Positions 1 through 63,304 of a stretch of DNA of 63,304 bases are shown one piece after another (position 1 is the first letter of the stretch; the number at the start of each line of letters is the position of its first letter). The notes beneath the pieces were generated by a model. The model saw nothing but the letters and a program-made list of their open reading frames with translations. It had not been told where the DNA came from and did not search any database. The position numbers and the translations under genes were made by a program. Source of the stretch: a virus (taxonomy: Duplodnaviria > Caudoviricetes); the IMG/VR virus record IMGVR_UViG_3300042934_000801, positions 1 through 63,304 of that record; one strand, given 5' to 3'.

Positions 1-127
1 GCTCACCGAGTACCGCAAGAACTACGCCGACATCGCCCGGGAATACCTGCGATGACCAGCGTCGCGGTCGTCATCCCCTTCCGCGACCGCGGCCGCGACC
101 CCCTACGCGCCGCCAACCTGATTCACA
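1..127. repeat. 127-bp terminal direct repeat, identical to 63178..63304 (circular assembly overlap)
   Basis: GCTCACCGAG...CTGATTCACA occurs at both ends; it spans the junction of two glycosyltransferase genes and 127 is a common assembler k-mer size. Confidence 0.95.
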
Positions 128-756
128 TCCTCGACCACTGGGACACCTTCGACGCCCCGCTTCACGTCGTCGACGACGGCCGCACCGGCACAGCCGCATT
201 CAACCGGTCAGCCGCCTACAACCTCGGCCGCCAACGCGCCCGCGACGCCGACGTCATCATCTTCACCGAATCGGACATGCTCATCGACTTCGAGCAGATC
301 CACCACGCTATCGGCCAGGCCGTGTCTGCTCCCGGCCTGGTCGTACCCTTCACCCAATACCGGTATCTGTCCGAAGCCGACTCCGCGCACGTCCGCGCCG
401 GGCGGCTCGACGCCGCGCAGTGCCAGCCCGAATCCACCATGGAAGACGGCCGCTCCATCGGCGCCATCAATGTCATCTCAGCCGACACCCTCGACGCCGT
501 CGGCCAATGGGACGAATCATTCGAAGGTTCCTGGTACGACGACAACGCCATGCGCATCGCCTTCGAAATGTGCGCCGGCCCAACACGATGGGTCACCGGG
601 CCCGCGCACCACCTGTACCACTTGCCAGGCTGGACCGGATCCCACCTCACCGACACTGACCGCGCCGCCACCACAGCCAACCGGCACCGCCTGCGGATGT
701 ACCGGCACGCACACACCGCCGACCGGATCCGCGACCTGACCACCGGCCGCCGATGA
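52..756 (+). CDS. Glycosyltransferase (GT-A fold, GT2/GT7-like)
   Basis: VAVVIPFRDR start, FNRSAAYN, ESD acidic motif, WDESFEGSWYDD and HLYH; ATGA-coupled to the upstream GT gene across the junction. Confidence 0.85.
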   Translation: MTSVAVVIPFRDRGRDPLRAANLIHILDHWDTFDAPLHVVDDGRTGTAAFNRSAAYNLGRQRARDADVIIFTESDMLIDFEQIHHAIGQAVSAPGLVVPFTQYRYLSEADSAHVRAGRLDAAQCQPESTMEDGRSIGAINVISADTLDAVGQWDESFEGSWYDDNAMRIAFEMCAGPTRWVTGPAHHLYHLPGWTGSHLTDTDRAATTANRHRLRMYRHAHTADRIRDLTTGRR

Positions 757-1382
757 CCAACATCGTCATCGTCGCCCACCACTCACGCGCGGAACAAGCC
801 ACCGACCTCGCTCTCGCCGTCGATGCAGACGAGATCCTGTTCGACGACGGCACACTCGGCGCTGCGGGCAACCACCGCCGCGCATGGGACCTGCACACCA
901 ACAGCACACACACAGGCTGGTGCGTCGTCCTCGAAGATGACGCAGTCCCATGCGCAGGCTTCCGAGACCAGCTCGACACCGCATTACACACCGCACCAAC
1001 CGACATCGTGTCCCTGTACCTCGGCCGAACACGACCACCCCACTGGCAAGGCCGCATCGAGCAGGCCACCGTGCGGGCCGATCTACTCGGGAACGCCTGG
1101 ATCGTCGGAGGCCAGCTGCTCCACGCCGTAGGCGTCGCAGCACAGCCACGCCTTACGCCCACCATGGCGCAATGGACCCATCACCTCGCCGAGCCTGTAG
1201 ATGGCCGCCCAGTAGGCGATGAGCCCATTTCCTACACCTGGCCCTCACTGGTGGACCATGCAGACGGACCCACCGTCACCGACCACCCAGACGGCAAGGC
1301 ACGCACCACAGCACGCACGGCCTGGCGACACGGCGCCCGTGCCGAGTGGAACACCCACTACGTCCTGTTGAGCCAACGCTGA
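753..1382 (+). CDS. Glycosyltransferase (GT25-like)
   Basis: WCVVLEDDAVP motif, SLYLG, YTWPSLVDH; 4-bp overlap with the previous gene. Confidence 0.75.
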   Translation: MTNIVIVAHHSRAEQATDLALAVDADEILFDDGTLGAAGNHRRAWDLHTNSTHTGWCVVLEDDAVPCAGFRDQLDTALHTAPTDIVSLYLGRTRPPHWQGRIEQATVRADLLGNAWIVGGQLLHAVGVAAQPRLTPTMAQWTHHLAEPVDGRPVGDEPISYTWPSLVDHADGPTVTDHPDGKARTTARTAWRHGARAEWNTHYVLLSQR

Positions 1383-1735
1383 TGCCACGCGCACCACGCC
1401 GATGCCCAGGCGACAAGCACACCTGCGAAGAGCTGATCACTGGAAGCGCGCGCTACTGCCCAGCACACACAGTCGCATGGCGAGGCCAACGCACATCATC
1501 GAGCCAAGCCACCACCACCCACGCATGGAAGCAACTGCGCGACGACATCCTCGACCGCGACGGCCGGCTATGCCAGATCCAATACCCCGACATCTGCACC
1601 GGATACGCAACGGTGGTCGACAAGATCACCCCCGCAGCACGACGCCCCGACCTCGTGCGCGACCCCAAGAACCTGCGCGCAGCCTGCGACGCCTGCAACG
1701 AACACAAAGCCCGCACCGCAGACCGAAGGTCTTGA
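1382..1735 (+). CDS. HNH endonuclease (packaging-associated)
   Basis: WKQLRDDILDRDGRLCQ...C...NLRAACDACNEHK; located just upstream of the terminase region; start chosen at the TGATG overlap. Confidence 0.85.
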   Translation: MPRAPRRCPGDKHTCEELITGSARYCPAHTVAWRGQRTSSSQATTTHAWKQLRDDILDRDGRLCQIQYPDICTGYATVVDKITPAARRPDLVRDPKNLRAACDACNEHKARTADRRS

Positions 1736-1789
1736 CTGTGATACGCGCTACGCTTCCGACACTGTCGTAAGCAAAGGGGAGTAGGCGCC

Positions 1790-2365
1790 ATGGCAACGAC
1801 ACCACTCTGGACCGTCTTCGTCACAGCAAGCGCCGCTCTCCTAGGCGTTGGATTAGGCGCACTCCTCCAAGTCCATCGAGACAAACGCTCATGGCAACGA
1901 GAACATGCTCAGCACTGGATCGAAACTAGGCTGGATATCTACAAAGAGTTTATTGTCGCGCACCGCGAATACCTCGCCTACGTGATGCAGGAAAGCACTC
2001 AGATCAAAGCCACTGCCCATCCACACCTCACGGAGCGTATGCCCATCTTCGACGCAGAGGGCAGGCTCATCCGACAACGACAAGAAGCAGCGTTCACCGC
2101 ACTACGACTAGTCGCGGTAGGCCAAGATACTGAGAGGGCGATGGCCCGACTGGTTACCGCAGCTCGGCAGGTTGCCTGCGCTCGCGCGGACCACTCCGAC
2201 CCTAAGAACGTCGACTCGGAATTGTTCGTTACCGCTCAACGGTTCGAGCGGCAGTTCATCAACTCGGCGCGGAAAGATCTCGGACTGCAGCCTCTTAAAC
2301 GTGAGTATGGATCGAATCTCATAAGTCCCGGCGTCACTGAATCATCGACGCCCAACGCGTACTGA
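1790..2365 (+). CDS. Membrane-anchored hypothetical protein (moron-like)
   Basis: N-terminal hydrophobic helix, own RBS (GGGAGTAGG), visibly more AT-rich codons than neighbours. Confidence 0.65.
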   Translation: MATTPLWTVFVTASAALLGVGLGALLQVHRDKRSWQREHAQHWIETRLDIYKEFIVAHREYLAYVMQESTQIKATAHPHLTERMPIFDAEGRLIRQRQEAAFTALRLVAVGQDTERAMARLVTAARQVACARADHSDPKNVDSELFVTAQRFERQFINSARKDLGLQPLKREYGSNLISPGVTESSTPNAY

Positions 2366-2404
2366 CGCGACCGACCGCCTGAACGGCCTGGACGCAGGCC
2401 GCAG

Positions 2405-2485
2405 CGCCCTGGGGGGCACCCTCCCCCCGGGGCGTCCTGTGCTGCCGCAACGCACTGTGAAATCCGCCGCGTACGGGTTCCCAGA
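2405..2485. other. Candidate cos/packaging end region
   Basis: Non-coding G/C-run segment (GGGGGGCACCCTCCCCCCGGGG...GCGTACGGG) between the HNH gene and the terminase operon; position is typical but the cut site cannot be read. Confidence 0.35.
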
Positions 2486-2513
2486 CTTTCGCTCGAACGG
2501 CCAGGAGGTCGAA

Positions 2514-2750
2514 ATGGCAAGCATTGGAACGGTTTCCGTCAAGATCGAGGCTGACATCTCAGGGTTTTCCGAGTCGTTGACTCGAGAGCTGTTGGTTGAA
2601 GCAATCGCCGCACAGCTGTTGAAGCACCTACCGCGCAGCGTTGGCATCGCTGACATTCGGGTGGCGGCTGTGGCGTTGCAAGAGCAGTTCTTCATCGCGC
2701 CGAAGCCGGCCGAGTCGAATGAGCACGATGTCGCAGCTGGAAACACCTGA
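2514..2750 (+). CDS. Small hypothetical protein with tape-measure-like N-terminus
   Basis: AGGAGG RBS before ATG 2514; begins MASIGTVSVKIEADISGF. Confidence 0.65.
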   Translation: MASIGTVSVKIEADISGFSESLTRELLVEAIAAQLLKHLPRSVGIADIRVAAVALQEQFFIAPKPAESNEHDVAAGNT

Positions 2751-3038
2751 GCAGCGCGCGGCGAATGATGCGCTCGACGCGGCCGTACAGCAGACCATCG
2801 ATGCCTACGACCTGCCGGGTAAGTCGAGCGATGGCGGTCTCGTCGTCGACTACTTGATCGTGACCGAGCATGCACTCATTTGATCGTGACCGAGCATGCA
2901 CTCATCGATGACGACCAGGACGAGTGCGAGACGTACAACCTGCTGTTTCATCGTGGTCAGACCCGCCGGTCGGTGGCGCTTGGGCTGCTGGCTGAAGGGC
3001 GCAGCATGCTCGGCACGCGCGGCGATGACGACGACTGA
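2728..3038 (+). pseudogene. Small phage gene frameshifted by a 26-bp tandem duplication
   Basis: TTGATCGTGACCGAGCATGCACTCAT at 2854..2879 and 2880..2905; removing one copy restores a continuous ORF ending ...SVALGLLAEGRSMLGTRGDDDD at TGA 3038. Confidence 0.8.
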
Positions 3039-3041
3039 GCC

Positions 3042-3074
3042 TTCCCGACATGGGAACCCCTTCCTGACATAGGA
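3042..3074 (+). promoter_or_regulatory. Paired GACAT-loop hairpins over the terS RBS
   Basis: TTCCC-GACAT-GGGAA and TCCT-GACAT-AGGA; the second 3' arm is the AGGAG Shine-Dalgarno. Confidence 0.6.
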
Positions 3075-3081
3075 GCCCGCG

Positions 3082-3555
3082 ATGCCTGGACCGAGTGCGA
3101 AAGACCCGACGCTGCGCGCGCGGCGGAACAAGACGACGACCCGCGCCACGTTGACGGAGCGCAAGGGCGCCAAGGTGCCGCCACTGCCCGCCGGCACCCG
3201 CTGGTACCCGCAGGTGCGCGACTGGTGGAAGCGCGCATGGTCCTCGCCCATGGTCCCCGAGTGGACGGTCTCCGATGTCGACAACCTCTACCTGGCCGCA
3301 AAGCTGATGCAGCAGTTCTGGGATCCCGAGACCGGCCCGAACGTGTGCCGCGGTCTGGCTGGCGAGATACGTCAGATCCACACGACGTGCGGTCTGACGC
3401 CGATGTCGCGGCGGTCTCTGCAGTGGGAGATTGACCGCGGCGAGGCGGCGAGCGAGGCGACGGAGAAGCGCCGTGCGGGTCGGTCCGCGCCGGCGAAAAA
3501 GGCGCCGGCCAAGCCGGATCCGCGAGTCGCGCGGGCGAACTTGCACGCCGTGTAG
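3082..3555 (+). CDS. terS: Terminase small subunit
   Basis: MPGP..KDP..RARRN start, WW...WSSPM, GLTPMSRRSLQWEI; directly upstream of terL. Confidence 0.85.
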   Translation: MPGPSAKDPTLRARRNKTTTRATLTERKGAKVPPLPAGTRWYPQVRDWWKRAWSSPMVPEWTVSDVDNLYLAAKLMQQFWDPETGPNVCRGLAGEIRQIHTTCGLTPMSRRSLQWEIDRGEAASEATEKRRAGRSAPAKKAPAKPDPRVARANLHAV

Positions 3556-3564
3556 CAGCCGCCA

Positions 3565-5214
3565 ATGGAACTGATCGTTCCGAAGGATGACGGCGAGCTC
3601 TACCCGACCCTCGGAGACCAACTCTGCGACTTCCTCGAAGAGCGGGCTTGCCATGGGCCTGGTGACCTCAAGGGGCAGCCGCTCACGCTCGGCGAGGACT
3701 GGCGGTATGTGCTGTATCGCGCGTATGAGGTGTGGCCGAAAGGTCATCGGCGCGCCGGGAAGCGCCGGTTCAAGCGGGTCGGTGTGTCCTGGCGGAAGGG
3801 TTCGGCCAAGACCGAGTTCATGGCCCTGGTCGCGTTCGTCGAGCTGCACCCGGAGTCACCGGTGCGGTTCAACGGCTTCGACAAGGACGCCCCGTGCGGG
3901 CTGGCGCCGGGCCGGCCGGTCGTCGATCCGTACATCCCGATGCTGGCCAACACGAAGGAACAGGTCGAAGAGCTCGCCTACGGGGCGCTGAAGGTCATCT
4001 GCGAGGAATGCTCCGACGCCGAGCTGTTCGACGCGGCGCTCGACCGCATCATCCGGATCGGCGCCAACGGCAAGGCGGACGGCAAGGCGGTGGCGCTGGC
4101 CAACGCGCCGAACTCCAGCGACGGCGGCCGCACGACGTTCCAGGGTTACGACGAGACGCACCGTCTGTACCTGCCGAACCACAAGGCCGCCATCACCACG
4201 ATGGAAGCCAACCTCGGTAAGCGTGCCGCGCAGGATCCGTGGTCGCTGTCGACGACGACCGCCGGCGAGCCGGGCCAGAACTCGCAGGCCGAGGACGATC
4301 ACTTCGAGGCCGAGGCGATCCAGCGCGGTGAGCTGGAACGCCCCCGGATGTTCTATTTCCACCGCCAGGCGTCCGACGGCTGGGATCTGGAGAAGTTCGA
4401 AGACCGGATGAAGGCCATCGAGGAAGCCTCGGGTCCGGAGCTGGCGGCGCGCACCGACCTCGAAGATTTGGCGTCGCAGTGGGACAGCCCGAAGGCGGAT
4501 CGGACCTACCTCGAGCGGGTGTGGACGAATCGCTGGACCGCGCAGGCGGCTTCGGCGTTCAATGTGCGCCGGTTCAAGGCGCTTGGGCTGCCGGGGGAGT
4601 CGATTCCGCTGCGGTCCTACGTGACGCTCGGGTTCGACGGTGCCCGGTTCCGCGACGCGACGGGGCTGGTTATGACGGACGTCAAGACCGGGCTGCAGCA
4701 GAAGATGTTTCTGGCCGAGAAGCCGCTCGACGCGCCGGATGACTGGGAAGTTGACGAGACGGAGGTCGACGACGCGGTCCGGGACGCGTTCAAGAACTAC
4801 CGGGTGTTGCTGTTCTACGCGGACCCGCCGTATTGGAACTCCACTGTCGGTCAGTGGTCGGCCCGGTACGGGGAGTCTCGGGTCACGAAAAAGCCGATCG
4901 TGCAGGAGTTCTGGACGAACAAGCAGGAACGCATGATCAAGGCCATCGGTGCCTACGAGGACGCGATCGCCAACGGCTCGGTGTCGCACAACGAGGACGA
5001 CGACGGTGACCTGGTTCGCCACGTCGGCAACGCTGGCAAGAAACTGCTGAAGCGCATCGACCCTGAGACCGACAAGTTCCTGTGGATCCTCGGAAAGCTG
5101 CACAAAGACCGCAAGTTTGACCTGTGCATGGCTGCGATTCTGTCGTGGCAGGCCCGCATGGAAGTACTGGGCAAGATCCCGAACACCCGACGTCGAGTGG
5201 TGAAAGTGAGGTGA
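3565..5214 (+). CDS. terL: Terminase large subunit
   Basis: Walker A-like RKGSAKTE, Walker B YDETH, motif III TTTAG, nuclease LGFDG and KFDLCMA. Confidence 0.95.
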   Translation: MELIVPKDDGELYPTLGDQLCDFLEERACHGPGDLKGQPLTLGEDWRYVLYRAYEVWPKGHRRAGKRRFKRVGVSWRKGSAKTEFMALVAFVELHPESPVRFNGFDKDAPCGLAPGRPVVDPYIPMLANTKEQVEELAYGALKVICEECSDAELFDAALDRIIRIGANGKADGKAVALANAPNSSDGGRTTFQGYDETHRLYLPNHKAAITTMEANLGKRAAQDPWSLSTTTAGEPGQNSQAEDDHFEAEAIQRGELERPRMFYFHRQASDGWDLEKFEDRMKAIEEASGPELAARTDLEDLASQWDSPKADRTYLERVWTNRWTAQAASAFNVRRFKALGLPGESIPLRSYVTLGFDGARFRDATGLVMTDVKTGLQQKMFLAEKPLDAPDDWEVDETEVDDAVRDAFKNYRVLLFYADPPYWNSTVGQWSARYGESRVTKKPIVQEFWTNKQERMIKAIGAYEDAIANGSVSHNEDDDGDLVRHVGNAGKKLLKRIDPETDKFLWILGKLHKDRKFDLCMAAILSWQARMEVLGKIPNTRRRVVKVR

Positions 5215-6746
5215 ATCCGTTGACTCTGAGTCCATCTGATTGGTTCGACAAGCTCAACGAGCGGTTCACCTCGTCGATTCGCCCGAAGTGGCAGGACGGC
5301 AAGATGCGTCCTGACGAGCTGGTGCAGCGCCACAAGGCTCTGGATACGTTGTGGTCGTACTACATCGGTGATCCGCCGTTGCCGAAGGTCGCAGAGGACT
5401 ACGAGGAGATCTTCCGCGAGGTCATGCGTAAGGCTCGCTGCAACTACGCGCCGATGTGCGTGCAGGCGATGATCGACCGGATGGAATTGCAGGGTGTCGC
5501 GACTGATACCGACAAGGACTCCAACGGCGACGATATCGCCGCGCAGATCATGGAAGAGTCCGGGTTCGCGGCCCAGTTCAAGGACATGCTCGGCTATCTG
5601 TTCGCGATGGGCGAGGCGTACGGGATGGTGGTGCCGAACCCCGACGGCCCGACCATCCACGCGATCGACCCGCGCCGGTGCGTCGGCATCCCCGACCGGA
5701 AGAACCCGGTGCGCCTGCGGGCCGTGTTGGTCAAGGAATACGACGCCGAGGAAGACCGCCAGATCGGTCACCTGTTCCTGCCCGGCGAGAAGTGGGAACT
5801 CGAATACGACGCCGGCCAGTGGAAGCGGCTGAAGGACGAGCCCGAGATCATCACGGGGCTGGACGATCTCGGTGGCATCCCGATCGTGCGCTTCGAGAAC
5901 CTGCACGGACTCGGCGAGTACGAAGCGCACATCGACCTGCTCGACCGGATCATGGATATCACGCTCGACACGCTGGTGCTGATGAAGTTCCAGGCGTTCC
6001 GGCAGCGCGGTGTCTCCGGTGACGAAGACGAAGACACCGAGTACGAAGACGAGACCACCGCCGGCCAGGAGTCCGGGTTCAACGAACTGCTCACCGACGG
6101 CTCGAAAGAGAAGCGCCGGTGGGCCGACGTGTTCCAGGCCGGTCCGGGCAAGGTCTGGAAGGTGCCGAAGGACTGGGACTTCTGGGAGTCCACGCAGGCC
6201 GACCTCGGTCCGATGAACAACACCAAGCGCGACGCAGTGAAGGAATTCGCGGCGGTGACGTTTACCCCGCTGCACCTGATCACCCCCGACGACGCGAATG
6301 GGTCCGCCGAGGGCGCCGGGCTGCTGCGGGAATCCCTGACCTCGAAGGTTCGGGACCGGCGCGCGCGCATCACCCCGGGGTTGAAGCTGCTGTGGCGTAT
6401 CGCCTTCGCGATGAACGGCGAGCGTGAGCGCGGCCAAAAGGTGGACATGCTGTGGGGTCCGATCGAGTTCCGGTCGCTGGCCGAAAAGGGTTCGGCATCG
6501 GCGCAGGCCCGCGGCGTGCTGTCCCGGAAGCGGATCATGCGCGACGTCTGGGAGCTGACTCCTCAGGAGATCGCCGAGAACGAGAACGAACTGCGGGCCG
6601 AGCGGCTGCTCGATCAGGCGCTCGCCCCGCCCGCTGCCGGCGGCGGCGCGCCGGCGCCGAACAGCGTTCCGCAGGCCCAACAGCAGGAACCGACACGCAA
6701 CCCGGTTCGCCAGGTGAGCCAGCGTGACGTCGCCGTACCCGCCTGA
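5211..6746 (+). CDS. Portal protein (SPP1 gp6-like)
   Basis: Follows terL with GTGA overlap; NYAPMCVQAMIDRM, IPIVRFEN, GEYEAHIDLLDRI. Confidence 0.9.
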   Translation: MNPLTLSPSDWFDKLNERFTSSIRPKWQDGKMRPDELVQRHKALDTLWSYYIGDPPLPKVAEDYEEIFREVMRKARCNYAPMCVQAMIDRMELQGVATDTDKDSNGDDIAAQIMEESGFAAQFKDMLGYLFAMGEAYGMVVPNPDGPTIHAIDPRRCVGIPDRKNPVRLRAVLVKEYDAEEDRQIGHLFLPGEKWELEYDAGQWKRLKDEPEIITGLDDLGGIPIVRFENLHGLGEYEAHIDLLDRIMDITLDTLVLMKFQAFRQRGVSGDEDEDTEYEDETTAGQESGFNELLTDGSKEKRRWADVFQAGPGKVWKVPKDWDFWESTQADLGPMNNTKRDAVKEFAAVTFTPLHLITPDDANGSAEGAGLLRESLTSKVRDRRARITPGLKLLWRIAFAMNGERERGQKVDMLWGPIEFRSLAEKGSASAQARGVLSRKRIMRDVWELTPQEIAENENELRAERLLDQALAPPAAGGGAPAPNSVPQAQQQEPTRNPVRQVSQRDVAVPA

Positions 6747-8313
6747 CGCCGGTCTTACCTACGAACAGGCACTCGCGATCGTCGCGGGGACAGCGGCCGC
6801 GCAGACTACAGCGGCGGCGGCAACCTCGATCACCGGCGCGATGTCGTCGAGCGTCGCGGCCGCCCGTGACGCAGCACTGCGCTACGCGATGGCCGTCATC
6901 GGCAACCTCTGGCGCCGGGTCGACGTCTATGACGGCACCGAAGTGCAGGACTTCACCGTGCTGGCCGGCCGGCACATGGTGGAAGCCCAGACGATGGTCG
7001 CCGCGACCGCGGCGTCGGCGCAGTCGCAGATCCTCGCGGCGATGGACGTCGTTGCGCCGCTGCGCACTGCCGACCCCGAAGACGTCCGCGGTATTCCAGA
7101 GATCGACGAGGCCGGCGACATCACCGTGGTGCGTGAGACCCAGAGCGTGGACTACGCCGTCGGCGGACACCAGGTCATCGACCTGGACGAGGACGCCACC
7201 ACGGTGGGCATGTTCAACCGGCCGGCGCGCACACAGCGGTACCTCGAATCGCAGGGAATGGGTTCCGAGGAAGCGCGCGCCAGGGCCGAGCAGCGGATGC
7301 TGACCCTGGTCGACGGCAACCTGATGCTCGCGCAGCGCCTGGCCGAAGCCGAGATCATCGCGAAGGCCGCTGCGACCGACGAACGGGTCATCGGGCTGCG
7401 CCGGGTCATCCACCCCGAAATGTCGCGCACCGGTACGTGCGGCCTGTGCATCGCGGCGTCCGACCGCATCTACAAGGTGCGGGAACTGATGCCGCTGCAC
7501 GCACGCTGCTGGTGCACGACAGCCGCGGTCACCGACGAATTTGACCCGGCCGATGTGCTCAATGCGGTCGACCTCAAGCAGCTCTACGACAACGCCGGCG
7601 ACTCGACCAACAGCGCGGCGCTCAAGCGCACCCGCTACAAGATCAACGAGCACGGCGAACTCGGTCCGTCGCTGATCCCAGGCAAGCGCACGAAGACGTC
7701 GCGGCGCCGCAGCGGTGCGCCGGCGGTCGCGTCGCAGGACTCGGCGGCCGATATCGCGGTGCAACGTCTACCGGAGCGCGAAATGAGCTTGGCCGGCGGT
7801 GTGAGCGGACCCCGTGCTCCAGATCCTGCTGCCGGTGGCGGTGGCGGCGGCGGTGATGACGGCGGCAATGGCGGCGGTGGTGGGCCGCGGTCGGGGGATG
7901 ACTGGGACGACGACCGCCTAACCCCGGAGTTTCGCAAGCACGTACTGGATGGCGATTCCAGCGGCGGCGGGCACCGCGGGGATTCCACGGCGCCGGCTAA
8001 GACGCTGTTCCCGCAGGATTGGGATGACGTCGACTGTCTGGCAGCGATCAGCGCGACGCTGGACAATCCGTACACCACCAGCGATGACCATGATCATCTG
8101 CGCGACCCGAACATCCTGAACCTCTACGCGATGGTCAACGGAGTGCGAATGATCGTCCGGACCGACCGCGCCGGTAAGCCCCAGACGGGGCACCCGCTTG
8201 ATGGCGACGGAGTGTTCCGGAACGGCAAAAGGGCCGGTGACCGGCGCAAGGCTCTACCGCTGGGCAGTGTGCGCAACGTACCATTGCCTGGTGGATCTGA
8301 TAACGCTCGCTGA
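6724..8313 (+). CDS. MuF-like minor head protein fused to a C-terminal EndoU-family nuclease toxin
   Basis: RRVIHPE...CGLC...PLHARCWC MuF core, Gly-rich linker, then HVLDGD..GGGH...KTLFP..W EndoU signature. Confidence 0.85.
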   Translation: MTSPYPPDAGLTYEQALAIVAGTAAAQTTAAAATSITGAMSSSVAAARDAALRYAMAVIGNLWRRVDVYDGTEVQDFTVLAGRHMVEAQTMVAATAASAQSQILAAMDVVAPLRTADPEDVRGIPEIDEAGDITVVRETQSVDYAVGGHQVIDLDEDATTVGMFNRPARTQRYLESQGMGSEEARARAEQRMLTLVDGNLMLAQRLAEAEIIAKAAATDERVIGLRRVIHPEMSRTGTCGLCIAASDRIYKVRELMPLHARCWCTTAAVTDEFDPADVLNAVDLKQLYDNAGDSTNSAALKRTRYKINEHGELGPSLIPGKRTKTSRRRSGAPAVASQDSAADIAVQRLPEREMSLAGGVSGPRAPDPAAGGGGGGGDDGGNGGGGGPRSGDDWDDDRLTPEFRKHVLDGDSSGGGHRGDSTAPAKTLFPQDWDDVDCLAAISATLDNPYTTSDDHDHLRDPNILNLYAMVNGVRMIVRTDRAGKPQTGHPLDGDGVFRNGKRAGDRRKALPLGSVRNVPLPGGSDNAR

Positions 8314-8551
8314 TCAGGCAGCCGCTGCGGCTGACCTGGACGATCAGGCGCGCGGTCGGGTCGCGATGGAACTGGAGTTCGGCGACACCTCGGTCGCGCT
8401 CGGGACCGCTGTCCTGGAGACCCGCAAACCGCTGCCCCGGGCGATCCTCGACGAGGTCGCACGTGGAGCAGCGGACTGGTACGTGAGCGGTACGTATCGA
8501 CAGCTCATTCTGGATGCGGTCGCGCGTCAGAAGAGACAACGCGCGGCGTAG
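8291..8551 (+). CDS. Candidate immunity protein of the MuF-EndoU toxin
   Basis: 86-aa helical ORF overlapping the toxin 3' end and followed by a terminator; start GTG inferred. Confidence 0.6.
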   Translation: MDLITLADQAAAAADLDDQARGRVAMELEFGDTSVALGTAVLETRKPLPRAILDEVARGAADWYVSGTYRQLILDAVARQKRQRAA

Positions 8552-8569
8552 CCCGCCAGTAGCACAGAG

Positions 8570-8603
8570 AAAACCCCGTGAGCCTTTTGCTCCGGGGTTT
8601 TTT
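8570..8603 (+). terminator. Intrinsic terminator
   Basis: AAAACCCCG..GAGC/GCTC.CGGGGTTTTTT hairpin with U-tract. Confidence 0.8.
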
Positions 8604-8638
8604 CGTGTGCGCCAAAGACTTCCGCCACTCGGCGGTCG

Positions 8639-8668
8639 ACCCGTCATGGGTTCCATCCCGACATGGGA
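8639..8668 (+). promoter_or_regulatory. Paired G(A/T)CAT-loop hairpins over the scaffold RBS
   Basis: ACCC-GTCAT-GGGT and TCCC-GACAT-GGGA; GGGAGA RBS in the second arm. Confidence 0.6.
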
Positions 8669-8676
8669 GAAGCGAA

Positions 8677-9429
8677 GTGTTCGATTTTCCGATCCATCCG
8701 ACCATTGGTTTCCGAGCAATCGGCCTGACCAAGCGCGGCGTTCCGATCTGGCCCGTCATGGGCGCTTCGGAAGAGCACACCGGTCCCGTTCCTGGCGTCC
8801 CTGATGGCGGCGGCGGCGATGGTGGTGCTGGCGGCGATGCAGGCGGTGCAGGCGGTGCAGGCAGCGATTCCGGAGGGGACGGCGACCGGGGTTTCCCGGC
8901 CAACACCCCCATCAAGGACATGACCGCTGATCAGCAGGCCGCGTACTGGAAGTTCCACGACCGGCGCAAGAGCGACAGGCTCGACGCGTACGGCGGGATC
9001 ACTCCCGAGCAGGCCAAGCAGTGGAAGCAGGATGCGGAAAACGCCCGCCTCAACGGTCTCCCCGCCGATCAGCGGGTGATCGAAGAGGCGCGCACGGAGG
9101 CTGCAGCAGCGGCTGCCGTGAAGGAAGCCGAGAAGTGGGCACCCGTGCTCGCACGCGAGGTGATCGGACGGTTCGTCGAGGACAAGAAGAAGCAGGATTC
9201 GATGCTCGCTGTTCTCAATCCGATGGCGTTCATGAAGGACGGCACGTTCGACAGTGACGCGCTCATCGGGCATCTCACCACGGTCTACGGCGCCGGCAAC
9301 GGCGGCACCAACGGTGGTGGACAGCAACAGACCCCGCAGTGGGGTCAACAGGGCGGAACCCCGCCGGCCCAGTCGGGCAAGGAACAAGGAATGGCCGAGG
9401 CGAAGCGCCGCGGCTACGTCAAGGACTAG
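8677..9429 (+). CDS. Capsid scaffolding protein
   Basis: Gly/Asp-rich N-terminus, GFPANTPIKDMT..QQAAYWK, position before decoration and capsid genes. Confidence 0.8.
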   Translation: MFDFPIHPTIGFRAIGLTKRGVPIWPVMGASEEHTGPVPGVPDGGGGDGGAGGDAGGAGGAGSDSGGDGDRGFPANTPIKDMTADQQAAYWKFHDRRKSDRLDAYGGITPEQAKQWKQDAENARLNGLPADQRVIEEARTEAAAAAAVKEAEKWAPVLAREVIGRFVEDKKKQDSMLAVLNPMAFMKDGTFDSDALIGHLTTVYGAGNGGTNGGGQQQTPQWGQQGGTPPAQSGKEQGMAEAKRRGYVKD

Positions 9430-9438
9430 GAGTCTGCA

Positions 9439-9843
9439 ATGTCGAGTGACATTTCGGTTCGGTCCACGTCATACGCGACGGACGACCGCGCTTGGCTCAT
9501 CGGCCAGCACGGTGTGGACGTCACCCCCAGTGTGACGCTGGACATCTCGAAGTTCACGAAGAACACCCATTACCCCGATGGGTTCATCAAGTCGGGCACC
9601 CCGCTCGGCAAGGTCACCGCGACCGGCCTGTACGGGCCGTACAACGACGCGGCGTCCGACGGCACCGAGGTGTGCGCCGGTCTGCTGTTCAGCTTCGTGC
9701 GCGCCATCGACCCCAGCAACGGCAACACGTTGGTCAAGGTCGGCGGCGCACGGTTCGTGCACGGGGCTGTCAAGGAGTCGAAGTTGCCGATCGCGATCAA
9801 CGCGGCCGGCAAGGCCGACCTGTCCCAGATCATCTGGCTGTAA
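9439..9843 (+). CDS. Head decoration protein
   Basis: IKSGTPLGKVTATGLYGPY..ASDGTE motif; directly precedes the capsid gene. Confidence 0.85.
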   Translation: MSSDISVRSTSYATDDRAWLIGQHGVDVTPSVTLDISKFTKNTHYPDGFIKSGTPLGKVTATGLYGPYNDAASDGTEVCAGLLFSFVRAIDPSNGNTLVKVGGARFVHGAVKESKLPIAINAAGKADLSQIIWL

Positions 9844-9857
9844 GGGAGAGCTGAACA

Positions 9858-10901
9858 ATGGCAATCGTTTTCGACGGCCCGGTCTCCCCGGACGCCCTCA
9901 CCACGTTCATCCGGCAGGTGCCGATCCCGGCAAGCAACGCACTGCAGGCTCTGTTCCCCACTCGGTACTTCGACTCCAATCGGGTCGACTGGGCCGAGCT
10001 GGTGCAGACCAACCGCACCGCGGCCTACCGGTCGTTCGACGGTCTGATCCATGTGTCGAGTCGTGACGCCGGGTCGGGCAAGTACGTCGAGCTGATCCCG
10101 TTCTCCGACTCGCTGAACCAGGGCGAGTACGAGCGGATCGCACGCGAGATCGTCCGTCTTGGCGGCACCAACCGCCAGGCCCAGGTCAACGCGGCGTACA
10201 ACGACGCCGAACGCCTCAAGGGCACGATGGACAACCGCATCGAGCTCGCATGGGGCGATGTGCTGTCCGACGGCAAGCTCACCATCAACGAGGGTGGGTT
10301 CAACGGCGAGGCCGACTACGGCGTGCCGGCCAACCAGGTCACCGCCCCAGCGGGTGCTCTGTGGACGGAAGCCAACGCGGCCACCGCAGTTCCGCTGACC
10401 GATCTGGACACCTGGCAGGAGATCCGGATCGCGAACGGCAACAACATTGCGACCCGGATGCTGACGTCGCGAGTGCGGCTCGGTGCGCTGCGCCGCAACA
10501 AGCAGATCATCGACGCGGTGTTCGGTGCGACCGCCGGCCGCACCGCGGTGTCGATCGACGAGCTGAACACGCTGCTGTCCTCGGAGAACCTGCCGACGGT
10601 GATCACCTACGACTCGACGCTCAACGTCGAGGGCTCGGTGACCCGCGTGCTGCCGCAGGACAAGGTGCTGCTGCTGCCCGAGGACATCGGCTCGCTGGGC
10701 TTCATGGCGTTCGGTATGACCGCCACCGCGCTGGAGCTGGTCGGTTCCGGCAACGTCGACATGTCGTTCGGCGATGCCCAGGGCATCGTCGGCGTGGTCG
10801 AAAAGGTCGGCCCCCCGTACCGGGAGTTCACCTTCGTCGACGCGGTCGGTATGCCGATCCTGTCGAACGCCGGCCTGCTCACGATCGCGGACGTGGCCTG
10901 A
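9858..10901 (+). CDS. Major capsid protein (lambda gpE-like)
   Basis: 347 aa, LQALFP, RIELAWGDVLSDGK, paired with a decoration protein. Confidence 0.9.
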   Translation: MAIVFDGPVSPDALTTFIRQVPIPASNALQALFPTRYFDSNRVDWAELVQTNRTAAYRSFDGLIHVSSRDAGSGKYVELIPFSDSLNQGEYERIAREIVRLGGTNRQAQVNAAYNDAERLKGTMDNRIELAWGDVLSDGKLTINEGGFNGEADYGVPANQVTAPAGALWTEANAATAVPLTDLDTWQEIRIANGNNIATRMLTSRVRLGALRRNKQIIDAVFGATAGRTAVSIDELNTLLSSENLPTVITYDSTLNVEGSVTRVLPQDKVLLLPEDIGSLGFMAFGMTATALELVGSGNVDMSFGDAQGIVGVVEKVGPPYREFTFVDAVGMPILSNAGLLTIADVA

Positions 10902-11248
10902 TGGCGCGCCTGGTCAAGCACGTCTCTCTGCGGGATGACACCGGCAATGTGGTGTCGTTCGGTCCCGGTGAGGACGTGCCGGAATGGGCGAGCAAGCGGA
11001 TCACCAACCCGGCGGTCTGGGAGGGCGGCGAAGCCCCCGAGTCCGTGGCCGGCGGTGACACCGGTGGGTCCGATGGGTCCGCAGCCGGCGGCACTCTGGA
11101 GCCCCCGCCGCGCGGTGGCGCCGGCGGCGGCCGGGACGCCTGGGCCGAGTACGCGTCGCACTTCACGGACAAGGTGACCATCACCGAGGACGACAAGCGC
11201 GACGAGATCATCGACAAGCTCGAAAAGGCTGGTGTGCGGGTCGAATGA
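10901..11248 (+). CDS. Small capsid-adjacent protein
   Basis: TGATG coupling to the capsid gene; FGPGEDVPEWA..ITNP and PPPRGG..RDAWAEYA segments. Confidence 0.7.
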   Translation: MARLVKHVSLRDDTGNVVSFGPGEDVPEWASKRITNPAVWEGGEAPESVAGGDTGGSDGSAAGGTLEPPPRGGAGGGRDAWAEYASHFTDKVTITEDDKRDEIIDKLEKAGVRVE

Positions 11249-11691
11249 CCGCCCCCACGCCCGCTGACGGAAAGTTCGTCACGAGCGACGCCGTGATGGC
11301 CCGGTTCGAAGGGATATTCCCTTCGAGCCGGGTCACATGGCTGAAATGGCGCATCGTCGACGTCGAGAACGAACTGCTCGGCGAAGTGCCGTCGCTGCGC
11401 ACCATCGACCTGGACTCCACCGATGAGGCTGTCAAGATCCGGATCGGCCGCGTGCGCTCGCTGATCATCGAGAAGCTGCTCGACCTGTACCGCAACCCCG
11501 ACGGCGCCAGCACCAAGAGCCAGGCCATGGACGGGTTCAGTGAATCCCGTTCATACCAGCAGGGTTCCAGCGAGGGCCGCGGACGCATCGCGTTCACCGA
11601 GGACGAACTGAACCGGGTGCGGCTGCCGAAGCGGCGCCGACCCAAGATCGGCACCTACGGTGTCAGCCCGGCGGGCACATCGTCGTGCTGA
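11245..11691 (+). CDS. Head-to-tail adaptor
   Basis: RNPDG...S.S....G.I.FT..EL pattern; synteny. Confidence 0.75.
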   Translation: MTAPTPADGKFVTSDAVMARFEGIFPSSRVTWLKWRIVDVENELLGEVPSLRTIDLDSTDEAVKIRIGRVRSLIIEKLLDLYRNPDGASTKSQAMDGFSESRSYQQGSSEGRGRIAFTEDELNRVRLPKRRRPKIGTYGVSPAGTSSC

Positions 11692-12008
11692 CGCTGCCGA
11701 ACGCGACCGAGGTGACGCCACAGCGTTCCACGATCGTGTTCGGCGAGAAGACCCCAGTGCCGATGGAACCGGTGATGGTCGGATACCTGCTCGAACCGCC
11801 GAACCCGGTGGTCACCGAATCCGGTGTGCGCTACACGCAGTCAGGCACCTTGTACGCAGAGCGCGGCGCCGACCTGCAGACCGGCGACAAAATCCCGCTT
11901 CCCGAAGGGGTTTTCGGGATCGTCGCCCCCGCCGAACTCGACTACGACCACCCGATGAACGGGCACGACTTCGGCTTCAAACGCCTACGAATCGAACTGG
12001 GAGGGTAG
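11685..12008 (+). CDS. Head-to-tail stopper
   Basis: ERGADLQTGDKI motif; synteny. Confidence 0.65.
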   Translation: MLTLPNATEVTPQRSTIVFGEKTPVPMEPVMVGYLLEPPNPVVTESGVRYTQSGTLYAERGADLQTGDKIPLPEGVFGIVAPAELDYDHPMNGHDFGFKRLRIELGG

Positions 12009-12010
12009 CG

Positions 12011-12382
12011 ATGAAGTGCAACATTCCGGCCAACCCGAACCCATTCCTGCAGCACTACCTCATGTCTCCGCGAAACTCGGCGGTGATGCGCGAGGCCGGC
12101 CAGACCGTCGCGGGCCTGTACTCGTCGATCGTCGCCCAGGACAGCGGTGCCCTGGCGGCATCCCCGCGGGTGGACCTGGCGCTGGGCGGCATGAAGAACG
12201 ACCGCATCTGCGCCGATGTCGTCGTCGGTGAGGGACTTCCGCGCGGCGGCTACGGCGCCTCGCGCAACTTCGGTATCGGTATCCACCCGAAGTCGGCGAC
12301 CCCGCCGACCCCCTGGATGCCGCAGGCCGCCGAGAACGACCTGCTCAAGACTCTGGCGATCCTGGACGCGATGTCGCGATGA
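12011..12382 (+). CDS. Neck/tail completion protein
   Basis: GGAGG RBS, VAQDSGALAAS; synteny between stopper and terminator. Confidence 0.6.
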   Translation: MKCNIPANPNPFLQHYLMSPRNSAVMREAGQTVAGLYSSIVAQDSGALAASPRVDLALGGMKNDRICADVVVGEGLPRGGYGASRNFGIGIHPKSATPPTPWMPQAAENDLLKTLAILDAMSR

Positions 12383-12912
12383 TCTCCTATCCCAGCTGGT
12401 GGAAGGGCGGCCGGTGGGATATCGAACGGCTACTCAGCGACCTGTTCACCTTCGAAGAGAATCCCGCCGCGGCTGATCTGACCAACGTGCGCGTCGAGCG
12501 AATGTTCGTCGCGATCAAGGACCAGGAAGCCCATCTCGCCGCCGGCGGGGGATTCCTACTGGTCCATCGGCGCAGCGGCCGGCTGAACAAGACGACTCGG
12601 CAGTGGACCGACGAGACGATCACCGACCTGGCCACACTCACCGCATCACCCGACGAGTCGATCAAGCTGAACTCGTACCTGACGTCCGTGCTCGAAGAGT
12701 ACGACGAAGGCGGCACCGTCTACCGGTCCACGCCGCACCCCTCTGGTCTCCTGACAACCTTCATGAAAGTTCCGGGTGAAGTTGTTGGGCCGCAATTGAT
12801 TCCGGAACTACTCAGGGATGAACGCATTGTCCCGTCGACATGGGAGATCCACGCCGACAGGCCACGCGGTCTTCCCGACTACCGCGAGGCACTGGGCCTC
12901 GATTCGATGTAA
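12379..12912 (+). CDS. Tail terminator
   Basis: PSWW.G...DIERLL, EVVGPQLIP; directly before the major tail gene. Confidence 0.7.
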   Translation: MISYPSWWKGGRWDIERLLSDLFTFEENPAAADLTNVRVERMFVAIKDQEAHLAAGGGFLLVHRRSGRLNKTTRQWTDETITDLATLTASPDESIKLNSYLTSVLEEYDEGGTVYRSTPHPSGLLTTFMKVPGEVVGPQLIPELLRDERIVPSTWEIHADRPRGLPDYREALGLDSM

Positions 12913-12924
12913 GGAGAAACCGAA

Positions 12925-13593
12925 ATGGCGCCGACACCTGCACCGTTCACGGCCCGCCGAAACTTGCTGCTCGCCGCACGCAAGCTGGCCGTGATCCAGT
13001 ACGACTACACCGCACCGCTGATCACCACGGTGAAGAACCCCACCACCGGCGCACTGGTGCTGCCGGACAACGGGTTCCCCATCGGCCTGCACTCCAAGCA
13101 GCAGGGTGGCCGGCTCGCGAACGCCCAGACCATCGAGGACATCCGGTCCCACGGTTTCGGCGGCCCGACACGGCAGATCCCCACCGAGCGGGACATTACC
13201 CTCGGCCTGCAGGCGCAGGAGACCCACCGCCGCAACCTGGAAAACCAGTACGGCGCGGACTTCTCCGATGTCGTGCCCGATGCGGCCGGTGGCGTGCATC
13301 TGGATATCCCGGATCTGCCGCTGAACAAGCTGTCGCGCGTCGTGCTGCTCGGCAAGGACGACTGGAACGGCCTGCCGATCTACCTCGCGTGGGTCGGTAA
13401 CCGCGTCAACATCACCGAGACGAGCGAGCAGCAGATCACCGACGCTGCGCTGGTCGATTACCCGTACACGATGAACTTCCAGGGAGAGGACGCCTTCGCC
13501 GAAGGCAACCCGCTGTTCATCGAGATCTTCGGGCCCGGTTGGGCGGCCATCCAGGACGCTGGCACCGACACCGGCTTCGGCGGCGGGTCGTAA
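12925..13593 (+). CDS. Major tail (tube) protein
   Basis: Strong AAGGAG RBS, IRSHG...PTR, FGPGW; ends GFGGGS. Confidence 0.85.
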   Translation: MAPTPAPFTARRNLLLAARKLAVIQYDYTAPLITTVKNPTTGALVLPDNGFPIGLHSKQQGGRLANAQTIEDIRSHGFGGPTRQIPTERDITLGLQAQETHRRNLENQYGADFSDVVPDAAGGVHLDIPDLPLNKLSRVVLLGKDDWNGLPIYLAWVGNRVNITETSEQQITDAALVDYPYTMNFQGEDAFAEGNPLFIEIFGPGWAAIQDAGTDTGFGGGS

Positions 13594-13596
13594 CCC

Positions 13597-14157
13597 ATGG
13601 CTGCTGCGAAGACCCCGCGCCGTCGGTCTCCGGCCACCCTCACGGTGGCCGGGGAGCCGGTCGGTGAATGGGCCAAGGTACTCGCCGAGACCCGCGAGAA
13701 GGGAAAGGCGATCGACCCGTTCCGCGTCACCGCGGATCTGGTGCTGTACCCGCCGACGCCGGAGCGGGCGAAGAAAATGAGTGCGGCGACACTGGCAGCT
13801 CAGGCGGCCATCGCCGCGGCGGCCAGCGCGATCCAAGTGGGTGCCACGCCGGCCGAGGTCCAGGAGATGAACAAGACCATCGAATCCGCGGACACCGCGT
13901 ACACCGAAGGTCTGATCGGCGAGCAGGAACTCCCACTGGTCGACGCGTACTTCGCTGACAAGGGCGAGTGGGAACGCCAGGCATTCATCGAAGCCGTGAA
14001 ACGGCAGTTCCTTCAACTCCCGGACGCGGGTGAGTGCCCCAGCTGTGGACGAGCACTCGATGAGGACGCGGCGGGAAAAGGGCTCGAATCCTCGACTTCA
14101 TCGAGCACTACTGGGATGAACTCGAAGGAGACTTCGCCACTGTCCTCAACGGCGTAG
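13597..14157 (+). CDS. Tail assembly chaperone (short form)
   Basis: Between major tail and tape measure genes; contains the G-GGA-AAA slippery site. Confidence 0.85.
   Translation: MAAAKTPRRRSPATLTVAGEPVGEWAKVLAETREKGKAIDPFRVTADLVLYPPTPERAKKMSAATLAAQAAIAAAASAIQVGATPAEVQEMNKTIESADTAYTEGLIGEQELPLVDAYFADKGEWERQAFIEAVKRQFLQLPDAGECPSCGRALDEDAAGKGLESSTSSSTTGMNSKETSPLSSTA
14073..14079 (+). promoter_or_regulatory. Programmed -1 ribosomal frameshift site GGGAAAA
   Basis: In-frame G GGA AAA; the -1 frame reads KRARILDFIEHYWDELEGDF... without a stop to 14552. Confidence 0.9.
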
Positions 14158-14552
14158 ACGCCCGGGACTGGGCCCACGGCACCCGTCCGTGGTCCCAGTT
14201 CCTGACCTACTGCGACAAGGTCGCCCGCACCGACGGATCCGATGTGTGGGCGGCCCTGCTGCGCGACGAGCGGCACTTCCCGGCATATCAGAAGCACCTC
14301 AAAGAGCAGGTCGACAAAAAGTATCGGCCCGACCTGCGGGGCTTCAGCCGTGAGACAAGAGCCATGCACGACCTCGAAGTCCGAATGACGCTCTTGCACC
14401 GCACGATCGCGAAGAACATGGGCATCCCGCTGCCCGCAGCGCCGGTCTTTCCGGCGGAACTCATCGAGGCCAAGGCCGACGAGGCGTACCTCGATGACCT
14501 GTTCGGCGACATCTACGCGGCCATGCCGAACACGCGACGGCCCAACACCTGA
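14076..14552 (+). CDS. Tail assembly chaperone, frameshifted C-terminal part (joined to 13597)
   Basis: Open -1 frame from the slippery site to TGA 14552. Confidence 0.85.
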   Translation, partial: KRARILDFIEHYWDELEGDFATVLNGVDARDWAHGTRPWSQFLTYCDKVARTDGSDVWAALLRDERHFPAYQKHLKEQVDKKYRPDLRGFSRETRAMHDLEVRMTLLHRTIAKNMGIPLPAAPVFPAELIEAKADEAYLDDLFGDIYAAMPNTRRPNT

Positions 14553-14570
14553 CGATCGGAAGGGAGGCGA

Positions 14571-17500
14571 ATGCCTGACTACAGCGCCGGCACAGCGAGT
14601 GTGCGCATTCGCCCGAACGCCGATGACTTCGTTCGCGACCTCAACGCGAAGCTGAAGGCGGTCAAGGATCCCGGCTACCCGATCAGCGTGTCGGCGAACA
14701 CCGGTCAGGCGTCGGCCGACATCAAGCGGTTCCGTGATGTCGAGTCCCGCAACGGGATGAAGCTGGGTGTCGACGTGGCGCTGGGCCAGGCACAGGCCGA
14801 CATGGCGGCGTTCCGTGCCCGCCAGCGCGCCGACGGTCTCACGATCAAGGTCGATGCGGACACGAAGTCGGCTGACAACCAGCTCTCGGCGTTGCAGCGC
14901 CGCCTGAGCACGTTGGCGTCTGGCCGGGATGCTCTGCGCCTGAACATCGGTGCCGGTCTGCTCGGCAGTGTGCAGCCGGCGGTGGCCGGTCTGGCTTCGG
15001 TCGCGGCCGGTCTGCAGCAGGTGTCTGGCGCCGCGCTCGCGGTGCCGGGCGCGATCGCCGGCGCGGCCGCGAGCATCGGCACGCTGGCGTTCGGCCTGTC
15101 GGGGATCTCGGACGCGTACAAGGCGGTGTCCGACGCGTCGGAGTCGGCGGGCAAGGACCAGGCGGCGTCCGCTCGGCAGGCCGCGCAGGCGTCGAACACT
15201 CTGCGCAACGCGGTCGTCGATGAGGCGCAAGCACGCAAGGACGTCGCCGAAGCCACCCGCGATGCCCGGAATGAACTGCGGGATCTGCACACCGAGATGC
15301 GCGGCGGCCTGATCAACGAGTCGCGGGCCATCCTGCAGGCACAGCAGGCGCGCGAGCGGTTTGCCAAGGGCGATTACACCGACCAGCGCGACGCTCTGCT
15401 CGACATCGCCGAAGCCGACCAGCGGGTGCTGGAGGTCCGGCAGCGCAACGCCGACAAGGCTGTGGACCTGGCGCAGGCGCAGCGCGAGGGTGTCGCGGGT
15501 TCCGATCAGGTGGTCGCGGCCAACGAGCGGCTGGTCCGGTCGCAGCAGCAGGTCGCCGACGCTCAGATGGGCGCCGCCGAGGCCGCCACGTCGATGGGCG
15601 CCGCGCAGGAAAAAGCCATGCAGGAAATGGCCAAGCTGAGCCCGAGCGCGCAGAAGTTTGTCCAGACGCTGGTCGACATGAAGCCGCAGTTCGCCGAGTT
15701 CCGCGCTGCGGCAGCCGAACCGCTGCTGGAGGGCAAGGACGTCGAGTTCCGCAACTTCTACGAGAAAGTCGCGCCGAGCTTCAAGACGGGCATGGGCGAG
15801 ATCGCCGGCGCCTGGAACGACAACATCACTGCGCTGACTGAGTCGCTGGGTTCGGACACCGGTGTCGGGTTCATCGACCGGATACTCGGCAACACCGGTG
15901 ACGCGCAGTCCCGGCTGACCAAGGCCGTCGACCCTGTCGTTCGCGTGATCGGCACGTTATCGGCGGCCGGCTCGGATGTCCTGCCCCGTCTGGCCGACGC
16001 GACCGGCCGCTTCGCCGACCGGCTGGCCGACGCGCTAACCGAGGCCGACAAGGACGGCTCGCTCGACGCGATGATCAACCGCGGTCTCGACGGGCTGACG
16101 AGCCTTGGCCGCACCACCGTGAGCTTCGGCAAGTCGCTCAATGCGATCACTTCGTCGGCGGGCGGCGGTTCATTCCTGCAGTGGCTGGAGACCAGCACCG
16201 ACCGGATGCAGAAGTTCCTCAACTCGGCCGAGGGCAAGAACAAGATCCGCGAGTACCTGGCCGATGGCCGCGACCTGGCGCAGAAGATCGGCGAGGCGCT
16301 GAGCAAGCTGCCCGGCGCGTTGGCCGGCGTGCAGGACGCGGCGCAAACCTACCTCGGCGGCGCGCTGGTGATCGTGCGCGAACTGGCCGCGCTGATGGGC
16401 GAGCATCCCGACCTCGTGAAGACGGTCGTCGCGGCATACCTGACGTGGAAGACGGTCACCCCGATCGTGCAGGGCGTCGGCGGACTGCTGACCGGAATGT
16501 CGACGAGCCTGGTGGCGTTGGGTACCGGCTTCTCCGACACCCGAAAGAAGGCCAGCGACGAATTCGGTGTCATCCAAAAGAGATTCGACGATGCAGGTGG
16601 GCCGAAAGGGCTCGGCAAGTTCTCCGGCGCGCTGGCCGCGCTCGGCGCCGCGGCCGGCCCGTTCGGCCTGCTCGCTGGCACGATCGCCTCCGTCGCTATC
16701 CCAGCGCTGATGAACCTGAAGACCGCGCACGAGGAAGCCGCCGAAAAGGTCGGAGACCTCAACCAACGCGAGCTGGAGCTTGAGCAGACGCTCGACCGCG
16801 TCACCGGCAAGATGACCGCCCAGAGCCGCGACTCACTGCTGCAGCAGGCGCAGGACTTCGCGCCGAAGGGACCCGGGGCGGGCATACCCGGCATCAGCGA
16901 GGGTAACGCGCTCGCGGCCGCCACATCGTTGGGCATCAACCCGAAGACCTACGGCGACGCACTGACAGGCAACGGCGCTGCGCAGCAACAGGTTCGGGAC
17001 ATCCTGTCCAAGAACAACCTGGTGCCCGAGTTCCAGGCGAACGCGCAGCTCACCGGCGATGCGAACTTCCTTTCGAACATCACCGGTGGCTCGATAACCC
17101 AGGACAAGTTGATCAGTGCTCTGCTCGGTGATACCAAGGCCATCGAGGAGTTCACCGCGGCGCTGGAAAAGGCAGAGCTGGGCGCGACCGAAGAACAGTC
17201 GCAGCGGCTCGCCGGGCTCGATCTGGCGTCTATCTCGCAGCGGCTGTCTGACACCGGCAGGGCATCGGTGCTCGCCGGCGGCGCGCTGAACTACCTCACC
17301 AGCCCGATCGCGCCGGCACAGCAGTCAGTGGTGGAGCGCAACCAGGCGAACTACGGCCGGTTCCGGCTGACCGACGCTGGGCGAGGATTCTTCGGCGGCG
17401 ACCTGCAGGTGACGTCGTCGGGTTCGGACTACTCGATCGTCGCCCCGGCAATGACACCAGGATTGCAGGCGTCGTTGCAGGCATCCCAGCTGGAGCACAA

Positions 17501-19745
17501 GGTCAACAGCGACGGCTCGGTGACCATCGTCGTTCCGCCGAATTCGTCCTACATCGAGTCCTACGCCAAGGGCGGCCCGACCCCGTCCGGCCGTGGCAAC
17601 GGGCCGACCGGCGGGCACATCTCCGAGTTGCATGGCGACGAGTGGGTTCTGCCCAAGGAAGCGCGTGCGGCCATCGGTGACAAGACGTTGGCCGCGCTGA
17701 CCGCGGGCCGCAGCTTCAGCACCGGCGGCGAGATGGTCGACGAGTTCGGCAACCCGGTCACGCCGGGCATGTTGCCGGGACCGGTCTCGGCGCCGGCGAC
17801 GATGTCGATCGCGCCGAATCCGACCGCTGGCGGCGGGGGAGTTTCCGGGATTCTCAGCCAGGTCGTTTCGGGAATGCAGGGCCCGATCGGCAACGCGATG
17901 GCGCTCGGGCAGCAGCTCGGCAACATCGCTGCGCCGGGCGCGGCCGGCGGCGGCGGTGTCGATCCGAACACCACGACGCACGGCACCGGTGCCAGCCTTC
18001 TGCCCGGGCTGTCAGTTCCTGCAGTCGGCGGCGGGGGTGGTGACTTCGCGTCCCGCATGGCCGGTGTCCCCGGACTGGCTGGCCTGTTCGGATCGATGGC
18101 TTCTCCGGATCCGAAGGGCGCACTGATGAACTGGGGCAGCCAGACCGCGAACTGGGTGGCCAACTGGGGAGTCAACACCCTCGGCTCGGTGGCCTCCACG
18201 CTGTGGCAGGGCGGGCTCGGGTTCTTCGGGCTGGAGAACAGCATCCTGTCGCCATCGAACCCTTATCACCAGGCCGCCGCACAGACCGGGCAGTTCTTCA
18301 TGGCGCAGGACGGCCCACTCGGCCAGCTGCTCGGCATGGGCGGCGGCGGGGCCGCGACCGGCGGCATCGCGGATCCGAAGGCGCTCGGCGCGGCGCATGG
18401 TGTGGATGACGGGACGCTGGCAGCACTGTTCGGTCAGACCGGGGACCCGGCGGCGCTGCAAGCGATGACACCGGCCGCGCAGCGCGCAATCATGTACGCG
18501 CAGCAGCACGCGGTCGGACAGAAGTACGAGTACGGCGGAACGGGCGCGACTGGCGGCTATGACTGCTCTGGCATCGCCTCGCAGCTCTATGCGTCCTACA
18601 TGGGCTTGCCTCCGGGCCGGTATTTCGATACTGAAGCCGACTTCGAGGCGATGGGCTTCAAACAGGGCTACAAGCCTGGCGCGCTGAACATCGGTGTCCA
18701 GCGCGGTGGCGGCGGACCGAACTCGCATATGGCCGTCACGCTGCCGAACGGCATCCCGGTCGAATCCGGCGGGTCGCACGGCAGCACCGCATACGGCGGG
18801 CCTGCCCGTGGTGCCAACACATTTCCGCTGCAGTGGTACCTGGAACCACCTCCGGGTTTTGAAAAGGGCGGCCCGACCCCGGACTACATGGGTCCGGTCG
18901 ACAACAAGGGTGGACACCTGGCGGTCGTTCACCCGCGCGAGTTCATGATCTCCGCGCGCGGCCGGGCATCAGTGCCAGATGGGTTCCTGCACAAGCTGAA
19001 CCAGGGGATCGTGGATCCGACGGAGCTCGGGTTGCGTGGCTACTGGGATGGCGGCTCGGTCATGAAGGCGGCGATGGCGCGGCCGACCCCGCCGCGGCCA
19101 CCGGTGGTCCCAGCCCGCACCATGCAGCCACGCCCGCAGCAGCCCCGGACAGCACCCGCCGCGCCGGCACCTTCGGCAACCCCCGCACCGTCGTCGTCGC
19201 CCGCTCCGTCCGCGCCTCCGTCACCAGCGGCGCCCCCGCAGCAGAGCATCGCCGCGCAGGGCGGCGCGCCAGCACCGTCGATCATCGCGGCCAACCAAGG
19301 CGCAGGCGGGATCAACCACAACGTCGACTGGATGAACACCCTGATCCGTTCCAGCGCATCCAACCTCGGCCAGCTGGCATCGACCGCCATGAGCATCGCT
19401 TCCATGGGCGGCGCCGGCATCCCGGGCATGGGCGCGATCGGTGCGGCCGGCCCATTCGTCGCCGGCGGTATCCAGCAGGGCGGCAAGGTCGTCGAGGGCA
19501 TCGTCAACGTGGTCTCCTCGGCGCTGGTCGGCAGTGTGCCCGGATCGTTCGGCGGCAAGGCCGGCGAGTCCCCATACGGCCGCGTGATCAAGACACCGAC
19601 CGAGGCTCAGCCCCCCAGCGGACAGGGGCGCGGCGGCAACACCTACAACCTCAACGGGATCAGCGATATCGACCGACTGATGGACCGAATCGAGCTGAAC
19701 GACAAGATGAGTGAACAAGCGACCTTGGCCAAGGCTTATCCGTGA
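14571..19745 (+). CDS. Tape measure protein with NlpC/P60-like peptidoglycan hydrolase domain
   Basis: 1724 aa, Ala/Gly-rich helical; YEYGG...GYDCSG...HMAVTL near the C-terminus. Confidence 0.95.
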   Translation: MPDYSAGTASVRIRPNADDFVRDLNAKLKAVKDPGYPISVSANTGQASADIKRFRDVESRNGMKLGVDVALGQAQADMAAFRARQRADGLTIKVDADTKSADNQLSALQRRLSTLASGRDALRLNIGAGLLGSVQPAVAGLASVAAGLQQVSGAALAVPGAIAGAAASIGTLAFGLSGISDAYKAVSDASESAGKDQAASARQAAQASNTLRNAVVDEAQARKDVAEATRDARNELRDLHTEMRGGLINESRAILQAQQARERFAKGDYTDQRDALLDIAEADQRVLEVRQRNADKAVDLAQAQREGVAGSDQVVAANERLVRSQQQVADAQMGAAEAATSMGAAQEKAMQEMAKLSPSAQKFVQTLVDMKPQFAEFRAAAAEPLLEGKDVEFRNFYEKVAPSFKTGMGEIAGAWNDNITALTESLGSDTGVGFIDRILGNTGDAQSRLTKAVDPVVRVIGTLSAAGSDVLPRLADATGRFADRLADALTEADKDGSLDAMINRGLDGLTSLGRTTVSFGKSLNAITSSAGGGSFLQWLETSTDRMQKFLNSAEGKNKIREYLADGRDLAQKIGEALSKLPGALAGVQDAAQTYLGGALVIVRELAALMGEHPDLVKTVVAAYLTWKTVTPIVQGVGGLLTGMSTSLVALGTGFSDTRKKASDEFGVIQKRFDDAGGPKGLGKFSGALAALGAAAGPFGLLAGTIASVAIPALMNLKTAHEEAAEKVGDLNQRELELEQTLDRVTGKMTAQSRDSLLQQAQDFAPKGPGAGIPGISEGNALAAATSLGINPKTYGDALTGNGAAQQQVRDILSKNNLVPEFQANAQLTGDANFLSNITGGSITQDKLISALLGDTKAIEEFTAALEKAELGATEEQSQRLAGLDLASISQRLSDTGRASVLAGGALNYLTSPIAPAQQSVVERNQANYGRFRLTDAGRGFFGGDLQVTSSGSDYSIVAPAMTPGLQASLQASQLEHKVNSDGSVTIVVPPNSSYIESYAKGGPTPSGRGNGPTGGHISELHGDEWVLPKEARAAIGDKTLAALTAGRSFSTGGEMVDEFGNPVTPGMLPGPVSAPATMSIAPNPTAGGGGVSGILSQVVSGMQGPIGNAMALGQQLGNIAAPGAAGGGGVDPNTTTHGTGASLLPGLSVPAVGGGGGDFASRMAGVPGLAGLFGSMASPDPKGALMNWGSQTANWVANWGVNTLGSVASTLWQGGLGFFGLENSILSPSNPYHQAAAQTGQFFMAQDGPLGQLLGMGGGGAATGGIADPKALGAAHGVDDGTLAALFGQTGDPAALQAMTPAAQRAIMYAQQHAVGQKYEYGGTGATGGYDCSGIASQLYASYMGLPPGRYFDTEADFEAMGFKQGYKPGALNIGVQRGGGGPNSHMAVTLPNGIPVESGGSHGSTAYGGPARGANTFPLQWYLEPPPGFEKGGPTPDYMGPVDNKGGHLAVVHPREFMISARGRASVPDGFLHKLNQGIVDPTELGLRGYWDGGSVMKAAMARPTPPRPPVVPARTMQPRPQQPRTAPAAPAPSATPAPSSSPAPSAPPSPAAPPQQSIAAQGGAPAPSIIAANQGAGGINHNVDWMNTLIRSSASNLGQLASTAMSIASMGGAGIPGMGAIGAAGPFVAGGIQQGGKVVEGIVNVVSSALVGSVPGSFGGKAGESPYGRVIKTPTEAQPPSGQGRGGNTYNLNGISDIDRLMDRIELNDKMSEQATLAKAYP

Positions 19746-20680
19746 GACAGGTCGATTCCATCGACGTCGTCGGTGTGAACGGTGACTTCTGCCGCATCTC
19801 GGACCGCAACCTTACCTGGGGGCCACTGCTGGCGCCCGGGTCGACCGGCCTGTTCGACATGCCTATCCAAACCAACTGGGGTTCATACGGTTACGGCCAG
19901 TTCTACCAGTCGTGGAAGCCCAAGCGCCGCGACGTGGTGTGGACGATGCACCTGATCAACCCCGACACCGGCGACCGGCTCAAGCAGGACGACATGCTGT
20001 GGCATCTCATCTGCTCGCGGTGGAAGGCGATGTTCAGCCCCGAGAAAGAGGCCAAGGTCCTCTACAACTCCGTCGACGGTGAACGCAAGCTCGGCCTGCG
20101 CACCCTGGACACGTCGAAGTCGTTCTCCACCCAGAACTGGGAGGGCATCGACCCGCACATCTTCCGGTACGGGTCACTGGTGCAGGCCATGGCCGCCGAG
20201 CTGCCGTTCTACGTGGGCAAGCCCGACATCTACACCTTGGAGTTCGACGGACCGGGCAACCACTGGGGACACCTGCCGTACTTCAACCCCGCCAACGTCG
20301 ACATCTGGCCCGAGTGGGATGCCACGTGGGGCGCCGCATACGTGCTGCCCGACTACAGCTTCTACAACGAGCTGCACGGCCGCGGTATCGCCGACCTCGG
20401 CAAGACGGTGCGCACCCCGGTGATCGACGCCGGTGACGGCAACGTCACCATCTACACCCAGCCCAACCTCGAGACCTACATCTCGGAATGGGAAACCGAA
20501 GTCGGTGGCCGCGCCGGTGGGCGGGACTTCGAATACCCGATCCGGCCGGGCAGCGGCAGCAGCGACCCCGAGCTCGGATGCGTGGTGCGCGCACTGGTCA
20601 CTGCCGAGGACGGCGCGGCGCTGAAGCTGACGTTGCCGCGCTGGTACGAATCCCCATTCAGCACACCGTTGGTCGTCTGA
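19742..20680 (+). CDS. Minor tail protein (distal tail-like)
   Basis: First gene after tape measure; NPANVDIWPEW, PRWYESPF. Confidence 0.8.
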   Translation: MRQVDSIDVVGVNGDFCRISDRNLTWGPLLAPGSTGLFDMPIQTNWGSYGYGQFYQSWKPKRRDVVWTMHLINPDTGDRLKQDDMLWHLICSRWKAMFSPEKEAKVLYNSVDGERKLGLRTLDTSKSFSTQNWEGIDPHIFRYGSLVQAMAAELPFYVGKPDIYTLEFDGPGNHWGHLPYFNPANVDIWPEWDATWGAAYVLPDYSFYNELHGRGIADLGKTVRTPVIDAGDGNVTIYTQPNLETYISEWETEVGGRAGGRDFEYPIRPGSGSSDPELGCVVRALVTAEDGAALKLTLPRWYESPFSTPLVV

Positions 20681-20681
20681 C

Positions 20682-22388
20682 ATGCCGGGCCTCGCGTCGC
20701 TGGAACGGACACGCGAGGTCACCGACGAGATCCGTCGGCAGCGCAAGGCCATCCAGCGCGCGCAGACGCAGGTGTGGCTGTACCGCAACCTGCCGGGCGA
20801 GATCGGCCTGAACATGCGCGGGTCGCTGAACATCCTCGACTGCGCGAAGCACAAGTTCCAGTCCCGCGACAACATCGCCTCCCCGGGCATGATCACCATC
20901 CCGGCAAGGCACTACCTGGCGAAGTGGATCGCCACGATTCCGAACGACCCGGAGTCGTGCAAGCAGGTCATCATCCGCGTCGACCGCTACGGCGGGGCGT
21001 GGCGCTGGACCGGCATGATGCACCACTGGACTGCCGAGACCATCGACGGCGTCGACTGGATCACCTGCTACTTCAACGACGACCTGGCGTTCCTGCAGCA
21101 CGTTCTCGTGCCGCCGAATCCAGCCCTTCCGTTGCCGGTATTCCAGTTCCCGCGCGACTTTTTCATGGTGTGCCCCACCGCATTTGGTGCCGCAGCGACC
21201 GGTCAAATGCAGTTCGTTCGCCAGTTCGCGAACGTCTGGACGATGAGCGATGACCCGTTCGATCTGAGCTCATACCCGGAGGGTTACGACCCGCGCACGT
21301 GGCAGGCGCACATGAAGGGCCCGCGGTTCCTCGACGACCCCACGCTGTGGGGTGTCTTCGCGGCCCGGATGAACAGCTACGACACGGTCATCGCCGACCC
21401 GATGGACGACGCGCAGGTCTCGATGACCTACCGCCGTATCTTCACCGCCGAGGGCGAGACGGTCGAAGGTCTGTTCAACAACGACATCGCCAACGGTGCG
21501 CTGGTCTTCGAGCCGGTCGACCGCTCAGGGTTCTCCCGCGAGACCGGCACCTACCTGTCGGGCAACGCCGCGCAGGGGTTCCTGCGAACCGGCATCGTGT
21601 GGACCTCTGACCTGCTCGAAGGCATCAACGAGTTCATGGAGGACGACCAGTCCTACACCCCCGACGAGTACCACCAGGCCGGATGGATCGGCACGAAGGC
21701 GGTCAAGCCGGCACACACGATCCGCGACTCGTACGTCAATGACCTGCAGTCCAAGGTGTCCTACTCGCCGGCCGGCCCCACCCAGATCGTCATCGGTGGC
21801 GACAACCCGACTGCTGACGCTCTGGCGCAGGTGCTCATCGCGTCGGTCGGCAACCTGCTCGGCTACTTCCTGCTGCTGGGCTTCGACAGCGCCGGCGATA
21901 TCGCCGCGGACATCATCATGCCGTTCCTCGTCGGCACCATCGCCGCGTGGGCGCAGTTCGAACTGCCCGCCCGGGCAACCAATCTCGGTTGGGCGCACCT
22001 TCTTGAGGTCTACGTCTCCGGTGCTGAGCAGAACGTATGGAGCCTGTCGGCCCTGGCCACCGCGCGCGGAGGCGTGAACGCCACCGACGACGAGACCGGC
22101 CACACCATGGTCATCGACGAGTCGACCTGGTTCATCCCGGGGCTGCATGGCGAGGTCGGGGACCGGGTGGGTTCGACCGCCGGCGTGCTGCAGCGCATGG
22201 GCATCGACCTCATGTTCACCAACCAGATCAAGGAAATGACTCTGGAAGGTGACGAGACCGGGAAGTCGGAATTCCTGGTCAAGGTCGGCGAGAACAAGGC
22301 TGCCATGTCGCGGGGTGAGCGCAACGCCCGCATGTTGAAGACCGCGCTCGACCGCATCGCCGACATCGGCGTGCACATCGTCCAGTAG
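20682..22388 (+). CDS. Minor tail protein (baseplate hub-like)
   Basis: PPNPALPLPVFQFPRDF, FLVGTIAAW; second gene after tape measure. Confidence 0.8.
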   Translation: MPGLASLERTREVTDEIRRQRKAIQRAQTQVWLYRNLPGEIGLNMRGSLNILDCAKHKFQSRDNIASPGMITIPARHYLAKWIATIPNDPESCKQVIIRVDRYGGAWRWTGMMHHWTAETIDGVDWITCYFNDDLAFLQHVLVPPNPALPLPVFQFPRDFFMVCPTAFGAAATGQMQFVRQFANVWTMSDDPFDLSSYPEGYDPRTWQAHMKGPRFLDDPTLWGVFAARMNSYDTVIADPMDDAQVSMTYRRIFTAEGETVEGLFNNDIANGALVFEPVDRSGFSRETGTYLSGNAAQGFLRTGIVWTSDLLEGINEFMEDDQSYTPDEYHQAGWIGTKAVKPAHTIRDSYVNDLQSKVSYSPAGPTQIVIGGDNPTADALAQVLIASVGNLLGYFLLLGFDSAGDIAADIIMPFLVGTIAAWAQFELPARATNLGWAHLLEVYVSGAEQNVWSLSALATARGGVNATDDETGHTMVIDESTWFIPGLHGEVGDRVGSTAGVLQRMGIDLMFTNQIKEMTLEGDETGKSEFLVKVGENKAAMSRGERNARMLKTALDRIADIGVHIVQ

Positions 22389-22431
22389 CAAAAGCACTGT
22401 GGCGCAACAACTTGCATTGTGGAGGTGATCT

Positions 22432-23385
22432 GTGGAGTCTTTGTATTCAGCCGTGGTGCTGTCCCGCGGCGGCACGTGGAAGCCGCGGCCGGACGAGACT
22501 CCCTACCTGCTGCCGCACAACAACCGGCTCGCCGCGTTCCCTGACGGGGCAACCGTGGAATGCCGGTTCTACGGCTCCGACGGCCTGCTCATCACCACCG
22601 TCGACGGCCAGGTGTTCCCGGACCGCATCGAATTCGTCGGCGATGCCGAAGAGATGGACCGGGTGCCGGCCGGCGCCGGGTTCACCATCGTGCTGGACAC
22701 CAATGAGGGGCCGTTCCCGATCCGGCACGGCAAGGTGATCCGCAAGCAGCTCGAATTCACCACCCCGCTGGCCCAATTGGACGTTCCGCCGCTGGCGATC
22801 AACGACAACTTGCAGCGCACAGCGCTGGGCAATAAGTGGAAGACGATCTTCGGGCGCCTGCAGCTCGTCGACAACACCGCGGATGGTTTGCCGATCGGTG
22901 TGGGCGCGAAGGCCAAAGAGGGCGCGATGCGCTACATCCAGGAGTTCACCACTCCCGGTGTGGAGATCGGCGTCACCTTCCTCAACCGCACCCCGACGGT
23001 GCCCTCGTGGACATCGCTGAACTTCGGTGCCGACATCAACGCCGAGATGGGTTTCTCGGTCAAGTTCGAGACCGGGTCGTCGCCGAACCGCCGCATCCAC
23101 ATCGGCACCATGAACAAGCCGATGGACATCATCGACCGAGTTCCCACTGTCGCAAACGAAGTCGTCAACAACGAGTACTACCGGATCCGATTCATCCCAG
23201 GCTCGAAGCTGGTGGCGGTCTATAAGGGTGAGTCGCTGGAGCCGATCGCGAAGTGGATAGACGAGAACGACATCGTGCCCCGCGGCATCGGCTACCGGCA
23301 CCTCGGCGCGAGCTTCTACCGGTCGTCGACTTCGACGACCAAGGGCATTCAGCTCACCTCGATCAGCGCCCGGGACGCAGCGTGA
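22432..23385 (+). CDS. Minor tail protein
   Basis: GGAGG RBS; beta-rich, VPRGIGYRHLG C-terminal motif. Confidence 0.7.
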   Translation: MESLYSAVVLSRGGTWKPRPDETPYLLPHNNRLAAFPDGATVECRFYGSDGLLITTVDGQVFPDRIEFVGDAEEMDRVPAGAGFTIVLDTNEGPFPIRHGKVIRKQLEFTTPLAQLDVPPLAINDNLQRTALGNKWKTIFGRLQLVDNTADGLPIGVGAKAKEGAMRYIQEFTTPGVEIGVTFLNRTPTVPSWTSLNFGADINAEMGFSVKFETGSSPNRRIHIGTMNKPMDIIDRVPTVANEVVNNEYYRIRFIPGSKLVAVYKGESLEPIAKWIDENDIVPRGIGYRHLGASFYRSSTSTTKGIQLTSISARDAA

Positions 23386-24044
23386 CCGCGCCGGAGCCGA
23401 CCGCGGAAGAGATCACCGCGCTGCAGGAGATCCTGTACATGATGCCGCCGGTCGGGCGGACGCACTTCGCGCCGAAGCTCGCCGCGGCGGGGATCCGCGT
23501 GCACCCGGAGCTGGCCACCAAAAAGGTGGTCATCATCGAGGGGACCGGCATCACCGGGGGATGGGCGCCGCGACGAACCCAGCAGATCAACGACAGCAAC
23601 GGGCTGCCCACCGCGCTGGCTGCTCAGGCCACCGCGCCGGATCAGGTCGATATCGAGCAGATGGGCGCGTTGGCCATCGCGCTGCGGGTGCTGCCGCCGC
23701 CACTGCCGCGCGCGCTGGGCCCGGAGTTGTACGAGCTCGGCGCTCGCGTGCACCCGGATCTGGCCACCGCGGTGGATGCGCCGGCTGCGACCGGGAAGCT
23801 GATCGGCGTACTGCGGACCCTGGAGGAGCGTGCACCGGCGCTCGCCGGCCTGGCAGACCGCGTGGAGGAAGCGCAGGCTGCCGCCGCCGAAGGTGACATG
23901 TCGAAGATCCGGGCATTGGCCGCAGAGCTCGCGCCGAAGCTGCAGCAGCAGAGTGCGACGAACCGGCAGCTGGCCGCCGACATCGATCCGGAGAAGTGGG
24001 CGGACGAAGAGAAGTCGATGCCCGCGCAGGAGAGCCCCGAGTAA
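23382..24044 (+). CDS. Tail-region protein with a duplicated G.RVHP.LAT motif
   Basis: GTGA overlap; LAAAGIRVHPELAT and LYELGARVHPDLAT. Confidence 0.65.
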   Translation: MTAPEPTAEEITALQEILYMMPPVGRTHFAPKLAAAGIRVHPELATKKVVIIEGTGITGGWAPRRTQQINDSNGLPTALAAQATAPDQVDIEQMGALAIALRVLPPPLPRALGPELYELGARVHPDLATAVDAPAATGKLIGVLRTLEERAPALAGLADRVEEAQAAAAEGDMSKIRALAAELAPKLQQQSATNRQLAADIDPEKWADEEKSMPAQESPE

Positions 24045-25205
24045 ATGGGCGGTCTGCCGAACGGCCCAGGCGGCGTCAATCCCGACGCGAAGTTCGTCAA
24101 CAGCGCCAGCGGGCTCGGTGAACTCGACCAGCTGACACGGCCCAACGTCGAAGCGCTGCTCAAGGAAATGCACTTCCCGCCCACCAACATCTGGCGCAAC
24201 CCGGGCGGCATCCTCAAGACCGCATGGAATGCCATGACCGCCGCGATCAGCAACGCGGCGACGAACGCGGTGAATGCGATCACCCAACTGGGCACGTTGA
24301 TATGGACCGTCGGCGGTGACTTCATCGAGGACGTCGGCGACTTCATCAACGCCGCGGTGTCCAACGCGCAGACAGCGCTCACCAACAGCGGGATCACGCT
24401 GGCCAACCTGGAGAACGCGCTCAAGGGCGCTTTCAACAAGTGGTTCAACCGCACCGACGGCACCGGCACGGTGGCCGAATTCGAGTACGTCATGGAATCC
24501 GTCCGTGACGCCGTCATCAACGGCTACCTGGTCACGGCTTTCACCTCGGACGCCGTGGCATGGCCGGTCACGCCGGCGGTCGACTGGAACACCGCGCTGA
24601 TCGGAGGCGGCCAAAATGCCTCGGGTGGCACCGGCGGTCTGCATGGATCGTTCATCGCCCGCCCGCTCGACATGGCCGGCGTCACTGCGATCGATGTCCA
24701 GATCGGGACAGCAGGCAACCTCACCACCATTCGCGTGGCTGCCACCCCGCCGCACACCGGCGCAGTGCTCGCACAGTCAGCACCGCACGGCACATCCGGG
24801 GGCGTCGCGCTGCAGGGCGGGCTGTACGGGCTGAGCCCGACCAACTCGCTGCCGGGCTCTGGCGGTAACGGCGGGTCGGGCGGACCCGGTGGCACCGAGG
24901 CGGCACCAGGCCAGGACTCAGCACTGGCAACCGGCGGTGCTCGCGGCCTGGCTGGGAACTTCGGCGGCAACGGACAGCCAGGCGGAAGCGTCTCGGCCGG
25001 ATCGCAGATCAAGTGCGGCGGCGCCGGTGGCGGCGGCGGCGGCCGAGCCAACGTGGTGCTCAACGGCGGGGGAAACGGCGGTGCTGGTGGCTATCCAGGC
25101 GGTGGCGGAGGCGGCCGCGGTGCTGGCTGGGGTGGCGGCCCGAATGGACTGCTCGGCCCGGGCGCGCCTGGCGTGGCCTTCGTCATGCGAAAGGGAGAAG
25201 CCTGA
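24045..25205 (+). CDS. Glycine-rich minor tail protein
   Basis: C-terminal GGNGG/GGGGG/YPGGGGGG repeats. Confidence 0.75.
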   Translation: MGGLPNGPGGVNPDAKFVNSASGLGELDQLTRPNVEALLKEMHFPPTNIWRNPGGILKTAWNAMTAAISNAATNAVNAITQLGTLIWTVGGDFIEDVGDFINAAVSNAQTALTNSGITLANLENALKGAFNKWFNRTDGTGTVAEFEYVMESVRDAVINGYLVTAFTSDAVAWPVTPAVDWNTALIGGGQNASGGTGGLHGSFIARPLDMAGVTAIDVQIGTAGNLTTIRVAATPPHTGAVLAQSAPHGTSGGVALQGGLYGLSPTNSLPGSGGNGGSGGPGGTEAAPGQDSALATGGARGLAGNFGGNGQPGGSVSAGSQIKCGGAGGGGGGRANVVLNGGGNGGAGGYPGGGGGGRGAGWGGGPNGLLGPGAPGVAFVMRKGEA

Positions 25206-25549
25206 TGCCTACTGCGGAGCTGGTTACGGCGAACCTGCCGCAATTCTGCCCAGTCACCAACCACTACCTGTGCACCGGCGGAGAGCACGACGGTCAGTAC
25301 CTGCTGGTCACCGTCGTGTCTATGGATGCGCCCGCGACGTTGGAGCTTTTCGGCATCGCGATTCCTATCTCCGCGGTGCAACTGCCGACTGCGGTGGACG
25401 TGTTCCTCGCCGACGAGTTCGCAACAGTCCTGGACTCCGATGGCGACCCGTCCAACGGAATGACGCCGCTGGCTTCCTACGAAGTCGACACCCACACAGC
25501 GGCTTTGGCCGCCCTCGGATATGAGCTGATTGAGGAAGGCGAGTCCTGA
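25205..25549 (+). CDS. Hypothetical tail-region protein
   Basis: AAGGGAG RBS, TGATG coupling; CPVTNHY, VFLADE, ALAALGY. Confidence 0.7.
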   Translation: MPTAELVTANLPQFCPVTNHYLCTGGEHDGQYLLVTVVSMDAPATLELFGIAIPISAVQLPTAVDVFLADEFATVLDSDGDPSNGMTPLASYEVDTHTAALAALGYELIEEGES

Positions 25550-25773
25550 TGGAGTACCCAGAGAAGTCCTTGAAATGGGATCCCGAAACCGGTGACGTCG
25601 CGGTCCGGACTCGGCTCCCCGCCGATGGCAAGTTCGCCAGCATGGCGTGGCTGGTCGCACCGTCAGCTGGTGGGGCCCGTAATGCCTCGCCGGCCGAAGT
25701 CGAGGACTGGATCGACATCCCGGTGGTCCTGCTGCAGGCGCTTGCCGAACAGGCCGCCGAGGCATCCACGTGA
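25549..25773 (+). CDS. Hypothetical protein
   Basis: TGATG coupling; DPETGDVAVRT. Confidence 0.65.
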   Translation: MEYPEKSLKWDPETGDVAVRTRLPADGKFASMAWLVAPSAGGARNASPAEVEDWIDIPVVLLQALAEQAAEAST

Positions 25774-25807
25774 ATTCCACTGCCGCCGCACCGAACAGGA
25801 GACTGTT

Positions 25808-26188
25808 GTGAACGAAGACGACCTCTACTCGGGATTCACGCTCAACGCGTCCATCCTGGGACACACCGCGATCCTGTCCACAATCAGCCACGCGAAGCTG
25901 CATGTCGGTCCGCCGTTCGACGGCTCTCTTGAAGCGTCGGCGTTCACCACGCGCGTGGCCGCGACCTACGGTGCACCTGACGGCAACGGCGTTTTCAATC
26001 TGACGTCACCGTTCTCGTTCTCCGGGTTGGTGGTCGTCGAAAACACCTGGGGCGTCTCATTCTGGACTGCGGCGACCGCAGGCATCTGCCGGATGGTGCG
26101 CCGCTTCGAGGACATGAAGTACGTGTTCGCCGGTGACACCCTGACCGTCGTGTCGGCGCCGGTAGTGGCCAAGGCGGTTGGGCTCTAA
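25808..26188 (+). CDS. Tail fibre-associated protein
   Basis: AGGAG RBS; KLHVGPP...FWTAATAG...GDTLTV pattern. Confidence 0.65.
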   Translation: MNEDDLYSGFTLNASILGHTAILSTISHAKLHVGPPFDGSLEASAFTTRVAATYGAPDGNGVFNLTSPFSFSGLVVVENTWGVSFWTAATAGICRMVRRFEDMKYVFAGDTLTVVSAPVVAKAVGL

Positions 26189-27234
26189 TGGCGGTCAGCC
26201 CCGGCGCGGTCATGGAAGGCGGCCACGATTCGGTCAGCTTCGGCAACGCGGTGTCGGTCGGGTTTGACAACAACTCAGAGGGCGGCCTAGCGGTCGTTGG
26301 GGCGGCGTTCTCGGCCGGTGATCTGCGGATCCTGTGGTACACCGATGACAACAACATCTCCGATTTGACGCGCACGGTGACCTACGGCGGGATTCCGATG
26401 ATCTCGGCCGGGGTCATCGAATGGGCGACCGGCGCGGACGCCTGGACCGAGATGTTCGTCCTGCCGGGCGCTCCTCCCGGAAAGCAGCGGGTCGCCGGCA
26501 AGGTATCAGGCGGTGCCAGCGGCAAGCGTCACCTGCGACTCGGGGGAGTCATGCACACGGGTGTCGATTCCGTCGGCGCGCCGATTCTGCTGGCCGGCTC
26601 GGGCACGGCAATGACCATCGCAGCCGAGGCCGAGACAGCGGACCGGCTGGTTGCGGTGTACGGCACGCTGTCTGGCATCTCGGATTTCAACGGCGAGCAA
26701 CGCTACGTGAACAACTCGGGCATCGGGCTGCTGATCGGTGACGCGCCCGGCACAGGTGACCCGATGAACCTCACAGCAACGCGGCAGAAATCCGGTGTGT
26801 GGGGCGGCATCGTGATTCCGCTCAACGCTGCAGACACCGTGGCATCGTGCCCGCCGATATCGCTCGGGACGGACTTCGGTCCGACCCTGGCGTACTGCGA
26901 ACCGCGGCTCGGCGGACTGCGCCGGCAGATCTTCAAGGTTCCGATTGGGTCGAATCAGAAGGTCATCGGCACCGCACAGCCGAAGACTCCCGACGATGTC
27001 ACGCCGATCACGATGGACTGGTCGGACTTCCTGGCATTGACGATGGACCGGATACGCGACTTTTGGTGGACAACACCAGGTGTGGACGTCGACCGCCGCT
27101 GGTTCAGCGATACCGACGCCACGCTGCTGGTGTCAGGTGGGTCCGTCGGGTCAGCGACCCTGACGTACAGCATCCGGACGTGGGGCGGCGAGGTCTACAG
27201 CCGCTCCATCAAGCTGCCGATCAAAAACCTGTAG
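26188..27234 (+). CDS. Minor tail protein
   Basis: TAATG coupling; VTYGG.PM beta domain plus C-terminal K.PDD...DWSDFL domain. Confidence 0.65.
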   Translation: MAVSPGAVMEGGHDSVSFGNAVSVGFDNNSEGGLAVVGAAFSAGDLRILWYTDDNNISDLTRTVTYGGIPMISAGVIEWATGADAWTEMFVLPGAPPGKQRVAGKVSGGASGKRHLRLGGVMHTGVDSVGAPILLAGSGTAMTIAAEAETADRLVAVYGTLSGISDFNGEQRYVNNSGIGLLIGDAPGTGDPMNLTATRQKSGVWGGIVIPLNAADTVASCPPISLGTDFGPTLAYCEPRLGGLRRQIFKVPIGSNQKVIGTAQPKTPDDVTPITMDWSDFLALTMDRIRDFWWTTPGVDVDRRWFSDTDATLLVSGGSVGSATLTYSIRTWGGEVYSRSIKLPIKNL

Positions 27235-27244
27235 GAGGGGCGCC

Positions 27245-27700
27245 GTGCCTGAATTGCCGAGCTTCACCGTCCCGTGGAACCTCTACGACATCCCCGGCAG
27301 CGTGGTGGCCGGCGAGCTGATCAGGCGCGCGTTGGAACACGCCCGCGTGGTGTTCAAATCGAACCTCGGGTCGGTACCGCTGATCACGTTCTCCGGTGAT
27401 TCTCACGTGCCACCGCTCGAGGTGTACGCGACGGTGAAGAACGATGGGGCACTGGTTGATCGGGATGGGTTCCCGGTGAAGCTGCTGGCCAACGACCCCG
27501 GCCTTTCGGTATCCGGAATCCAGTGGTCGGGTTCGCTGCTGATGCCGATACCCGGCCCGATGACGCGAATCTTATTCGGTCCGTTCGATGCTCTCTTGGA
27601 CGGGGACGTGCTTCCTCTGGCTGAGATCACGCCGACTGTGGAACTGCCTCCGCTGGAGGATGAGACGTTCATCTTCGACGGGAACGGTGGACTGGCATGA
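27245..27700 (+). CDS. Minor tail/fibre connector protein
   Basis: AGGAGG RBS; VKLLANDPGL. Confidence 0.6.
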   Translation: MPELPSFTVPWNLYDIPGSVVAGELIRRALEHARVVFKSNLGSVPLITFSGDSHVPPLEVYATVKNDGALVDRDGFPVKLLANDPGLSVSGIQWSGSLLMPIPGPMTRILFGPFDALLDGDVLPLAEITPTVELPPLEDETFIFDGNGGLA

Positions 27701-29304
27701 CGACTCCGGTTCGGTTCGGCCGCTTCCAGCCAAACCGGCGCACGGCCGCTGCCTGGGCCGCGCTCAATCCTGTTCTGCTCATGGGGGAACCCGGTTTAGA
27801 GACCGACACGAAACGTTCGAAGACTGGTGACGGAACGACGCACTGGAACGACCTTCCCTACGACGACGAAGCGATCGTTGAGGAAGCGGTCTCGCAGGCC
27901 GCAGCGTCTGCCGTGTCGAAACTCCCCGCTGGCTACTACACGCCGGTCGGCAAACCTGACGGTGCCCTATCTGAATTCGACACCGGTGAAACGGCGTACA
28001 CATTCGGTGGTTCAGTAGGTGGGGTCGTCAACGACGAGATCATCCACACCCCGACGGGTGCACCGTCGGCTACCTACTACGAGATCGACGCCGGCGCGCT
28101 GGTCACGAGAGTGACCTGCGAAGTGAAGTGGACACCGGGGGCACTCGGCGGTCTATGTATTGCCCTTCCGATTGAGCCATGGGGGCCACCGGGTGGGCAC
28201 CCGTCAGGCAGTGGTGCAGCATTGGAAGTCGCTGGCGTCCACCTGGTGCTGTACGGCAACGGAATTTGGCACTGTTCGCGCTGGAATGTCGGCACTGAAA
28301 CCAAGTACGCAGAGTCGACTACACACGGCCGGTTCGCCGATGTGCGCGACGGCGAATTCCGCACCGTTGACGTGTGGATTGATCACTCCGCTAGCTCGGC
28401 GACGGTCCAGTTCCCCGATGGATCATTCAGGACGTTCTCGCACCCTGCAATCGCCGCAGACACGTCCTCATGGGTGATTTGGGAGCAGTACAACTTCACC
28501 GGGGCAGGTGAAGTTGCGTGTGTTCTGCGAGACCTTTCTTTCGACACTCAGACCCGCCGCCGAGATTCGTTCGCCGCGACGAAGGTTGATATCGCCGAGG
28601 CTGTGACTGCCCTCCGCGACGTGCTCGGCCTGGAGTATGTGCCCACCGCGGCCGGCACGAAGACGATGGATGCCCTGTCTCCGCAGATACAGGTGTTTAC
28701 CGGCACGCAGAACCACACGCTGGTATTGCCGAGCGCGGGGATTCCGCAGGGTTACCCGGTCATCGTCAACAACTCATCCACTGGTGTCATCACGATCAAC
28801 TCATCGGCCGGGAACTTTGTCACTGCACTTTCCAGTGGTGGCACCGCGCAGTTGTGGTCTTTCAATGCAACCCCGACCACCGCGGGACATTGGTTGGCGC
28901 TGGCGCTGGTGACTGTGTCTGGCACGCAGACACTGACGGGTAAGACCCTGTCGGCCGCAAAAATCGCCAACAACGGGTTTTTAGCCGATAACAACGGCAA
29001 CGAGCAGATTGTGTTCGGCACTACGGCATCTGCGGTCAATGAGATCAAGGTGACCAACGCCGCCGCTGGTAGCGCACCGAGTGTGGTGGCGAACGGTGCC
29101 GACCCCAACATCGACTTCATCGTCGGCGGCAAGGGGACAGGCATTGCCAAGACGCCCGCAGGGAATCCGTACGGGGTGAAAGTCGCTGTCCCCGCGACGG
29201 CTTCGTCTACGGGCGTGGTGGGTCAGTGGGCGGCTGATACGACGTTCTACTACGCATGCATCGCACCAAACACGTGGGTGCGTACCGCTCTCGCTACCTG
29301 GTGA
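27697..29304 (+). CDS. Tail fibre / receptor-binding protein
   Basis: Mtd_N-like start (WAALNPVLLMGEPGLETDT..KTGDG...WNDLPY), central beta-sandwich, TQTLTGKTL, C-terminal YACIAPNTWVR. Confidence 0.75.
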   Translation: MTTPVRFGRFQPNRRTAAAWAALNPVLLMGEPGLETDTKRSKTGDGTTHWNDLPYDDEAIVEEAVSQAAASAVSKLPAGYYTPVGKPDGALSEFDTGETAYTFGGSVGGVVNDEIIHTPTGAPSATYYEIDAGALVTRVTCEVKWTPGALGGLCIALPIEPWGPPGGHPSGSGAALEVAGVHLVLYGNGIWHCSRWNVGTETKYAESTTHGRFADVRDGEFRTVDVWIDHSASSATVQFPDGSFRTFSHPAIAADTSSWVIWEQYNFTGAGEVACVLRDLSFDTQTRRRDSFAATKVDIAEAVTALRDVLGLEYVPTAAGTKTMDALSPQIQVFTGTQNHTLVLPSAGIPQGYPVIVNNSSTGVITINSSAGNFVTALSSGGTAQLWSFNATPTTAGHWLALALVTVSGTQTLTGKTLSAAKIANNGFLADNNGNEQIVFGTTASAVNEIKVTNAAAGSAPSVVANGADPNIDFIVGGKGTGIAKTPAGNPYGVKVAVPATASSTGVVGQWAADTTFYYACIAPNTWVRTALATW

Positions 29305-30049
29305 CCGGTTGTAGCGGCTGACCGTCTTCGACCGCCCACACGGTATCGAAGTCGAATGTTGTTGATGCAGGCGCGGGCTTGATGTATTCCTCCCAGAACG
29401 CCCGATCACCCAAGAGCCCGGCGGTGTCGACCGGGTGCGTGGACTCACTGCCGGGCACGGTCACGGTGACATCCTTGTCGGTCACCGAGATCGCGAATGT
29501 GTAGTCGCGGCCGATCGTCAGCGGCGGGCTGAAGGTGCCTTCGGCGACTGGCTCGAACGGGCCGCCGCGGCGGACGGTCAACTCCCAGGTGGATCGGTTC
29601 GCCACGAAGTGCACCATCTCCGTCACGAGCCGGTCGTTCGGCGTGATAGCCAGCGCCAGGGTGGTGTCTGCGTTTCCGTCGCGGATCTGCCGCCACCGTC
29701 CCTTAGTGCCCATGCTGCGCACGGTGCCGCGGAACTGGCGTGCCGCGTACACGGTGTCGTCCCCGGCGTAGGTGAATGCACCGTCGCGGATGAACCCGTC
29801 GGTGGCGGCGGGCATCGGGAACCGGTCGACGTACCCGGCGCGCATGTCCCAGCCATCTCCGAGCCCGGCTGTGGTGTTGGGCCGGTCGAAGGTGTCGAAC
29901 CACGACGCCTGGACCGGGGGTGCTTGCACAGGCGCGGTCGTCGTAGCGGTGGTCTCGGTAATCCGCGACTCGTACGCCGGTGGTTCCCGGGTGCAGGCCA
30001 CTGCGCTGATGAGCAGCAGCACGGCAATGAGCGTGTGCGTCAGTTTCAC
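29294..30049 (-). CDS. Lipoprotein with lectin-like beta-sandwich domain
   Basis: Signal peptide and lipobox (LLLISAVAC), Thr/Pro linker, FDTFDRPN; TACGCT -10 six nt before GTG (leaderless). Confidence 0.8.
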   Translation of the reverse strand: MKLTHTLIAVLLLISAVACTREPPAYESRITETTATTTAPVQAPPVQASWFDTFDRPNTTAGLGDGWDMRAGYVDRFPMPAATDGFIRDGAFTYAGDDTVYAARQFRGTVRSMGTKGRWRQIRDGNADTTLALAITPNDRLVTEMVHFVANRSTWELTVRRGGPFEPVAEGTFSPPLTIGRDYTFAISVTDKDVTVTVPGSESTHPVDTAGLLGDRAFWEEYIKPAPASTTFDFDTVWAVEDGQPLQPVTR

Positions 30050-30105
30050 ACCCGCAGCGTAGAGCCCGCCGGTGGCGGCTGCTGCACGAATCCCCGGAGG
30101 TTCCC

Positions 30106-30225
30106 ATGTCGTTTGGTGTCGCGATCGCGGTCGGCGTTCTGCTCGGCGGCGCGGTCCTGGTCGCTGCTTTCGAGGTGGCTGACCGTTTCGAGCTGAATCT
30201 GTTCCAGGTCGGGGACGCGGCCTGA
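30106..30225 (+). CDS. 39-aa membrane microprotein
   Basis: GGAGG RBS; MSFGVAIAVGVLLGGAVLVAAFE...; below the ORF-track cutoff. Confidence 0.55.
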   Translation: MSFGVAIAVGVLLGGAVLVAAFEVADRFELNLFQVGDAA

Positions 30226-30395
30226 TGAGTTTGCGTGCCCGGCTCGACGCGTACGGCACCGACGATCCGGACTTCAACGAGGGACACCCCGAGGACCGCT
30301 GCCCGCTCTGCGAGGCCCCGGTCATCGATCACCCCACCTGGCGCCACCGCATTCACGCGCTGTGGCCCGTGCTGGCGCACGCACTGCGGCGCTGA
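30225..30395 (+). CDS. 56-aa protein with CxxC
   Basis: TGATG coupling; MSLRARLDAYG...RCPLCEAPVIDH. Confidence 0.5.
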   Translation: MSLRARLDAYGTDDPDFNEGHPEDRCPLCEAPVIDHPTWRHRIHALWPVLAHALRR

Positions 30396-30466
30396 CCCCT
30401 GTTCTCCCGCCACCCTGCCGACTTCCCCGGGGCAGGGCGGCGGGCCATGCCTGAAAGGAGCTCGCG

Positions 30467-31813
30467 ATGGCAGATCGATTCTGGCCGCTCGGAGCTGGCC
30501 GCGTCGTCACAAGCCCGTTCGGGCACCGCGCCGGCGGCTTCCACGCCGGTGTCGACTTCGGCCGCGCCGGCGGATCCGGCGGCATGCCGGTCTACGCCGT
30601 CCAGGCCGGCACCGTGATCTTCGCCGGCGCGGCGCAGGGCTACGGCGGCCCAGACCCCGCGGGCTGGCTGGTCATCGACTCCACCGCGGCCGAGGGCGGC
30701 GGCTGTCTTGAGTACGGGCACATCGTCCGCGAGGTCGGCATCGGCACCCACGTGGCGGCGGGGCAGCGGATCGGGCGCATCAACCCAGACACGCGCACCA
30801 ACGGTGGCACGCCGCAGCGTCCGATCGCCCCGCACCTGCACCTGTCCGACATGCCAGGCGGCTACAACCCGGCCACCAAACAGGACCCCATGCCGCGGCT
30901 ACGCGGCGCCCGCGAACCCGCAACGACAGGAGGAACGCCCATGCCCGGATGGACCGGAGACCCCACCTGGCTCGCCGACGTCGTGCGCCCGGCCGTCGGC
31001 AAGTTCGTCGAATACCCGGGATGGCGCAACCGTGGACACGGCGACTTCAAGGACATCCGCGGCGTCATGGTGCACCACACCGGTGGCCGGGCGTCGGCGC
31101 GATCGATCGCCGAAGGGCGCTCGGACCTGCCCGGGCCGCTGTCCCAGTTCCACATCTCCCGCGACGGCACCGTCACCCTGTGCGCGGTCGGTGTCGCTTG
31201 GCACGCCGGCCGCGGTTCGTACCCGTGGTTGCCGACCAACATGGGCAACTGGCACCTGATCGGCATCGAGTGTGAAGGCCCCGTCACCCCGGGCATCAAC
31301 CCGGCGACGCAGGGCCGCGAACGGTGGCCCGACGCCGAGGTGATCGCGCTGCGGAATCTGTGCGCCGCGCTGCTGTCGAAGCTGCGGTACGGCACCGACC
31401 GACTGATCGGCCACAAGGACTACGCCGGTCTAGCGCAAGGCAAGTGGGATCCCTGGAACATGGACGTCACCGGATGGCTGGCCAGCGAGGTCGACAAGCG
31501 GATGCGCGGCTTCGTGTTCCCCGGCGAGGACGGACCGCGGCCCGTGCCACCGATCACGCCGCCGCCTGTCCCTGCGCCGGTTCCGCCTATCGACCGGTAC
31601 GCCGGCGTGCTGCTGCACCGCGGCATGGCCGGTATCGCCGTGCGCACCCTGCAGACACGGCTCAAGCGCGCCTATTCGAAGCTCGCCGTCGACGGCGAGT
31701 TCGGCCCACACACCGAGGAGTGCGTCCGGGACTACCAGCGGCTGCACCCCCCGCTGGTTGCTGACGGTGTGGTCGGCCCGGCCACCGCCGCATCACTCAA
31801 GTTGGAGGTCTGA
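30467..31813 (+). CDS. lysA: Lysin A (M23 peptidase + amidase_2 + peptidoglycan-binding domain)
   Basis: HAGVDF and PHLH (M23); VMVHHTG, AWHAG, IGIE, IGHK (amidase); VDGEFGP.T...V..YQ...ADGVVGP. Confidence 0.92.
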   Translation: MADRFWPLGAGRVVTSPFGHRAGGFHAGVDFGRAGGSGGMPVYAVQAGTVIFAGAAQGYGGPDPAGWLVIDSTAAEGGGCLEYGHIVREVGIGTHVAAGQRIGRINPDTRTNGGTPQRPIAPHLHLSDMPGGYNPATKQDPMPRLRGAREPATTGGTPMPGWTGDPTWLADVVRPAVGKFVEYPGWRNRGHGDFKDIRGVMVHHTGGRASARSIAEGRSDLPGPLSQFHISRDGTVTLCAVGVAWHAGRGSYPWLPTNMGNWHLIGIECEGPVTPGINPATQGRERWPDAEVIALRNLCAALLSKLRYGTDRLIGHKDYAGLAQGKWDPWNMDVTGWLASEVDKRMRGFVFPGEDGPRPVPPITPPPVPAPVPPIDRYAGVLLHRGMAGIAVRTLQTRLKRAYSKLAVDGEFGPHTEECVRDYQRLHPPLVADGVVGPATAASLKLEV

Positions 31814-31815
31814 CC

Positions 31816-32829
31816 GTGGCGTGGAAGCAACCCAGCGAGGTCGGCGACCGGGATCCCTCGATCATCGCCGCGAAGCGCAAGCTCCGCGCATACAGCTACG
31901 GGCAGAGCCTCGGCGAAACCGACGAGTACACAGTGGCTTTCGGTGTCGCTCTCATGTTGTTCAAGAACCGGCGCAACAAACAGATCGCCGACCGTGCCGT
32001 CATCAACATGCCCGGCATGGCGCTGACCTCCGCGCTGGACTGGGCGGTCAAAAAGAACCTCCAGATCCCGCCCTACGACAAGCCGGCCACGCCGAAAGTC
32101 GTCCCCGTCATCTTCACGGTGCAGGGGCACATGGGCGGCATGTTCGACGGCCCCGCCTACTTCACCGCCCGCGTGCTGGAGGAACAGGGGAAGGTTCGGG
32201 TTCGGCCGGTCGGCTACGACAACACCAGGAAACCGTTCAACAACCCCTCCGGCGTTCGCGAATTGGACCGACTGGTCAACGATCCCACTGTTCTGCCCTT
32301 TGACACCTCGTACGCGATCGACGCCCACAGCCAAGGCTCGATCGTGTTCTGCGACTGGTGGGAGCAGCACTGCAAGCCGAACCTGAATCGCTGGCCATAC
32401 AGCCACTTCCGCGGCGGTATCAACTTCGGCAACCCGCGTCGTCCCCAGGGTGTCGTTGCATCGTGGATCAGCGACAAGCCGAAGCCGGGCAGCGAGGGGC
32501 TCGACCCGGACTGCCTTGACGAGCAGATACCGGGCGTCGAGGAGGTCAGCCGCGACGGTGATCTCTACACCAACAAGATGCCAGGCACCGGAGCCGCCGA
32601 GTGGACGCAGGCTGTGTACCTGGCGGTCGCCCGCGCCCGTGTGTTCGGTGCCGGCACCCTTGCCGAAGAGATCGGCGAGCTGGCCATGCGGTTCGGCAAT
32701 CCGATCGAAATCTTCGCCATGTTCCAGGCCATCATCATCGGCGTCTCCGGGCTCATCCAACTGCGCGAGCACGGCGAATTCGACCTCCGACCCTGCATCG
32801 AACACAACGCCCGAATCCTCGGCGTCTAA
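31816..32829 (+). CDS. lysB: Lysin B (cutinase-like esterase)
   Basis: AHSQG nucleophile motif, FGNPRR, GDLY; follows lysA; implies a mycolic-acid host. Confidence 0.88.
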   Translation: MAWKQPSEVGDRDPSIIAAKRKLRAYSYGQSLGETDEYTVAFGVALMLFKNRRNKQIADRAVINMPGMALTSALDWAVKKNLQIPPYDKPATPKVVPVIFTVQGHMGGMFDGPAYFTARVLEEQGKVRVRPVGYDNTRKPFNNPSGVRELDRLVNDPTVLPFDTSYAIDAHSQGSIVFCDWWEQHCKPNLNRWPYSHFRGGINFGNPRRPQGVVASWISDKPKPGSEGLDPDCLDEQIPGVEEVSRDGDLYTNKMPGTGAAEWTQAVYLAVARARVFGAGTLAEEIGELAMRFGNPIEIFAMFQAIIIGVSGLIQLREHGEFDLRPCIEHNARILGV

Positions 32830-32844
32830 CCGAAAGGCACTGCA

Positions 32845-33216
32845 ATGAAACTGCTTACACTCCGTGACTGGCCCACGATCCGACAGTGGATTCAGGTCGT
32901 CGCCGCCGCCCTTCTGGTCGCGCTGGTCAACAATCAGCTGATTGCGTCGGACCTCGCGGACATCATCATCACGTTCGTCGTCGCCGTGCTGCCCCCGGCG
33001 CTCTCCATTTTCAATTCGGCCAGCGGGTTTCGCAGCTGGCTCTACACGCTGATCACCGCCGGCCAGGCCGCGGTGCTGGCGCTGGACATCTGGACCACGC
33101 TGCAGGTCGAGTCCATCGTGAACGTGCTGCTCGCGGTTATCGGCGCGGGCGTCGCTGTCACCCACACCCCGACACCGGCAGGTGAGCAGGGGCCGAGTCT
33201 GTTCGCGGCCAAGTGA
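32845..33216 (+). CDS. Holin
   Basis: Four hydrophobic segments with duplicated R.W.Y/Q motif; in the lysis cassette. Confidence 0.75.
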   Translation: MKLLTLRDWPTIRQWIQVVAAALLVALVNNQLIASDLADIIITFVVAVLPPALSIFNSASGFRSWLYTLITAGQAAVLALDIWTTLQVESIVNVLLAVIGAGVAVTHTPTPAGEQGPSLFAAK

Positions 33217-33509
33217 GCGTCTGGGGCAACCCCGAGCTGTGGAACGGCATCGGAGTTGTTGGTCTGGTGATCCTGTTCGCCATCGCTCTGGCCCGCGAGT
33301 GGATCGTGACGGGCCCATCGCACCGACGCGAGATCGCCAGTCGGGACCGCACCATCGCGATGTTGGAAGCCCGCGGCGACAAGGACGCCGAATCCATCGG
33401 CACGTTCGCGAACACACAGCGCGACATGAACAACGAAAAGGCGTCCGAGACCAGGTTGATAGCCGCGGTGCGTGATGCGCTGCTCAGCAACCAGGGGCAG
33501 CAGACATGA
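33213..33509 (+). CDS. Lysis-cassette membrane protein
   Basis: One TM helix then WIVTG..H and a coiled coil. Confidence 0.7.
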   Translation: MSVWGNPELWNGIGVVGLVILFAIALAREWIVTGPSHRREIASRDRTIAMLEARGDKDAESIGTFANTQRDMNNEKASETRLIAAVRDALLSNQGQQT

Positions 33510-33721
33510 TCTGGCCGTGGAAGCGCCGCGCCGCCGACGCGGCCAGCAGTCGGGAACGTGAGGCGTCGGCCGCCGAGAAGAACAGTGAATCGGCAGCACG
33601 ACTGGCCGAGGCTCATCAACTGGCCGCCGAGCACCGCGTCGTGACCGCGGCGAAGCGGCGTGAACTGGACAAGAACAGGTGGACCGAGTTGTTCGCAGAA
33701 GCATTGGCGCGGAGGGCGTGA
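33506..33721 (+). CDS. Small lysis-cassette protein
   Basis: ATGA overlap; MIWPWKR...NRWTELF. Confidence 0.65.
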   Translation: MIWPWKRRAADAASSREREASAAEKNSESAARLAEAHQLAAEHRVVTAAKRRELDKNRWTELFAEALARRA

Positions 33722-34110
33722 TGCGCTGGATCTATGGTGTCGGTGGTGCGGTGATCGTCTTCACCTTCCTGTCCGATCTCTGGTGGGCGATCAACTACGA
33801 GCTGGCCGCGAACTGGTCACTGACCGTGTTGACGGTCTGTGTCACCGTTTTCACCGTCCTGTACGCGGCCCGGTCGAATTGGAAAGCTAATCCCATCGGC
33901 GCCATCCTGCTGGCCAAGAGCATCTTCTTGACTGTCACGCTCTGGCAGATCGTCGCGTCGGTGTGGGTGTCGACGGAGTATCCGTTCCGGCAGCAGATCC
34001 GATTCGTGATCTATGCACTCGGTGCGCTGGCCTACATCACGATGGTCGTGAGTTTGTGGCGCTATCAGCACCAGGACCGCTCGGCCCTGCGCCGGCAGAA
34101 GGTGATCTGA
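33721..34110 (+). CDS. Multi-TM membrane protein (second holin-like)
   Basis: FTVLYAARSNW..NPIG, EYPFRQQIR; TGATG coupling. Confidence 0.7.
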   Translation: MRWIYGVGGAVIVFTFLSDLWWAINYELAANWSLTVLTVCVTVFTVLYAARSNWKANPIGAILLAKSIFLTVTLWQIVASVWVSTEYPFRQQIRFVIYALGALAYITMVVSLWRYQHQDRSALRRQKVI

Positions 34111-34157
34111 GATGCAACCTCAGGGGTAGACCCCCGCCGCGGACTTACTGCCGACAC

Positions 34158-34195
34158 AACCGCCCGCCTGGCCTCGTGCCAGGCGGGCGGTTTTT
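34158..34195 (+). terminator. Intrinsic terminator of the late operon
   Basis: AACCGCCCGCCTGGC/GCCAGGCGGGCGGTT perfect stem plus U-tract. Confidence 0.85.
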
Positions 34196-34199
34196 GTCG

Positions 34200-34229
34200 T
34201 TGCCCACAGTCGTTGTCGTGGGCTATGGT
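34200..34229 (+). promoter_or_regulatory. Candidate SigA promoter for the rightward tRNAs
   Basis: TTGCCC-18 nt-TATGGT directly after the terminator. Confidence 0.45.
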
Positions 34230-34306
34230 TCGTGCATGTTCGCTCACCGATCGAGTTCATCCTCCCTGCGACTCTCGTCGTAGGTGGAGGGCGCTTGCCC
34301 TCTGAA

Positions 34307-34389
34307 GGAGGGTGAGCATCAGGTGATGCAGTCCGGTTGCTAACCGGATGCGGAACAACCACCGTCTGGTTCAAGTCCAGCTCCCTCCG
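34307..34389 (+). tRNA. tRNA-Ser(GCT), 8/4-type cloverleaf
   Basis: Acceptor GGAGGGTG/CTCCCTCC (one mismatch), D-stem GCATC/GATGC, anticodon loop TTGCTAA, T-stem CTGG/CCAG, G discriminator. Confidence 0.85.
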
Positions 34390-34401
34390 CGAAGTAACCA
34401 T

Positions 34402-34485
34402 GGAAGGTGCGGCTGCGGCCAGCCAGACTGCCTTGAAAGCAGTTATGCGGTAACCATTCCGGGGGATCGACACCTCCACCTTCCG
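34402..34485 (+). tRNA. tRNA-Ser(TGA), 8/4-type cloverleaf
   Basis: Acceptor GGAAGGTG/CACCTTCC, D-stem GGCTG/CAGCC, loop CTTGAAA, T-loop ATCGACA. Confidence 0.8.
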
Positions 34486-34486
34486 C

Positions 34487-34560
34487 GCTCCTGTAGCCCA
34501 ATTGGAAGAGGCACCGGGTTTAGGTTCCGGCCAGTGGGGGTTCGACTCCCTCCAGGAGCA
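34487..34560 (+). tRNA. tRNA-Leu(TAG) with short variable loop
   Basis: GCTCCTG/CAGGAGC acceptor, CCGGG-TTTAGGT-TCCGG anticodon arm, GGTTCGACTCC. Confidence 0.9.
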
Positions 34561-34572
34561 CGAGATTTGTTG

Positions 34573-34651
34573 TGCCGGTTGAAGGAATCGAACCTTCGTA
34601 GCCGCAAGGCGCAGGCTTTACAGGCCCGCATGTCTCCCAGGAACAACCGGC
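34573..34651 (-). tRNA. tRNA-Tyr(GTA) with reduced D-arm
   Basis: GCCGGTT/AACCGGC acceptor, GCGGGC-CTGTAAA-GCCTGC, GAAGG-TTCGATT-CCTTC. Confidence 0.8.
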
Positions 34652-34655
34652 GCGG

Positions 34656-34726
34656 CACGGGTGGAGAGATTCGAACTCTCATCGCACGGTTTTGGAGACC
34701 GGCGAGCTACGCCTGTGCACACCCGC
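34656..34726 (-). tRNA. tRNA-Trp(CCA) with degenerate D-arm
   Basis: GCGGGTG/CACCCGT acceptor, CGGT-CTCCAAA-ACCG, GAGAG-TTCGAAT-CTCTC. Confidence 0.8.
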
Positions 34727-34739
34727 ATGGGGTGCTGAG

Positions 34740-34814
34740 TCGGGGTGACAGGATTCGAACCTGCGGCTTCACGGATCCAAACCGTGCACTCTGGCCAAAC
34801 TGAGCTACACCCCG
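34740..34814 (-). tRNA. tRNA-Pro(TGG)
   Basis: CGGGGTG/CACCCCG acceptor, TAGCTCAG, CACGG-TTTGGAT-CCGTG, GGTTCGAATCC. Confidence 0.92.
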
Positions 34815-34971
34815 TAGAGGGCGATATCAGTGGCGTGCTGGCAGGAAGGTGTGCGCTACCGACCCAGCGGCGACTGATATCGCCAGCTGGGGCCGAACGG
34901 TCGGCCGATCAAGGTGCTCACGGGAGTGAGGTTAGCAGCACGGTCGGACATTGCCGAGCTATTTTCTGGCC

Positions 34972-34993
34972 CGTCGGTCGTCGGGTCTACTGT
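34972..34993 (+). promoter_or_regulatory. PafBC (RecA-NDp)-type promoter
   Basis: cGTCGG-10 nt-TACTGT versus consensus TGTCGG-N10-TANNNT; GTG start follows at 35000. Confidence 0.55.
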
Positions 34994-34999
34994 GTGCGC

Positions 35000-35152
35000 G
35001 TGGCCCGCACCGCTGAGACCGTCGAAGAGATCACCCTGCTCGTTCGCACGCCGCACAACCTGAAGGGCTACCGCGCATTCACCGAGGCCGAGAGAGCCGA
35101 AGCTGAGTCGTACGCCCGCAGCCAGGGCGTCGAGGTCGAGCAGCTGCCGTGA
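35000..35152 (+). CDS. Small hypothetical protein (50 aa)
   Basis: Leaderless GTG; YRAFTEAERAEAESYA. Confidence 0.6.
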   Translation: MARTAETVEEITLLVRTPHNLKGYRAFTEAERAEAESYARSQGVEVEQLP

Positions 35153-35385
35153 CGCTCGGCGAGCTTCGGCTCACACCGCGCGGAAAGTGGGCCACGAACG
35201 CACCTCGCGAGTGCGCCTACGGCCACTGGCTCGGCCCGCAGCGCGTGCTCGTCGGTCACGCCGCGTGTTCGTGCGGACGCAGCGGCGGACACACCACTTG
35301 GACCTGCCGCGAATGCGATGACGTTACGTACGGGCCACCACTATCCGCACCGTGCACCATCCGGACCGGGCCGGACGAAAGATAG
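35149..35385 (+). CDS. Cys/His-rich putative zinc-binding protein
   Basis: C..GH...VLVGH..CSC...GH..W.C..C; GTGA overlap. Confidence 0.7.
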   Translation: MTLGELRLTPRGKWATNAPRECAYGHWLGPQRVLVGHAACSCGRSGGHTTWTCRECDDVTYGPPLSAPCTIRTGPDER

Positions 35386-35390
35386 AACCG

Positions 35391-35621
35391 CTACCGGGCC
35401 CAGCCGCGGAGTACTCGGTTGCCGAGTTGGCCGGCGACGATCACGCCATATACGGCCCACAGCGGCCACGGGAGGCCGACGGTAGCGTCCAGGGCGAACA
35501 ATGCGGCGCCGGTGCTGGCAGAGGCGACCAGATCGTAATTGCGCTGCACGATGTCCATACGGCCATTATCCCTGGTCTTGGAGTTGTTGATCAAGCAGCT
35601 CGTCGACTCGATCCATCCCAC
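35391..35621 (-). CDS. Small membrane protein (true start probably the internal MDIVQ)
   Basis: Two short hydrophobic segments; GATAAT -10-like before the internal ATG. Confidence 0.45.
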   Translation of the reverse strand: MGWIESTSCLINNSKTRDNGRMDIVQRNYDLVASASTGAALFALDATVGLPWPLWAVYGVIVAGQLGNRVLRGWAR

Positions 35622-35730
35622 CGCCCGGCATGCCGAGAGTGTGCGCCAGGTACCGGATCGCGGCGATCACCCGCAGCTCAGTATCTACATCCATATGAGT
35701 AGGACGCAGCCGGTGGCCGAACGGTTCCGC

Positions 35731-36015
35731 TCAATTTCCACTGCGAGCGAGTTTCCGCCGGTAGTCGCGCATGATCGCCGTGCCGTCACCCCACACGCCG
35801 CGCTCATTGCCCTGCAGCACCCACTGGTGCTGTTGGTCGCATCGCTCGGCGATCGCACGCTTCTCGGCTTCGATCGCGGCGAGCTCGGTGTTGGCGGCAA
35901 GGTAGCGCCGGCGTAGCCACGGTCCGGCCAGGGTTATGACGACCGCGGCGACGAGCCACCAGAACCACTCGGCGGTCAGCACCGCGACGGTGATTGCGGC
36001 CAGAAGTGCGCCCAT
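35731..36015 (-). CDS. Membrane protein next to attP
   Basis: N-terminal TM pair, IAERCDQQHQWVLQG..RGVWG; TACGAT -10 seven nt before ATG. Confidence 0.7.
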   Translation of the reverse strand: MGALLAAITVAVLTAEWFWWLVAAVVITLAGPWLRRRYLAANTELAAIEAEKRAIAERCDQQHQWVLQGNERGVWGDGTAIMRDYRRKLARSGN

Positions 36016-36158
36016 GCGCGTAATCGTACGTCCGCGACACGCCGAGGAACACGTGCGGACGCCGTCGGCACCGATCCAAGTTTCCGCAGGAGCCGACAGA
36101 TTCCGGCCGATGCCGAGGGATGCCGAACCGGCAGGTAGGAACCTGTTTGCCCAGCTCA

Positions 36159-36187
36159 GTCAGGGGTTCGAATCCCCTTAGCTCCAC
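36159..36187 (+). other. attP: attP common core (3' half of tRNA-Ala)
   Basis: GTCAGGGGTTCGAATCCCCTTAGCTCCAC is a T-arm plus Ala-type acceptor 3' strand with no 5' half upstream; tyrosine integrase lies downstream. Confidence 0.85.
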
Positions 36188-36286
36188 TCAGATCGAGGCA
36201 GAAATGCCTGGTGACGGGTTCGGAACCGAACAGAGCATCACACGTCGGCACACCGGCGTCAGCACGAACAGGTTTACCCTGGTCAT

Positions 36287-38032
36287 GTGGATGCCAATAG
36301 CGAGCTTGCCGACCGCACCGTCGGGGATCTTCCCATCAAGATCGCCCGGGGCTTTGCGCTCCCGGCTGAGGCGGTCACCGAGACCTTCGCCATCCTGGCC
36401 AACCGCGGCGCCGGCAAGTCGGTCACCGCGCACCGCCTCGTCGAGCAGATGTACCGCACCGGCCTTCCGGTCGTGGTCCTGGACGTCAAAGGCGACTGGT
36501 GGGGGATCCGGTCCAGCGCCAGCGGAAAAGGCCCTGGCCTGCCGTTCGTCATCTTCGGCGGCGACCACGCCGACGTCCCGCTCGAGCCCACCGCCGGCGA
36601 GTTGATTGCCGATCTCATCGTCGACGACCGGATACCTGCGGTTCTCGACATGTCGTCGATGAGCAAGACGAAGGCCCGATCGTTCGCCACCGCATTCGCA
36701 GAACGTCTGTACACGCGCAACCGCGATGCCCTGCACGTCGTCATCGAGGAAGCCGATGTGCTTATCCCACAGCGCGCTTCGGCTGACACCGCGCGTCTCC
36801 TCGGCGCGATGGAAGATATCGCGAAGCGCGGACGTAGCCGAGGGCTCGGCTTGACCGTGGTCACCCAGCGCCCGCAGGAAGTGGCCAAGTCTGTCCTCGA
36901 ACTCATGGAAACCGTCATCCTGCTCCGGATGACCGGACCACGCTCCATCAAGGCCGCCCAAGACTGGATCAGCGTCAACGCCGGTGACGACGAGACAGCA
37001 TCTCGGGACGTCGTCGCATCGCTGCCCTCACTGCAGACCGGTGAGGCGTGGGTGTGGAGCCCGGCGTTCCTCCGTCTGCTCAAGCGGGTGAACATCACCA
37101 AGTTCGACACTTTCGATTCTCATGCCACCCCGAAGCCGGGGGAGACCCGCACCATCCCGAAGACCCGCGCCGACATTGACCTCGAGAAGCTCGGGCACGA
37201 GATCGCGGCGACCGTCCAACGGGCAAAAGAGAACGACCCGAAGACTCTTCGCTCGCGCACAGCGGCGCTGCAGGCGCAACTCACACGGACGGAGTCTGAG
37301 CGAGACGTTCTCGTGCGGGACAACGAATCGCTGCGGGCGCGGATCGCCGAACTGCAGGCAGACCGCACACCCGTTGTCCCCCAGGACATCTCCGGGACGA
37401 TCAACGCCGCGGTCAAGCTACTGCAAAAGGTGCTCGACGACTCGAAGAACAGCGATGGCAGGCCGCGGCCCGCAGTCGCTGCAGTGCCGATCGCGCGGAC
37501 ACCACCCACACCGAAAACACGCCCTGCCCCGCAGCAGCAGACCGGCGAGGTGAAATTCCGGGCCGGCGCACAGCGAATGCTCGAGTCCCTGGGCCGCATG
37601 GCTCCGCTGCGACTTACCAAGGCGCAGTGGGGCACTGTCGCCAAGATGAAGCACACCTCCGGAACGTTCTCGACCTACCTCGGCGAGCTACGCCGAGCAG
37701 GGCTCATCGAGGAAGACTCCGTCGGTTTCAGCCTCACCGAACAAGGCTTCGACTACCTCGGCGGCCGACCGGAGCCGATGTCCGGCGAGGAACTCCAACA
37801 GCACTACCTGACGATCCTGCGCGCAGGCGCATCCCGGATGCTGCAGGCCATCATGGACGCCTACCCCTCGGGGCTGGAAAAAGAAGAGATCAGTGCCCAG
37901 ATCGACATAGTGGCCAGCAGCGGCACGTTCTCGACCTACCTCGGGGAACTCCGCCGCAATGGACTGATCGAACAACACGGATGCGAGTTCACAGCGAGCG
38001 ACATCCTGATGCAGGGAGCAGCGGTCGCCTGA
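36287..38032 (+). CDS. HerA/FtsK-superfamily ATPase with coiled coil and two C-terminal winged-helix repeats
   Basis: Walker A ANRGAGKS, LDVKGDW, Walker B VIEEAD, arginine finger KRGRSRG, TQRPQ; SGTFSTYLGELRR.GLIE twice. Confidence 0.85.
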   Translation: MDANSELADRTVGDLPIKIARGFALPAEAVTETFAILANRGAGKSVTAHRLVEQMYRTGLPVVVLDVKGDWWGIRSSASGKGPGLPFVIFGGDHADVPLEPTAGELIADLIVDDRIPAVLDMSSMSKTKARSFATAFAERLYTRNRDALHVVIEEADVLIPQRASADTARLLGAMEDIAKRGRSRGLGLTVVTQRPQEVAKSVLELMETVILLRMTGPRSIKAAQDWISVNAGDDETASRDVVASLPSLQTGEAWVWSPAFLRLLKRVNITKFDTFDSHATPKPGETRTIPKTRADIDLEKLGHEIAATVQRAKENDPKTLRSRTAALQAQLTRTESERDVLVRDNESLRARIAELQADRTPVVPQDISGTINAAVKLLQKVLDDSKNSDGRPRPAVAAVPIARTPPTPKTRPAPQQQTGEVKFRAGAQRMLESLGRMAPLRLTKAQWGTVAKMKHTSGTFSTYLGELRRAGLIEEDSVGFSLTEQGFDYLGGRPEPMSGEELQQHYLTILRAGASRMLQAIMDAYPSGLEKEEISAQIDIVASSGTFSTYLGELRRNGLIEQHGCEFTASDILMQGAAVA

Positions 38033-39171
38033 TGGCGTGGATCATCGACCGGCACCGCAAGGACGGCACCCCCTACTGGGCCGTGTGCTGGCGCGAGAGC
38101 GGCCGCAACGGCAAGCAGGAATCCATCACCTGGTACGACCGCGACGACGCCCTGCACTGCAAAGACCTCATCGACAAGCTCGGCCCCGAAAAGGCCCGCG
38201 ACATCATGAAGATCATCACCGAACCCCGGCGCGCGCAGACCGTCGCCGAGTTCCTGACCGCCCACGTCGACCACCTCACCGGCGTCGAACCCGGCACCAC
38301 GAAGCGATACCGCGCCTACATCCGCAACGACCTCGCTGGCATCGGCGACATCCCGCTTCGCGCGCTCACCCGGGAGGACGTCGCACGGTGGGTCAACGCG
38401 ATGAGCCAGACCAGCTCGGCCAAGACCGTGAAGAATAAACGCGACTTTCTGTCTGGCGCGCTCAAGGCCGCAGTGAAGGCCAAGGCCATCCCGGCCAACC
38501 CCGCCGAGGACGTCCGCAACCCGCGCTGGGACCGCCGCGAAATGGTGTTCTTGACCGCCGCAGAGTTCCGGATGCTGCTCGACGAGATCCCCGCCTACTG
38601 GAAGCCCCTGATCGAGTTCCTGGTCGCCTCCGGGGCGCGCTGGTCCGAAGCGACCGCGCTGCGGCCCGCCGACATCGACATCACACATGGCACGGTCCGG
38701 ATCTCGAAGGCGTGGAAGACCGGCAGCGACGACGGCGGATACACCCTCGGTGTCCCGAAGACCCGCAAGAGCGTCCGCACGATCAACGTGCCGGCCAGCG
38801 TGCTGGAGAAGCTCGACCTGACAGGGGAGTGGGTGTTCACCAACTCCGGGCGCGGCCGCGGCCAGAACGCCACCGAGAAGCTCGGCCCCGACCCGAACCC
38901 CGTGCGCATCCACTCGTTCGCACCGAACGTGTGGCGGCCGGCCATCGAGCGCGCCAAGCTCAAGGGGCTGACGAAGTCGCCCCGCATCCACGACCTGCGC
39001 CACACCGCGGCGTCATGGCTGCTGCAGGCCGGGCGGCCGATGCCGTCCGTACAGCAGCACCTCGGGCACGAGTCGATCCAGACCACCGTGGATGTCTATG
39101 GGCACCTGGACCGCTCGAGCGGCAAGGGCAACGCCGACGCGATCGACGCGATGCTCACACCGCTGGACTAG
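38032..39171 (+). CDS. int: Tyrosine integrase
   Basis: SGARWSE, HDLRHT, LGHESIQTTVDVYGH; TGATG coupling to the ATPase. Confidence 0.95.
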   Translation: MAWIIDRHRKDGTPYWAVCWRESGRNGKQESITWYDRDDALHCKDLIDKLGPEKARDIMKIITEPRRAQTVAEFLTAHVDHLTGVEPGTTKRYRAYIRNDLAGIGDIPLRALTREDVARWVNAMSQTSSAKTVKNKRDFLSGALKAAVKAKAIPANPAEDVRNPRWDRREMVFLTAAEFRMLLDEIPAYWKPLIEFLVASGARWSEATALRPADIDITHGTVRISKAWKTGSDDGGYTLGVPKTRKSVRTINVPASVLEKLDLTGEWVFTNSGRGRGQNATEKLGPDPNPVRIHSFAPNVWRPAIERAKLKGLTKSPRIHDLRHTAASWLLQAGRPMPSVQQHLGHESIQTTVDVYGHLDRSSGKGNADAIDAMLTPLD

Positions 39172-39191
39172 CGGGAACGAGCCCGCGTGGT

Positions 39192-39704
39192 TCACGGCAA
39201 AAGGACCGCCATCACGCCGGGGTCGATCCTCCAGGTCAGTGTGCCGCCATCGTTGAACACATGCACGGGGATGTCGTGTGGCGGCCCGCCGGCGGCTGTC
39301 ATCGTCGCCATTCCCTCGAACGAGGTGTCCCCGGTTCGCACGAGCGACACGTGGTGCACACGAACATTGAATTGCGGCTGCCCTGGGTCGGCGTCGAGTG
39401 TGTTCTGAATGTTGTTCAGGACTGTGCCGGCGAGCGCGTCGATGCCGTTGGGACTGGAGTTTGCAGGCGGTATGGCGGGGGCGGCCGGCGGACTATAGGT
39501 CGGTACCCACGGCACATTGCCGCCACTAAAGACCTTGGGGCCCTGATAGATCGGGTCGAAGTAACCGCCGGTACTTCCGTCGACGCACTTCTGATAGCCG
39601 GGACCGGTCTCGTAGCAGTACGGTGCAGCGGCAGCGACACCCGCCGACCCCGCGAAACATGTGGCTGTCGCGGCCAGTCCAAGCACAGCCAATCGGAAGG
39701 TCAT
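39192..39704 (-). CDS. Secreted hypothetical protein
   Basis: Signal peptide ending VAAAA-P, Cys pair, Pro-rich linker. Confidence 0.7.
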   Translation of the reverse strand: MTFRLAVLGLAATATCFAGSAGVAAAAPYCYETGPGYQKCVDGSTGGYFDPIYQGPKVFSGGNVPWVPTYSPPAAPAIPPANSSPNGIDALAGTVLNNIQNTLDADPGQPQFNVRVHHVSLVRTGDTSFEGMATMTAAGGPPHDIPVHVFNDGGTLTWRIDPGVMAVLLP

Positions 39705-39934
39705 AGGCGGAGATCGTATTGCCGACTGCTCACCCTGCGCAGCCGGTTCACCGTGGACGCTGCGTAGGCGAGCGCCCTCTCGGTCGCCAGAAGGCGATTC
39801 AGCAGCTGGTAGTACCGAGTCGGCGTCAGGCCCATCGCGCCGATTGCGGACTCTTTGCCACCAGCAGTGGCCCACCACTGCTGCTCAAGGTCAAGGATCG
39901 CGCGCTCCTGATCGGTCAGGGAATCCATAGCCAT
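39701..39934 (-). CDS. DUF3263-like protein
   Basis: LTDQERAILDLE.QWW...G.KE.AI...G..PTRYYQ.LN.L; GGAGG RBS. Confidence 0.8.
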   Translation of the reverse strand: MAMDSLTDQERAILDLEQQWWATAGGKESAIGAMGLTPTRYYQLLNRLLATERALAYAASTVNRLRRVSSRQYDLRL

Positions 39935-40359
39935 TGGTCCTCCAGGTGATATTCGAGCTGAGACACCTCGAGCGGGTCGAGAGTGGACATGCGGGTCTGC
40001 AGGGTGGGTTCGTCGACCCAGAGGTGCTCGGCGAGCTCGCATGGGTCTCGCGTCCAGCGCAGCCCGTTGGTGAGCGCAGGGAGCGTGATGAGGCGGCGTG
40101 CGCTGATCTCCTCGACGAGGCGCTCCTCGCGCTCCGCGGCAGCCGGTTCTTCCGGCACTGGGCCGCGCTCGCGGTGCACAAGCTCGTGCGTGAGGGTGCA
40201 GCGCCGCTCGGCCTGGGTCAGTCCGCGCGCCAACCAGATCCGCCGGCCAACCTGCAGCCCCATGACACGGTCCGGGAGCCGGTACCGGCAGGACACATCG
40301 ACGTCATCGTGATGATCGCGAAGCAGCCTCCACGGGTGGAAGAGCGATTCGATGCTCAT
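39916..40359 (-). CDS. ImmA/IrrE-family metallopeptidase (antirepressor protease)
   Basis: LTQAERRCTLTHELVH, EE..V...SARRLI, LAEHLWVD. Confidence 0.9.
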   Translation of the reverse strand: MSIESLFHPWRLLRDHHDDVDVSCRYRLPDRVMGLQVGRRIWLARGLTQAERRCTLTHELVHRERGPVPEEPAAAEREERLVEEISARRLITLPALTNGLRWTRDPCELAEHLWVDEPTLQTRMSTLDPLEVSQLEYHLEDQWLWIP

Positions 40360-40367
40360 GCCGACGG

Positions 40368-40389
40368 ACGGTAGGGGACACCTCCGACA
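40368..40389 (-). promoter_or_regulatory. PafBC (RecA-NDp) promoter
   Basis: TGTCGG-AGGTGTCCCC-TACCGT, exact consensus spacing, 8 nt before the ATG. Confidence 0.75.
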
Positions 40390-40409
40390 AGATCAGTGCC
40401 GCAACGGAA

Positions 40410-40970
40410 TTACGTTGTTGTAACTCCGTCGTCCAAAGACTCATCTTCGGGGTCGGGTCCCCAACCGATCGCTGACTCATTCAGATACATTCGACCGTTG
40501 ACGATGTATAACGGAAATTCTGGCGGAGGCTGCTTCAGCGTGAAACATATGCGCTCTAGTCCGGCCTCTACGTATGGCATCAAGAACGGCAGCACGTACT
40601 CAGTAGCGAAGCTCTGCAGATCTTCTTCGTTGAAAAGTTCGGTGTCGTCGAAGTTAACTACTGCGCCCTCTTCATAGATGGCAATATGCGATTCCAGCCG
40701 TGCGTGCGCTCTTAACCTAATCCCAACCATGGCTTTTGAGGAACGGCCGAGGGAGGGTTGGAGCCGTATGGTGCCTACTGGCGCATTGTCAATACTGTCG
40801 TCTTCGCGCTCATCTTTCACATGGCGCGCAAGGAAGTAGCTAGCCGCGTGGGACATCGACGTTGCCGCTTCCCAAATCTCGTGTGGCTCAGCAGAAGTCC
40901 GCTGCTCAGCAGTGCTTGAGCGTTCTTCAGTTTCTTCCGGCACGGTGCCTTCCTGGCTTGCTGTCGACAT
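40410..40970 (-). CDS. SecB-like chaperone of a TAC system (start may be GTG 40943)
   Basis: Acidic; beta strands then DLQSFATEYVLPFLMPYV...ICFTLKQPPPEFP, matching the SecB C-terminal helix-PY-helix-P..LP pattern. Confidence 0.7.
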   Translation of the reverse strand: MSTASQEGTVPEETEERSSTAEQRTSAEPHEIWEAATSMSHAASYFLARHVKDEREDDSIDNAPVGTIRLQPSLGRSSKAMVGIRLRAHARLESHIAIYEEGAVVNFDDTELFNEEDLQSFATEYVLPFLMPYVEAGLERICFTLKQPPPEFPLYIVNGRMYLNESAIGWGPDPEDESLDDGVTTT

Positions 40971-41445
40971 GCACACTCACGTGGGCGCGATTGTCTCGAA
41001 CTACTTCCTGGATTTGCTTTTTCCAGTCGGTGAAGACGGGAATTGGGCCGGTCATCTCCGACGGGCCCACCAACTCATGCAGCGTTGACGAGTCGACGTA
41101 TTCCCACTTCTGAAAAAGCTCATTTGGACTCGCTGTCTTCAATGTCCGGTGTATCGCGCGGTCGAGATAGACCCAGTGTTCATACCGGGCGCCGATGGAT
41201 GCCGCATAACGGCGGATCGTTGATAGGCGGGGATCCGCGCCCGGGCGCTCGAATTGACTCACGGCTGTCTTATGTCGACCCCAGGCGCGGCCAAGATCTT
41301 CCTGCGTCAGTCCGGCCGCGCGGCGTAAATCAGCGAGTTGGATCAGGAACTGTTCGTCGGCATGGGCCAAATCTGCAGCTAGTCGGGCCTCAACCGAATC
41401 TTCGCCAAGACCGAACTCTTCGGCTAACTCTTCCCAGATGCCCAT
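40927..41445 (-). CDS. HigA-like XRE antitoxin with long C-terminal extension (candidate ChAD)
   Basis: LADLRRAAGLTQEDLG......AVSQFE....DPRLSTIRRYAASIG followed by about 75 extra residues. Confidence 0.8.
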   Translation of the reverse strand: MGIWEELAEEFGLGEDSVEARLAADLAHADEQFLIQLADLRRAAGLTQEDLGRAWGRHKTAVSQFERPGADPRLSTIRRYAASIGARYEHWVYLDRAIHRTLKTASPNELFQKWEYVDSSTLHELVGPSEMTGPIPVFTDWKKQIQEVVRDNRAHVSVHVDSKPGRHRAGRN

Positions 41446-41461
41446 AAGTAGAGAATAACCT

Positions 41462-42037
41462 CTACTGGTTGCCGGGGGTGAGACTGTTGCCAAGCTGACG
41501 CCCCGCGCGCCAAGCTGAGAACTCCGATCTAGCCTGCTCGATGTGCTGCCGTTGAATTGCTTGCCAGTCGTCGGAAACGAGAGAAGACGGCTTACGACCG
41601 AAAACCAAGAACAGGATCAACGCCGGTTCGACCAGTGGCGCAGCGAAGTACATTCTGAACTGCCAACCGCGGATGTCCGTGTCACCGTGCCCGTTCACGG
41701 TGACCGGATGGCGAAGCTCTCCAAGCTGACTGTCGTTGCCCTCTAGCGGGAAACACCACTCAGAGTCGCGGTCGCCTTGCAGGCCCGAACCGCGAACGCA
41801 TCCGTTGACTGCGCGCTTTCGCAGGTCGAAGACATCTCGAAACAAGGTGGCAACCAATCTGCGACGGATTCCAATCTGCTTGTCTGTCAACAGTTCTCCG
41901 TCGTCGTCTTCCTCGAACTCCCTGCTAATGGCAGCGACAACTTCCCGTGCCTGTTGCTCATACAGCTGGGTTTCTTCCCATTCAGTTCGACCACCGAACT
42001 GTTGACGCCACGGGTCATAAGTGCCGATTTCACTCAC
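41462..42037 (-). CDS. Divergent RelE/HigB-like toxin
   Basis: LGELR...FRMYF......LILFLVFGRK...Q.QHIEQAR; directly upstream of the HTH antitoxin; start inferred. Confidence 0.6.
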   Translation of the reverse strand: MSEIGTYDPWRQQFGGRTEWEETQLYEQQAREVVAAISREFEEDDDGELLTDKQIGIRRRLVATLFRDVFDLRKRAVNGCVRGSGLQGDRDSEWCFPLEGNDSQLGELRHPVTVNGHGDTDIRGWQFRMYFAAPLVEPALILFLVFGRKPSSLVSDDWQAIQRQHIEQARSEFSAWRAGRQLGNSLTPGNQ

Positions 42038-42497
42038 TCGGGCCACCGCCGCTCCAATCGCAATCGCCCGACAGTTCGATGAAGCCTTGGACGTTTTCGA
42101 TAGGGAACTGCAGGACGGTCTCGCCGATCGGGGTGCTCCACAGCCCGACGACGTCCTGCTTATTCGCTCCTGCCCATTGCCACGCGTTGCACGCTGCAAC
42201 GTGTGGTGTCTGGTCGGCCGGGCCGACGTAAGTGCCGACCCATACCCCGGGCTGGAGGCCAGGTAGATCGGACGCGGGGTTGTTCACGGCGAATGTCTGC
42301 GAGGCGGCACGGGTCGTGGTCGCGGAGATGACCAACGTCCCAGCGGCGGACACCGGCGGATTAGAACGCGACGGCTGCGCCGGCGCAGCCGGACTCGTCA
42401 CGGTAACCGTTTCGGCGGGGGCCGCGGAGTCGGTCTGCGCGCCGCATCCGACGGTGACGCCGCACAGCGCCAGCGCGGTGATTCCTGTGCGGATCAC
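42030..42497 (-). CDS. Lipoprotein
   Basis: Lipobox VTVGC, ETVTVT/Pro-Ala linker, PGVW...C..W; GTGA overlap with the repressor stop. Confidence 0.75.
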   Translation of the reverse strand: MIRTGITALALCGVTVGCGAQTDSAAPAETVTVTSPAAPAQPSRSNPPVSAAGTLVISATTTRAASQTFAVNNPASDLPGLQPGVWVGTYVGPADQTPHVAACNAWQWAGANKQDVVGLWSTPIGETVLQFPIENVQGFIELSGDCDWSGGGPSE

Positions 42498-43981
42498 TCG
42501 TCGCTGCCCGGGTCTTGGGATTCCTCGCCGCCAGCTTCGCCCTGCTCGGACCGCCCTGGCGTGTAGTCGCGCGGTGTGATGCGTGCGGCGGCCGCTAACG
42601 CGCCGGAGTATCGAGTTCCTGTAGTGGCGAGCGTCAGAGACTGCAGATGTGAATCGAGCTCGGCGATCAACCGAGCGGCGTCCGCAGATACCAGCACTTC
42701 TTCGGTGTCCGCAGATACCTGCACATTTTGAAGCCTTTCCCGGGCTCGTCCAAGCGCCGCAGTCAAGGACGACAGCTGGGCAAGTTGCCCGGCCGGTGTA
42801 TCCGCGGCCGGAGTGAGAGATCGGAGGGTTTCTTCCAGCTCCTCCGACACGCCGAGCGACGGATCGAGCTCGTCCATCATCTGAAACAGTTCGCGCAGTT
42901 TCTGCGGTATCCACGGGGGCACTAGACCGTCTGGAAACAGTGCAATTATCGGCTGGACATCACCGCTCCGGCTCGTGGCGTCCCCCCGCTCTAATTGGCC
43001 TGGTGTGCTTCCCTCGGGGGCGGTGCGAGCGGCGATGAGGTGACGTTGGACGGAAGGCTCGTGAGTCGCAGACAGGCCGGACTCGATCCATGCGGCCTTG
43101 TCAAGCCGTAGTCGACGCACCAAGTCGCGTAGTAAATCCCCATGCAGCACTGCAGGTTTGCGGAGCACCACGGTCGGAGCCTTCGCGGCAATGTCTTCCA
43201 GCAATGGGATGAACGTCTCGCTGGTCGTTGCGAAGAAGTCGAATGCCTTGATGGCGGCGTCGATCTGTTGCGGTGTGGCGTGCAGGTCAACCATCTGCAT
43301 GGCGTCCAACGTGTCGACGGTTGCGGCTTCGTAGCGTTCGACGGCGAGATAGAACACAGCGACTGTGGTGTCGACGTCGTCGTCGGGTGTCAGCGATGAC
43401 AGCGTCGTCACAGCGTCGATCAGAGCCATGGTTGTCGCATGCTGCGCTTCGATGACCGCATGGTCGATCGTTGCCGCTTCGAGTTTCGGCAGTACCGCAG
43501 CGTCGAGCTCGAAAACCACGTTCGTCTGCGGGATGGCGAAGTCGATGGACGCGGCAGGCTTGGCATTTCCCAGGTCGGCATCTTTCAAAAGGCCTGCGAC
43601 GGCTTTCTCCGCAACGCTGCCGTGTTCTAACGCATTCTGAACCATCCGCTCTTTTCCTAGCTCGGAGCGACTACGCACCCCTTTCATGCGTCGCTGGACT
43701 TCGGCGAGTAGTTCGTCGTCGGTGAGGGCGTCTGGCCCGCGGTGAATCTCGATGGCTTCCGCTGCTTCAGTGCCGGTGAGGTAGCCAGCGGCGACCAACG
43801 CCTCGACAGGCGGTCTGCCGTAGGCGCGGCTGAATACGACGACCGATTGAGCGCTGGGCTCGTTGTGTCCTTTGGACCACCGGGAGATGACTGTGGTGCC
43901 GATGCCTGAGACGTCGGCAATCTTCTTCTGTTCATCCGTCCCGGCAATCCGAGTCACGTAGTTCCACCACTCATTGGCCAC
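42494..43981 (-). CDS. Immunity repressor (XRE HTH) with very long C-terminal region
   Basis: QKKIADVSGIGTTVISRW..G...P, EALVAAGYL, LTDDELLAEV.RR; divergent from cro; TACGCT -10 six nt before GTG. Confidence 0.8.
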   Translation of the reverse strand: MANEWWNYVTRIAGTDEQKKIADVSGIGTTVISRWSKGHNEPSAQSVVVFSRAYGRPPVEALVAAGYLTGTEAAEAIEIHRGPDALTDDELLAEVQRRMKGVRSRSELGKERMVQNALEHGSVAEKAVAGLLKDADLGNAKPAASIDFAIPQTNVVFELDAAVLPKLEAATIDHAVIEAQHATTMALIDAVTTLSSLTPDDDVDTTVAVFYLAVERYEAATVDTLDAMQMVDLHATPQQIDAAIKAFDFFATTSETFIPLLEDIAAKAPTVVLRKPAVLHGDLLRDLVRRLRLDKAAWIESGLSATHEPSVQRHLIAARTAPEGSTPGQLERGDATSRSGDVQPIIALFPDGLVPPWIPQKLRELFQMMDELDPSLGVSEELEETLRSLTPAADTPAGQLAQLSSLTAALGRARERLQNVQVSADTEEVLVSADAARLIAELDSHLQSLTLATTGTRYSGALAAAARITPRDYTPGRSEQGEAGGEESQDPGSDE

Positions 43982-43993
43982 ACAACCAGCGTA

Positions 43994-44176
43994 TTGCGCC
44001 CACGCAAGATTCTGGGCTGCCAAAACGCACTTGCGTCCACGCAAGTGCCCAGCAGGTGGACTTACACGGTTGTCTTTCAGCACTGCATAGGCGCAATCAG
44101 CCACCGTTACCGAACCGTGACCTTTCTTGATTGCGCGTATGCAATCCCTCCCGTACATTCAATCGCATGGCCGCAA
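43994..44176. promoter_or_regulatory. Operator array, consensus TTGCG-N4-CGCAA
   Basis: Copies at 43994, 44031, 44083, 44131 and 44163, with a weaker one at 44017. Confidence 0.8.
44131..44159 (+). promoter_or_regulatory. Early lytic promoter (PR-like)
   Basis: TTGCGC-17 nt-TACATT; the -35 overlaps one operator and another covers the start site. Confidence 0.7.
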
Positions 44177-44210
44177 GATTGCAGGCCAGGGGCTTAGAAG
44201 GAGGTGAAGG

Positions 44211-44453
44211 GTGTTGGCCACTCTCGAACTGAACCAGGCCGGACTGGCAAAGATTCGCCGCCTCTCAGGGCTGAAGTTTGACCACGAACTCGCTACCCGA
44301 ATCAAGGTCGACGCGACCACCGTGTCCCGCGTACTCACAGGCAAGAGCGCACCCGGACCGCGATTCATTGCGGGCTGCGTCGAGGCATTCGGCGCCGACT
44401 GCTTCACCGACCTCTTCAACGTCGTCCCTGACGACGAGCAGGTGGTCGCATGA
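44211..44453 (+). CDS. cro: Cro-like HTH protein
   Basis: ELATRIKVDATTVSRVLTG...PGPRFIA; AGGAGG RBS. Confidence 0.8.
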   Translation: MLATLELNQAGLAKIRRLSGLKFDHELATRIKVDATTVSRVLTGKSAPGPRFIAGCVEAFGADCFTDLFNVVPDDEQVVA

Positions 44454-45232
44454 CCGTCGTCGAGCTGTTCACCTACGACACAAACCACGTCCGTGTGCTC
44501 CGCGATGAGGACGGCGAGCCGTGGTTTGTGCTGGCCGACCTCTGCCGAGTCCTTGCCATCCGCAACGGCCGCGATGTGGCAGCACGTCTCACCGGTGACC
44601 AAAAGGGTGTCGCTCAGATCGACACCCTTGGCGGCACCCAGCAGATGACCACTGTCAGTGAGTCGGGCATGTACGAGGTGGTCATCCGCTCCGACAAGCC
44701 GGAAGCGGCCACCTTCCGTCGCTGGATCACCGGCGAAGTACTGCCGGCAATCCGCAAGACCGGCACCTACTCGCGCTACCCCGCGGCTCCCGCGCAGCTG
44801 CCGTCCAAAAAGGAACTCGCTCAGTGGGTGGTCGAGGCCGAGGAACGCGCCGAAGCTGCCGAGGCCCGTGCCCGCGAGCTCGCCGCACCCGCATCAGCAT
44901 GGAACGAACTGGCCGAAGCCAAGGGCGACTACTCCGTCGCAGACGCAGCGAAAGTGCTCAGCCGCGACCCGCACATCAGCACCGGCGAGCGCCGCCTGTT
45001 CGCCGCGATGGCAGCCAAGTCGTGGATCCACCGGCGCGGCGGCCGGTGGCGCGCATATCAGTCGCAGGTCGACAACGGCCGCCTGGTCGAAAAGGTCAAC
45101 CGCCCGTACCTGAACAGCGCCGAAGAGATGGTCGTCCCGGCCCCCACGATCCGGATTACACCCAAGGGGCTCACCGCGCTGCACCAGATGCTGGGCGGCA
45201 GTGGACAACTCGCACTGGTGGCTGTCTCATGA
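44450..45232 (+). CDS. BRO-N / KilA-C antirepressor
   Basis: GEPWFVLADLC, VSESGMY, FRRWITGEVLPAIRKTG.Y, RITPKGL. Confidence 0.92.
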   Translation: MTVVELFTYDTNHVRVLRDEDGEPWFVLADLCRVLAIRNGRDVAARLTGDQKGVAQIDTLGGTQQMTTVSESGMYEVVIRSDKPEAATFRRWITGEVLPAIRKTGTYSRYPAAPAQLPSKKELAQWVVEAEERAEAAEARARELAAPASAWNELAEAKGDYSVADAAKVLSRDPHISTGERRLFAAMAAKSWIHRRGGRWRAYQSQVDNGRLVEKVNRPYLNSAEEMVVPAPTIRITPKGLTALHQMLGGSGQLALVAVS

Positions 45233-45504
45233 CCGCGCCGTCGACCGTGAGCCTCGAGGAGTACGCCGACGCGCTTCTCGGCGGACACGAACCGGCCCAG
45301 CTGCAGTGGCTGACCAAGCACCTGCGCGGCGAATCCAAGCCTGTGCTGCCCGGATTCAAGGTCGGCCGGAAGTGGCGCGCCACCGAGGCTGACATCGAAA
45401 CGGCGATCGAACTGCTGCGCCCGCAGCGTGTGCAGATGCCCGTGGTGCCGTCGGTGTCGAGCATGTCGAAGACATCGCAGCGGCGTCTGGGGCTGGCCCA
45501 ATGA
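45229..45504 (+). CDS. Excisionase-like DNA-binding protein
   Basis: LPGFKVGRKWR.T..DI; ATGA overlap. Confidence 0.65.
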   Translation: MTAPSTVSLEEYADALLGGHEPAQLQWLTKHLRGESKPVLPGFKVGRKWRATEADIETAIELLRPQRVQMPVVPSVSSMSKTSQRRLGLAQ

Positions 45505-45647
45505 CCACGTTCCTGTCGACATTCGGCCCGGTACTGCTGCTCGGCGGCGCACTGGCCGCCGGCGTCATCGCCATCGTCCGCGGTCTCGGCGCCGAACCGC
45601 CGGCCGAATTCAATGCGTGGCCCGACGAACTGTGGAGGCAGCTGTGA
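45501..45647 (+). CDS. Small membrane protein
   Basis: ATGA and GTGA overlaps on both sides; one TM helix. Confidence 0.55.
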   Translation: MTTFLSTFGPVLLLGGALAAGVIAIVRGLGAEPPAEFNAWPDELWRQL

Positions 45648-45964
45648 CCCGCGCCTCGCGCAGCGCGCGCGTGATCGCCAACGCTCTTGACCGCGTGCTC
45701 GGTGTCGCTGCACCCATGGACCCGACTGTCAAGGCAGGTGTCGCCGCGGCCGCCGACTCGAAGGCCGTGATCGCTGCGCCGAACACCGTGGATCTGCTGA
45801 ACCAGGCCGCGGCCCTGATTGCCGCGATGGCACCCGGGTCAGCGCACGCAGAGAGCGCCGCGTTCCTCGTACCCGAGCTGCAGTGCCGTGCAGCGGCCCT
45901 TGCTGAGCAGCAGCACCCGAACGTCACTGCAGCACTACAGCTTTTCCCGCAACACACCCGCTGA
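45644..45964 (+). CDS. Hypothetical protein
   Basis: GTGA overlap; Ala-rich. Confidence 0.5.
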   Translation: MTRASRSARVIANALDRVLGVAAPMDPTVKAGVAAAADSKAVIAAPNTVDLLNQAAALIAAMAPGSAHAESAAFLVPELQCRAAALAEQQHPNVTAALQLFPQHTR

Positions 45965-45989
45965 TCACCCACCACCAAAGGACAACGCC

Positions 45990-46253
45990 ATGAAGAACAT
46001 CGTCGCCATCATCCCGGCCGCTGCAGTCGCCGCCTCGATCCTCCTCGCCGCCCCGGCGGCCGCCGAGCCAACCGAACCGTCGGACCCGTTCGCCTCAGTC
46101 GAGCGGTGGAACCCCGGCCTCATCTTCGAACCCCGCAGCGGCGCCAAGGACAACGACATGGGCCCGCGCAAATCGGTGGGATTCGAAGTCCACACCGTGC
46201 GCCAGGTCGGCGACCCCGGCTTCGGACCGAAGCCGATGCGCCCACGCCCCTAA
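45990..46253 (+). CDS. Small secreted protein
   Basis: AAGGA RBS; signal peptide ending APAAA-EP. Confidence 0.65.
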   Translation: MKNIVAIIPAAAVAASILLAAPAAAEPTEPSDPFASVERWNPGLIFEPRSGAKDNDMGPRKSVGFEVHTVRQVGDPGFGPKPMRPRP

Positions 46254-46330
46254 ACGAGTAATGGCCCGCCCCCGGAGTCAGCCGGGAACGGGCCCGACAA
46301 CGGAATCACCCAGTCGAAAGGAATCATCCG

Positions 46331-46630
46331 ATGTCAGCACCAACCATAGCCGAGCAGGGCTACGAACTCCGCGAGTCAACGACCAGGAGCGGCGCACTGC
46401 GCATCGAGGCGTGCATCCGCGACGAGTACCACAGGGACGGCGTCGTCGGGATCGCGGCAGCCCTCGGAGTCGAGACCAGAACCGGGACGGTGTGGCTGAT
46501 CGTGGCACGCCCCACGACTGCGGCGAACTTCGAAATGCCCGGCAGCACTCTGAAAGCCGAGTCCAGAGACGGTGCTGTCGAGTGGCTGCAGCACCTGGCC
46601 ACACTCCACATCAAGGCGGCTGCGGCATGA
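46331..46630 (+). CDS. Hypothetical protein
   Basis: AAAGGAA RBS; ends AAA overlapping the next ATG. Confidence 0.6.
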   Translation: MSAPTIAEQGYELRESTTRSGALRIEACIRDEYHRDGVVGIAAALGVETRTGTVWLIVARPTTAANFEMPGSTLKAESRDGAVEWLQHLATLHIKAAAA

Positions 46631-47067
46631 GGCCCGAAGACTTCACCCCCGACATCCACTGGACGCCGATAGCCAGCCGTGACCGCCGCCGGCCGCGCAC
46701 CCGCATCGGCCGCGCCGTACGGAAGCTGTTCGGTCAGTGGTGGATCTACACCACCTATATCGGTGCGATCGTCGGCGCCGCGCTGTACTTCCTCGCCGCG
46801 CCGGCCGCCGCCGACGAGCAGGTCATCACGTTCTCGGCCCCCGCGGTCAAGTACGTCGCCGAGCATGGCGTCGAAGTCTGCACCACCCTCGACGCCTCCA
46901 CCCCGGCGCAGGTCGGCGAACTCCTGCACAAAATGCGGTGGCTCGGCGACCTGACCGACCAGCAGGCCAGCGAAGCCCTGTACTTCTCGGTGATCAGCAT
47001 CTGCCCGATCCACCTGGCGCTGCTCGACGCCTACATCGACACCACCCACCAGGTGGTCATCGCATGA
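46627..47067 (+). CDS. DUF732-like membrane/secreted protein
   Basis: TM segment, VCTTLD...SV..ICP.H. Confidence 0.65.
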   Translation: MRPEDFTPDIHWTPIASRDRRRPRTRIGRAVRKLFGQWWIYTTYIGAIVGAALYFLAAPAAADEQVITFSAPAVKYVAEHGVEVCTTLDASTPAQVGELLHKMRWLGDLTDQQASEALYFSVISICPIHLALLDAYIDTTHQVVIA

Positions 47068-47816
47068 GCCGACGCCCCGACAAACAGTGCCGCCGACCGG
47101 CCTGCGATAGCCGGGTCGACCGAGCAGGACTGTGTCAGAAGCACTACCGGGCGTCGAAGGACCGCGGGTTCATTGACTCGACCGCTGTTCGCGCGCACAT
47201 CACCGCACTCAACGAGACCGGGATGTCGTTTCGCGCCATCGCTTACGAAGCCGCGATGACTGAGTACGGAGTCCGACTGATTCTCGAGAACACCCGGGTG
47301 CAGAAGAACACGGCTGAACGGATCTTCGCCATCCCGGTCGGCGGGGGCAACGGTCTGGTCACCGCGTTGGGCACCCGACGCCGGGTGCAAGCCCTGGCCG
47401 CGATCGGATGGCCACAACAGGAGATCGCCGCCAGAGTCGGCGAGAAACCGCGGCATCTGAGCCAGTTCCTGCGGCGCGACCAGATTCGCGCCGACAAGGT
47501 GCGCCGAATCAGAGCTGTGTTCGACGAACTGTCCACGACACCAGGGCCGTCGGAGATATCTCGGAAACGTGCGCAGCGCGCCGGCTGGCCGCCGCCGCTG
47601 GCCTGGGATGACGACACGATCGACGACCCGAAAGCCAAGCCGCAACACAACATCCGCCGGCCGCTGCGGTTCGCCGAGCAGTACGAGGAGCTGCTGGAGC
47701 TGAAGCGCGCGAAGAAGGCAGACGAGGTAGCCCGGGAACTGGGGATGACGGCCGAGAACGCCGAGCGCCAGATCCAGCGGTACCGCGAAGCGCAACGAAA
47801 GGCCATTGCATCGTGA
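47064..47816 (+). CDS. HTH DNA-binding protein with N-terminal Cys/His finger
   Basis: C....C......GLCQKHY, VRAHI..L...GMS, GTRRRVQALAAIGW, PPLAWDDDTIDDP. Confidence 0.75.
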   Translation: MSRRPDKQCRRPACDSRVDRAGLCQKHYRASKDRGFIDSTAVRAHITALNETGMSFRAIAYEAAMTEYGVRLILENTRVQKNTAERIFAIPVGGGNGLVTALGTRRRVQALAAIGWPQQEIAARVGEKPRHLSQFLRRDQIRADKVRRIRAVFDELSTTPGPSEISRKRAQRAGWPPPLAWDDDTIDDPKAKPQHNIRRPLRFAEQYEELLELKRAKKADEVARELGMTAENAERQIQRYREAQRKAIAS

Positions 47817-48745
47817 CTCTGACCGCTGGCGTGTTCCGCCGGGGCCAGCCCGGCTACATCGCCCCAGGCACCGACGAGTGGCTGCAGTGCATCACCCCAT
47901 CGAAGGTCGCCGCGATCCTGGGTGTGTCGCGGTGGGAGTCTCCCTACAGCCTGTGGCATCGGATGAAGAAACTGGTCCCGCCGGAGGATCCGAAGGACAT
48001 CTTCCAGATCGGCCACGACTACGAGCCGGCCGCGGCGAACCGGTACCGCAGCCTGAACGAGGGATGGAAGCTGTCCCCGGGCGAGGTGCAGTTCGTGCTG
48101 CCCGAGTCGGCATTCGGCTTCCCCGCGGTGTGCACTCTGGACCGGCGCGGTAGCCGCGGCCGCTCGCGCCGCGTCGTCGAGTTCAAGACGGCCCGGCATA
48201 TGGAGGACTGGGGCGACGACTTCACCGACCAGTGTCCCGAGGACTACGCCGCGCAGGTACTGGCTCAGATGCTGTTCACCGGCTGGACCGACCATCCTGG
48301 CCATCTGCTGGTGCTGGGCCCGTACTTCAACGAGCACATCTACGAGATCCCGTTCGACCTGGGTGTCACGGCATGGATTGTGCAGGCGTGCAGCGAGTTC
48401 TACGCATCGCTGAGCCAGGACACCCCGCCGCCACTCGATGACAGCGTGCCCACCTACCAGTGCGTGCGCGAGCTGCACCCCGACATCGACGGCGGCACCG
48501 TCGAGGTTGACGCGGACCTGGGCGTCGCGGTGCACAACGCCAACGACGAACTCAAGGCCGCCGAGACACGCCTGCGCGGACTGAAGACACGGCTGCTCGA
48601 CCAGATGGGCAACGCCCAGCACGCGGTCATGGGTGACCTCAAGGTCGCCACCCGCAGCCCCCACGGGCGTGGGGGAGTGGCACTCAACCTCGCCCGCAAG
48701 CATCCCGCCATCCAAGCCAACGACCTGAGGAGCAAGAGCGCATGA
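47813..48745 (+). CDS. recE: YqaJ/RecE-like exonuclease
   Basis: ITPSKVAAILGVSRWESPYSLW, TLDR, VEFKT; paired with RecT. Confidence 0.88.
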   Translation: MTLTAGVFRRGQPGYIAPGTDEWLQCITPSKVAAILGVSRWESPYSLWHRMKKLVPPEDPKDIFQIGHDYEPAAANRYRSLNEGWKLSPGEVQFVLPESAFGFPAVCTLDRRGSRGRSRRVVEFKTARHMEDWGDDFTDQCPEDYAAQVLAQMLFTGWTDHPGHLLVLGPYFNEHIYEIPFDLGVTAWIVQACSEFYASLSQDTPPPLDDSVPTYQCVRELHPDIDGGTVEVDADLGVAVHNANDELKAAETRLRGLKTRLLDQMGNAQHAVMGDLKVATRSPHGRGGVALNLARKHPAIQANDLRSKSA

Positions 48746-49992
48746 GCACCACCACACAGGACCGCACCGAGAACCTCGTCGACGCCGCCACACAGGCCGC
48801 CCAGGAAGCCGGCGCGAAGACACTCGCCCGCATCGAATCGACACAGGATCGCTTCACCCCTGACCAGATCGCGATCCTGCGCCAGCTCGGCGTCGAGGAC
48901 GCAACCGACGGCGACCTGAACCTGTTCTTCCACGTCTGCCGCACAACCGGTTTGGACCCATTCCGCAAGCAGATCTACATGATCGGCCGCAACACCAAGG
49001 TCACCGAGTGGGTCGACAACGGCGAAGGCAGTCGCCGCAAGGTCGAGCGGTACGTCACGAAATACACGATCCAGACCGGCATCGACGGATACCGCCGCAA
49101 CGGTCGAGAGGCCGCGAAGATGCTCGGCGACGAGCTCGCCTTTGACGGCCCGTACTGGTGCGGCGAGAACGGCCAGTGGACCGACGTCTGGGTGTCGAAA
49201 GACGCTCCGCTGGCTGCGAAGTACACGATCTTCCGCAACGGCGAGCCGTTCACCGGTATCGCGCACTTCGACGAGTTCGTGCAGACCAACGTCACCTACG
49301 AGGGCAGCGGTCAGGCTCGCAGGAAGGTCGGCGAGGAGCCGAACTCGATGTGGGCGAAGATGCCACGCAACCAGATCGCGAAGTGCGCCGAGGCGCTCGC
49401 GTGGCGGCGCGCGTACCCGGATGACTTCTCCGGGCTGATCCTCGAGGACGCCTCGCTGCCGACGGTGATCGACCAGGACGGCAACGTCGAGGACGACAAG
49501 CCGAAACAGCAGCGCCAGGGCGGCCGCGGTGTCGGCGGTCTGCGGGACCGGGCGCGCGCCGCGCAGAAGGAAACGATCGACGCCGAAGTAGTCGACGATC
49601 CCGCAGCGGGTACCACCGAAATGCCTCCAGAGCCCGAATCGGCGCAGGTCGACCGGGATACCCCGGCCGACAGCCCCGCAGACGCCCCGACAACCGACCT
49701 CCGTAAGGCCGCACGCGACCAGCTGAACAAGGCCATCTTCGCCACCTTCGGCGACATCGGCATGAGCAACGACGACAAGCGCGCCGACCGCCTCATCGTC
49801 ATCCGCGCGATCGTCGACCGCGACATCGACTCTTCGAAGGAACTCACCGACGACGAGCTACAGAAGCTCCGCAACGGGCTCATCAGCCGCAAGCAGGCCG
49901 GAACGCTCGAAGCCGACGTCAACGACTGGCTCAATCTGGCGGCGATCAAGGAAGCCGATACAGCTGAAGCCGAAGGGGCACAGCAGAAATGA
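48742..49992 (+). CDS. recT: RecT/Bet single-strand annealing protein
   Basis: TGLDPFRKQIY, IQTGIDGYR, WAKMP...IAKCAEALA.RRAYP. Confidence 0.9.
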   Translation: MSTTTQDRTENLVDAATQAAQEAGAKTLARIESTQDRFTPDQIAILRQLGVEDATDGDLNLFFHVCRTTGLDPFRKQIYMIGRNTKVTEWVDNGEGSRRKVERYVTKYTIQTGIDGYRRNGREAAKMLGDELAFDGPYWCGENGQWTDVWVSKDAPLAAKYTIFRNGEPFTGIAHFDEFVQTNVTYEGSGQARRKVGEEPNSMWAKMPRNQIAKCAEALAWRRAYPDDFSGLILEDASLPTVIDQDGNVEDDKPKQQRQGGRGVGGLRDRARAAQKETIDAEVVDDPAAGTTEMPPEPESAQVDRDTPADSPADAPTTDLRKAARDQLNKAIFATFGDIGMSNDDKRADRLIVIRAIVDRDIDSSKELTDDELQKLRNGLISRKQAGTLEADVNDWLNLAAIKEADTAEAEGAQQK

Positions 49993-50228
49993 TCACTATC
50001 CACGTCACCCCCGCCAAGCGCCGGTTCTCCCGCCGCAAACAGTGGAAGTTCGCCGTCACCACCGGCAACAACGAGCCAATCGACCCGCGGGACACCTACA
50101 CGAATGTCGGTGACATCCGCGACATCTGGGACCGCATCGTTCGGTCCGCCGAAACGGTCGAACTGGTCGTCCACTACCAGTCCGGATCACGCACCACCGT
50201 GCTGCGTCCGGGTCCGGAGGTCAGCTGA
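49989..50228 (+). CDS. Hypothetical protein
   Basis: ATGA overlap; QWKF....NNE....Y.N. Confidence 0.6.
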   Translation: MITIHVTPAKRRFSRRKQWKFAVTTGNNEPIDPRDTYTNVGDIRDIWDRIVRSAETVELVVHYQSGSRTTVLRPGPEVS

Positions 50229-50428
50229 TGCCTGCTACCGACGTCGAGATCGAGGTCTACCCGATCTTCAACCGCCACACCCACACCGGCTACCCGCTGC
50301 GCTGGCGCACACGCAACCCGGTCAACGGCCGCGTCAAGTCCTACAAGGACCAGGCCGCAGCCCTCGCATCCATCCCCGCCGGCGTCAAGCAGTCCGCCAT
50401 CAAGGTCTGGAACCACATCCGCCGATGA
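50228..50428 (+). CDS. Hypothetical protein
   Basis: GGAGG RBS, TGATG coupling. Confidence 0.55.
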   Translation: MPATDVEIEVYPIFNRHTHTGYPLRWRTRNPVNGRVKSYKDQAAALASIPAGVKQSAIKVWNHIRR

Positions 50429-50724
50429 GCAGCAACGACAAGGCCGCTGCCGCATACCACCCGCTCGATGACGAGTTCGCCGATGCGCTGGTGGGGGAGA
50501 ACCCCTGCATCCCGCCGTTCATGGACCGCGCCATGGCACTGGCCGGGCCCAACGCGCGGTCCGCAGCCGCAGCCGTGTTCGACGCCATCGCAGCCACCGA
50601 CGAAGCCGTCAAACACGCCAAGAACCTCCAGGCCGCCGTCCACGACATCCGCCTGTTCGTCGAAGGCAAGCACACCGTCGGCGCCACCGAGATTCGCCGC
50701 CTACTCGAAAGCCACCACGTATGA
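50425..50724 (+). CDS. Hypothetical protein
   Basis: ATGA overlaps at both ends. Confidence 0.55.
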   Translation: MSSNDKAAAAYHPLDDEFADALVGENPCIPPFMDRAMALAGPNARSAAAAVFDAIAATDEAVKHAKNLQAAVHDIRLFVEGKHTVGATEIRRLLESHHV

Positions 50725-52679
50725 GCGCTCCCACGTCCACCGCCGAGCACCGGCCCGCCGCCCGCCGGCGTCGCTTCGCGCATGACGACCTGGTCGCCGT
50801 TGATCTGTTCTCCGGATTCGGAGGACTGACCAAGGGGATTAAGCAGGCCGGATTCACGACGATCATGGCGGCCAACCACAACCGCTACAAGGTGCAGGTG
50901 CACGAGGCCAACCACCCGGAGGCCGAGCACTGGATCGCCGACCTCGTTGATCGCGACGCGGCGGACTACCACTCGGCCCGGGACCTACCGCCAGCCGACC
51001 TGCTTGCCGCCGGGGTGTCGTGCGTCAACCACTCTGTGGCCAACACGAAGAAAGCCTACGAGCAGGGCCTGTCTCTGTTCGATCTGGATGACCCCGAGTT
51101 CGACACCCGGGTCACCCGTTCGGAGCGTGACCGGGCCACCGCCAACTGTGTCCTGCACTACGCCGCCGCGCACCACCCGCGGCTGATCCTTGTCGAGTGC
51201 ACGACCGAGCTGCAGTCCTGGGGCCCGGCCGTCCCCGGCAAGGCGAAGGTCGGCGACGGCACCACCTACCGGTGGTGGCTGCACCAGTTCGAGCTGCTCG
51301 GCTATAAGTACCGGGTTCTGTACCTGAACAGCATGTTCTTCGGTGTTCCGCAGTCGCGCGACCGCCTGTATATCGCGTTCTGGGACCGCAAGATCCCGAC
51401 GCCCAACCTTGACCACCGGCCGCGGTCTTGGTGCTCGCTGTGCGATCGCATCGTCGAGTCCGTGTGGACTTGGAAGACCGGGGTGCCACCGACCGGCTCA
51501 GTGCGCTACGGCAAGCAGTACGAGTACCGCTGCCCGTTCTGCCGGGGTGTCGTGGTCCCGCCGATGACACCCTCACTTGCCGCCCTGGACCTCCGAGACC
51601 TCGGAACCCGGATCGGCGACCGCAAGAAGCCACTGGCTCCAGCGACCATGGCCAGGGCCGAGCGGTGCCGCCAGCGGTTCGCTGAGTTCCCCGCGGTCCT
51701 CATGCCGGCCAAGGCCGTTCACGGCACTGAGAAGCACCCGTGGCAGCCGATGGCCACGCAGACCAGCCAGCAGGAGACCGGGATTCTGTCGACCGGCGCG
51801 GTGATCGCCGCAGCAGGCAACACCTACGAGCACCCCGGATCGAACTGCCGTACCCGCGATCTCGGCCAACCGCTGCCGGCTCAGACCGCGACTAATGCGA
51901 ACGGCCTCCTCACACCACCCGTGGCCGTGGCAGGCCACGCGTCCGCCGCGCACCGGCATAACGGCGACGGCAAGCACATCAGCCAGCCCATGGACACCGT
52001 CACCAGCACCCATGAGAAGGCCGTCCTGCTCGCGGTCGACAACTTCCAAGGCGTACCCCGCGGCGCCGACGAAGCTCTCCCCACGCAGGGCGGCTCGGAG
52101 ACTCTCGCCCTGATGTCGTCCGGGGTGGTGCCGTTCCGGCGCAACACCGTGCCCACCAGCCACGGCGAGGCGATGCCCACCGTGACGGCCGACCAGATCC
52201 CGGGGGTGCTGACCGCGGCCGGGGTGATGAAGTTCAACCAGGGTGCTGACCGCCGTGTGCACGGCGCTGACCAGCCGCTCAAGACGGTCGTCGCTGACGG
52301 CGCCGGCCAAGCGCTGCTGTTCTCCGGCTGGATCAAGAACAACGGAGCGATCGACGAAGCGAAGTACCGCGCCCACCCGGTGTCCGAACCGTTCGGCACC
52401 TTCACCGCGCAGGACACCAAGGCGCTGCTCACCGCCGAGTGGACGGCGATGCTCTCCGAGCTGTCGATCGAGGACTGCTACTTCCGCATGATGGCTGCCC
52501 ACGAGATCGGCCGCGGCTGCGGGTTCGATGTCGACTTCGCCGATTACGAGGGCACTTTCGTCGTCTGGGGGAGTGCGCGGGACCAAGTCGACGGGTACGG
52601 CAACGCTGTTTCGCCACAGGTCGGTGAGTGGATCGGCACCCGGCTGCGCGCCGCACTACACGGAGAGGCGGCGGCATGA
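50721..52679 (+). CDS. DNA cytosine-5 methyltransferase
   Basis: DLFSGFGG (motif I), GVSC (IV), VEC (VI), PQSRDR (VIII), GNAVSP (X). Confidence 0.9.
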   Translation: MSAPTSTAEHRPAARRRRFAHDDLVAVDLFSGFGGLTKGIKQAGFTTIMAANHNRYKVQVHEANHPEAEHWIADLVDRDAADYHSARDLPPADLLAAGVSCVNHSVANTKKAYEQGLSLFDLDDPEFDTRVTRSERDRATANCVLHYAAAHHPRLILVECTTELQSWGPAVPGKAKVGDGTTYRWWLHQFELLGYKYRVLYLNSMFFGVPQSRDRLYIAFWDRKIPTPNLDHRPRSWCSLCDRIVESVWTWKTGVPPTGSVRYGKQYEYRCPFCRGVVVPPMTPSLAALDLRDLGTRIGDRKKPLAPATMARAERCRQRFAEFPAVLMPAKAVHGTEKHPWQPMATQTSQQETGILSTGAVIAAAGNTYEHPGSNCRTRDLGQPLPAQTATNANGLLTPPVAVAGHASAAHRHNGDGKHISQPMDTVTSTHEKAVLLAVDNFQGVPRGADEALPTQGGSETLALMSSGVVPFRRNTVPTSHGEAMPTVTADQIPGVLTAAGVMKFNQGADRRVHGADQPLKTVVADGAGQALLFSGWIKNNGAIDEAKYRAHPVSEPFGTFTAQDTKALLTAEWTAMLSELSIEDCYFRMMAAHEIGRGCGFDVDFADYEGTFVVWGSARDQVDGYGNAVSPQVGEWIGTRLRAALHGEAAA

Positions 52680-52693
52680 CCGAGATCCGAGCA

Positions 52694-53146
52694 TTAGCGA
52701 AACCCGAACTCGGCCAAAAGCTCCGCGGTGGTAAGAACCTCAACTCCGCGTTCTCGTGCTCGCTTGGTCAGGCGGTTCTCGTTTGTTATCAGCGCACACC
52801 CGTCCAATTGGGCGGTAGCCGCGATCAACGCATCCCGAGTGTGCGTTACGTTGCCGGACCGGAAGGCTTCGAGTGCCTCTGCGTCTCCGCCGAATCGTGC
52901 ATGTCCAAGCCGGGAAAAACCGAAGACCATCGCTCCCGTAGGAATCAGCCGACCTACGCGCACGAGGGCCAGCAACAGTGCGATACGCCGATCTGGTTCA
53001 GGAACGACTGCGAGCTCCTCAACCGTGATGTGGGTGAACATCACATCGAGGTGGCCTTGGTCAACGGCAACTCTCAGGACATCTGCGGCGCCGGCGACAT
53101 CGATCAAGGGATCGATCGCGTTGCTGTCCACCACTACCCGCCTCAT
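52694..53146 (-). CDS. Stand-alone PIN-domain ribonuclease
   Basis: VVVDSN, ITVEEL, RDALIAATA, LITNE; TAGCCT -10 seven nt before ATG. Confidence 0.85.
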   Translation of the reverse strand: MRRVVVDSNAIDPLIDVAGAADVLRVAVDQGHLDVMFTHITVEELAVVPEPDRRIALLLALVRVGRLIPTGAMVFGFSRLGHARFGGDAEALEAFRSGNVTHTRDALIAATAQLDGCALITNENRLTKRARERGVEVLTTAELLAEFGFR

Positions 53147-53287
53147 CCCGCGAAGGCTACCGGCTTTGCCTACCCCAGCGGCTGGATCGCCTGATGTGCC
53201 CGCAATGGGACGGCGTCCCGATGATCACAGACCCCTGCACCTGCACCCGCAGCCAGCAGGACACCACCGCCGACGAAAGGGAATCCA

Positions 53288-53635
53288 GTGGCGGATAACG
53301 AACAGAACAACGAAACCACCACCGCCTCCACCGAGATGGAGCCCGGTGACATCACCGACTTCATCGTCGCACTGACTCAGCTGGACAAGGGCCGCGTGCA
53401 GAAGGAGGCGACAAAGGCGCTCCACGAGGTGGTGGAGGCGGCACTGCTGCACGAGAAGAAGGGCGGCAGCGTGAAACTCACGCTCAAGGTCGAGCCCATC
53501 GAGTCCGGCGCTGTCCGGATCATCGCCGACGTCGTCAGCAGCCCCGTCAAGGATCCCGTCGGAACCATCTTCTTCGCCGACGGCGAAGGCACGCTGTCCC
53601 GCGACAACACCGGCCTGTACTTCGGCGTCAAGTAA
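53288..53635 (+). CDS. Hypothetical protein, usual partner of DUF2303
   Basis: KGGSVKLTLKV, IFFADGEGTLSR. Confidence 0.75.
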   Translation: MADNEQNNETTTASTEMEPGDITDFIVALTQLDKGRVQKEATKALHEVVEAALLHEKKGGSVKLTLKVEPIESGAVRIIADVVSSPVKDPVGTIFFADGEGTLSRDNTGLYFGVK

Positions 53636-53667
53636 CAAGCACCCCACCTGAGAGGAACTGAAACCCT

Positions 53668-54507
53668 ATGTCCGAAAACACCCTTGACCTTCCCCAGCAC
53701 ACCATCGAAGAGGTAGACGACGGCGCCTACGGTGCCGACGGCCCGATCCGGATCGTGGCCGCCAACGGTGAGAACGGCCTCGAAACGAAAGTGATCGACC
53801 TTCGGCAGGAGGCACCCGCGGCGTTTCCGCCGAGGAGCGTCGCAGACCGCATCGTCACGGACACCGCTTCGTTCCTCGCCGAAATCGCCCGCCGACCCCT
53901 GCTTCCGGATCTGTCGACGGTGTGGGGCGACCGCAAGAAGGGTGAAGTGACCGCCGTCTACGACGAGCTGCCGGCCAACGCAGTCCACGACTACACCCGG
54001 CGTGCCGACCACCTCGTGCTGCGGTTCGTGCCAGACCCGGACTGGGCGACGCTGTTCAAGGCCGCCGACGGCGGATGGCACGACCAGGAAGAGTTCGGTG
54101 ACCTGATCGAATCGGCCAGCCACCTTATCACCTCCCATACCGCCGCGGATCTCATGGAGATCGTCGACAGCGTCCGGGCAAGCAAGTCCGGATCATTCGA
54201 ATCTCGGATCCGCCGCGACACCGGCAGCCAGCACCTGTCCTACTCCGAAGACGTGACCGCCAAGGCCGGCACGGCCGGGACGCTGGAGGTGCCGCGGACG
54301 ATCACCCTGACGGCGCGCCCCTTCGAGGACTACCCGCAGATCGATGTGACGTGCTGGCTCCGGGTGCGAATCAGCCAGGGGCAGCTCTATCTCGGCATGT
54401 TCCCGCAGCCCTACCAGCACCTGGTGCGCGACGCGTGGACTCACGTCACCGGTGAGCTGGCCGACAACCTGGGTGTCGCTGTGTACGCGGCCAATCTCGG
54501 GCGATAG
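53668..54507 (+). CDS. DUF2303 (YfdQ-like) protein
   Basis: DTASF, QEEFGDLIE, AADLMEI, EVPRTITL...PF. Confidence 0.75.
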   Translation: MSENTLDLPQHTIEEVDDGAYGADGPIRIVAANGENGLETKVIDLRQEAPAAFPPRSVADRIVTDTASFLAEIARRPLLPDLSTVWGDRKKGEVTAVYDELPANAVHDYTRRADHLVLRFVPDPDWATLFKAADGGWHDQEEFGDLIESASHLITSHTAADLMEIVDSVRASKSGSFESRIRRDTGSQHLSYSEDVTAKAGTAGTLEVPRTITLTARPFEDYPQIDVTCWLRVRISQGQLYLGMFPQPYQHLVRDAWTHVTGELADNLGVAVYAANLGR

Positions 54508-54510
54508 CCG

Positions 54511-54945
54511 ATGCGCGAGATCGAAACCGTGGACGATGCCGTGGCGGTCCTGCGCCGCCACGGCATCACCACCGGCACCCAATACGACGCACTCCGGAAA
54601 GCCGCCGCGTCGCCGCCCGCACCGGTGAAGATCGATTACACCCGCGAAGAACTCATCGCGATCTGCGCTGACGCAGTCGTTCCGCACGACCGTTGGTGCA
54701 ACCGCGACTCGGCAAGTGCCCAGTACAAGGTAGGTCTCGGCTGGGTCTTGCTCAGTGCCGGATGTGACTTCCAGATCCTCCAGAACCCCGGTGGATGTAA
54801 CACCGACGCCGAAACGATCTGGCTCGAGATCTACTACCGCGGCTTCAACGATTTCGAAGACGGCGAAGGTCCGACATACGACGAGACCGTTTACCTACCG
54901 ACCCGTAAACGATTGCAGGACAACGTCGGAGGGGACTGGTACTGA
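54511..54945 (+). CDS. Hypothetical protein
   Basis: W.NRDSASAQ, YLPTRKRL....GGDWY. Confidence 0.65.
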   Translation: MREIETVDDAVAVLRRHGITTGTQYDALRKAAASPPAPVKIDYTREELIAICADAVVPHDRWCNRDSASAQYKVGLGWVLLSAGCDFQILQNPGGCNTDAETIWLEIYYRGFNDFEDGEGPTYDETVYLPTRKRLQDNVGGDWY

Positions 54946-55295
54946 TGGCTGCCCTGAAACCCGTACCCGGGCAGATCCTGCTCACCCGCCCGGAGGCCGA
55001 CGTGCTCCGAGATGCAGTGCGCAATGAAATCGGGGGGACGACGTCGGACGTCTACAAGACGGCTCGCTTGGTCGTCGAGGCGACGATGGCCCGGCTGAAC
55101 CAGCAGCGGTGCGGCGACCCGGCCGGCGTCATCCGCCGCTCCGAAAACGGCTCAATCGCCGTGCGCGAGCAGAACGAGGACGGCGCGCTGCACTGGAACG
55201 TCACCTACCTTGACGACGCTGACACCACGCCCACAGCATCCGATATCCGGGCGTGGGAGCGCATCCCGCCTGAACCCGAGAACGCGGGCGGGTGA
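54945..55295 (+). CDS. Hypothetical protein
   Basis: TGATG coupling. Confidence 0.6.
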   Translation: MAALKPVPGQILLTRPEADVLRDAVRNEIGGTTSDVYKTARLVVEATMARLNQQRCGDPAGVIRRSENGSIAVREQNEDGALHWNVTYLDDADTTPTASDIRAWERIPPEPENAGG

Positions 55296-55510
55296 TGTCC
55301 AAGGAGTCCATCTCGCGCGACCGGTGGAGGCAGCTCGGACAAGCCAACTACGGCGACTGGTGCAAGGGCTGCGGACTGCACCACGCCGCCACGGGTGTCC
55401 ACCGTGCCGACTGCACCCTCACCCAGCCACCCTGCCCGATCTGCTTGTACTACCCGGCCGTCAACGGCGGTCAGCACCGCGATGACTGCGCACAAAGGAG
55501 AGCTGCATGA
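55292..55510 (+). CDS. Small Cys/His-rich protein with duplicated C..C...H R.DC motif
   Basis: CKGC...HRADC and CPIC...HRDDC. Confidence 0.6.
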   Translation: MMSKESISRDRWRQLGQANYGDWCKGCGLHHAATGVHRADCTLTQPPCPICLYYPAVNGGQHRDDCAQRRAA

Positions 55511-56091
55511 CCGACGCCACGGACATCGTGTTCCTGGACACCGAGACTCTCGGCCTGGACCCTGTCGCACCGATCTGGGAGTTCGCCGCGGTGCGCCGCT
55601 TCGCCACTGGGGGAGAGGACAAGACCGAGTTCCAAATCCGCCACGACGCCACCGACTGGCTGGACGCCATGCCCGACCAGTTCCTCTACGACTACGACGA
55701 ACGCTACAAACCACACGATGCCGCAACGGAATCCGATGCCGCGGTGATGATGCACATCCTGACCAAGGACGCGCTCGTCGTCGCCTGCAACCCGATTTTC
55801 GACCTGCCCCGCATCGAGAAGCTCATCCGCCGGCACGGCATGGAACCGAGCTGGCATTACCACCCGTTCGACATCTCCAGCGTCGCATTCGGGGCCTGGA
55901 TGGTCGGCCGTCGATTCGCCAGCTCGCAGATCGGTACCGCCGAGATTCCGTTGTCTGGCCCGCCGTGGAAGTCCGACCTGCTGGCTGCCGCGGTGGGTGT
56001 GCGATCCGCGGACTTCGCCCGCCACACCGCCATGGGAGACGTCCTCTGGACCATCGCGCAGTGGGACGCAGTGATGGGCGGCGCAAGGTAA
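55507..56091 (+). CDS. DEDDh 3'-5' exonuclease (DnaQ-like)
   Basis: FLDTETLGL, NPIFD, HTAMGD. Confidence 0.85.
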   Translation: MTDATDIVFLDTETLGLDPVAPIWEFAAVRRFATGGEDKTEFQIRHDATDWLDAMPDQFLYDYDERYKPHDAATESDAAVMMHILTKDALVVACNPIFDLPRIEKLIRRHGMEPSWHYHPFDISSVAFGAWMVGRRFASSQIGTAEIPLSGPPWKSDLLAAAVGVRSADFARHTAMGDVLWTIAQWDAVMGGAR

Positions 56092-56919
56092 ATGCCTTGG
56101 TTCTACGTCGATGACGCCTTCGCTGACAGCAAGCCAGTGATGCAACTGGACCGTGCGCTGCGCAACGAAGCGATCGGCCTGTGGACCCGCTGTGGGGCAT
56201 GGTCGGCCAAGGAGGAGACCGACGGCCGGGTGCCCTTGGACGTCGTCCGAGGCTTCGGTGGCACGCCTCGCGTCATCCGTGCCCTGCATGACCAGGCCGG
56301 ACTTTGGGTCGAAAGTTCGCCGGATTCCTGGCGGAATTCTCGCGAGATTTTGTTCGGAAACTGGGAGAAATGGCAGAAAACTAGGGCCGAAAATGAGGCC
56401 AAGCGCAAAGCCGACGCGGCCAGACAGTCGAACTACCGCAAGGGCAAAAAGGGTCGCGGATACGTTGCCAGTGACACTGCTACCAGCGATGATCCGGAAA
56501 CGTCACGCCGTGACACCACCCGTGACAGCGTCCACGGCGCCAAGGATTCCAGCAAAGACGTGTCACGCCGTGAGTCACAACGCCCCGACCCAGACCCGAC
56601 CCGACCCGACCCTCTTCCAGTAGTTACTTCAGGGGGAGGGGTCACCTCAGTAGACGCGAACCGAACCCCCCGCCCCCACTGCCCCCAGCACACCGAAAAC
56701 AGCGACGAGCCCTGCCCAAAATGCGCGGCACGACGCAAGTGGGACGACGCGCACCCCGAGTGGATCCTGCAGGACCAGCTGGAGCAGAAGCGCCAGCTGA
56801 AGTTGCTCCGCGAGAGCTGCCCACGCTGCAACGGCACGAACACCTACACCGACAACGACGGCCAGGTTCGTCCGTGCCGCCCGCACCTGCCCGCCCAGCA
56901 GGAGGCCGGCCATGCCTGA
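56092..56919 (+). CDS. Putative replication initiator
   Basis: MPWF.VDD.F, AIGLW, TDG.VP, low-complexity linker with repeats, PDPTRPDP, C..H..C..C. Confidence 0.7.
   Translation: MPWFYVDDAFADSKPVMQLDRALRNEAIGLWTRCGAWSAKEETDGRVPLDVVRGFGGTPRVIRALHDQAGLWVESSPDSWRNSREILFGNWEKWQKTRAENEAKRKADAARQSNYRKGKKGRGYVASDTATSDDPETSRRDTTRDSVHGAKDSSKDVSRRESQRPDPDPTRPDPLPVVTSGGGVTSVDANRTPRPHCPQHTENSDEPCPKCAARRKWDDAHPEWILQDQLEQKRQLKLLRESCPRCNGTNTYTDNDGQVRPCRPHLPAQQEAGHA
56471..56578. repeat. Iteron-like GTCAC/GTGAC repeats (candidate origin)
   Basis: GTCACGCCGTGA at 56502 and 56562, extra GTGAC at 56471 and 56522, inside the initiator gene. Confidence 0.55.
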
Positions 56920-57190
56920 CCGCTACCTCGACGAAAACGGCTTCGTCATCGACCTCGACGCTCCGGCCCAACCCGTTCTGACCGCCGAGGACCGTCGCCT
57001 GGCCGCCATCGCCGCCTGCCAGCTCTGCGACACCGACGGCTACCGCACCGGCGGCACCGTCTGCGACCACATCGACCACGCCGCCATCGCCGAACGACAC
57101 CGCGCCGCAGTCCAAGCAGAGCTTGACCGGATCGCCCGCCGCAAGGAAACACCCACCACCGACCCCGAACGGAGCCACACCGAGCCATGA
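56912..57190 (+). CDS. Hypothetical protein with Cys/His motif
   Basis: AIAACQLCD.DGYR....VCDH. Confidence 0.65.
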   Translation: MPDRYLDENGFVIDLDAPAQPVLTAEDRRLAAIAACQLCDTDGYRTGGTVCDHIDHAAIAERHRAAVQAELDRIARRKETPTTDPERSHTEP

Positions 57191-57432
57191 GCCACCCACA
57201 GCACCGCATCCGCGACTACGCCGAGACCACCAAAATCGAAGCCGCCGGCGCCGCCGCCCACTACAGCGACGCCGTCGACATGACCGGCATGGGCGCCGTC
57301 GCCGGCATCCAGACCGGCAACTGGACCGGATACGCCGACGCCTTCGAACTGCTGCAGGACGCAGCCTGGAACGCGCTCGTCAGACGCCGGCACGCCGACA
57401 GCGCCGCCCGACTCTTCGGTAGCGCCCGATGA
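57187..57432 (+). CDS. Hypothetical protein
   Basis: ATGA overlaps. Confidence 0.55.
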   Translation: MSHPQHRIRDYAETTKIEAAGAAAHYSDAVDMTGMGAVAGIQTGNWTGYADAFELLQDAAWNALVRRRHADSAARLFGSAR

Positions 57433-57758
57433 GCGCGGCAGAGGTGCTGGCCCATCACCAGTCCGAATCGCTCGGATGCTGCCTGCCATGCGGGCATCAG
57501 TCGCACAGTCGCGCTGAACACGCCGTGCACCAGCTCGACGCGCTCAAGTCCGCCGGATACGGCGTGATCGAACTGCCGACCGTCGCGCACAAGGGGCCGC
57601 ACGACACCGACGCGATGTTCTTCCGTCAGGTGGCCGACCGTATGGCAGACCCGACCAAGTCGGTGAACTTCCTCAGTGGCACCAATGTGCGTGCCGCAGT
57701 CCGCCAGCTGCTGTACCGCGCTGCCGACGCCACCGAGCAGGTGGGCGATGAGTCATGA
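57429..57758 (+). CDS. Hypothetical protein
   Basis: AEVLAHH...C.CG...H..HQ..AL..AGY. Confidence 0.6.
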   Translation: MSAAEVLAHHQSESLGCCLPCGHQSHSRAEHAVHQLDALKSAGYGVIELPTVAHKGPHDTDAMFFRQVADRMADPTKSVNFLSGTNVRAAVRQLLYRAADATEQVGDES

Positions 57759-58036
57759 CCGTGCACACGTTCGCCTTGAACCCAGGCTCGGTCACCCAAG
57801 GCGTCTGCAGCTGCGGCAACTGGGACGGGCACACCGACAATCACCACTTCCACGCACGAACGAAGAACGGGCACAACGTGAAAGAGCCGGTCGATTACTT
57901 GGCCGAAGCGAAATCTGCTGTAGCGGTCGACAACAAACTCGCCACCACCTACGCGCTCATTGCCATCGCCGAAGCGATGCACGGTCTGCAACTCGCAACG
58001 GTTGCAGAGCTGCGGCGCCGATTTGAGTCGCGGTGA
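57755..58036 (+). CDS. Hypothetical protein
   Basis: CSCG.W, ALIAIAE; ATGA overlap. Confidence 0.6.
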   Translation: MTVHTFALNPGSVTQGVCSCGNWDGHTDNHHFHARTKNGHNVKEPVDYLAEAKSAVAVDNKLATTYALIAIAEAMHGLQLATVAELRRRFESR

Positions 58037-58041
58037 CCGTG

Positions 58042-59733
58042 TCACTTCGTTTCCGATTGCACTCGCGGCGGCCAGTCTGGCGGCTGCGGAAACACGGACT
58101 CTGGAATCAGCGCGATATCTTGGTCCCAGTCGAACGTCACGTGCAGACTACTCCAAATCCTTGGCTCCGTGAAAAAGGCAGTGCCGTTGAGAAATTCGGC
58201 TTGTCGAAACGACGTAAGGCCGTTGGAGAAGTAACCAGTACTGAAATCGGCCGTTCCTCGGAACAGTGCCTTGCGGAAATCTGTTCGACCGGTGAATTGC
58301 GCTTCTCTGAAGAAGACGTGACCATCGAAACTTGTTCCGGCAAAGGTTGTTTCCCCGCCAAAGCGAGCGTTCAGGAAGATTCCAACGCCTGTGAATTTCG
58401 CCTTGTCGAATACCGACTTGAAGTCGAACTGTGCTCTGCGAAAGTCGACAATCTTCTTGAAGCGAGTGCTGCTGAAGTCAGTGTGGCCGTTGAACAATGT
58501 GTCGGTGAAAAGCGCGCATCCGGCGAATCTGGCGTTTTCGAAAAGAGCTCCGCGCCCGAAAGTGGCACCAGAAAAGTCAATATCGCCAGCGAAGACGGCA
58601 TCCTCAAAATCGGCAGCTCCCAAAAACGCTGCCTTCCGAAAGCTCGCGTCCTCGAAATGGACTCCGCTAAAATTGAAATTGCATGTACTCCAGCTGTTTT
58701 CCGCAGACTCGCGAAGGTGAGCGGCAATAACGTTCACCACAGTTGTGCGAACTACGCGGTCGTTCTGCCGGACCTTGCGGTGGGTCGTTACCTCCTGGCT
58801 GGACTGCGCTTCGTCAGCGTCGAGGTGGCCTTGTTTTGTCACGACTTCAGTGACGTCACTGGCCCCGGTCTTTGGAGAGTAAGGCAGGCGAAGATACCCA
58901 CACAGGACATCAATGCACTGTTGGCGGCGTCCAGTCGTCGTCGCTTCATCTGCGGCCGTGGTCATTGCGTAGACTCCGGCGATACGGACCGCTGGATCAG
59001 CGTCGCCAAGCTGGGCTGCGGCGGCCCCAAATCTCTCGATGAATCTACCCTGCTCAACATCCCGTTGGCGTCGGTAGGCGACCACCAAGGCCACAGCAGC
59101 GCCAACACCTGCTACTGCGGTCAACGCTGTCTTAAGCACATCAATCCTGGTCGGAGGCGTGCCGCCCGCGGGATGAAGAGCGTGTTCGATGGTCGAGTAG
59201 CTGACCCACACGAGCAACAAGCCGACGCTCACAGCGGCCAATACCGTCGGCATCAGAGACCAGGAGTGGATGCGTCGGCCCAATGGTGCGAGCCCGAGCG
59301 TGGACCTAATAAAAAGCAGGCACACCCCGAAAGCGATCGTGCCTCCCGCAGCGGCAAGAGACAATCGGCCGACATTGCTGTCGACCGGGGTCATCCAGTC
59401 CCAAATCTCGCGCCCTGTTTCGACCATGTCGGTATTGCCCGAGACGAGAAACACGGCAAATCCGGCGAGAAGGCCAGGGATCAGCGCGACCAAGAAAATC
59501 CATCCCGGCAGCGTTGTAGGTGCTCGCAGAACCTTGACGTCCAGTCTTTCCGACCTACCTCTTTGCACTGCGACATTCAAGCAGTTCGGATGAGTCCACG
59601 TTTGGTTTGGCAGCAAGAGAAGGCGAGGAACGGTCGTGTTTGAGCGATCGACAATGGACGCCCGCCAGGACCGGCAGTCCCACCGCTGCATAGCGGGCGA
59701 CAGCTGCCGCGCCCGGCGCGACGAACTCGGCAC
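58042..59733 (-). CDS. Membrane-anchored pentapeptide-repeat protein (true start probably near 59568)
   Basis: Several TM helices, ALVVAYRRQ, ERF..AA.QLG...VRIAGVYAM, QQCIDVLCGYLR, then many A.F..A.F repeats. Confidence 0.88.
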   Translation of the reverse strand: MPSSSRRARQLSPAMQRWDCRSWRASIVDRSNTTVPRLLLLPNQTWTHPNCLNVAVQRGRSERLDVKVLRAPTTLPGWIFLVALIPGLLAGFAVFLVSGNTDMVETGREIWDWMTPVDSNVGRLSLAAAGGTIAFGVCLLFIRSTLGLAPLGRRIHSWSLMPTVLAAVSVGLLLVWVSYSTIEHALHPAGGTPPTRIDVLKTALTAVAGVGAAVALVVAYRRQRDVEQGRFIERFGAAAAQLGDADPAVRIAGVYAMTTAADEATTTGRRQQCIDVLCGYLRLPYSPKTGASDVTEVVTKQGHLDADEAQSSQEVTTHRKVRQNDRVVRTTVVNVIAAHLRESAENSWSTCNFNFSGVHFEDASFRKAAFLGAADFEDAVFAGDIDFSGATFGRGALFENARFAGCALFTDTLFNGHTDFSSTRFKKIVDFRRAQFDFKSVFDKAKFTGVGIFLNARFGGETTFAGTSFDGHVFFREAQFTGRTDFRKALFRGTADFSTGYFSNGLTSFRQAEFLNGTAFFTEPRIWSSLHVTFDWDQDIALIPESVFPQPPDWPPRVQSETK

Positions 59734-60808
59734 GCTTCAACCGGCCTTGACCGAGAAACCCCTCACGCTGTGCCAGGGCTGCCATGGGCATCATCGCGAA
59801 GCCATCCGCCGTCTACCCCGCGACTACACCATGCTCCAGATCACGCTGGGGGAGCGCAGTACCGGAACCAGTGAGCCCATCCGCTCAACGCCATCACCGG
59901 TAGTCCTGCTCAACACCACGAGCGACAGGCTCATGTCCGCCATCGCCGAATGGTCAGACCGCGCTGCCTGCGCGGTCGCAGCCATGATCAACACCCCAAT
60001 TCCAACCACCCGTCGCCAACCGCCCAAGCGCACCGAGAAACGCAACGGCAAGTCAATCCGGTCCGAACCAGCGCGAGGATCAGTCGCCGAAATCACCTGG
60101 GCAGCAACAGGTCCGACACCCGGCGCTGAACTAGGCATCGCGCTACGATTCGTCGAACAACACATCGACGATCTCGCCGCCGCCCCGGAATGGGATTACT
60201 ACGTCTGGGCCCAACCGCACCGCTGCACTGTGCACGAGAACCTCATCAACGTCGCCACCGAGCACGTCGCAGCAGCAGACGAGACCACCCTGATGGAGGC
60301 TCGCGCCGGGCTAGAACGAGCACGCCTGGCCGCGGCGCTTTGCGACGACTGCAACGGCTGGTCCGACCATGGCCAAGCACGCGAACTCGCCTACCTCAAC
60401 GGATTCGAGATCCTCGAACAGCTCACCCGACTGCACCACCTCACCCGGAAACACCTCGGCCACACCATACTCCGACACCACTCCACACTGCCCTGCGACG
60501 CCTGCGGAGCCGCCACCCTCGGCCGCGCCGACGGCACCTGGGTCATCGACTGCACCACCTGTGGCGCCAAATACACCGAGAACGAACTCGGCTTCCTCAT
60601 CCGCATGAAAATCGACGAGATCCACACCAAGGAGGAGAACGACATGCTCAGATGGCTGCTCGCCGAGGCACAATGGCGGCTGGATCAGATCCAGGCCAAG
60701 GTCGACGTACTCCGCGACGACGACACCATTCAACTCGCCGGCGCGGGACCGATCATCATCGAAGCCATCGACGACGTCCTTGGTGGATCCGGCCGCCCCA
60801 CGTCATGA
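59636..60808 (+). CDS. Hypothetical Cys-rich protein
   Basis: HRC....C...LC..C N-terminus and PC.AC....C..CG C-terminus. Confidence 0.7.
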   Translation: MFERSTMDARQDRQSHRCIAGDSCRARRDELGTLQPALTEKPLTLCQGCHGHHREAIRRLPRDYTMLQITLGERSTGTSEPIRSTPSPVVLLNTTSDRLMSAIAEWSDRAACAVAAMINTPIPTTRRQPPKRTEKRNGKSIRSEPARGSVAEITWAATGPTPGAELGIALRFVEQHIDDLAAAPEWDYYVWAQPHRCTVHENLINVATEHVAAADETTLMEARAGLERARLAAALCDDCNGWSDHGQARELAYLNGFEILEQLTRLHHLTRKHLGHTILRHHSTLPCDACGAATLGRADGTWVIDCTTCGAKYTENELGFLIRMKIDEIHTKEENDMLRWLLAEAQWRLDQIQAKVDVLRDDDTIQLAGAGPIIIEAIDDVLGGSGRPTS

Positions 60809-61194
60809 CTGCCGACATCCGCCCCTGGCCCTGGCCCGGAGACTCCCGAGAAGACCGGGCCAAGAGAGTTGCCCTGTCATACCGCGGTCTGGTCCAACGG
60901 ATCTGCGACGGACGCTGTGAGAATCCCACCGTCGCTCTCGAACGCATGGACCAACATTGGGGAGATCTCGGAATCCACTGGCCAGTCCCGTCAACCGTGC
61001 CACTCGATCCCGACGACTGGGTTCCCGCCCGCGACGCTGCGCACCTCGCCGACCGGGCACCGCGTGACATCTACGACTGGGCCCGCCGCGGCCACATCCG
61101 ACAACGACTCGAAGCCGACGGATCCGCCGTTTACTGCGTTCGAGACATCATCAGCTACATGCAGCAGCGGCGAACCATTCGCAGGACGTCCTAG
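60805..61194 (+). CDS. HTH DNA-binding protein
   Basis: WPWPGDSREDRAKRVALSYR, AAHLA......IYDWARRGHI. Confidence 0.75.
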   Translation: MTADIRPWPWPGDSREDRAKRVALSYRGLVQRICDGRCENPTVALERMDQHWGDLGIHWPVPSTVPLDPDDWVPARDAAHLADRAPRDIYDWARRGHIRQRLEADGSAVYCVRDIISYMQQRRTIRRTS

Positions 61195-61216
61195 ATTGCG
61201 AGGAGACTGTCTCGTG

Positions 61217-61861
61217 CTAGAGGATCCGTACTTCCGGTGGACGACCCGTTCGATTTTCGCTGTCGACGGTCACCACATTTCCCATGGTCCTCACCCGATG
61301 TCGCGACCCATCTGAGTTCCGGAGCGTTATGTCGTCCGCATCCAAACGCACACGATGGATGGGCCCGCTCTCATTTCTGATCGTGATGTACCTACCGATC
61401 GTTCCCGCAACGGAGCGCCGATCGCCAACGCCGAGCTTAGTAATCGTGATGCGGTTGACTTGACCGCCGGTAGTGGTCACAGTCGCGAACGCGGGTTCAG
61501 CGGATGCGAGCCGTTCACCAGCCTCGTCATGCTTGCCCCGCCTGTAGGATCCGCGCGTCTCCCAGCGGATGCCACCCGCTCTGACGACGATGCCGGCCGC
61601 GAACTTGAACGACTTCACGAACTTGGTCCCAGGAAAGCGATCATTGGCAGCGCAAAACGCGGCTAGGTCGTCCTCCCATTCCGGGCGGTGGTAATCGCGC
61701 ATCTCTGGCCGAAGCATCCGGAGCGCGACCTCCACCATGAATGCCGGCAAAGCGTCCGCACGGGCCCGAAGCTCGTCGCTAACGAGCTTGCCGGCGAAAG
61801 CGGTAAGTCCCCACACAATTACGGCGCCGACGATGGCCAGCGCGGCGAGAATTGCCGTCAT
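61217..61861 (-). CDS. Membrane protein coupled to PadR
   Basis: N-terminal TM, A.RML....R.....EW..DL motif; ATGA overlap with the PadR stop. Confidence 0.7.
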   Translation of the reverse strand: MTAILAALAIVGAVIVWGLTAFAGKLVSDELRARADALPAFMVEVALRMLRPEMRDYHRPEWEDDLAAFCAANDRFPGTKFVKSFKFAAGIVVRAGGIRWETRGSYRRGKHDEAGERLASAEPAFATVTTTGGQVNRITITKLGVGDRRSVAGTIGRYITIRNESGPIHRVRLDADDITLRNSDGSRHRVRTMGNVVTVDSENRTGRPPEVRIL

Positions 61862-62220
61862 GGCGCAACCCCCAGAACTTGTGTGATCCTGCGGGCCCAC
61901 GCAGGGGCAGGTCGCACGCGTGCAGGTGCTGGCGACAACTCGGTGCTGGCCTCTGCGAGGAGGCGCCGCGCAACCGGAACTGCACTGCCACGCAGCACGT
62001 ACGTGACTCGTGGGGGTCCGCCGGAGTCAGGATTCGCACCAGGATCGACCTTGCGCTGCAACCAATCGGCCTTCGTAAGCCTGGCTAGGATCTGGTAGGT
62101 CTTTGCCGAGCTGAAGCCCGTCTCCTGCATGAGCTTGTAGCCGTATTGGGTGTATTGCGGATCGTCGAGGAACGCTTTCAGGATCCGCAGTACTGCCATG
62201 GTGGGGCGGATGTCTTCCAT
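61858..62220 (-). CDS. PadR-family transcriptional regulator
   Basis: YGYKLMQETG.SS...Y.IL.RL...WL, PPRV.Y.L; TATCAT -10 seven nt before ATG. Confidence 0.85.
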   Translation of the reverse strand: MEDIRPTMAVLRILKAFLDDPQYTQYGYKLMQETGFSSAKTYQILARLTKADWLQRKVDPGANPDSGGPPRVTYVLRGSAVPVARRLLAEASTELSPAPARVRPAPAWARRITQVLGVAP

Positions 62221-62320
62221 GGCGTCGATGATACCAACTTTCTTACATAGTTGCCGCGGCCGCGCCGAACCCTGATGTGCTGGCGCGCCCGGGTACGCAT
62301 GCGTATGATCGACCCCAAGC

Positions 62321-62356
62321 ACCGCTGTGTCCCGATTCGGGAACGGCGGTTTTTTC
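62321..62356 (+). terminator. Terminator-like hairpin upstream of the GT operon
   Basis: ACCGCTGT.TCCCG/CGGGAACGGCGGT followed by a T-run. Confidence 0.55.
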
Positions 62357-62392
62357 ATGTGCCCTGTCGAGTGTTCCGAAAGCGGGGCAGCT

Positions 62393-63232
62393 ATGAATCC
62401 CACCATCATGTTCGTTTTCGCCGGCCGCAAGGCCAACATGGAACTCCAACTGCCCTACCTGCACCGCATCCTCGCCGAACACCCACACGCCGAACTGCAC
62501 ATCTGGGACCTGTCCCGCACGTTCGAAGACCACGTGTTCATCGGCCAGATCAAGGGCGAACGGATCACCGTGCACCGCCACCTCTACAACCACGGACGCA
62601 AGCCCTGGCAGCACTTCAACGACGTCTGGCGCCACTACGGCAACGACCGCAGCTACCGCGACCACCTGTTCGTCAAGATCGACGACGACGTCGTGTTCCT
62701 CGAAACCGAACAGTTCGCCGCCTACCTCGCCGCCATCGAGGCCAACAACGCCGCCATCGTCTCGGCCAAGGTCATCAACAACGGGGCGTGCACAGCCACC
62801 GAACCCGACCTCTGGTTCGGCCTCGAACAACTCGGCATCCCACTGCTCGACGTCCACAAGTCGAGCGAGTACGCAGACATGTGCCACCGCTGGTTCTTCG
62901 ACAACTGGCGCACCACACTCGGCGGCCCGCCAGCCCTGTCACCCACACAGGACTGGCTGTCCATCAACGTCATCGGATTCGACTGGCGCACCTGCTACGA
63001 CCTCGCCCGCCGCCTAGAACAGCCCTCACCCGAGCAGATCGCCGGCCGAACCTTCCGGGCCCGCAGCGTCATCGGCGACGAAGGCGCAGCCAACATGCTG
63101 CCCCGCGTCATCTACGAAGGGTTCGTCGCAGCGCACCTCACGTTCGGACCGCAGGAGACCGCAATGACCGACGGCCAGCTCACCGAGTACCGCAAGAACT
63201 ACGCCGACATCGCCCGGGAATACCTGCGATGA
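62393..63232 (+). CDS. Glycosyltransferase (GT-A fold)
   Basis: FAGRKANM, FVKIDDDVVFL, VSAKVINN, SINVI, GDEG, HLTFGPQ. Confidence 0.8.
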   Translation: MNPTIMFVFAGRKANMELQLPYLHRILAEHPHAELHIWDLSRTFEDHVFIGQIKGERITVHRHLYNHGRKPWQHFNDVWRHYGNDRSYRDHLFVKIDDDVVFLETEQFAAYLAAIEANNAAIVSAKVINNGACTATEPDLWFGLEQLGIPLLDVHKSSEYADMCHRWFFDNWRTTLGGPPALSPTQDWLSINVIGFDWRTCYDLARRLEQPSPEQIAGRTFRARSVIGDEGAANMLPRVIYEGFVAAHLTFGPQETAMTDGQLTEYRKNYADIAREYLR

Positions 63233-63304
63233 CCAGCGTCGCGGTCGTCATCCCCTTCCGCGACCGCGGCCGCGACCCCCTACGCGCCGCCAACCTGATT
63301 CACA
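63178..63304. repeat. 127-bp terminal direct repeat, identical to 1..127
   Basis: Exact match to the window start. Confidence 0.95.

Follow-up and report, generated by a model that had tools for sequence, protein, structure and literature searches.

This locus raises the question of why an ATPase gene should lie between the attachment site and the integrase gene of a phage, and whether it has anything to do with integration. The ATPase comes from a soil mycobacteriophage; the window, i.e., the whole stretch of DNA analyzed, is 63.3 kb long and represents the complete phage. The features of the segment are collected in Table 1. The 29-bp attP core was identical (0 mismatches) to the last 29 bases of a tRNA-Ala(GGC) gene in 2/5 Actinomycetota genomes examined, and other tRNA-Ala copies matched it with 1 or 2 mismatches in all five; a control search with the reversed pattern gave 0 hits. 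ARAGORN called no tRNA at the attP position of the phage, so attP is a partial tRNA copy. The integrase scored 76.1 bits against PF00589 (cutoff, 27.1). The flanks of the ATPase gene thus have the features of a tRNA-targeting tyrosine integrase module, that is, a catalytic domain together with an attP core equal to the 3' end of a host tRNA. A first, sequence-only reading had described a 1.85-kb gap between attP and int, filled by an ATPase open reading frame (ORF) whose stop codon overlaps the start of int. Both points were borne out: the end of the attP core was 1,844 bp from the int ATG, and the ATPase TGA (38030 to 38032) and the int ATG (38032 to 38034) have one base in common. Repeats that might be arm-type sites were sought around attP; those found were all short, belonged to two-copy families, and are compatible with chance. 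A scan for promoters and terminators between positions 34800 and 39400 gave counts at the level of shuffled sequence, with none upstream of the ATPase gene, and megablast of positions 35900 to 39300 against isolated phages gave no match.

Table 1. Features of the attP-ATPase-int segment (positions in the window)
Feature	Residues	Positions	Strand	Remarks
attP common core		36159..36187	+	29 bp; T-arm and acceptor strand, 3' end of Mycobacterium tRNA-Ala(GGC)
HAS-less HerA/FtsK-type ATPase	581 aa	36287..38032 (stop included)	+	With stalk, Pro-rich tether, and two winged helices
RecA-like P-loop ATPase core	17-295	36335..37171	+	Walker A, Walker B, TQRP, TFDSHATPK
Long helical (coiled-coil-like) stalk	299-385	37181..37441	+	From AF2 secondary structure
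Pro-rich linker	386-425	37442..37561	+	Length variable, low AF2 confidence, 8 Pro in 40 residues
Winged helix 1 (MarR/ArsR type)	426-497	37562..37777	+	Carries SGTFSTYLGELRR recognition-helix repeat
Winged helix 2	500-576	37784..38014	+	Second repeat copy
Tyrosine integrase	379 aa	38032..39171	+	PF00589; A of ATG shared with ATPase TGA

The ATPase ORF starts with GTG, and no further ATG, GTG, or TTG is found before the Walker A motif. The motifs of the motor core were GAGKS (Walker A, residues 41 to 45), VVIEEAD (Walker B, residues 151 to 157), TQRP (residues 193 to 196), and a conserved TFDSHATPK at residues 275 to 283. In a 50-sequence family alignment, G43, K44, E155, and Q194 were invariant and R195 was at least 90% conserved. 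TQRP was aligned with the SQRP of solved HerA chains, and we take R195 to be the arginine finger, with the QRP motif supplying both a sensor and a trans-acting arginine. Two Pfam families scored above threshold, DUF87 (38.6 bits; cutoff, 23.2) and HerA_C (35.7 bits; cutoff, 22). The AF2 model of the ATPase had a mean pLDDT of 90.5, and its top Foldseek matches were the HerA hexamers 9x1m (5e-13), 4d2i, and 8wiv, together with the STIV2 packaging NTPase B204 (TM to target, 0.69 to 0.72, for the core alone). With Walker A and B motifs on a RecA-like fold and a QRP motif, the protein belongs to the FtsK-HerA superfamily, in agreement with the HerA-like ATPase that had been proposed from the ORF translation.

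The ATPase is nevertheless not HerA proper. HerA, known from the archaeal end-resection helicase HerA-NurA and from the bacterial anti-phage systems Sir2-HerA and DUF4297-HerA, gave the best sequence and fold matches and has the RecA-like core, Walker A and B, and QRP in common with the phage protein. However, just 40 residues, forming two short strands in the AF2 model, precede the Walker A motif, and HerA profiles and chains align to the ATPase from their ATPase domain on, not earlier. Since Walker A begins at residue 41, the N-terminal HAS barrel is absent. The NCBIfam HerA equivalogs scored far below their cutoffs (NF040819, 68.3 versus 970; NF040937, 51.4 versus 800; NF042943, 41.4 versus 800; NF042944, 33.1 versus 850). 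An adjacent effector, the remaining mark of HerA associated with NurA, Sir2, or DUF4297, was also missing. The earlier statement that no NurA, Sir2, or nuclease gene adjoins the ATPase gene held for the 11 neighboring ORFs scanned in the window, and NurA and SIR2 were not among the 25 most common Pfam families on either side of the gene in the family (290 neighbor proteins tallied).

What the phage ATPase has gained relative to HerA is a C-terminal stalk, a tether, and two winged helices. This architecture, which had been read as a coiled coil, a Pro-rich linker, and two winged-helix repeats, was reproduced by the AF2 model, with SGTFSTYLGELRR beginning at residues 458 and 545. A DP..L motif was conserved in the stalk in the family alignment, and the whole architecture was kept down to 35% identity. 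With VIA-align, the winged helices matched MarR-family and RuvB winged-helix domains (Z, 9 to 11.2); as a tandem pair, they were nearest to ScpB (weak match). Fold searches with the C-terminal half returned generic MarR/ArsR winged helices and the weak ScpB-like tandem, and gave no functional clue.

Other relatives resembled the phage ATPase in its core. B204, the packaging ATPase of STIV2, superposes on the core but lacks both stalk and winged helices. The archaeal 'HerA-like helicase' arCOG00280 of integrated elements and the haloarchaeal DUF87+WH_Halo proteins were distant, matching in the ATPase core only; archaeal clusters with DUF87 and a winged helix were found among the ESM Atlas neighbors and, at 25 to 28% identity, among the plasmid matches. 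PHROG 2666, annotated as 'terminase large subunit', matched ATPase residues 30 to 236 (2.1e-15). A role as packaging ATPase was ruled out by the presence of a classical large terminase (phrog_9, 1.6e-55) in the same phage. A further ORF at positions 5124 to 6746 was 33% identical to an ORF beside a terminase homologue in another locus (L009) and was assumed by its position to encode the portal.

The ATPase family is very large, with 10,093 representatives at 50% identity (E ≤ 1e-3), including 4,335 at E ≤ 1e-30. The nearest ESM Atlas clusters were 68 to 83% viral, and 336 IMG/VR contigs encoded a relative, as did 1 of 50,697 isolated-phage records. Eight full-length copies were found on Mycobacteriales plasmids, and the family occurred mostly in uncultivated phages and on such plasmids; a metagenome scan added only 7 loci, mostly short. 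PHROG has no family of its own for it, and no paper on this architecture or family was found in the literature outside subscription journals. Insertions of about 330 to 370 aa were present in 6 of the best 150 representatives. In 4 of these the insertion is at Walker A, in the other 2 it closely follows Walker B, and 5 of the 6 proteins had LAGLIDADG/Hint matches. Such inteins in catalytic motifs suggest that the ATPase matters to the elements that carry it.

The genes around the ATPase gene varied. Among 85 loci (84 viral loci and the window), clustering of the neighbors revealed no conserved neighbor cluster; the next gene was codirectional in 74 and overlapped the ATPase stop codon in 43 of these 74. 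Overlapping stop/start junctions are therefore generic for this gene, whatever follows it. The larger neighbors in the viral loci were ParB-like proteins, DNA methylases, RecT, DnaB (co-occurring in at least 3 loci), exonucleases, DUF5131, and small terminases, and the usual place of the family is in phage early or DNA metabolism operons. In the window phage, by contrast, the gene is in the lysogeny region and not in an early operon. Lysogeny regions are a common seat of accessory genes expressed in lysogens, and this position counts against the DNA metabolism role favored below. The neighbors scanned there were small PHROG 'unknown' proteins, the integrase, a DUF3263 protein, a metalloprotease, and HTH regulators. 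The ATPase might also act as a replicative helicase: the phage encodes a replication initiator (phrog_2447), and the 10 right-arm ORFs scanned included no helicase, but the loci with DnaB speak for a separate replicative helicase there.

How the gene came to lie beside int was indicated by a related Mycobacterium prophage (L014), in which the order att-ATPase-int recurs with a different att site and a different integrase. The integrases of the window phage and L014 were only 23% identical, whereas the ATPases were about 80% identical. DNA homology between them ran from about codon 28 of the ATPase gene to its stop codon and ended exactly there, at the start of int; the left border was the same in another locus (L109). 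The homology stops at gene borders, which indicates mosaic shuffling, and mosaic recombination probably brought the ATPase gene between attP and int. This wedged mosaic gene accounts for the distance of nearly 2 kb between attP and int. At the L014 junction, a tRNA-like 3' half could be read by eye, with Rfam hits below threshold. The ATPase copy of L014 was broken into several frames and its integrase was intact; unless the breakage is an assembly artifact, that prophage can do without the gene.

From these results, we tentatively favor, at slightly less than an even chance, that the ATPase is a self-contained, DNA-targeted translocase of the FtsK-HerA superfamily that serves the DNA metabolism of mobile elements. 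The motor would consist of a minimal HerA-type RecA-fold core devoid of a HAS barrel, followed by a helical stalk, a flexible Pro-rich tether, and two MarR-type winged helices, which most likely dock it onto DNA or a DNA-bound partner. By analogy with solved relatives, it probably forms a ring and uses ATP to translocate, or unwind, the double-stranded DNA (dsDNA) of its own element during replication, recombination, or genome processing. It would be a portable module of phages and plasmids that needs no integrase. The analysis itself shows the fold and its motifs, the architecture, the size and contexts of the family, and the mosaic borders; that the protein forms rings, translocates DNA, and contacts DNA through its winged helices is inference, as is its biological role. 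Given its mosaic placement between attP and int, the gene is probably cotranscribed and translationally coupled with int, an adjacency that reflects gene packing and no shared mechanism.

Three other roles were weighed against this translocase. The sequence-only reading had raised the possibility of a helper of integration or excision, in which the motor would remodel attP/attB DNA or activate the integrase, as FtsK does with XerD. Its seat between attP and int, the one-base overlap, the recurrence of the order in L014, and a locus (L066) in which the overlapping next gene encodes a tyrosine recombinase all speak for this role. However, the overlap is of the generic kind, and the divergence of the two integrases, with homology ending at the int start, argues against such a helper. 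In addition, PF00589 matched nothing in 30 of 50 related viral records, 7 of which were among the 15 that were at least 90% complete. The complete 108-kb phage behind locus L019 likewise had no match. Among 20 integrase-bearing records, the integrase was within 2.5 kb of the ATPase gene in 2 (2.26 expected by chance) and within 5 kb in 6 (4.4 expected). The viral records were searched with PF00589, and 16 bacterial and plasmid loci were scored with an ad hoc hidden Markov model (HMM) built from 6 tyrosine recombinases; 15 of these 16 had no tyrosine recombinase within about 8 to 9 kb. A tblastn search of 16 loci with the window integrase gave 0 hits and was dropped as an integrase test because L014, whose integrase is genuine but divergent, also went undetected. 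The neighborhood survey that had been suggested for this role thus placed the homologues in unrelated contexts, an outcome named beforehand as part of a refutation, and a helper role, largely refuted at the family level, is very improbable. In 3 of 84 viral loci (L066, L080, and L100), a codirectional tyrosine recombinase gene began no more than 1 kb downstream, so a loose link to integration modules may still hold in some lineages.

An accessory gene in conflicts between elements, akin to the single-gene defense factor that the sequence-only reading had offered as its other option, is doubtful too, though it deserves considerably more weight. Expressed in the lysogen or early in infection, a single protein would employ its HerA-type motor and winged helices to exclude other phages or plasmids, or to counter host HerA defenses such as Sir2-HerA. 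A single-gene mosaic module that moves among phages and plasmids with no fixed neighbors would suit such a role, as would a position next to att and int at one end of the prophage, where after integration the gene would follow the restored tRNA-Ala; DNA methylases and other genes of the anti-restriction type are frequent neighbors. PADLOC, run on the ATPase alone, gave partial matches to HerA models (best, 5.4e-19) and a weak match to mad8 of the MADS system (PDLC04140; ATPase residues 34 to 268 versus model positions 30 to 297 of 314; E, 6.4e-14), which had the widest model span among the PADLOC matches listed and likewise has no HAS barrel. However, mad8 is part of a multigene system and has neither stalk nor winged helices within its model length of 314, while the phage ATPase stands alone. 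The matches to defense HerA were confined to the core, the anti-phage equivalogs being the two lowest scoring ones above, and no nuclease, Sir2, or TIR effector domain or partner was present among the scanned neighbors. The broken L014 copy beside an intact integrase also counts against this role. Inteins in catalytic motifs and overlapping early-operon genes form the pattern of core DNA metabolism genes and point away from a conflict gene, though not decisively. A segregation or transfer motor is unlikely. Such a pump, similar to FtsK, TraB, or a coupling protein, would read element sites with its winged helices, in many cases in company with a large ParB-like protein, and would serve to partition, condense, or move the DNA of the phage or plasmid. 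The gamma winged helix of FtsK reads KOPS and activates XerD, and that of Streptomyces TraB reads clt repeats; the phage ATPase resembles both in having a superfamily motor followed by C-terminal winged helices, and it adjoins a tyrosine recombinase. In 9 of 50 viral records, a ParB_N+HTH_ParB protein of 300 to 570 aa was encoded codirectionally and no more than 2.5 kb away, roughly 4.5-fold the chance level (9 of the 17 ParB_N-bearing records; 2.0 expected). Moreover, full-length copies occur on large Mycobacteriales plasmids, one of them directly downstream of eccB and two annotated FtsK/SpoIIIE-domain genes, and some database copies are named 'type IV secretory system conjugative DNA transfer family protein'. 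On the other hand, the phage ATPase differs from FtsK and TraB in having two MarR-type winged helices per chain and no conserved link to a recombinase. A Pfam scan at E ≤ 0.1 found neither FtsK_SpoIIIE nor FtsK-gamma, the coupling protein domains were below cutoff (TrwB_AAD_bind, 13.9 versus 20.5 bits; TraG P-loop, 13.0 versus 25.8 bits), and no membrane anchor was predicted (maximum 19-residue Kyte-Doolittle mean, 1.08; usual cutoff, 1.6). A ParB_N gene was absent from the window phage and from 33 of the 50 viral records, its clustering could stem from a common location in early operons, and no over-represented or strand-skewed 8- to 10-mer, as a possible recognition site, stood out in the phage genome.

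Beyond the self-contained translocase that we favor, a bolder joint claim seems improbable as a whole. It holds that the family is a third DNA motor of tailed phages beside terminase and replicative helicase, an FtsK/TraB-like, site-targeted dsDNA pump. Its tandem winged helices would recognize the DNA of the element that carries it; in about one-fifth of the carriers, it would cooperate with a large ParB-like clamp in segregating, condensing, or clearing phage or plasmid DNA; and in this mycobacteriophage lineage, it would be wired into an attP-proximal operon with int. In such an operon, a promoter to the left of attP would drive both genes only from the circular, nonintegrated genome.

An attP far from int matters for the delimitation of prophages and for the design of integration vectors. 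Work on HerA-type motors has so far concerned their partnership with nucleases or NADases, both in DNA repair and in defense against phages. Here, the motor core comes without the barrel and without an effector, fused to its own putative DNA-docking domains. The family numbers thousands of 50%-identity clusters and is almost absent from cultured phages. Resolving the role of this ATPase would fill a recurrent blank in the genomes of phages and actinobacterial plasmids, and it could reveal a new mode of DNA handling by mobile elements.

All of the elements described in the sequence-only reading were found in the window. The ATPase carries GAGKS at residues 41-45, VVIEEAD at residues 151-157, and TQRP at residues 193-196, and the two copies of the SGTFSTYLGELRR repeat begin at residues 458 and 545. 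An alignment of 50 family representatives (35-61% identity to the ATPase) conserves the ATPase motifs, the stalk, a Pro-rich linker of variable length, both winged helices, and a TFDS-ATPK motif after the core, with T275, T281, and P282 invariant. The core, of the FtsK-HerA type, is conserved and catalytically complete. The AF2 model, for which this alignment was the input, had a mean pLDDT of 90.5 and predicts a stalk, a tether, and two canonical winged helices. When folded alone, the C-terminal half reached a pLDDT of 96.5 and superposed on MarR-family, RuvB, and other winged helices (Z 9-11.2); the nearest match to the tandem pair was ScpB, weakly. No membrane anchor was predicted in the ATPase.

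A Pfam scan gave DUF87 and HerA_C, both above the cutoffs. The best PDB matches in sequence and in fold were HerA hexamers, from HerA-NurA and from the Sir2-HerA and DUF4297-HerA defense complexes, and the minimal packaging NTPase B204 of STIV2 was also among the matches. The ATPase belongs to the FtsK-HerA superfamily and would work like its members, but it is not a HerA orthologue. Since only 40 residues precede Walker A, the HAS barrel of HerA is absent. The NCBIfam HerA equivalogs scored 33-68 bits against cutoffs of 800-970, and the match to the PADLOC HerA models was confined to the second half of the core. Among the PADLOC matches listed, the widest model coverage was that of mad8, a component of the MADS defense system that is also a barrel-less ATPase. 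The FtsK_SpoIIIE, FtsK-gamma, and coupling-protein families all fell short of the Pfam threshold. HerA proper, FtsK/TraB, and the coupling proteins were each tried as the class of the ATPase and rejected. A literature search for this architecture found no description; "FtsK-like" genes of Streptomyces phages receive a passing mention, with a possible use in replication (PMC11536984).

The family is large. An exhaustive phmmer search retrieved 10,093 cluster representatives (50% identity) at E<=1e-3, and 4,335 remained at E<=1e-30. The best 150 were mostly 548-630 aa long and matched ATPase residues ~17-575. Six of these, however, were 877-966 aa long, with insertions of ~330-370 aa at Walker A (P0135, P0159, P0205, and P0261) or just after Walker B (P0221 and P0223). 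Because five of the six gave LAGLIDADG, homing-endonuclease, or Hint matches, the insertions are inteins. The nearest ESM Atlas clusters were 68-83% viral, and 336 IMG/VR contigs encode a relative. Only 1 of 50,697 isolated-phage records does so, very close records being possibly hidden, and PHROGs lacks a dedicated family for the ATPase. Large plasmids of Mycobacteriales hold eight full-length copies; haloarchaeal and other plasmids gave weaker matches, to the core only. Homologues were also found at 13 genome loci, chiefly in Mycobacterium and Nocardioides, plus one Planctomycetia MAG. The GC content of the 84 viral loci ranged from 34% to 73% (median, 63%).

Features of the window, of the ATPase protein, and of loci (L-numbers) carrying its homologues
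Feature	Location	Strand	Details
Large terminase, classical	window, left arm		phrog_9, 1.6e-55
Six-tRNA cluster	window 34307-34814	both	Ser-GCT, Ser-TGA, Leu-TAG on +; Tyr, Trp, Pro on -
attP core	window 36159-36187	+	tRNA sense
ATPase ORF	window 36287-38032	+	GTG start, 581 aa
Lysogeny block	window 39192-44158	leftward	DUF3263 protein, ImmA-like metalloprotease, HTH regulators, repressor-like 554-aa protein
228-aa ORF	window 39192-39878	-	adjoins int end
DUF3263 protein overlapping ImmA-like metalloprotease gene	window 39701-40359	-	1.2e-21; phrog_87
Early arm	window	rightward	antirepressor, RecE/RecT-like genes, DNA methyltransferase, replication initiator
536-aa ORF	window 58033-59643		
Antisense ORF of equal length	window 58042-59733		opposite the 536-aa ORF
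RecA-like core	ATPase residues ~17-295		AF2 model
Long helices (stalk)	ATPase residues 299-385		AF2 model
Low-confidence segment (linker)	ATPase residues 386-425		AF2 model; 8 Pro in 40 residues
Two compact helix-strand units	ATPase residues 426-497 and 500-576		AF2 model
ATPase homologue, broken, next to intact integrase	L014:2672-5297		at least three frames; much of stalk and linker missing
tRNA-like 3' half, different tRNA	L014 ~2490-2545	opposite	read by eye
Plasmid context 1			toxin-antitoxin genes and LigD
Plasmid context 2			hypothetical proteins only
Plasmid context 3			ATPase directly follows eccB and two FtsK/SpoIIIE-domain genes
ParB_N+HTH_ParB examples	L049:5242-6846; L045:3140-4837; L060:2062-3501		among viral records L028-L077
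230-260-aa ORF family	L003, L004, L005, L008, L012, L017		

The window, a complete virus record, is 63,304 bp long, has direct terminal repeats, and averages ~65% GC. The structural genes lie in the left arm with the terminase, and the att/ATPase/int segment is flanked by the tRNA cluster on one side and the lysogeny block on the other. At the related M. kyorinense locus L002, a tRNA cluster is also just upstream of the ATPase homologue. The DUF3263 protein and the metalloprotease may work as a pair in regulating the lysogeny switch. The 228-aa ORF had no PHROG match and contains, by eye, an internal stretch that is hydrophobic and resembles a signal peptide; its product may be secreted and expressed in the lysogen. 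In the 58-59 kb bin, where the 536-aa ORF had no PHROG or Pfam match, the GC fraction falls to 0.554, compared with ~0.65 elsewhere.

In two of the five Actinomycetota genomes searched, tRNA-Ala(GGC) ends in exactly the 29 bases of the attP core, and other tRNA-Ala copies matched it with 1-2 mismatches in all five; a reversed-pattern control in the same search gave 0 matches. ARAGORN called no tRNA at this position, so the core is a partial tRNA copy, as an attP core should be. The host is probably Mycobacterium, weakly indicated because only five genomes were examined. Given the orientation of the core, the ATPase and int genes would directly follow the restored tRNA-Ala after integration, in agreement with the sequence-only reading. 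The A of the ATPase stop codon (TGA, 38030-38032) is also the first base of the ATG of the 379-aa tyrosine integrase.

A similar arrangement was found in L014, a related prophage on a contig from a Mycobacterium MAG, whose ATPase is ~80% identical to that of the window. The L014 ATPase gene is broken, by either decay or an assembly error, and its stop has a one-base overlap with the ATG of a 414-aa tyrosine integrase that is intact but only 23% identical to the window integrase. The tRNA-like 3' half, which neither ARAGORN nor Rfam calls as a tRNA, lies ~130 bp upstream of the ATPase gene and adjoins a host-like Ser/Thr kinase gene. Downstream of the integrase are homologues of the window DUF3263 and metalloprotease genes, and a 190-aa ORF occupies the position equivalent to that of the 228-aa ORF. 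DNA homology with the window runs from ATPase codon ~28 to the stop and ends there on both sides. L109, a short metagenome contig (81% identical), shares this left border, and its upstream sequence differs again. These borders indicate that the ATPase is a mosaic module whose limits coincide with its ends. In this lineage, the flanks on both sides were exchanged, but the place between att and int was kept. The placement between attP and int is real, but mosaicism explains it best.

We called genes with a codon-position GC model in 85 loci (84 viral loci and the window). The ATPase gene was usually within a same-strand operon, and the next gene was codirectional in 74 of the 85 loci, overlapping the ATPase stop in 43 of these 74 (26 by 4 nt, 8 by 1 nt, and 9 otherwise). 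Translational coupling is therefore generic: the overlap with int is present, but it is not special to int. BLASTP across the 85 loci found no conserved neighbor family of the ATPase; the largest cluster, DUF5131, occurred in 12 loci. Pfam tallies of the larger neighbors within 4 kb, which took in 150 of the 188 proteins upstream and 140 of the 189 downstream, were led by ParB_N/HTH_ParB, DNA methylases, RecT, DnaB, exonucleases, DUF5131, integrases/resolvases, and small terminases. This set is the makeup of phage early and DNA metabolism regions. At the Nocardioides locus L009, homologues of the window terminase and putative portal lie ~4 kb downstream of the ATPase, and the three plasmid contexts differ from one another. 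In 6 of the 16 bacterial and plasmid loci, a 230-260-aa ORF family, annotated as "HNH endonuclease family protein" in a Tsukamurella plasmid, was found 1-2.5 kb away from the homologue; a single element accounts, in syntenic copies, for four of the six, so that these cases have low independence. The ATPase family is widely spread among phages and plasmids, some members carry inteins at their catalytic motifs, and the genes reside in DNA metabolism operons.

The survey also bears on the earlier proposal of an integration or excision helper. PF00589 matched in 20 of the first 50 viral records and was absent from 30, from 7 of the 15 records that were >=90% complete, and from the complete 108-kb record behind L019. 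Of the 20 integrase-bearing records, 2 had their nearest integrase no more than 2.5 kb from the ATPase, where uniform placement would give 2.26, and 6 had it no more than 5 kb away, where 4.4 would be expected. An ad hoc HMM from six tyrosine recombinases, run on 100 loci, recovered all three nonseed PF00589 sites inside the loci. With it, a codirectional recombinase starting no more than 1 kb downstream was found in 3 of 84 viral loci (L066, L080, and L100), in L066 as the overlapping next gene, and L014 was the only one of the 16 bacterial and plasmid loci with a recombinase. Serine recombinases made up 3 of the 140 downstream neighbor proteins to which the count was limited. Homologues thus occur in varied and often integrase-free contexts, and the ATPase does not seem to need an integrase. 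The exchanged flanks likewise argue against a specific partnership with one integrase. With distances at chance and such divergent integrases in L014 and the window, a helper role is highly improbable.

A ParB-linked segregation or transfer pump has a positive association in its favor. Of the 17 viral records bearing ParB_N, 9 have it on the strand of the ATPase and no more than 2.5 kb away, compared with 2.0 expected (~4.5 times chance; 9 of 50 viral records), and the linked proteins are ParB_N+HTH_ParB proteins of 300-570 aa. A ParB-like protein and the ATPase may be functional partners in this subset of carriers. However, a search of the window phage found no ParB_N, and such a pump seems rather unlikely. 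An accessory gene for defense (the other role put forward from the sequence) or for counterdefense is somewhat less doubtful but still unlikely. Our tentative preference is for a motor acting on the element's own DNA. By analogy with HerA, FtsK, and B204, the ATPase would assemble into a ring, and ATP would drive its movement along double-stranded DNA. The winged helices on their flexible tether would anchor this motor either to DNA or to a partner bound to DNA. The ATPase could then quite possibly serve to process the element's own DNA in replication, recombination, or maturation, independently of the integrase.

Follow-up and report, generated by a model that had tools for sequence, protein, structure and literature searches.

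Toxin-antitoxin-chaperone (TAC) systems have established roles against phages and in stress, and the characterised examples considered here, from M. tuberculosis and strains of E. coli, are chromosomal. In M. tuberculosis, HigB1 (Rv1955), HigA1 (Rv1956) and SecB-TA (Rv1957) are encoded in this order by a single operon, and HigA1 is an XRE antitoxin with a C-terminal extension (PMC5105189, PMC3581621). TAC antitoxins are described as having a conserved N-terminal part and a variable tail, and TAC chaperones as accompanying HigBA, MqsRA and HicAB pairs (PMC5105189). Moreover, a hybrid HigC-CmdTA system is reported to function (bioRxiv 10.1101/2024.02.24.581848). HigBAC and CmdTAC of E. coli likewise combine a toxin-antitoxin pair with a SecB-like chaperone, which is reported to bind aromatic patterns of the antitoxin tail (bioRxiv 10.1101/2024.02.24.581848; PMC11618068) and to be competed off by the lambda tail protein gpV in HigBAC (bioRxiv 10.1101/2024.02.24.581848) and by the T4 capsid protein Gp23 in CmdTAC (PMC11618068). 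The toxin CmdT is an ADP-ribosyltransferase and not a RelE-type enzyme.

Several other described systems resemble parts of the present locus. In the two-gene gp49-gp48 and Gp49 (PF05973)-HTH pairs, the toxin gene lies upstream of an XRE-HTH antitoxin gene, as it does here (PMC3581621, PMC11980606). Such pairs come without a chaperone gene, and a long tail is missing from their antitoxins; the present trio includes a SecB-like gene and a candidate antitoxin with a long tail. Sala et al. (PMC3581621) report that M. smegmatis has an antitoxin-chaperone pair within a prophage region. In lambda (cI-rexA-rexB) and in the Gordonia phage CarolAnn (genes 45-44-43), accessory genes are found directly downstream of the repressor, which is also the position of the trio, and the CarolAnn genes are reported to be cotranscribed with the repressor, expressed in lysogens and active in defence against unrelated phages (PMC6426606). 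However, RexAB-like systems consist of two genes, are not toxic alone, and are related neither in sequence nor in fold to the three proteins discussed below. None of the titles listed by the literature searches described a TAC module in a mycobacteriophage or other actinophage, although the supplementary tables of TAC surveys, which lay outside this search, could list relatives.

Here, a trio of phage genes is described that is likely to be a HigBA-type TAC module, carried as a low-GC insert in the gene chain that leads from repressor to integrase in a temperate phage with a host among the Mycobacteriaceae. A first-pass annotation, made from the sequence, had already compared the locus with the M. 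tuberculosis system and with the sensing of phage structural proteins by HigBAC and CmdTAC. The word 'prophage', which had been attached to CmdTAC, does not occur in the Nature paper (PMC11618068).

Gene Order and Composition of the Locus

The window, that is, the whole 63,304-nucleotide stretch of DNA that was analysed, represents a complete phage genome of 63.3 kb. Its large terminase shares 82% identity with the enzymes of M. abscessus prophages, and the earlier label of a mycobacterial phage is therefore reasonable. Matching DNA was listed for two sequencing runs, a soil metagenome, which may be the source, and a root metagenome (share 0.09), and the search of sequencing runs for this phage listed no RNA run.

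Three successive ORFs occupy 42037..40410 on the minus strand: the candidate toxin P1 (41462..42037; 191 aa from GTG 42037), the candidate antitoxin P2 (40927..41445; 172 aa from ATG 41445) and the SecB-like protein P3 (40410..40970; 186 aa from ATG 40970). For P3, GTG 40943 is the likely true start and would give 177 aa, since a Shine-Dalgarno-like AGGAAGG (40948..40954, minus strand) inside the 3' end of P2 lies 4 nt upstream and an 85%-identical homologue (P0002) uses the same start. P1 and P2 are separated by 16 nt, and the overlap of P2 with P3 amounts to 17 nt for the GTG start of P3 and to 44 nt for the ATG start. Thus, toxin-like, antitoxin-like and SecB-like genes follow one another in the TAC order on the same strand with tight spacing and overlaps.

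The trio had been noted as visibly AT-rich, and its GC content is indeed 0.562, compared with a value of 0.650 for the window; among 1234 sliding segments of 1628 nt, it ranks lowest. As the lowest-GC 1.6 kb of the phage, it reads as an insert that looks acquired by composition and distinct from the flanking lysogeny genes. When 39100-44300 was compared at the nucleotide level with 50,697 phage records, no match was obtained, and a repeat search of 39800-42700 found short repeats only, probably due to chance. Within 39000-45000, no sigma-70-like promoter was found, the sigma-70 model being uninformative for actinobacteria, and two terminator-like sites were seen, which is below the shuffled-sequence counts and likewise uninformative.

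The leftward gene chain is opened by an immunity-repressor-like gene (42494..44158, minus strand; 554 aa), whose HTH lies near the N-terminus. Its residues 61-167 match phrog_19579 (transcriptional regulator, 2.4e-35) and phrog_3949 (repressor, 2.4e-31), and Pfam HTH_3 was found at 2.1e-4. The next gene (42030..42497, minus strand; 155 aa) encodes a small lipoprotein-like product with a signal-peptide-like stretch up to ...TVGC, the lipobox being read by inspection, and had no family match in Pfam, PHROGs or NCBIfam. The repressor-like TGA (42496-42494) and the lipoprotein GTG (42497) share a 4-nt GTGA overlap, and the lipoprotein TGA (42032-42030) overlaps the P1 start GTG (42037) by 8 nt, so the chaining to repressor and lipoprotein genes proposed earlier is present. 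The overlapping start and stop codons suggest co-transcription of the trio with the repressor-like gene, and, given this translational chaining, lysogens probably produce the module. On the other side of P3, 50 nt downstream, lies an ImmA/IrrE-type (M78) metalloprotease-like gene (39916..40359, minus strand) with an HExxH motif, a phrog_87 metallo-protease match at 7.7e-19 and a Peptidase_M78 match at 0.0088, under the Pfam cut-off. It is followed by a DUF3263/NapA-like small HTH gene (39701..40042, minus strand; PF11662 1.2e-21, phrog_5316 3.1e-26, and NF053843 5.6e-18, the last under its cut-off), which as listed overlaps the protease gene and probably has its real start near 39934. A second lipoprotein-like gene (39878..39192) belongs to the same chain. 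All of these genes are context and lie outside the module.

The SecB-like Protein

The predicted structure of P3 has the SecB fold. Its AF2 model (pLDDT 83.1, pTM 0.73) contains four beta strands and a long helix (115-144), followed by a conserved PPxFP loop. In a Foldseek search of the PDB, the top match was 5mtw, the Rv1957 SecB-TA chaperone bound to a ChAD (chaperone-addiction) peptide, at E 8.9e-6; seven of the eight matches at E <= 0.001 were chains of 5mtw or of E. coli SecB (1qyn), and the eighth was the uncharacterised 2o2a. VIA-align superposed P3 on 5mtw_C over 125 residues (Z 11.9, rmsd 3.6), compared with Z 8.5-10.2 for other SecB structures (1qyn_C 10.2) and at most 5.1 for unrelated folds. 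A SecB fold for 40410..40970, which the first-pass annotation had named as a test of its proposal, is thus predicted. The sequence identity to Rv1957, the best solved match, is about 15%. Among BFVD models, the top match was a 182-aa protein of Gordonia phage JuJu, and two phage proteins named SecB were among the matches.

P3 is acidic (pI 4.4; 35 D+E versus 14 K+R), and the SecB-like stretch ...FATEYVLPFLMPYVEAGLERICFTLKQPPPEFP... quoted at first reading is present in it. In the P3 family, F152 and P153 of the PPxFP loop are invariant and come straight after the long helix. For Rv1957, residues L154-P155-P156-L157, which follow helix alpha1, are reported to touch ChAD residue Y114 (PMC6377645), and we infer that the P3 loop may be positionally equivalent to this contact site. 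At E <= 1, Pfam returned no family for P3 or for four of its relatives, and the SecB family PF02556 was not reached. PF02556 matched none of 201 genomes of the bacterial family, whereas a P3-superfamily profile matched 27 of 401. A tblastn search of P3 against phages gave no match.

The Candidate Antitoxin

P2 contains an XRE helix-turn-helix (Pfam HTH_31 1.3e-7 and HTH_3 1e-4; phrog_1373 1.5e-9) and shows weak NCBIfam matches to antitoxin models of the MqsA family (5.2e-4) and Y4mF/HipB (7.9e-4). In alignments, its first 95-100 or so residues, comprising an N-terminal segment and the HTH, are strongly conserved, and the C-terminal tail is variable. The aromatic tail had been estimated at about 75 aa; residues 101-172 (40930..41145, minus strand) make up 72 residues with two Trp, one Tyr and two Phe, and carry ..ELFQKWEY.. 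and ..FTDWKK... In all P2 relatives examined, the HTH is followed by a long tail that is not conserved, extending about 25-90 residues past the conserved core and varying in length and sequence, and at least one Trp was seen by inspection in 18 of 21 tails of the family. P2 therefore has the DNA-binding domain and variable, aromatic-containing extension of a TAC antitoxin, and its tail is a candidate ChAD-like extension as judged from the sequence.

The Candidate Toxin

P1 gave no match in Pfam, PHROGs, NCBIfam or PADLOC, and P3 is similarly without a PADLOC model. PF05973 was found in none of 25 P1-family members scanned and in none of a separate scan of 11 members, a six-frame search of the window for it was empty even at E <= 10, and profile searches of PDB sequences with P1 returned no toxin. 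Because the HMM libraries are blind to P1, the evidence for its likeness to RelE/HigB consists of profile-profile and predicted-structure data. In hhalign, the P1 family (35 sequences) aligned with 13 actinobacterial Gp49 sequences at score 33.0 (probability 65%, P 5.9e-5) over 100 columns, covering Gp49 positions 6-107 of 112. The score climbed with alignment depth, from 20.1 (11 sequences) through 22.9 (18) and 30.8 (25) to 33.0 (35). Column shuffles scored 6.9-12.2 in 30 repeats of the 25-sequence run and at most 16.0 in the 35-sequence run, and families that were reversed or unrelated gave 9-16.

The alignment places the GELR (E107-L108-R109), R128-x-Y130 and K149 region of P1 on the ELR, R-x-Y/F and K of Gp49, and the C-terminal helix of P1 (156-181) on the terminal Gp49 helix, with a one-residue uncertainty in that the Gp49 Lys is paired with R148 rather than K149. 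R128, Y130, K149 and Q162 are invariant in the P1 family, the first three across 25 sequences. HigB1 is described as a Gp49-like toxin of RelE fold whose C-terminal helix, alpha3, is long, and the catalytic residues of HigB-TAC as E66/R68, R77 and F93/K95 (PMC9098466); by analogy, the aligned P1 residues may correspond in kind to this set. Gp49 is also the only signal in P1. Compared with HigB1, P1 is 191 aa long, with about 60 extra N-terminal residues ahead of the Gp49-like domain and some 10 residues inserted between ELR and R-x-Y.

The ESM Atlas model of a 92%-identical relative (P0004) matched, over 120 residues, a cluster that is 99% PF05973 (TM 0.52/0.70), below the bar for naming a family. 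The AF2 model of P1 itself, from a nine-sequence alignment, had a pLDDT of 49, was mostly helical where strands were expected and was too poor for searching; a complex prediction of P2(1-100) with P1, run without controls, gave an ipSAE of 0.02 and is evidence neither way. Ribosome-dependent RelE-type toxins are usually basic, and P1 is acidic overall (pI 5.07). Taken together, about residues 61-180 of P1 probably form a Gp49/HigB-type domain of the RelE/ParE superfamily. The earlier proposal of a RelE/HigB-like protein with an N-terminal extension is thus probable from profile-profile comparison, predicted structure and the 60 or so extra residues, though it remains invisible to HMM libraries.

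Occurrence of the Trio in Other Genomes

The trio is found in the Gordonia phages Wrigley (gp48-47-46) and JuJu (gp46-45-44), directly after the immunity repressor, and hhalign identifies the third genes of these phages as homologues of P3 (probability 91.9%, E 6.8e-7). Their products were deposited as hypothetical proteins; with P1 and P3 lacking a family match in four libraries, the proteins are too divergent for routine annotation, as had been suspected. In a prophage-like viral contig (L004), the trio adjoins an integrase, and on a Gordonia chromosome (L005) it has, according to ORF translations, a SEC-C-motif gene on one side and transporter genes on the other, and no phage gene was noticed in the neighbouring ORFs inspected. 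Homologues of P1, P2 and P3 are thus conserved elsewhere in identical order, which places the trio beyond chance. Pattern searches yielded one viral contig for P1 and one genome locus, and none of the viral contigs for P3.

Among 401 genomes of the Mycobacteriaceae family, nine contain P1 relatives, and a P2 relative is immediately downstream in all nine. In three of these loci, a DUF6941 gene takes the place of the SecB-like gene (E-values of 4.3e-8, 1.3e-4 and 3.6e-3, of which the first alone passes the Pfam cut-off), and the antitoxin tail there is equally long. No literature on DUF6941 was found. In another locus (L027), the third ORF appears SecB-like by eye but was missed by the P3-superfamily profile. 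From the side of the chaperone, 13 of 30 P3-superfamily loci have P1 and P2 HMM matches directly upstream, and 14 have another gene pair, encoding a small protein and an HTH protein of about 215 aa. A HicA/HicB-like label was considered for this pair and dropped, with no Pfam match for the small protein and HTH_3 at 0.0062 for the other. The DUF6941 loci and the foreign upstream pair imply that both partners are combinatorial.

Alternative Explanations

The variability of the third gene bears on whether P3 is an addiction chaperone. The replacement of the SecB-like gene by DUF6941 in three of nine P1 loci means that the third partner may not be dedicated to P2, and P3-superfamily genes also stand behind another gene pair in 14 of 30 loci, as would be expected if P1 and P2 were an ordinary two-component toxin-antitoxin pair with a swappable accessory gene (a sensor, adaptor or passenger). 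Modularity has, however, been described for TAC systems themselves (PMC5105189; bioRxiv 10.1101/2024.02.24.581848), the long variable tail that the addiction model requires is present in every P2 relative examined, and the nearest solved structure to P3 is a toxin-antitoxin-associated chaperone with its ChAD peptide. The two-component explanation is accordingly considered unlikely.

The position of the trio between a repressor-like gene and an M78 protease-like gene could also suit a lysogeny-control circuit, in which P2 would be a second XRE regulator and P1 and P3 its modulators, acting with the ImmA-like protease and the DUF3263 protein. Wrigley (protease gp45) and a genomic locus (L041) also combine the trio with protease and DUF3263-like genes, and another locus (L037) has the trio and an adjoining protease; the absence of a toxin HMM match and of a basic character in P1 would fit as well. 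Nevertheless, the trio occurs without protease or repressor nearby in L004 and L005, its GC content sets it apart from the flanking lysogeny genes, and a SecB fold in P3 and a Gp49-type signal in P1 are unexpected in regulators, which makes such a circuit improbable. SecB is an export chaperone, and lipoprotein-like genes flank the trio in the same chain (42497..42030 and 39878..39192), so that P3 could in principle serve the export or folding of the neighbouring phage lipoprotein(s), with the adjacency of P1 and P2 incidental. This is very hard to reconcile with the retention of P2 and P1 upstream of P3 in Wrigley, JuJu and L005, where no adjacent lipoprotein was noticed among the ORFs inspected, with P1 and P2 directly upstream in 13 of 30 P3-superfamily loci, and with the GC content of the lipoprotein gene (42497..42030), which at 0.673 is normal for the phage and unlike that of the trio.

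Proposed Mechanism and Implications

The trio is probably a very divergent HigBA-type TAC module, of a kind that is already known. It differs from the M. tuberculosis TAC, which is located on a chromosomal island, in being phage-borne within a repressor gene chain, in the lack of PF05973 and PF02556 matches for P1 and P3, respectively, and in the acidic nature of P1; with HigBAC and CmdTAC it shares the predicted combination of a toxin-antitoxin pair and a SecB-like chaperone. By analogy with published TAC systems and from the gene order, P1 would be toxic, P2 would neutralise it in dependence on P3, and the module would be expressed in lysogens, respond to a trigger and have anti-phage activity. 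P1 might act as a Gp49/HigB-like mRNA endonuclease, probably ribosome-dependent. The conserved N-terminal and HTH part of P2 would bind and neutralise P1, with autoregulation also probable, and the variable aromatic tail would destabilise P2 unless held by the SecB-like P3. If P3 were titrated away, P2 would be degraded and P1 would halt translation; the ligand that competes for the chaperone in E. coli is a newly made structural protein of the infecting phage. Most plausibly, the module may protect against other phages by abortive infection or help to retain the prophage.

If this is true, TAC modules are present in repressor operons of temperate actinophages, and a mechanistically understood candidate would join the few known prophage-mediated defences of mycobacteria and Gordonia, one that could be tested in laboratory strains with the collection phages Wrigley and JuJu. 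Moreover, as the toxin and chaperone families lie beyond the models of Pfam, PHROGs, NCBIfam and PADLOC, surveys of toxin-antitoxin and defence systems in actinobacteria and their phages undercount this class. A broader proposal, possible but rather doubtful at present, is that P1 and P2 form a core with an exchangeable third gene, for which DUF6941 would be an alternative to the SecB-like protein. Should DUF6941 hold the antitoxin tail in the manner of SecB-TA, this would make it a second class of addiction chaperone or phage sensor, distinct from SecB, and the actinobacterial SecB-like superfamily would mark a large unannotated TAC-type reservoir in the Mycobacteriaceae and their phages.

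Gene layout and composition of a probable, divergent TAC module

[quoted passage not shown] It is highly divergent and was missed by standard annotation. The first-pass annotation had proposed a toxin, an XRE antitoxin with a tail and a SecB-like chaperone (P1, P2 and P3), and this structural call was right: a SecB fold is predicted for P3, P2 is an XRE-HTH protein with a tail, and P1 is probably of the Gp49/HigB type. Its statement that the toxin is too divergent for routine annotation was also borne out, as neither P1 nor P3 had a match in Pfam, PHROGs, PADLOC or NCBIfam.

All elements of the earlier description are present upon inspection of the ORFs and sequences. On the minus strand, P1 (42037..41462, GTG start, 191 aa) is followed after 16 nt by P2 (41445..40927, 172 aa), which overlaps P3 (40970..40410, 186 aa). 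For P3, a start at GTG 40943 (177 aa) seems more likely than 40970, because it is preceded at 4 nt by an AGGAAGG site and corresponds to the residue at which the closest homologue starts. The GC content of the trio is 0.562 vs 0.650 for the phage, the minimum among 1234 windows of equal size, and third-codon-position GC is 0.57-0.64 vs 0.78-0.82 in the lipoprotein and protease genes on either side; with these low values, the trio bears the signature of an acquired insert.

The lysogeny region of the phage

The complete virus record (63,304 bases) has direct terminal repeats. In the large terminase it shares 82% identity with five M. abscessus prophage records and 62% with Gordonia phage GAL1, relatives which indicate a temperate phage with a Mycobacteriaceae-type host. 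Among public sequencing runs, near-complete DNA coverage was found in only one soil metagenome, possibly the source itself. The trio belongs to a minus-strand gene chain that runs from an immunity-repressor-like gene (44158..42494, 554 aa; phrog_19579 at 2.4e-35) down towards a tyrosine-integrase-like ORF that ends at 39171 on the plus strand. To the right of the chain lie rightward genes, namely a small HTH ORF and a putative antirepressor. The latter assignment is based on location rather than on a search, as the annotated antirepressors of Gordonia phages Wrigley and JuJu occupy the corresponding place.

The repressor-like protein (42494-44158, minus strand) is unusually long, and repressor-family matches cover residues 61-167 only, with no family match for the remaining ~390 residues. 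The stop of its gene overlaps by 4 nt the start of a lipoprotein-like gene (42030-42497, minus strand, 155 aa), which in turn runs 8 nt into P1 and is translationally coupled to both neighbors. A second lipoprotein-like or secreted-protein-like gene (39192-39878, minus strand) is located in the same leftward chain. Neither has a family match, and both could possibly encode lysogen-expressed surface proteins, perhaps for superinfection exclusion.

P3 as a SecB-fold protein

No match to P3 was found among PDB sequences, and only 12 relatives turned up when 1.84 billion representatives were scanned exhaustively with HMMER. The AlphaFold2 model built from the 13-sequence alignment was confident (pLDDT 83.1, pTM 0.73) and shows four strands and then a helix of 30 residues. 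In a Foldseek comparison with the PDB, four chains of 5mtw, the M. tuberculosis SecB-like chaperone Rv1957 with the bound chaperone-addiction (ChAD) peptide of HigA1, ranked first (E 8.9e-6 to 2.3e-5), followed by E. coli SecB. In VIA-align, 5mtw_C scored highest with Z 11.9 (125 residues, rmsd 3.6) and 1qyn_C reached 10.2. The remaining SecB entries, along with two streptococcal proteins that are uncharacterised, scored 8.5-9.6, vs 5.1 for beta-lactamases. Among viral models (BFVD), the matches include two phage proteins named SecB, and the top one is an uncharacterised 182-aa protein of JuJu, which corresponds, by length alone, to gp44, third in the trio of that phage. The model thus identifies P3 as a predicted SecB-fold protein, as the first-pass annotation had expected.

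The long helix is immediately followed by a PPxFP loop, whose F-P is invariant within the P3 family. This loop may be positionally equivalent to L154-P155-P156-L157 of Rv1957, after helix alpha1, where mutations are described as affecting ChAD binding most (PMC6377645).

P2 and the candidate toxin P1

P2 matched HTH_31 at 1.3e-7. Among antitoxin models, it matched the MqsA family and Y4mF/HipB weakly, and similarly weak matches were to HigA structures (E 0.4-0.5). Its relatives are strongly conserved from residue 1 to about 95, and the remaining 25 to 90 or so residues show little similarity; by eye and without a chance test, at least one Trp was seen in 18 of 21 tails. From its sequence, P2 is best described as an antitoxin-like protein of the XRE type that carries a tail.

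The TAC reading is weakest for P1, which is probably a toxin of the Gp49/HigB type. P1 and 25 scanned family members were unrecognised by every HMM library (as was the 11-member set), the PF05973 model did not match in the window even at E <= 10, and profile searches of PDB sequences with P1 returned no toxin among the matches. Its AF2 model was poor (pLDDT 49), and the protein is acidic (pI 5.07).

A Gp49 reference set was assembled from 14 PF05973 matches in 9 of 81 genomes of the same bacterial family, from which one sequence with an internal stop was dropped, leaving 13, and one HTH fusion was cut to its toxin part. In hhalign comparisons with this set, the alignment always fell on the same region, and adding more distant P1 relatives raised the score: 20.1 with 11 sequences (P 0.023, probability 2.1%), 22.9 with 18 (P 0.0053, 6.8%), 30.8 with 25 (P 1.5e-4, 51%) and 33.0 with 35 (P 5.9e-5, 65%). 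The last alignment spans 100 columns, pairing P1 residues 61-180 with Gp49 positions 6-107 of 112. As controls, 30 column-shuffled Gp49 alignments scored 6.9-12.2 with the 25-sequence and at most 16.0 with the 35-sequence P1 alignment, a reversed alignment 9, and the P2 and P3 families 10-16. The P1 motifs aligned to Gp49 are GELR, R128-x-Y130, the K149 region and a long terminal helix, and R128, Y130, K149 and Q162 are invariant in 25 family sequences. For HigB-TAC, the catalytic set is given as E66, R68, R77, F93 and K95, and its long alpha3 helix as typical of Gp49-like toxins (PMC9098466).

An ESM Atlas protein 92% identical to P1 (model pLDDT 0.72) has as structure neighbors three unnamed actinobacterial clusters and one cluster that is 99% PF05973 (TM 0.52 by query and 0.70 by target over 120 residues, below the naming bar of the tool). 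The closest named cluster by language-model features is also Gp49 (0.85), a lead only. Taken together, we judge a Gp49/HigB-type fold of P1 to be quite likely.

Conservation and spread of the trio

The trio is a conserved, mobile unit. In Wrigley (gp48-47-46) and JuJu (gp46-45-44), homologues of P1 and P2 and then a third gene come straight after the gene annotated as immunity repressor, and all of them carry hypothetical or generic HTH names in the deposited records. The third genes are distantly homologous to P3 (hhalign probability 91.9%, E 6.8e-7). A P2 relative is also present in a third phage, BeeGee. The trio adjoins an integrase in a 56-kb viral contig (L004), and in a Gordonia chromosome (L005) it lies among apparently cellular genes (SEC-C-motif protein, kinase and transporter, from reading ORF translations).

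P1 relatives occur in 9 of 401 sampled genomes of the bacterial family, a P2 relative being immediately downstream in all nine and a third gene detectable by P3 HMMs in five. A broader P3 profile found 32 places in 27 of the 401 genomes. Among the 30 P3-superfamily loci returned, 13 have P1 and P2 matches directly upstream, and three have P2 only, two of these with a P1-like ORF by eye and the third with a weak Gp49 Pfam match (5.8e-4) and an HTH_37 neighbor. Since Pfam SecB (PF02556) matched 0 of 201 sampled genomes, vs 27 of 401 for the SecB-like profile built here (A9), the superfamily appears effectively unannotated and beyond current models.

Another gene pair precedes the P3-superfamily gene in the other 14 loci (L036, L042-L044, L046-L053, L055 and L059, from Mycobacteriaceae-family genomes): a conserved ~100-aa protein (motif KGWRLR.QGHKY), without a Pfam match, and a ~215-aa HTH protein with a weak HTH_3 match only. 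This looks like another tripartite system. Two fusions were also observed. At L054:506-1519 (minus strand), downstream of a weak Gp49-like toxin and an HTH_37 antitoxin, a P3-superfamily protein is fused to a ~180-residue C-terminal region with a weak Bestrophin-like match (7.7e-5, below cut-off). At L008 (G080:C5:76656-76919, minus strand), a Gp49-domain ORF runs on into an HTH-like C-terminal half (201 aa) and resembles the toxin-antitoxin fusions that Gerdes 2025 tabulates.

Exchange of the third gene and possible roles

By analogy with characterised TAC systems, P1 would be sequestered by P2, whose tail would be held by P3 and shielded from proteolysis; a competing client that takes P3 would free P1, leading to translation arrest. 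In E. coli HigBAC, this client is the lambda major tail protein, reportedly recognised via the same aromatic pattern as ChAD (bioRxiv 10.1101/2024.02.24.581848), and in CmdTAC the T4 major capsid protein plays this part, with ClpP then degrading the antitoxin (PMC11618068).

The third partner seems exchangeable, because a DUF6941 protein (~135 aa) replaces the SecB-like gene in 3 of the 9 P1-bearing genomic loci (all minus strand: L023:478-900, Pfam E 3.6e-3, and L026:490-900, 1.3e-4, both below cut-off; L028:558-980, 4.3e-8, passing it), where the antitoxins have tails of 70-85 residues. No mention of DUF6941 was found in a literature search. Such a replacement fits the known modularity of TACs, but it could also mean that sensing is the main task of the third protein. 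A link of the trio to lysogeny control could likewise be considered, given that an ImmA/IrrE-like M78 protease gene (39916-40359, minus strand) and a DUF3263/NapA-like small HTH gene (39701-40042, minus strand) lie 3' of it here, as they do in Wrigley (L001:5487-6118) and the genomic locus L041, with the protease alone at L037 and two genes of similar size at this position in JuJu. However, both genes are absent beside the trio in L004 and L005, and their base composition differs from that of the trio. The five genes may either work together or simply share a common prophage backbone.

Expression of the module in lysogens, part of the earlier proposal, is suggested by a single feature, the translational coupling to the repressor-like gene. 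Gordonia phage CarolAnn, in which the repressor shares a transcript with defence genes 43 and 44 (PMC6426606), offers a precedent for accessory genes in a repressor transcript. By analogy, the module may serve in defence against other phages, prophage stabilisation, or both, and since cultivable Gordonia phages carry the same module, such functional claims are readily testable.
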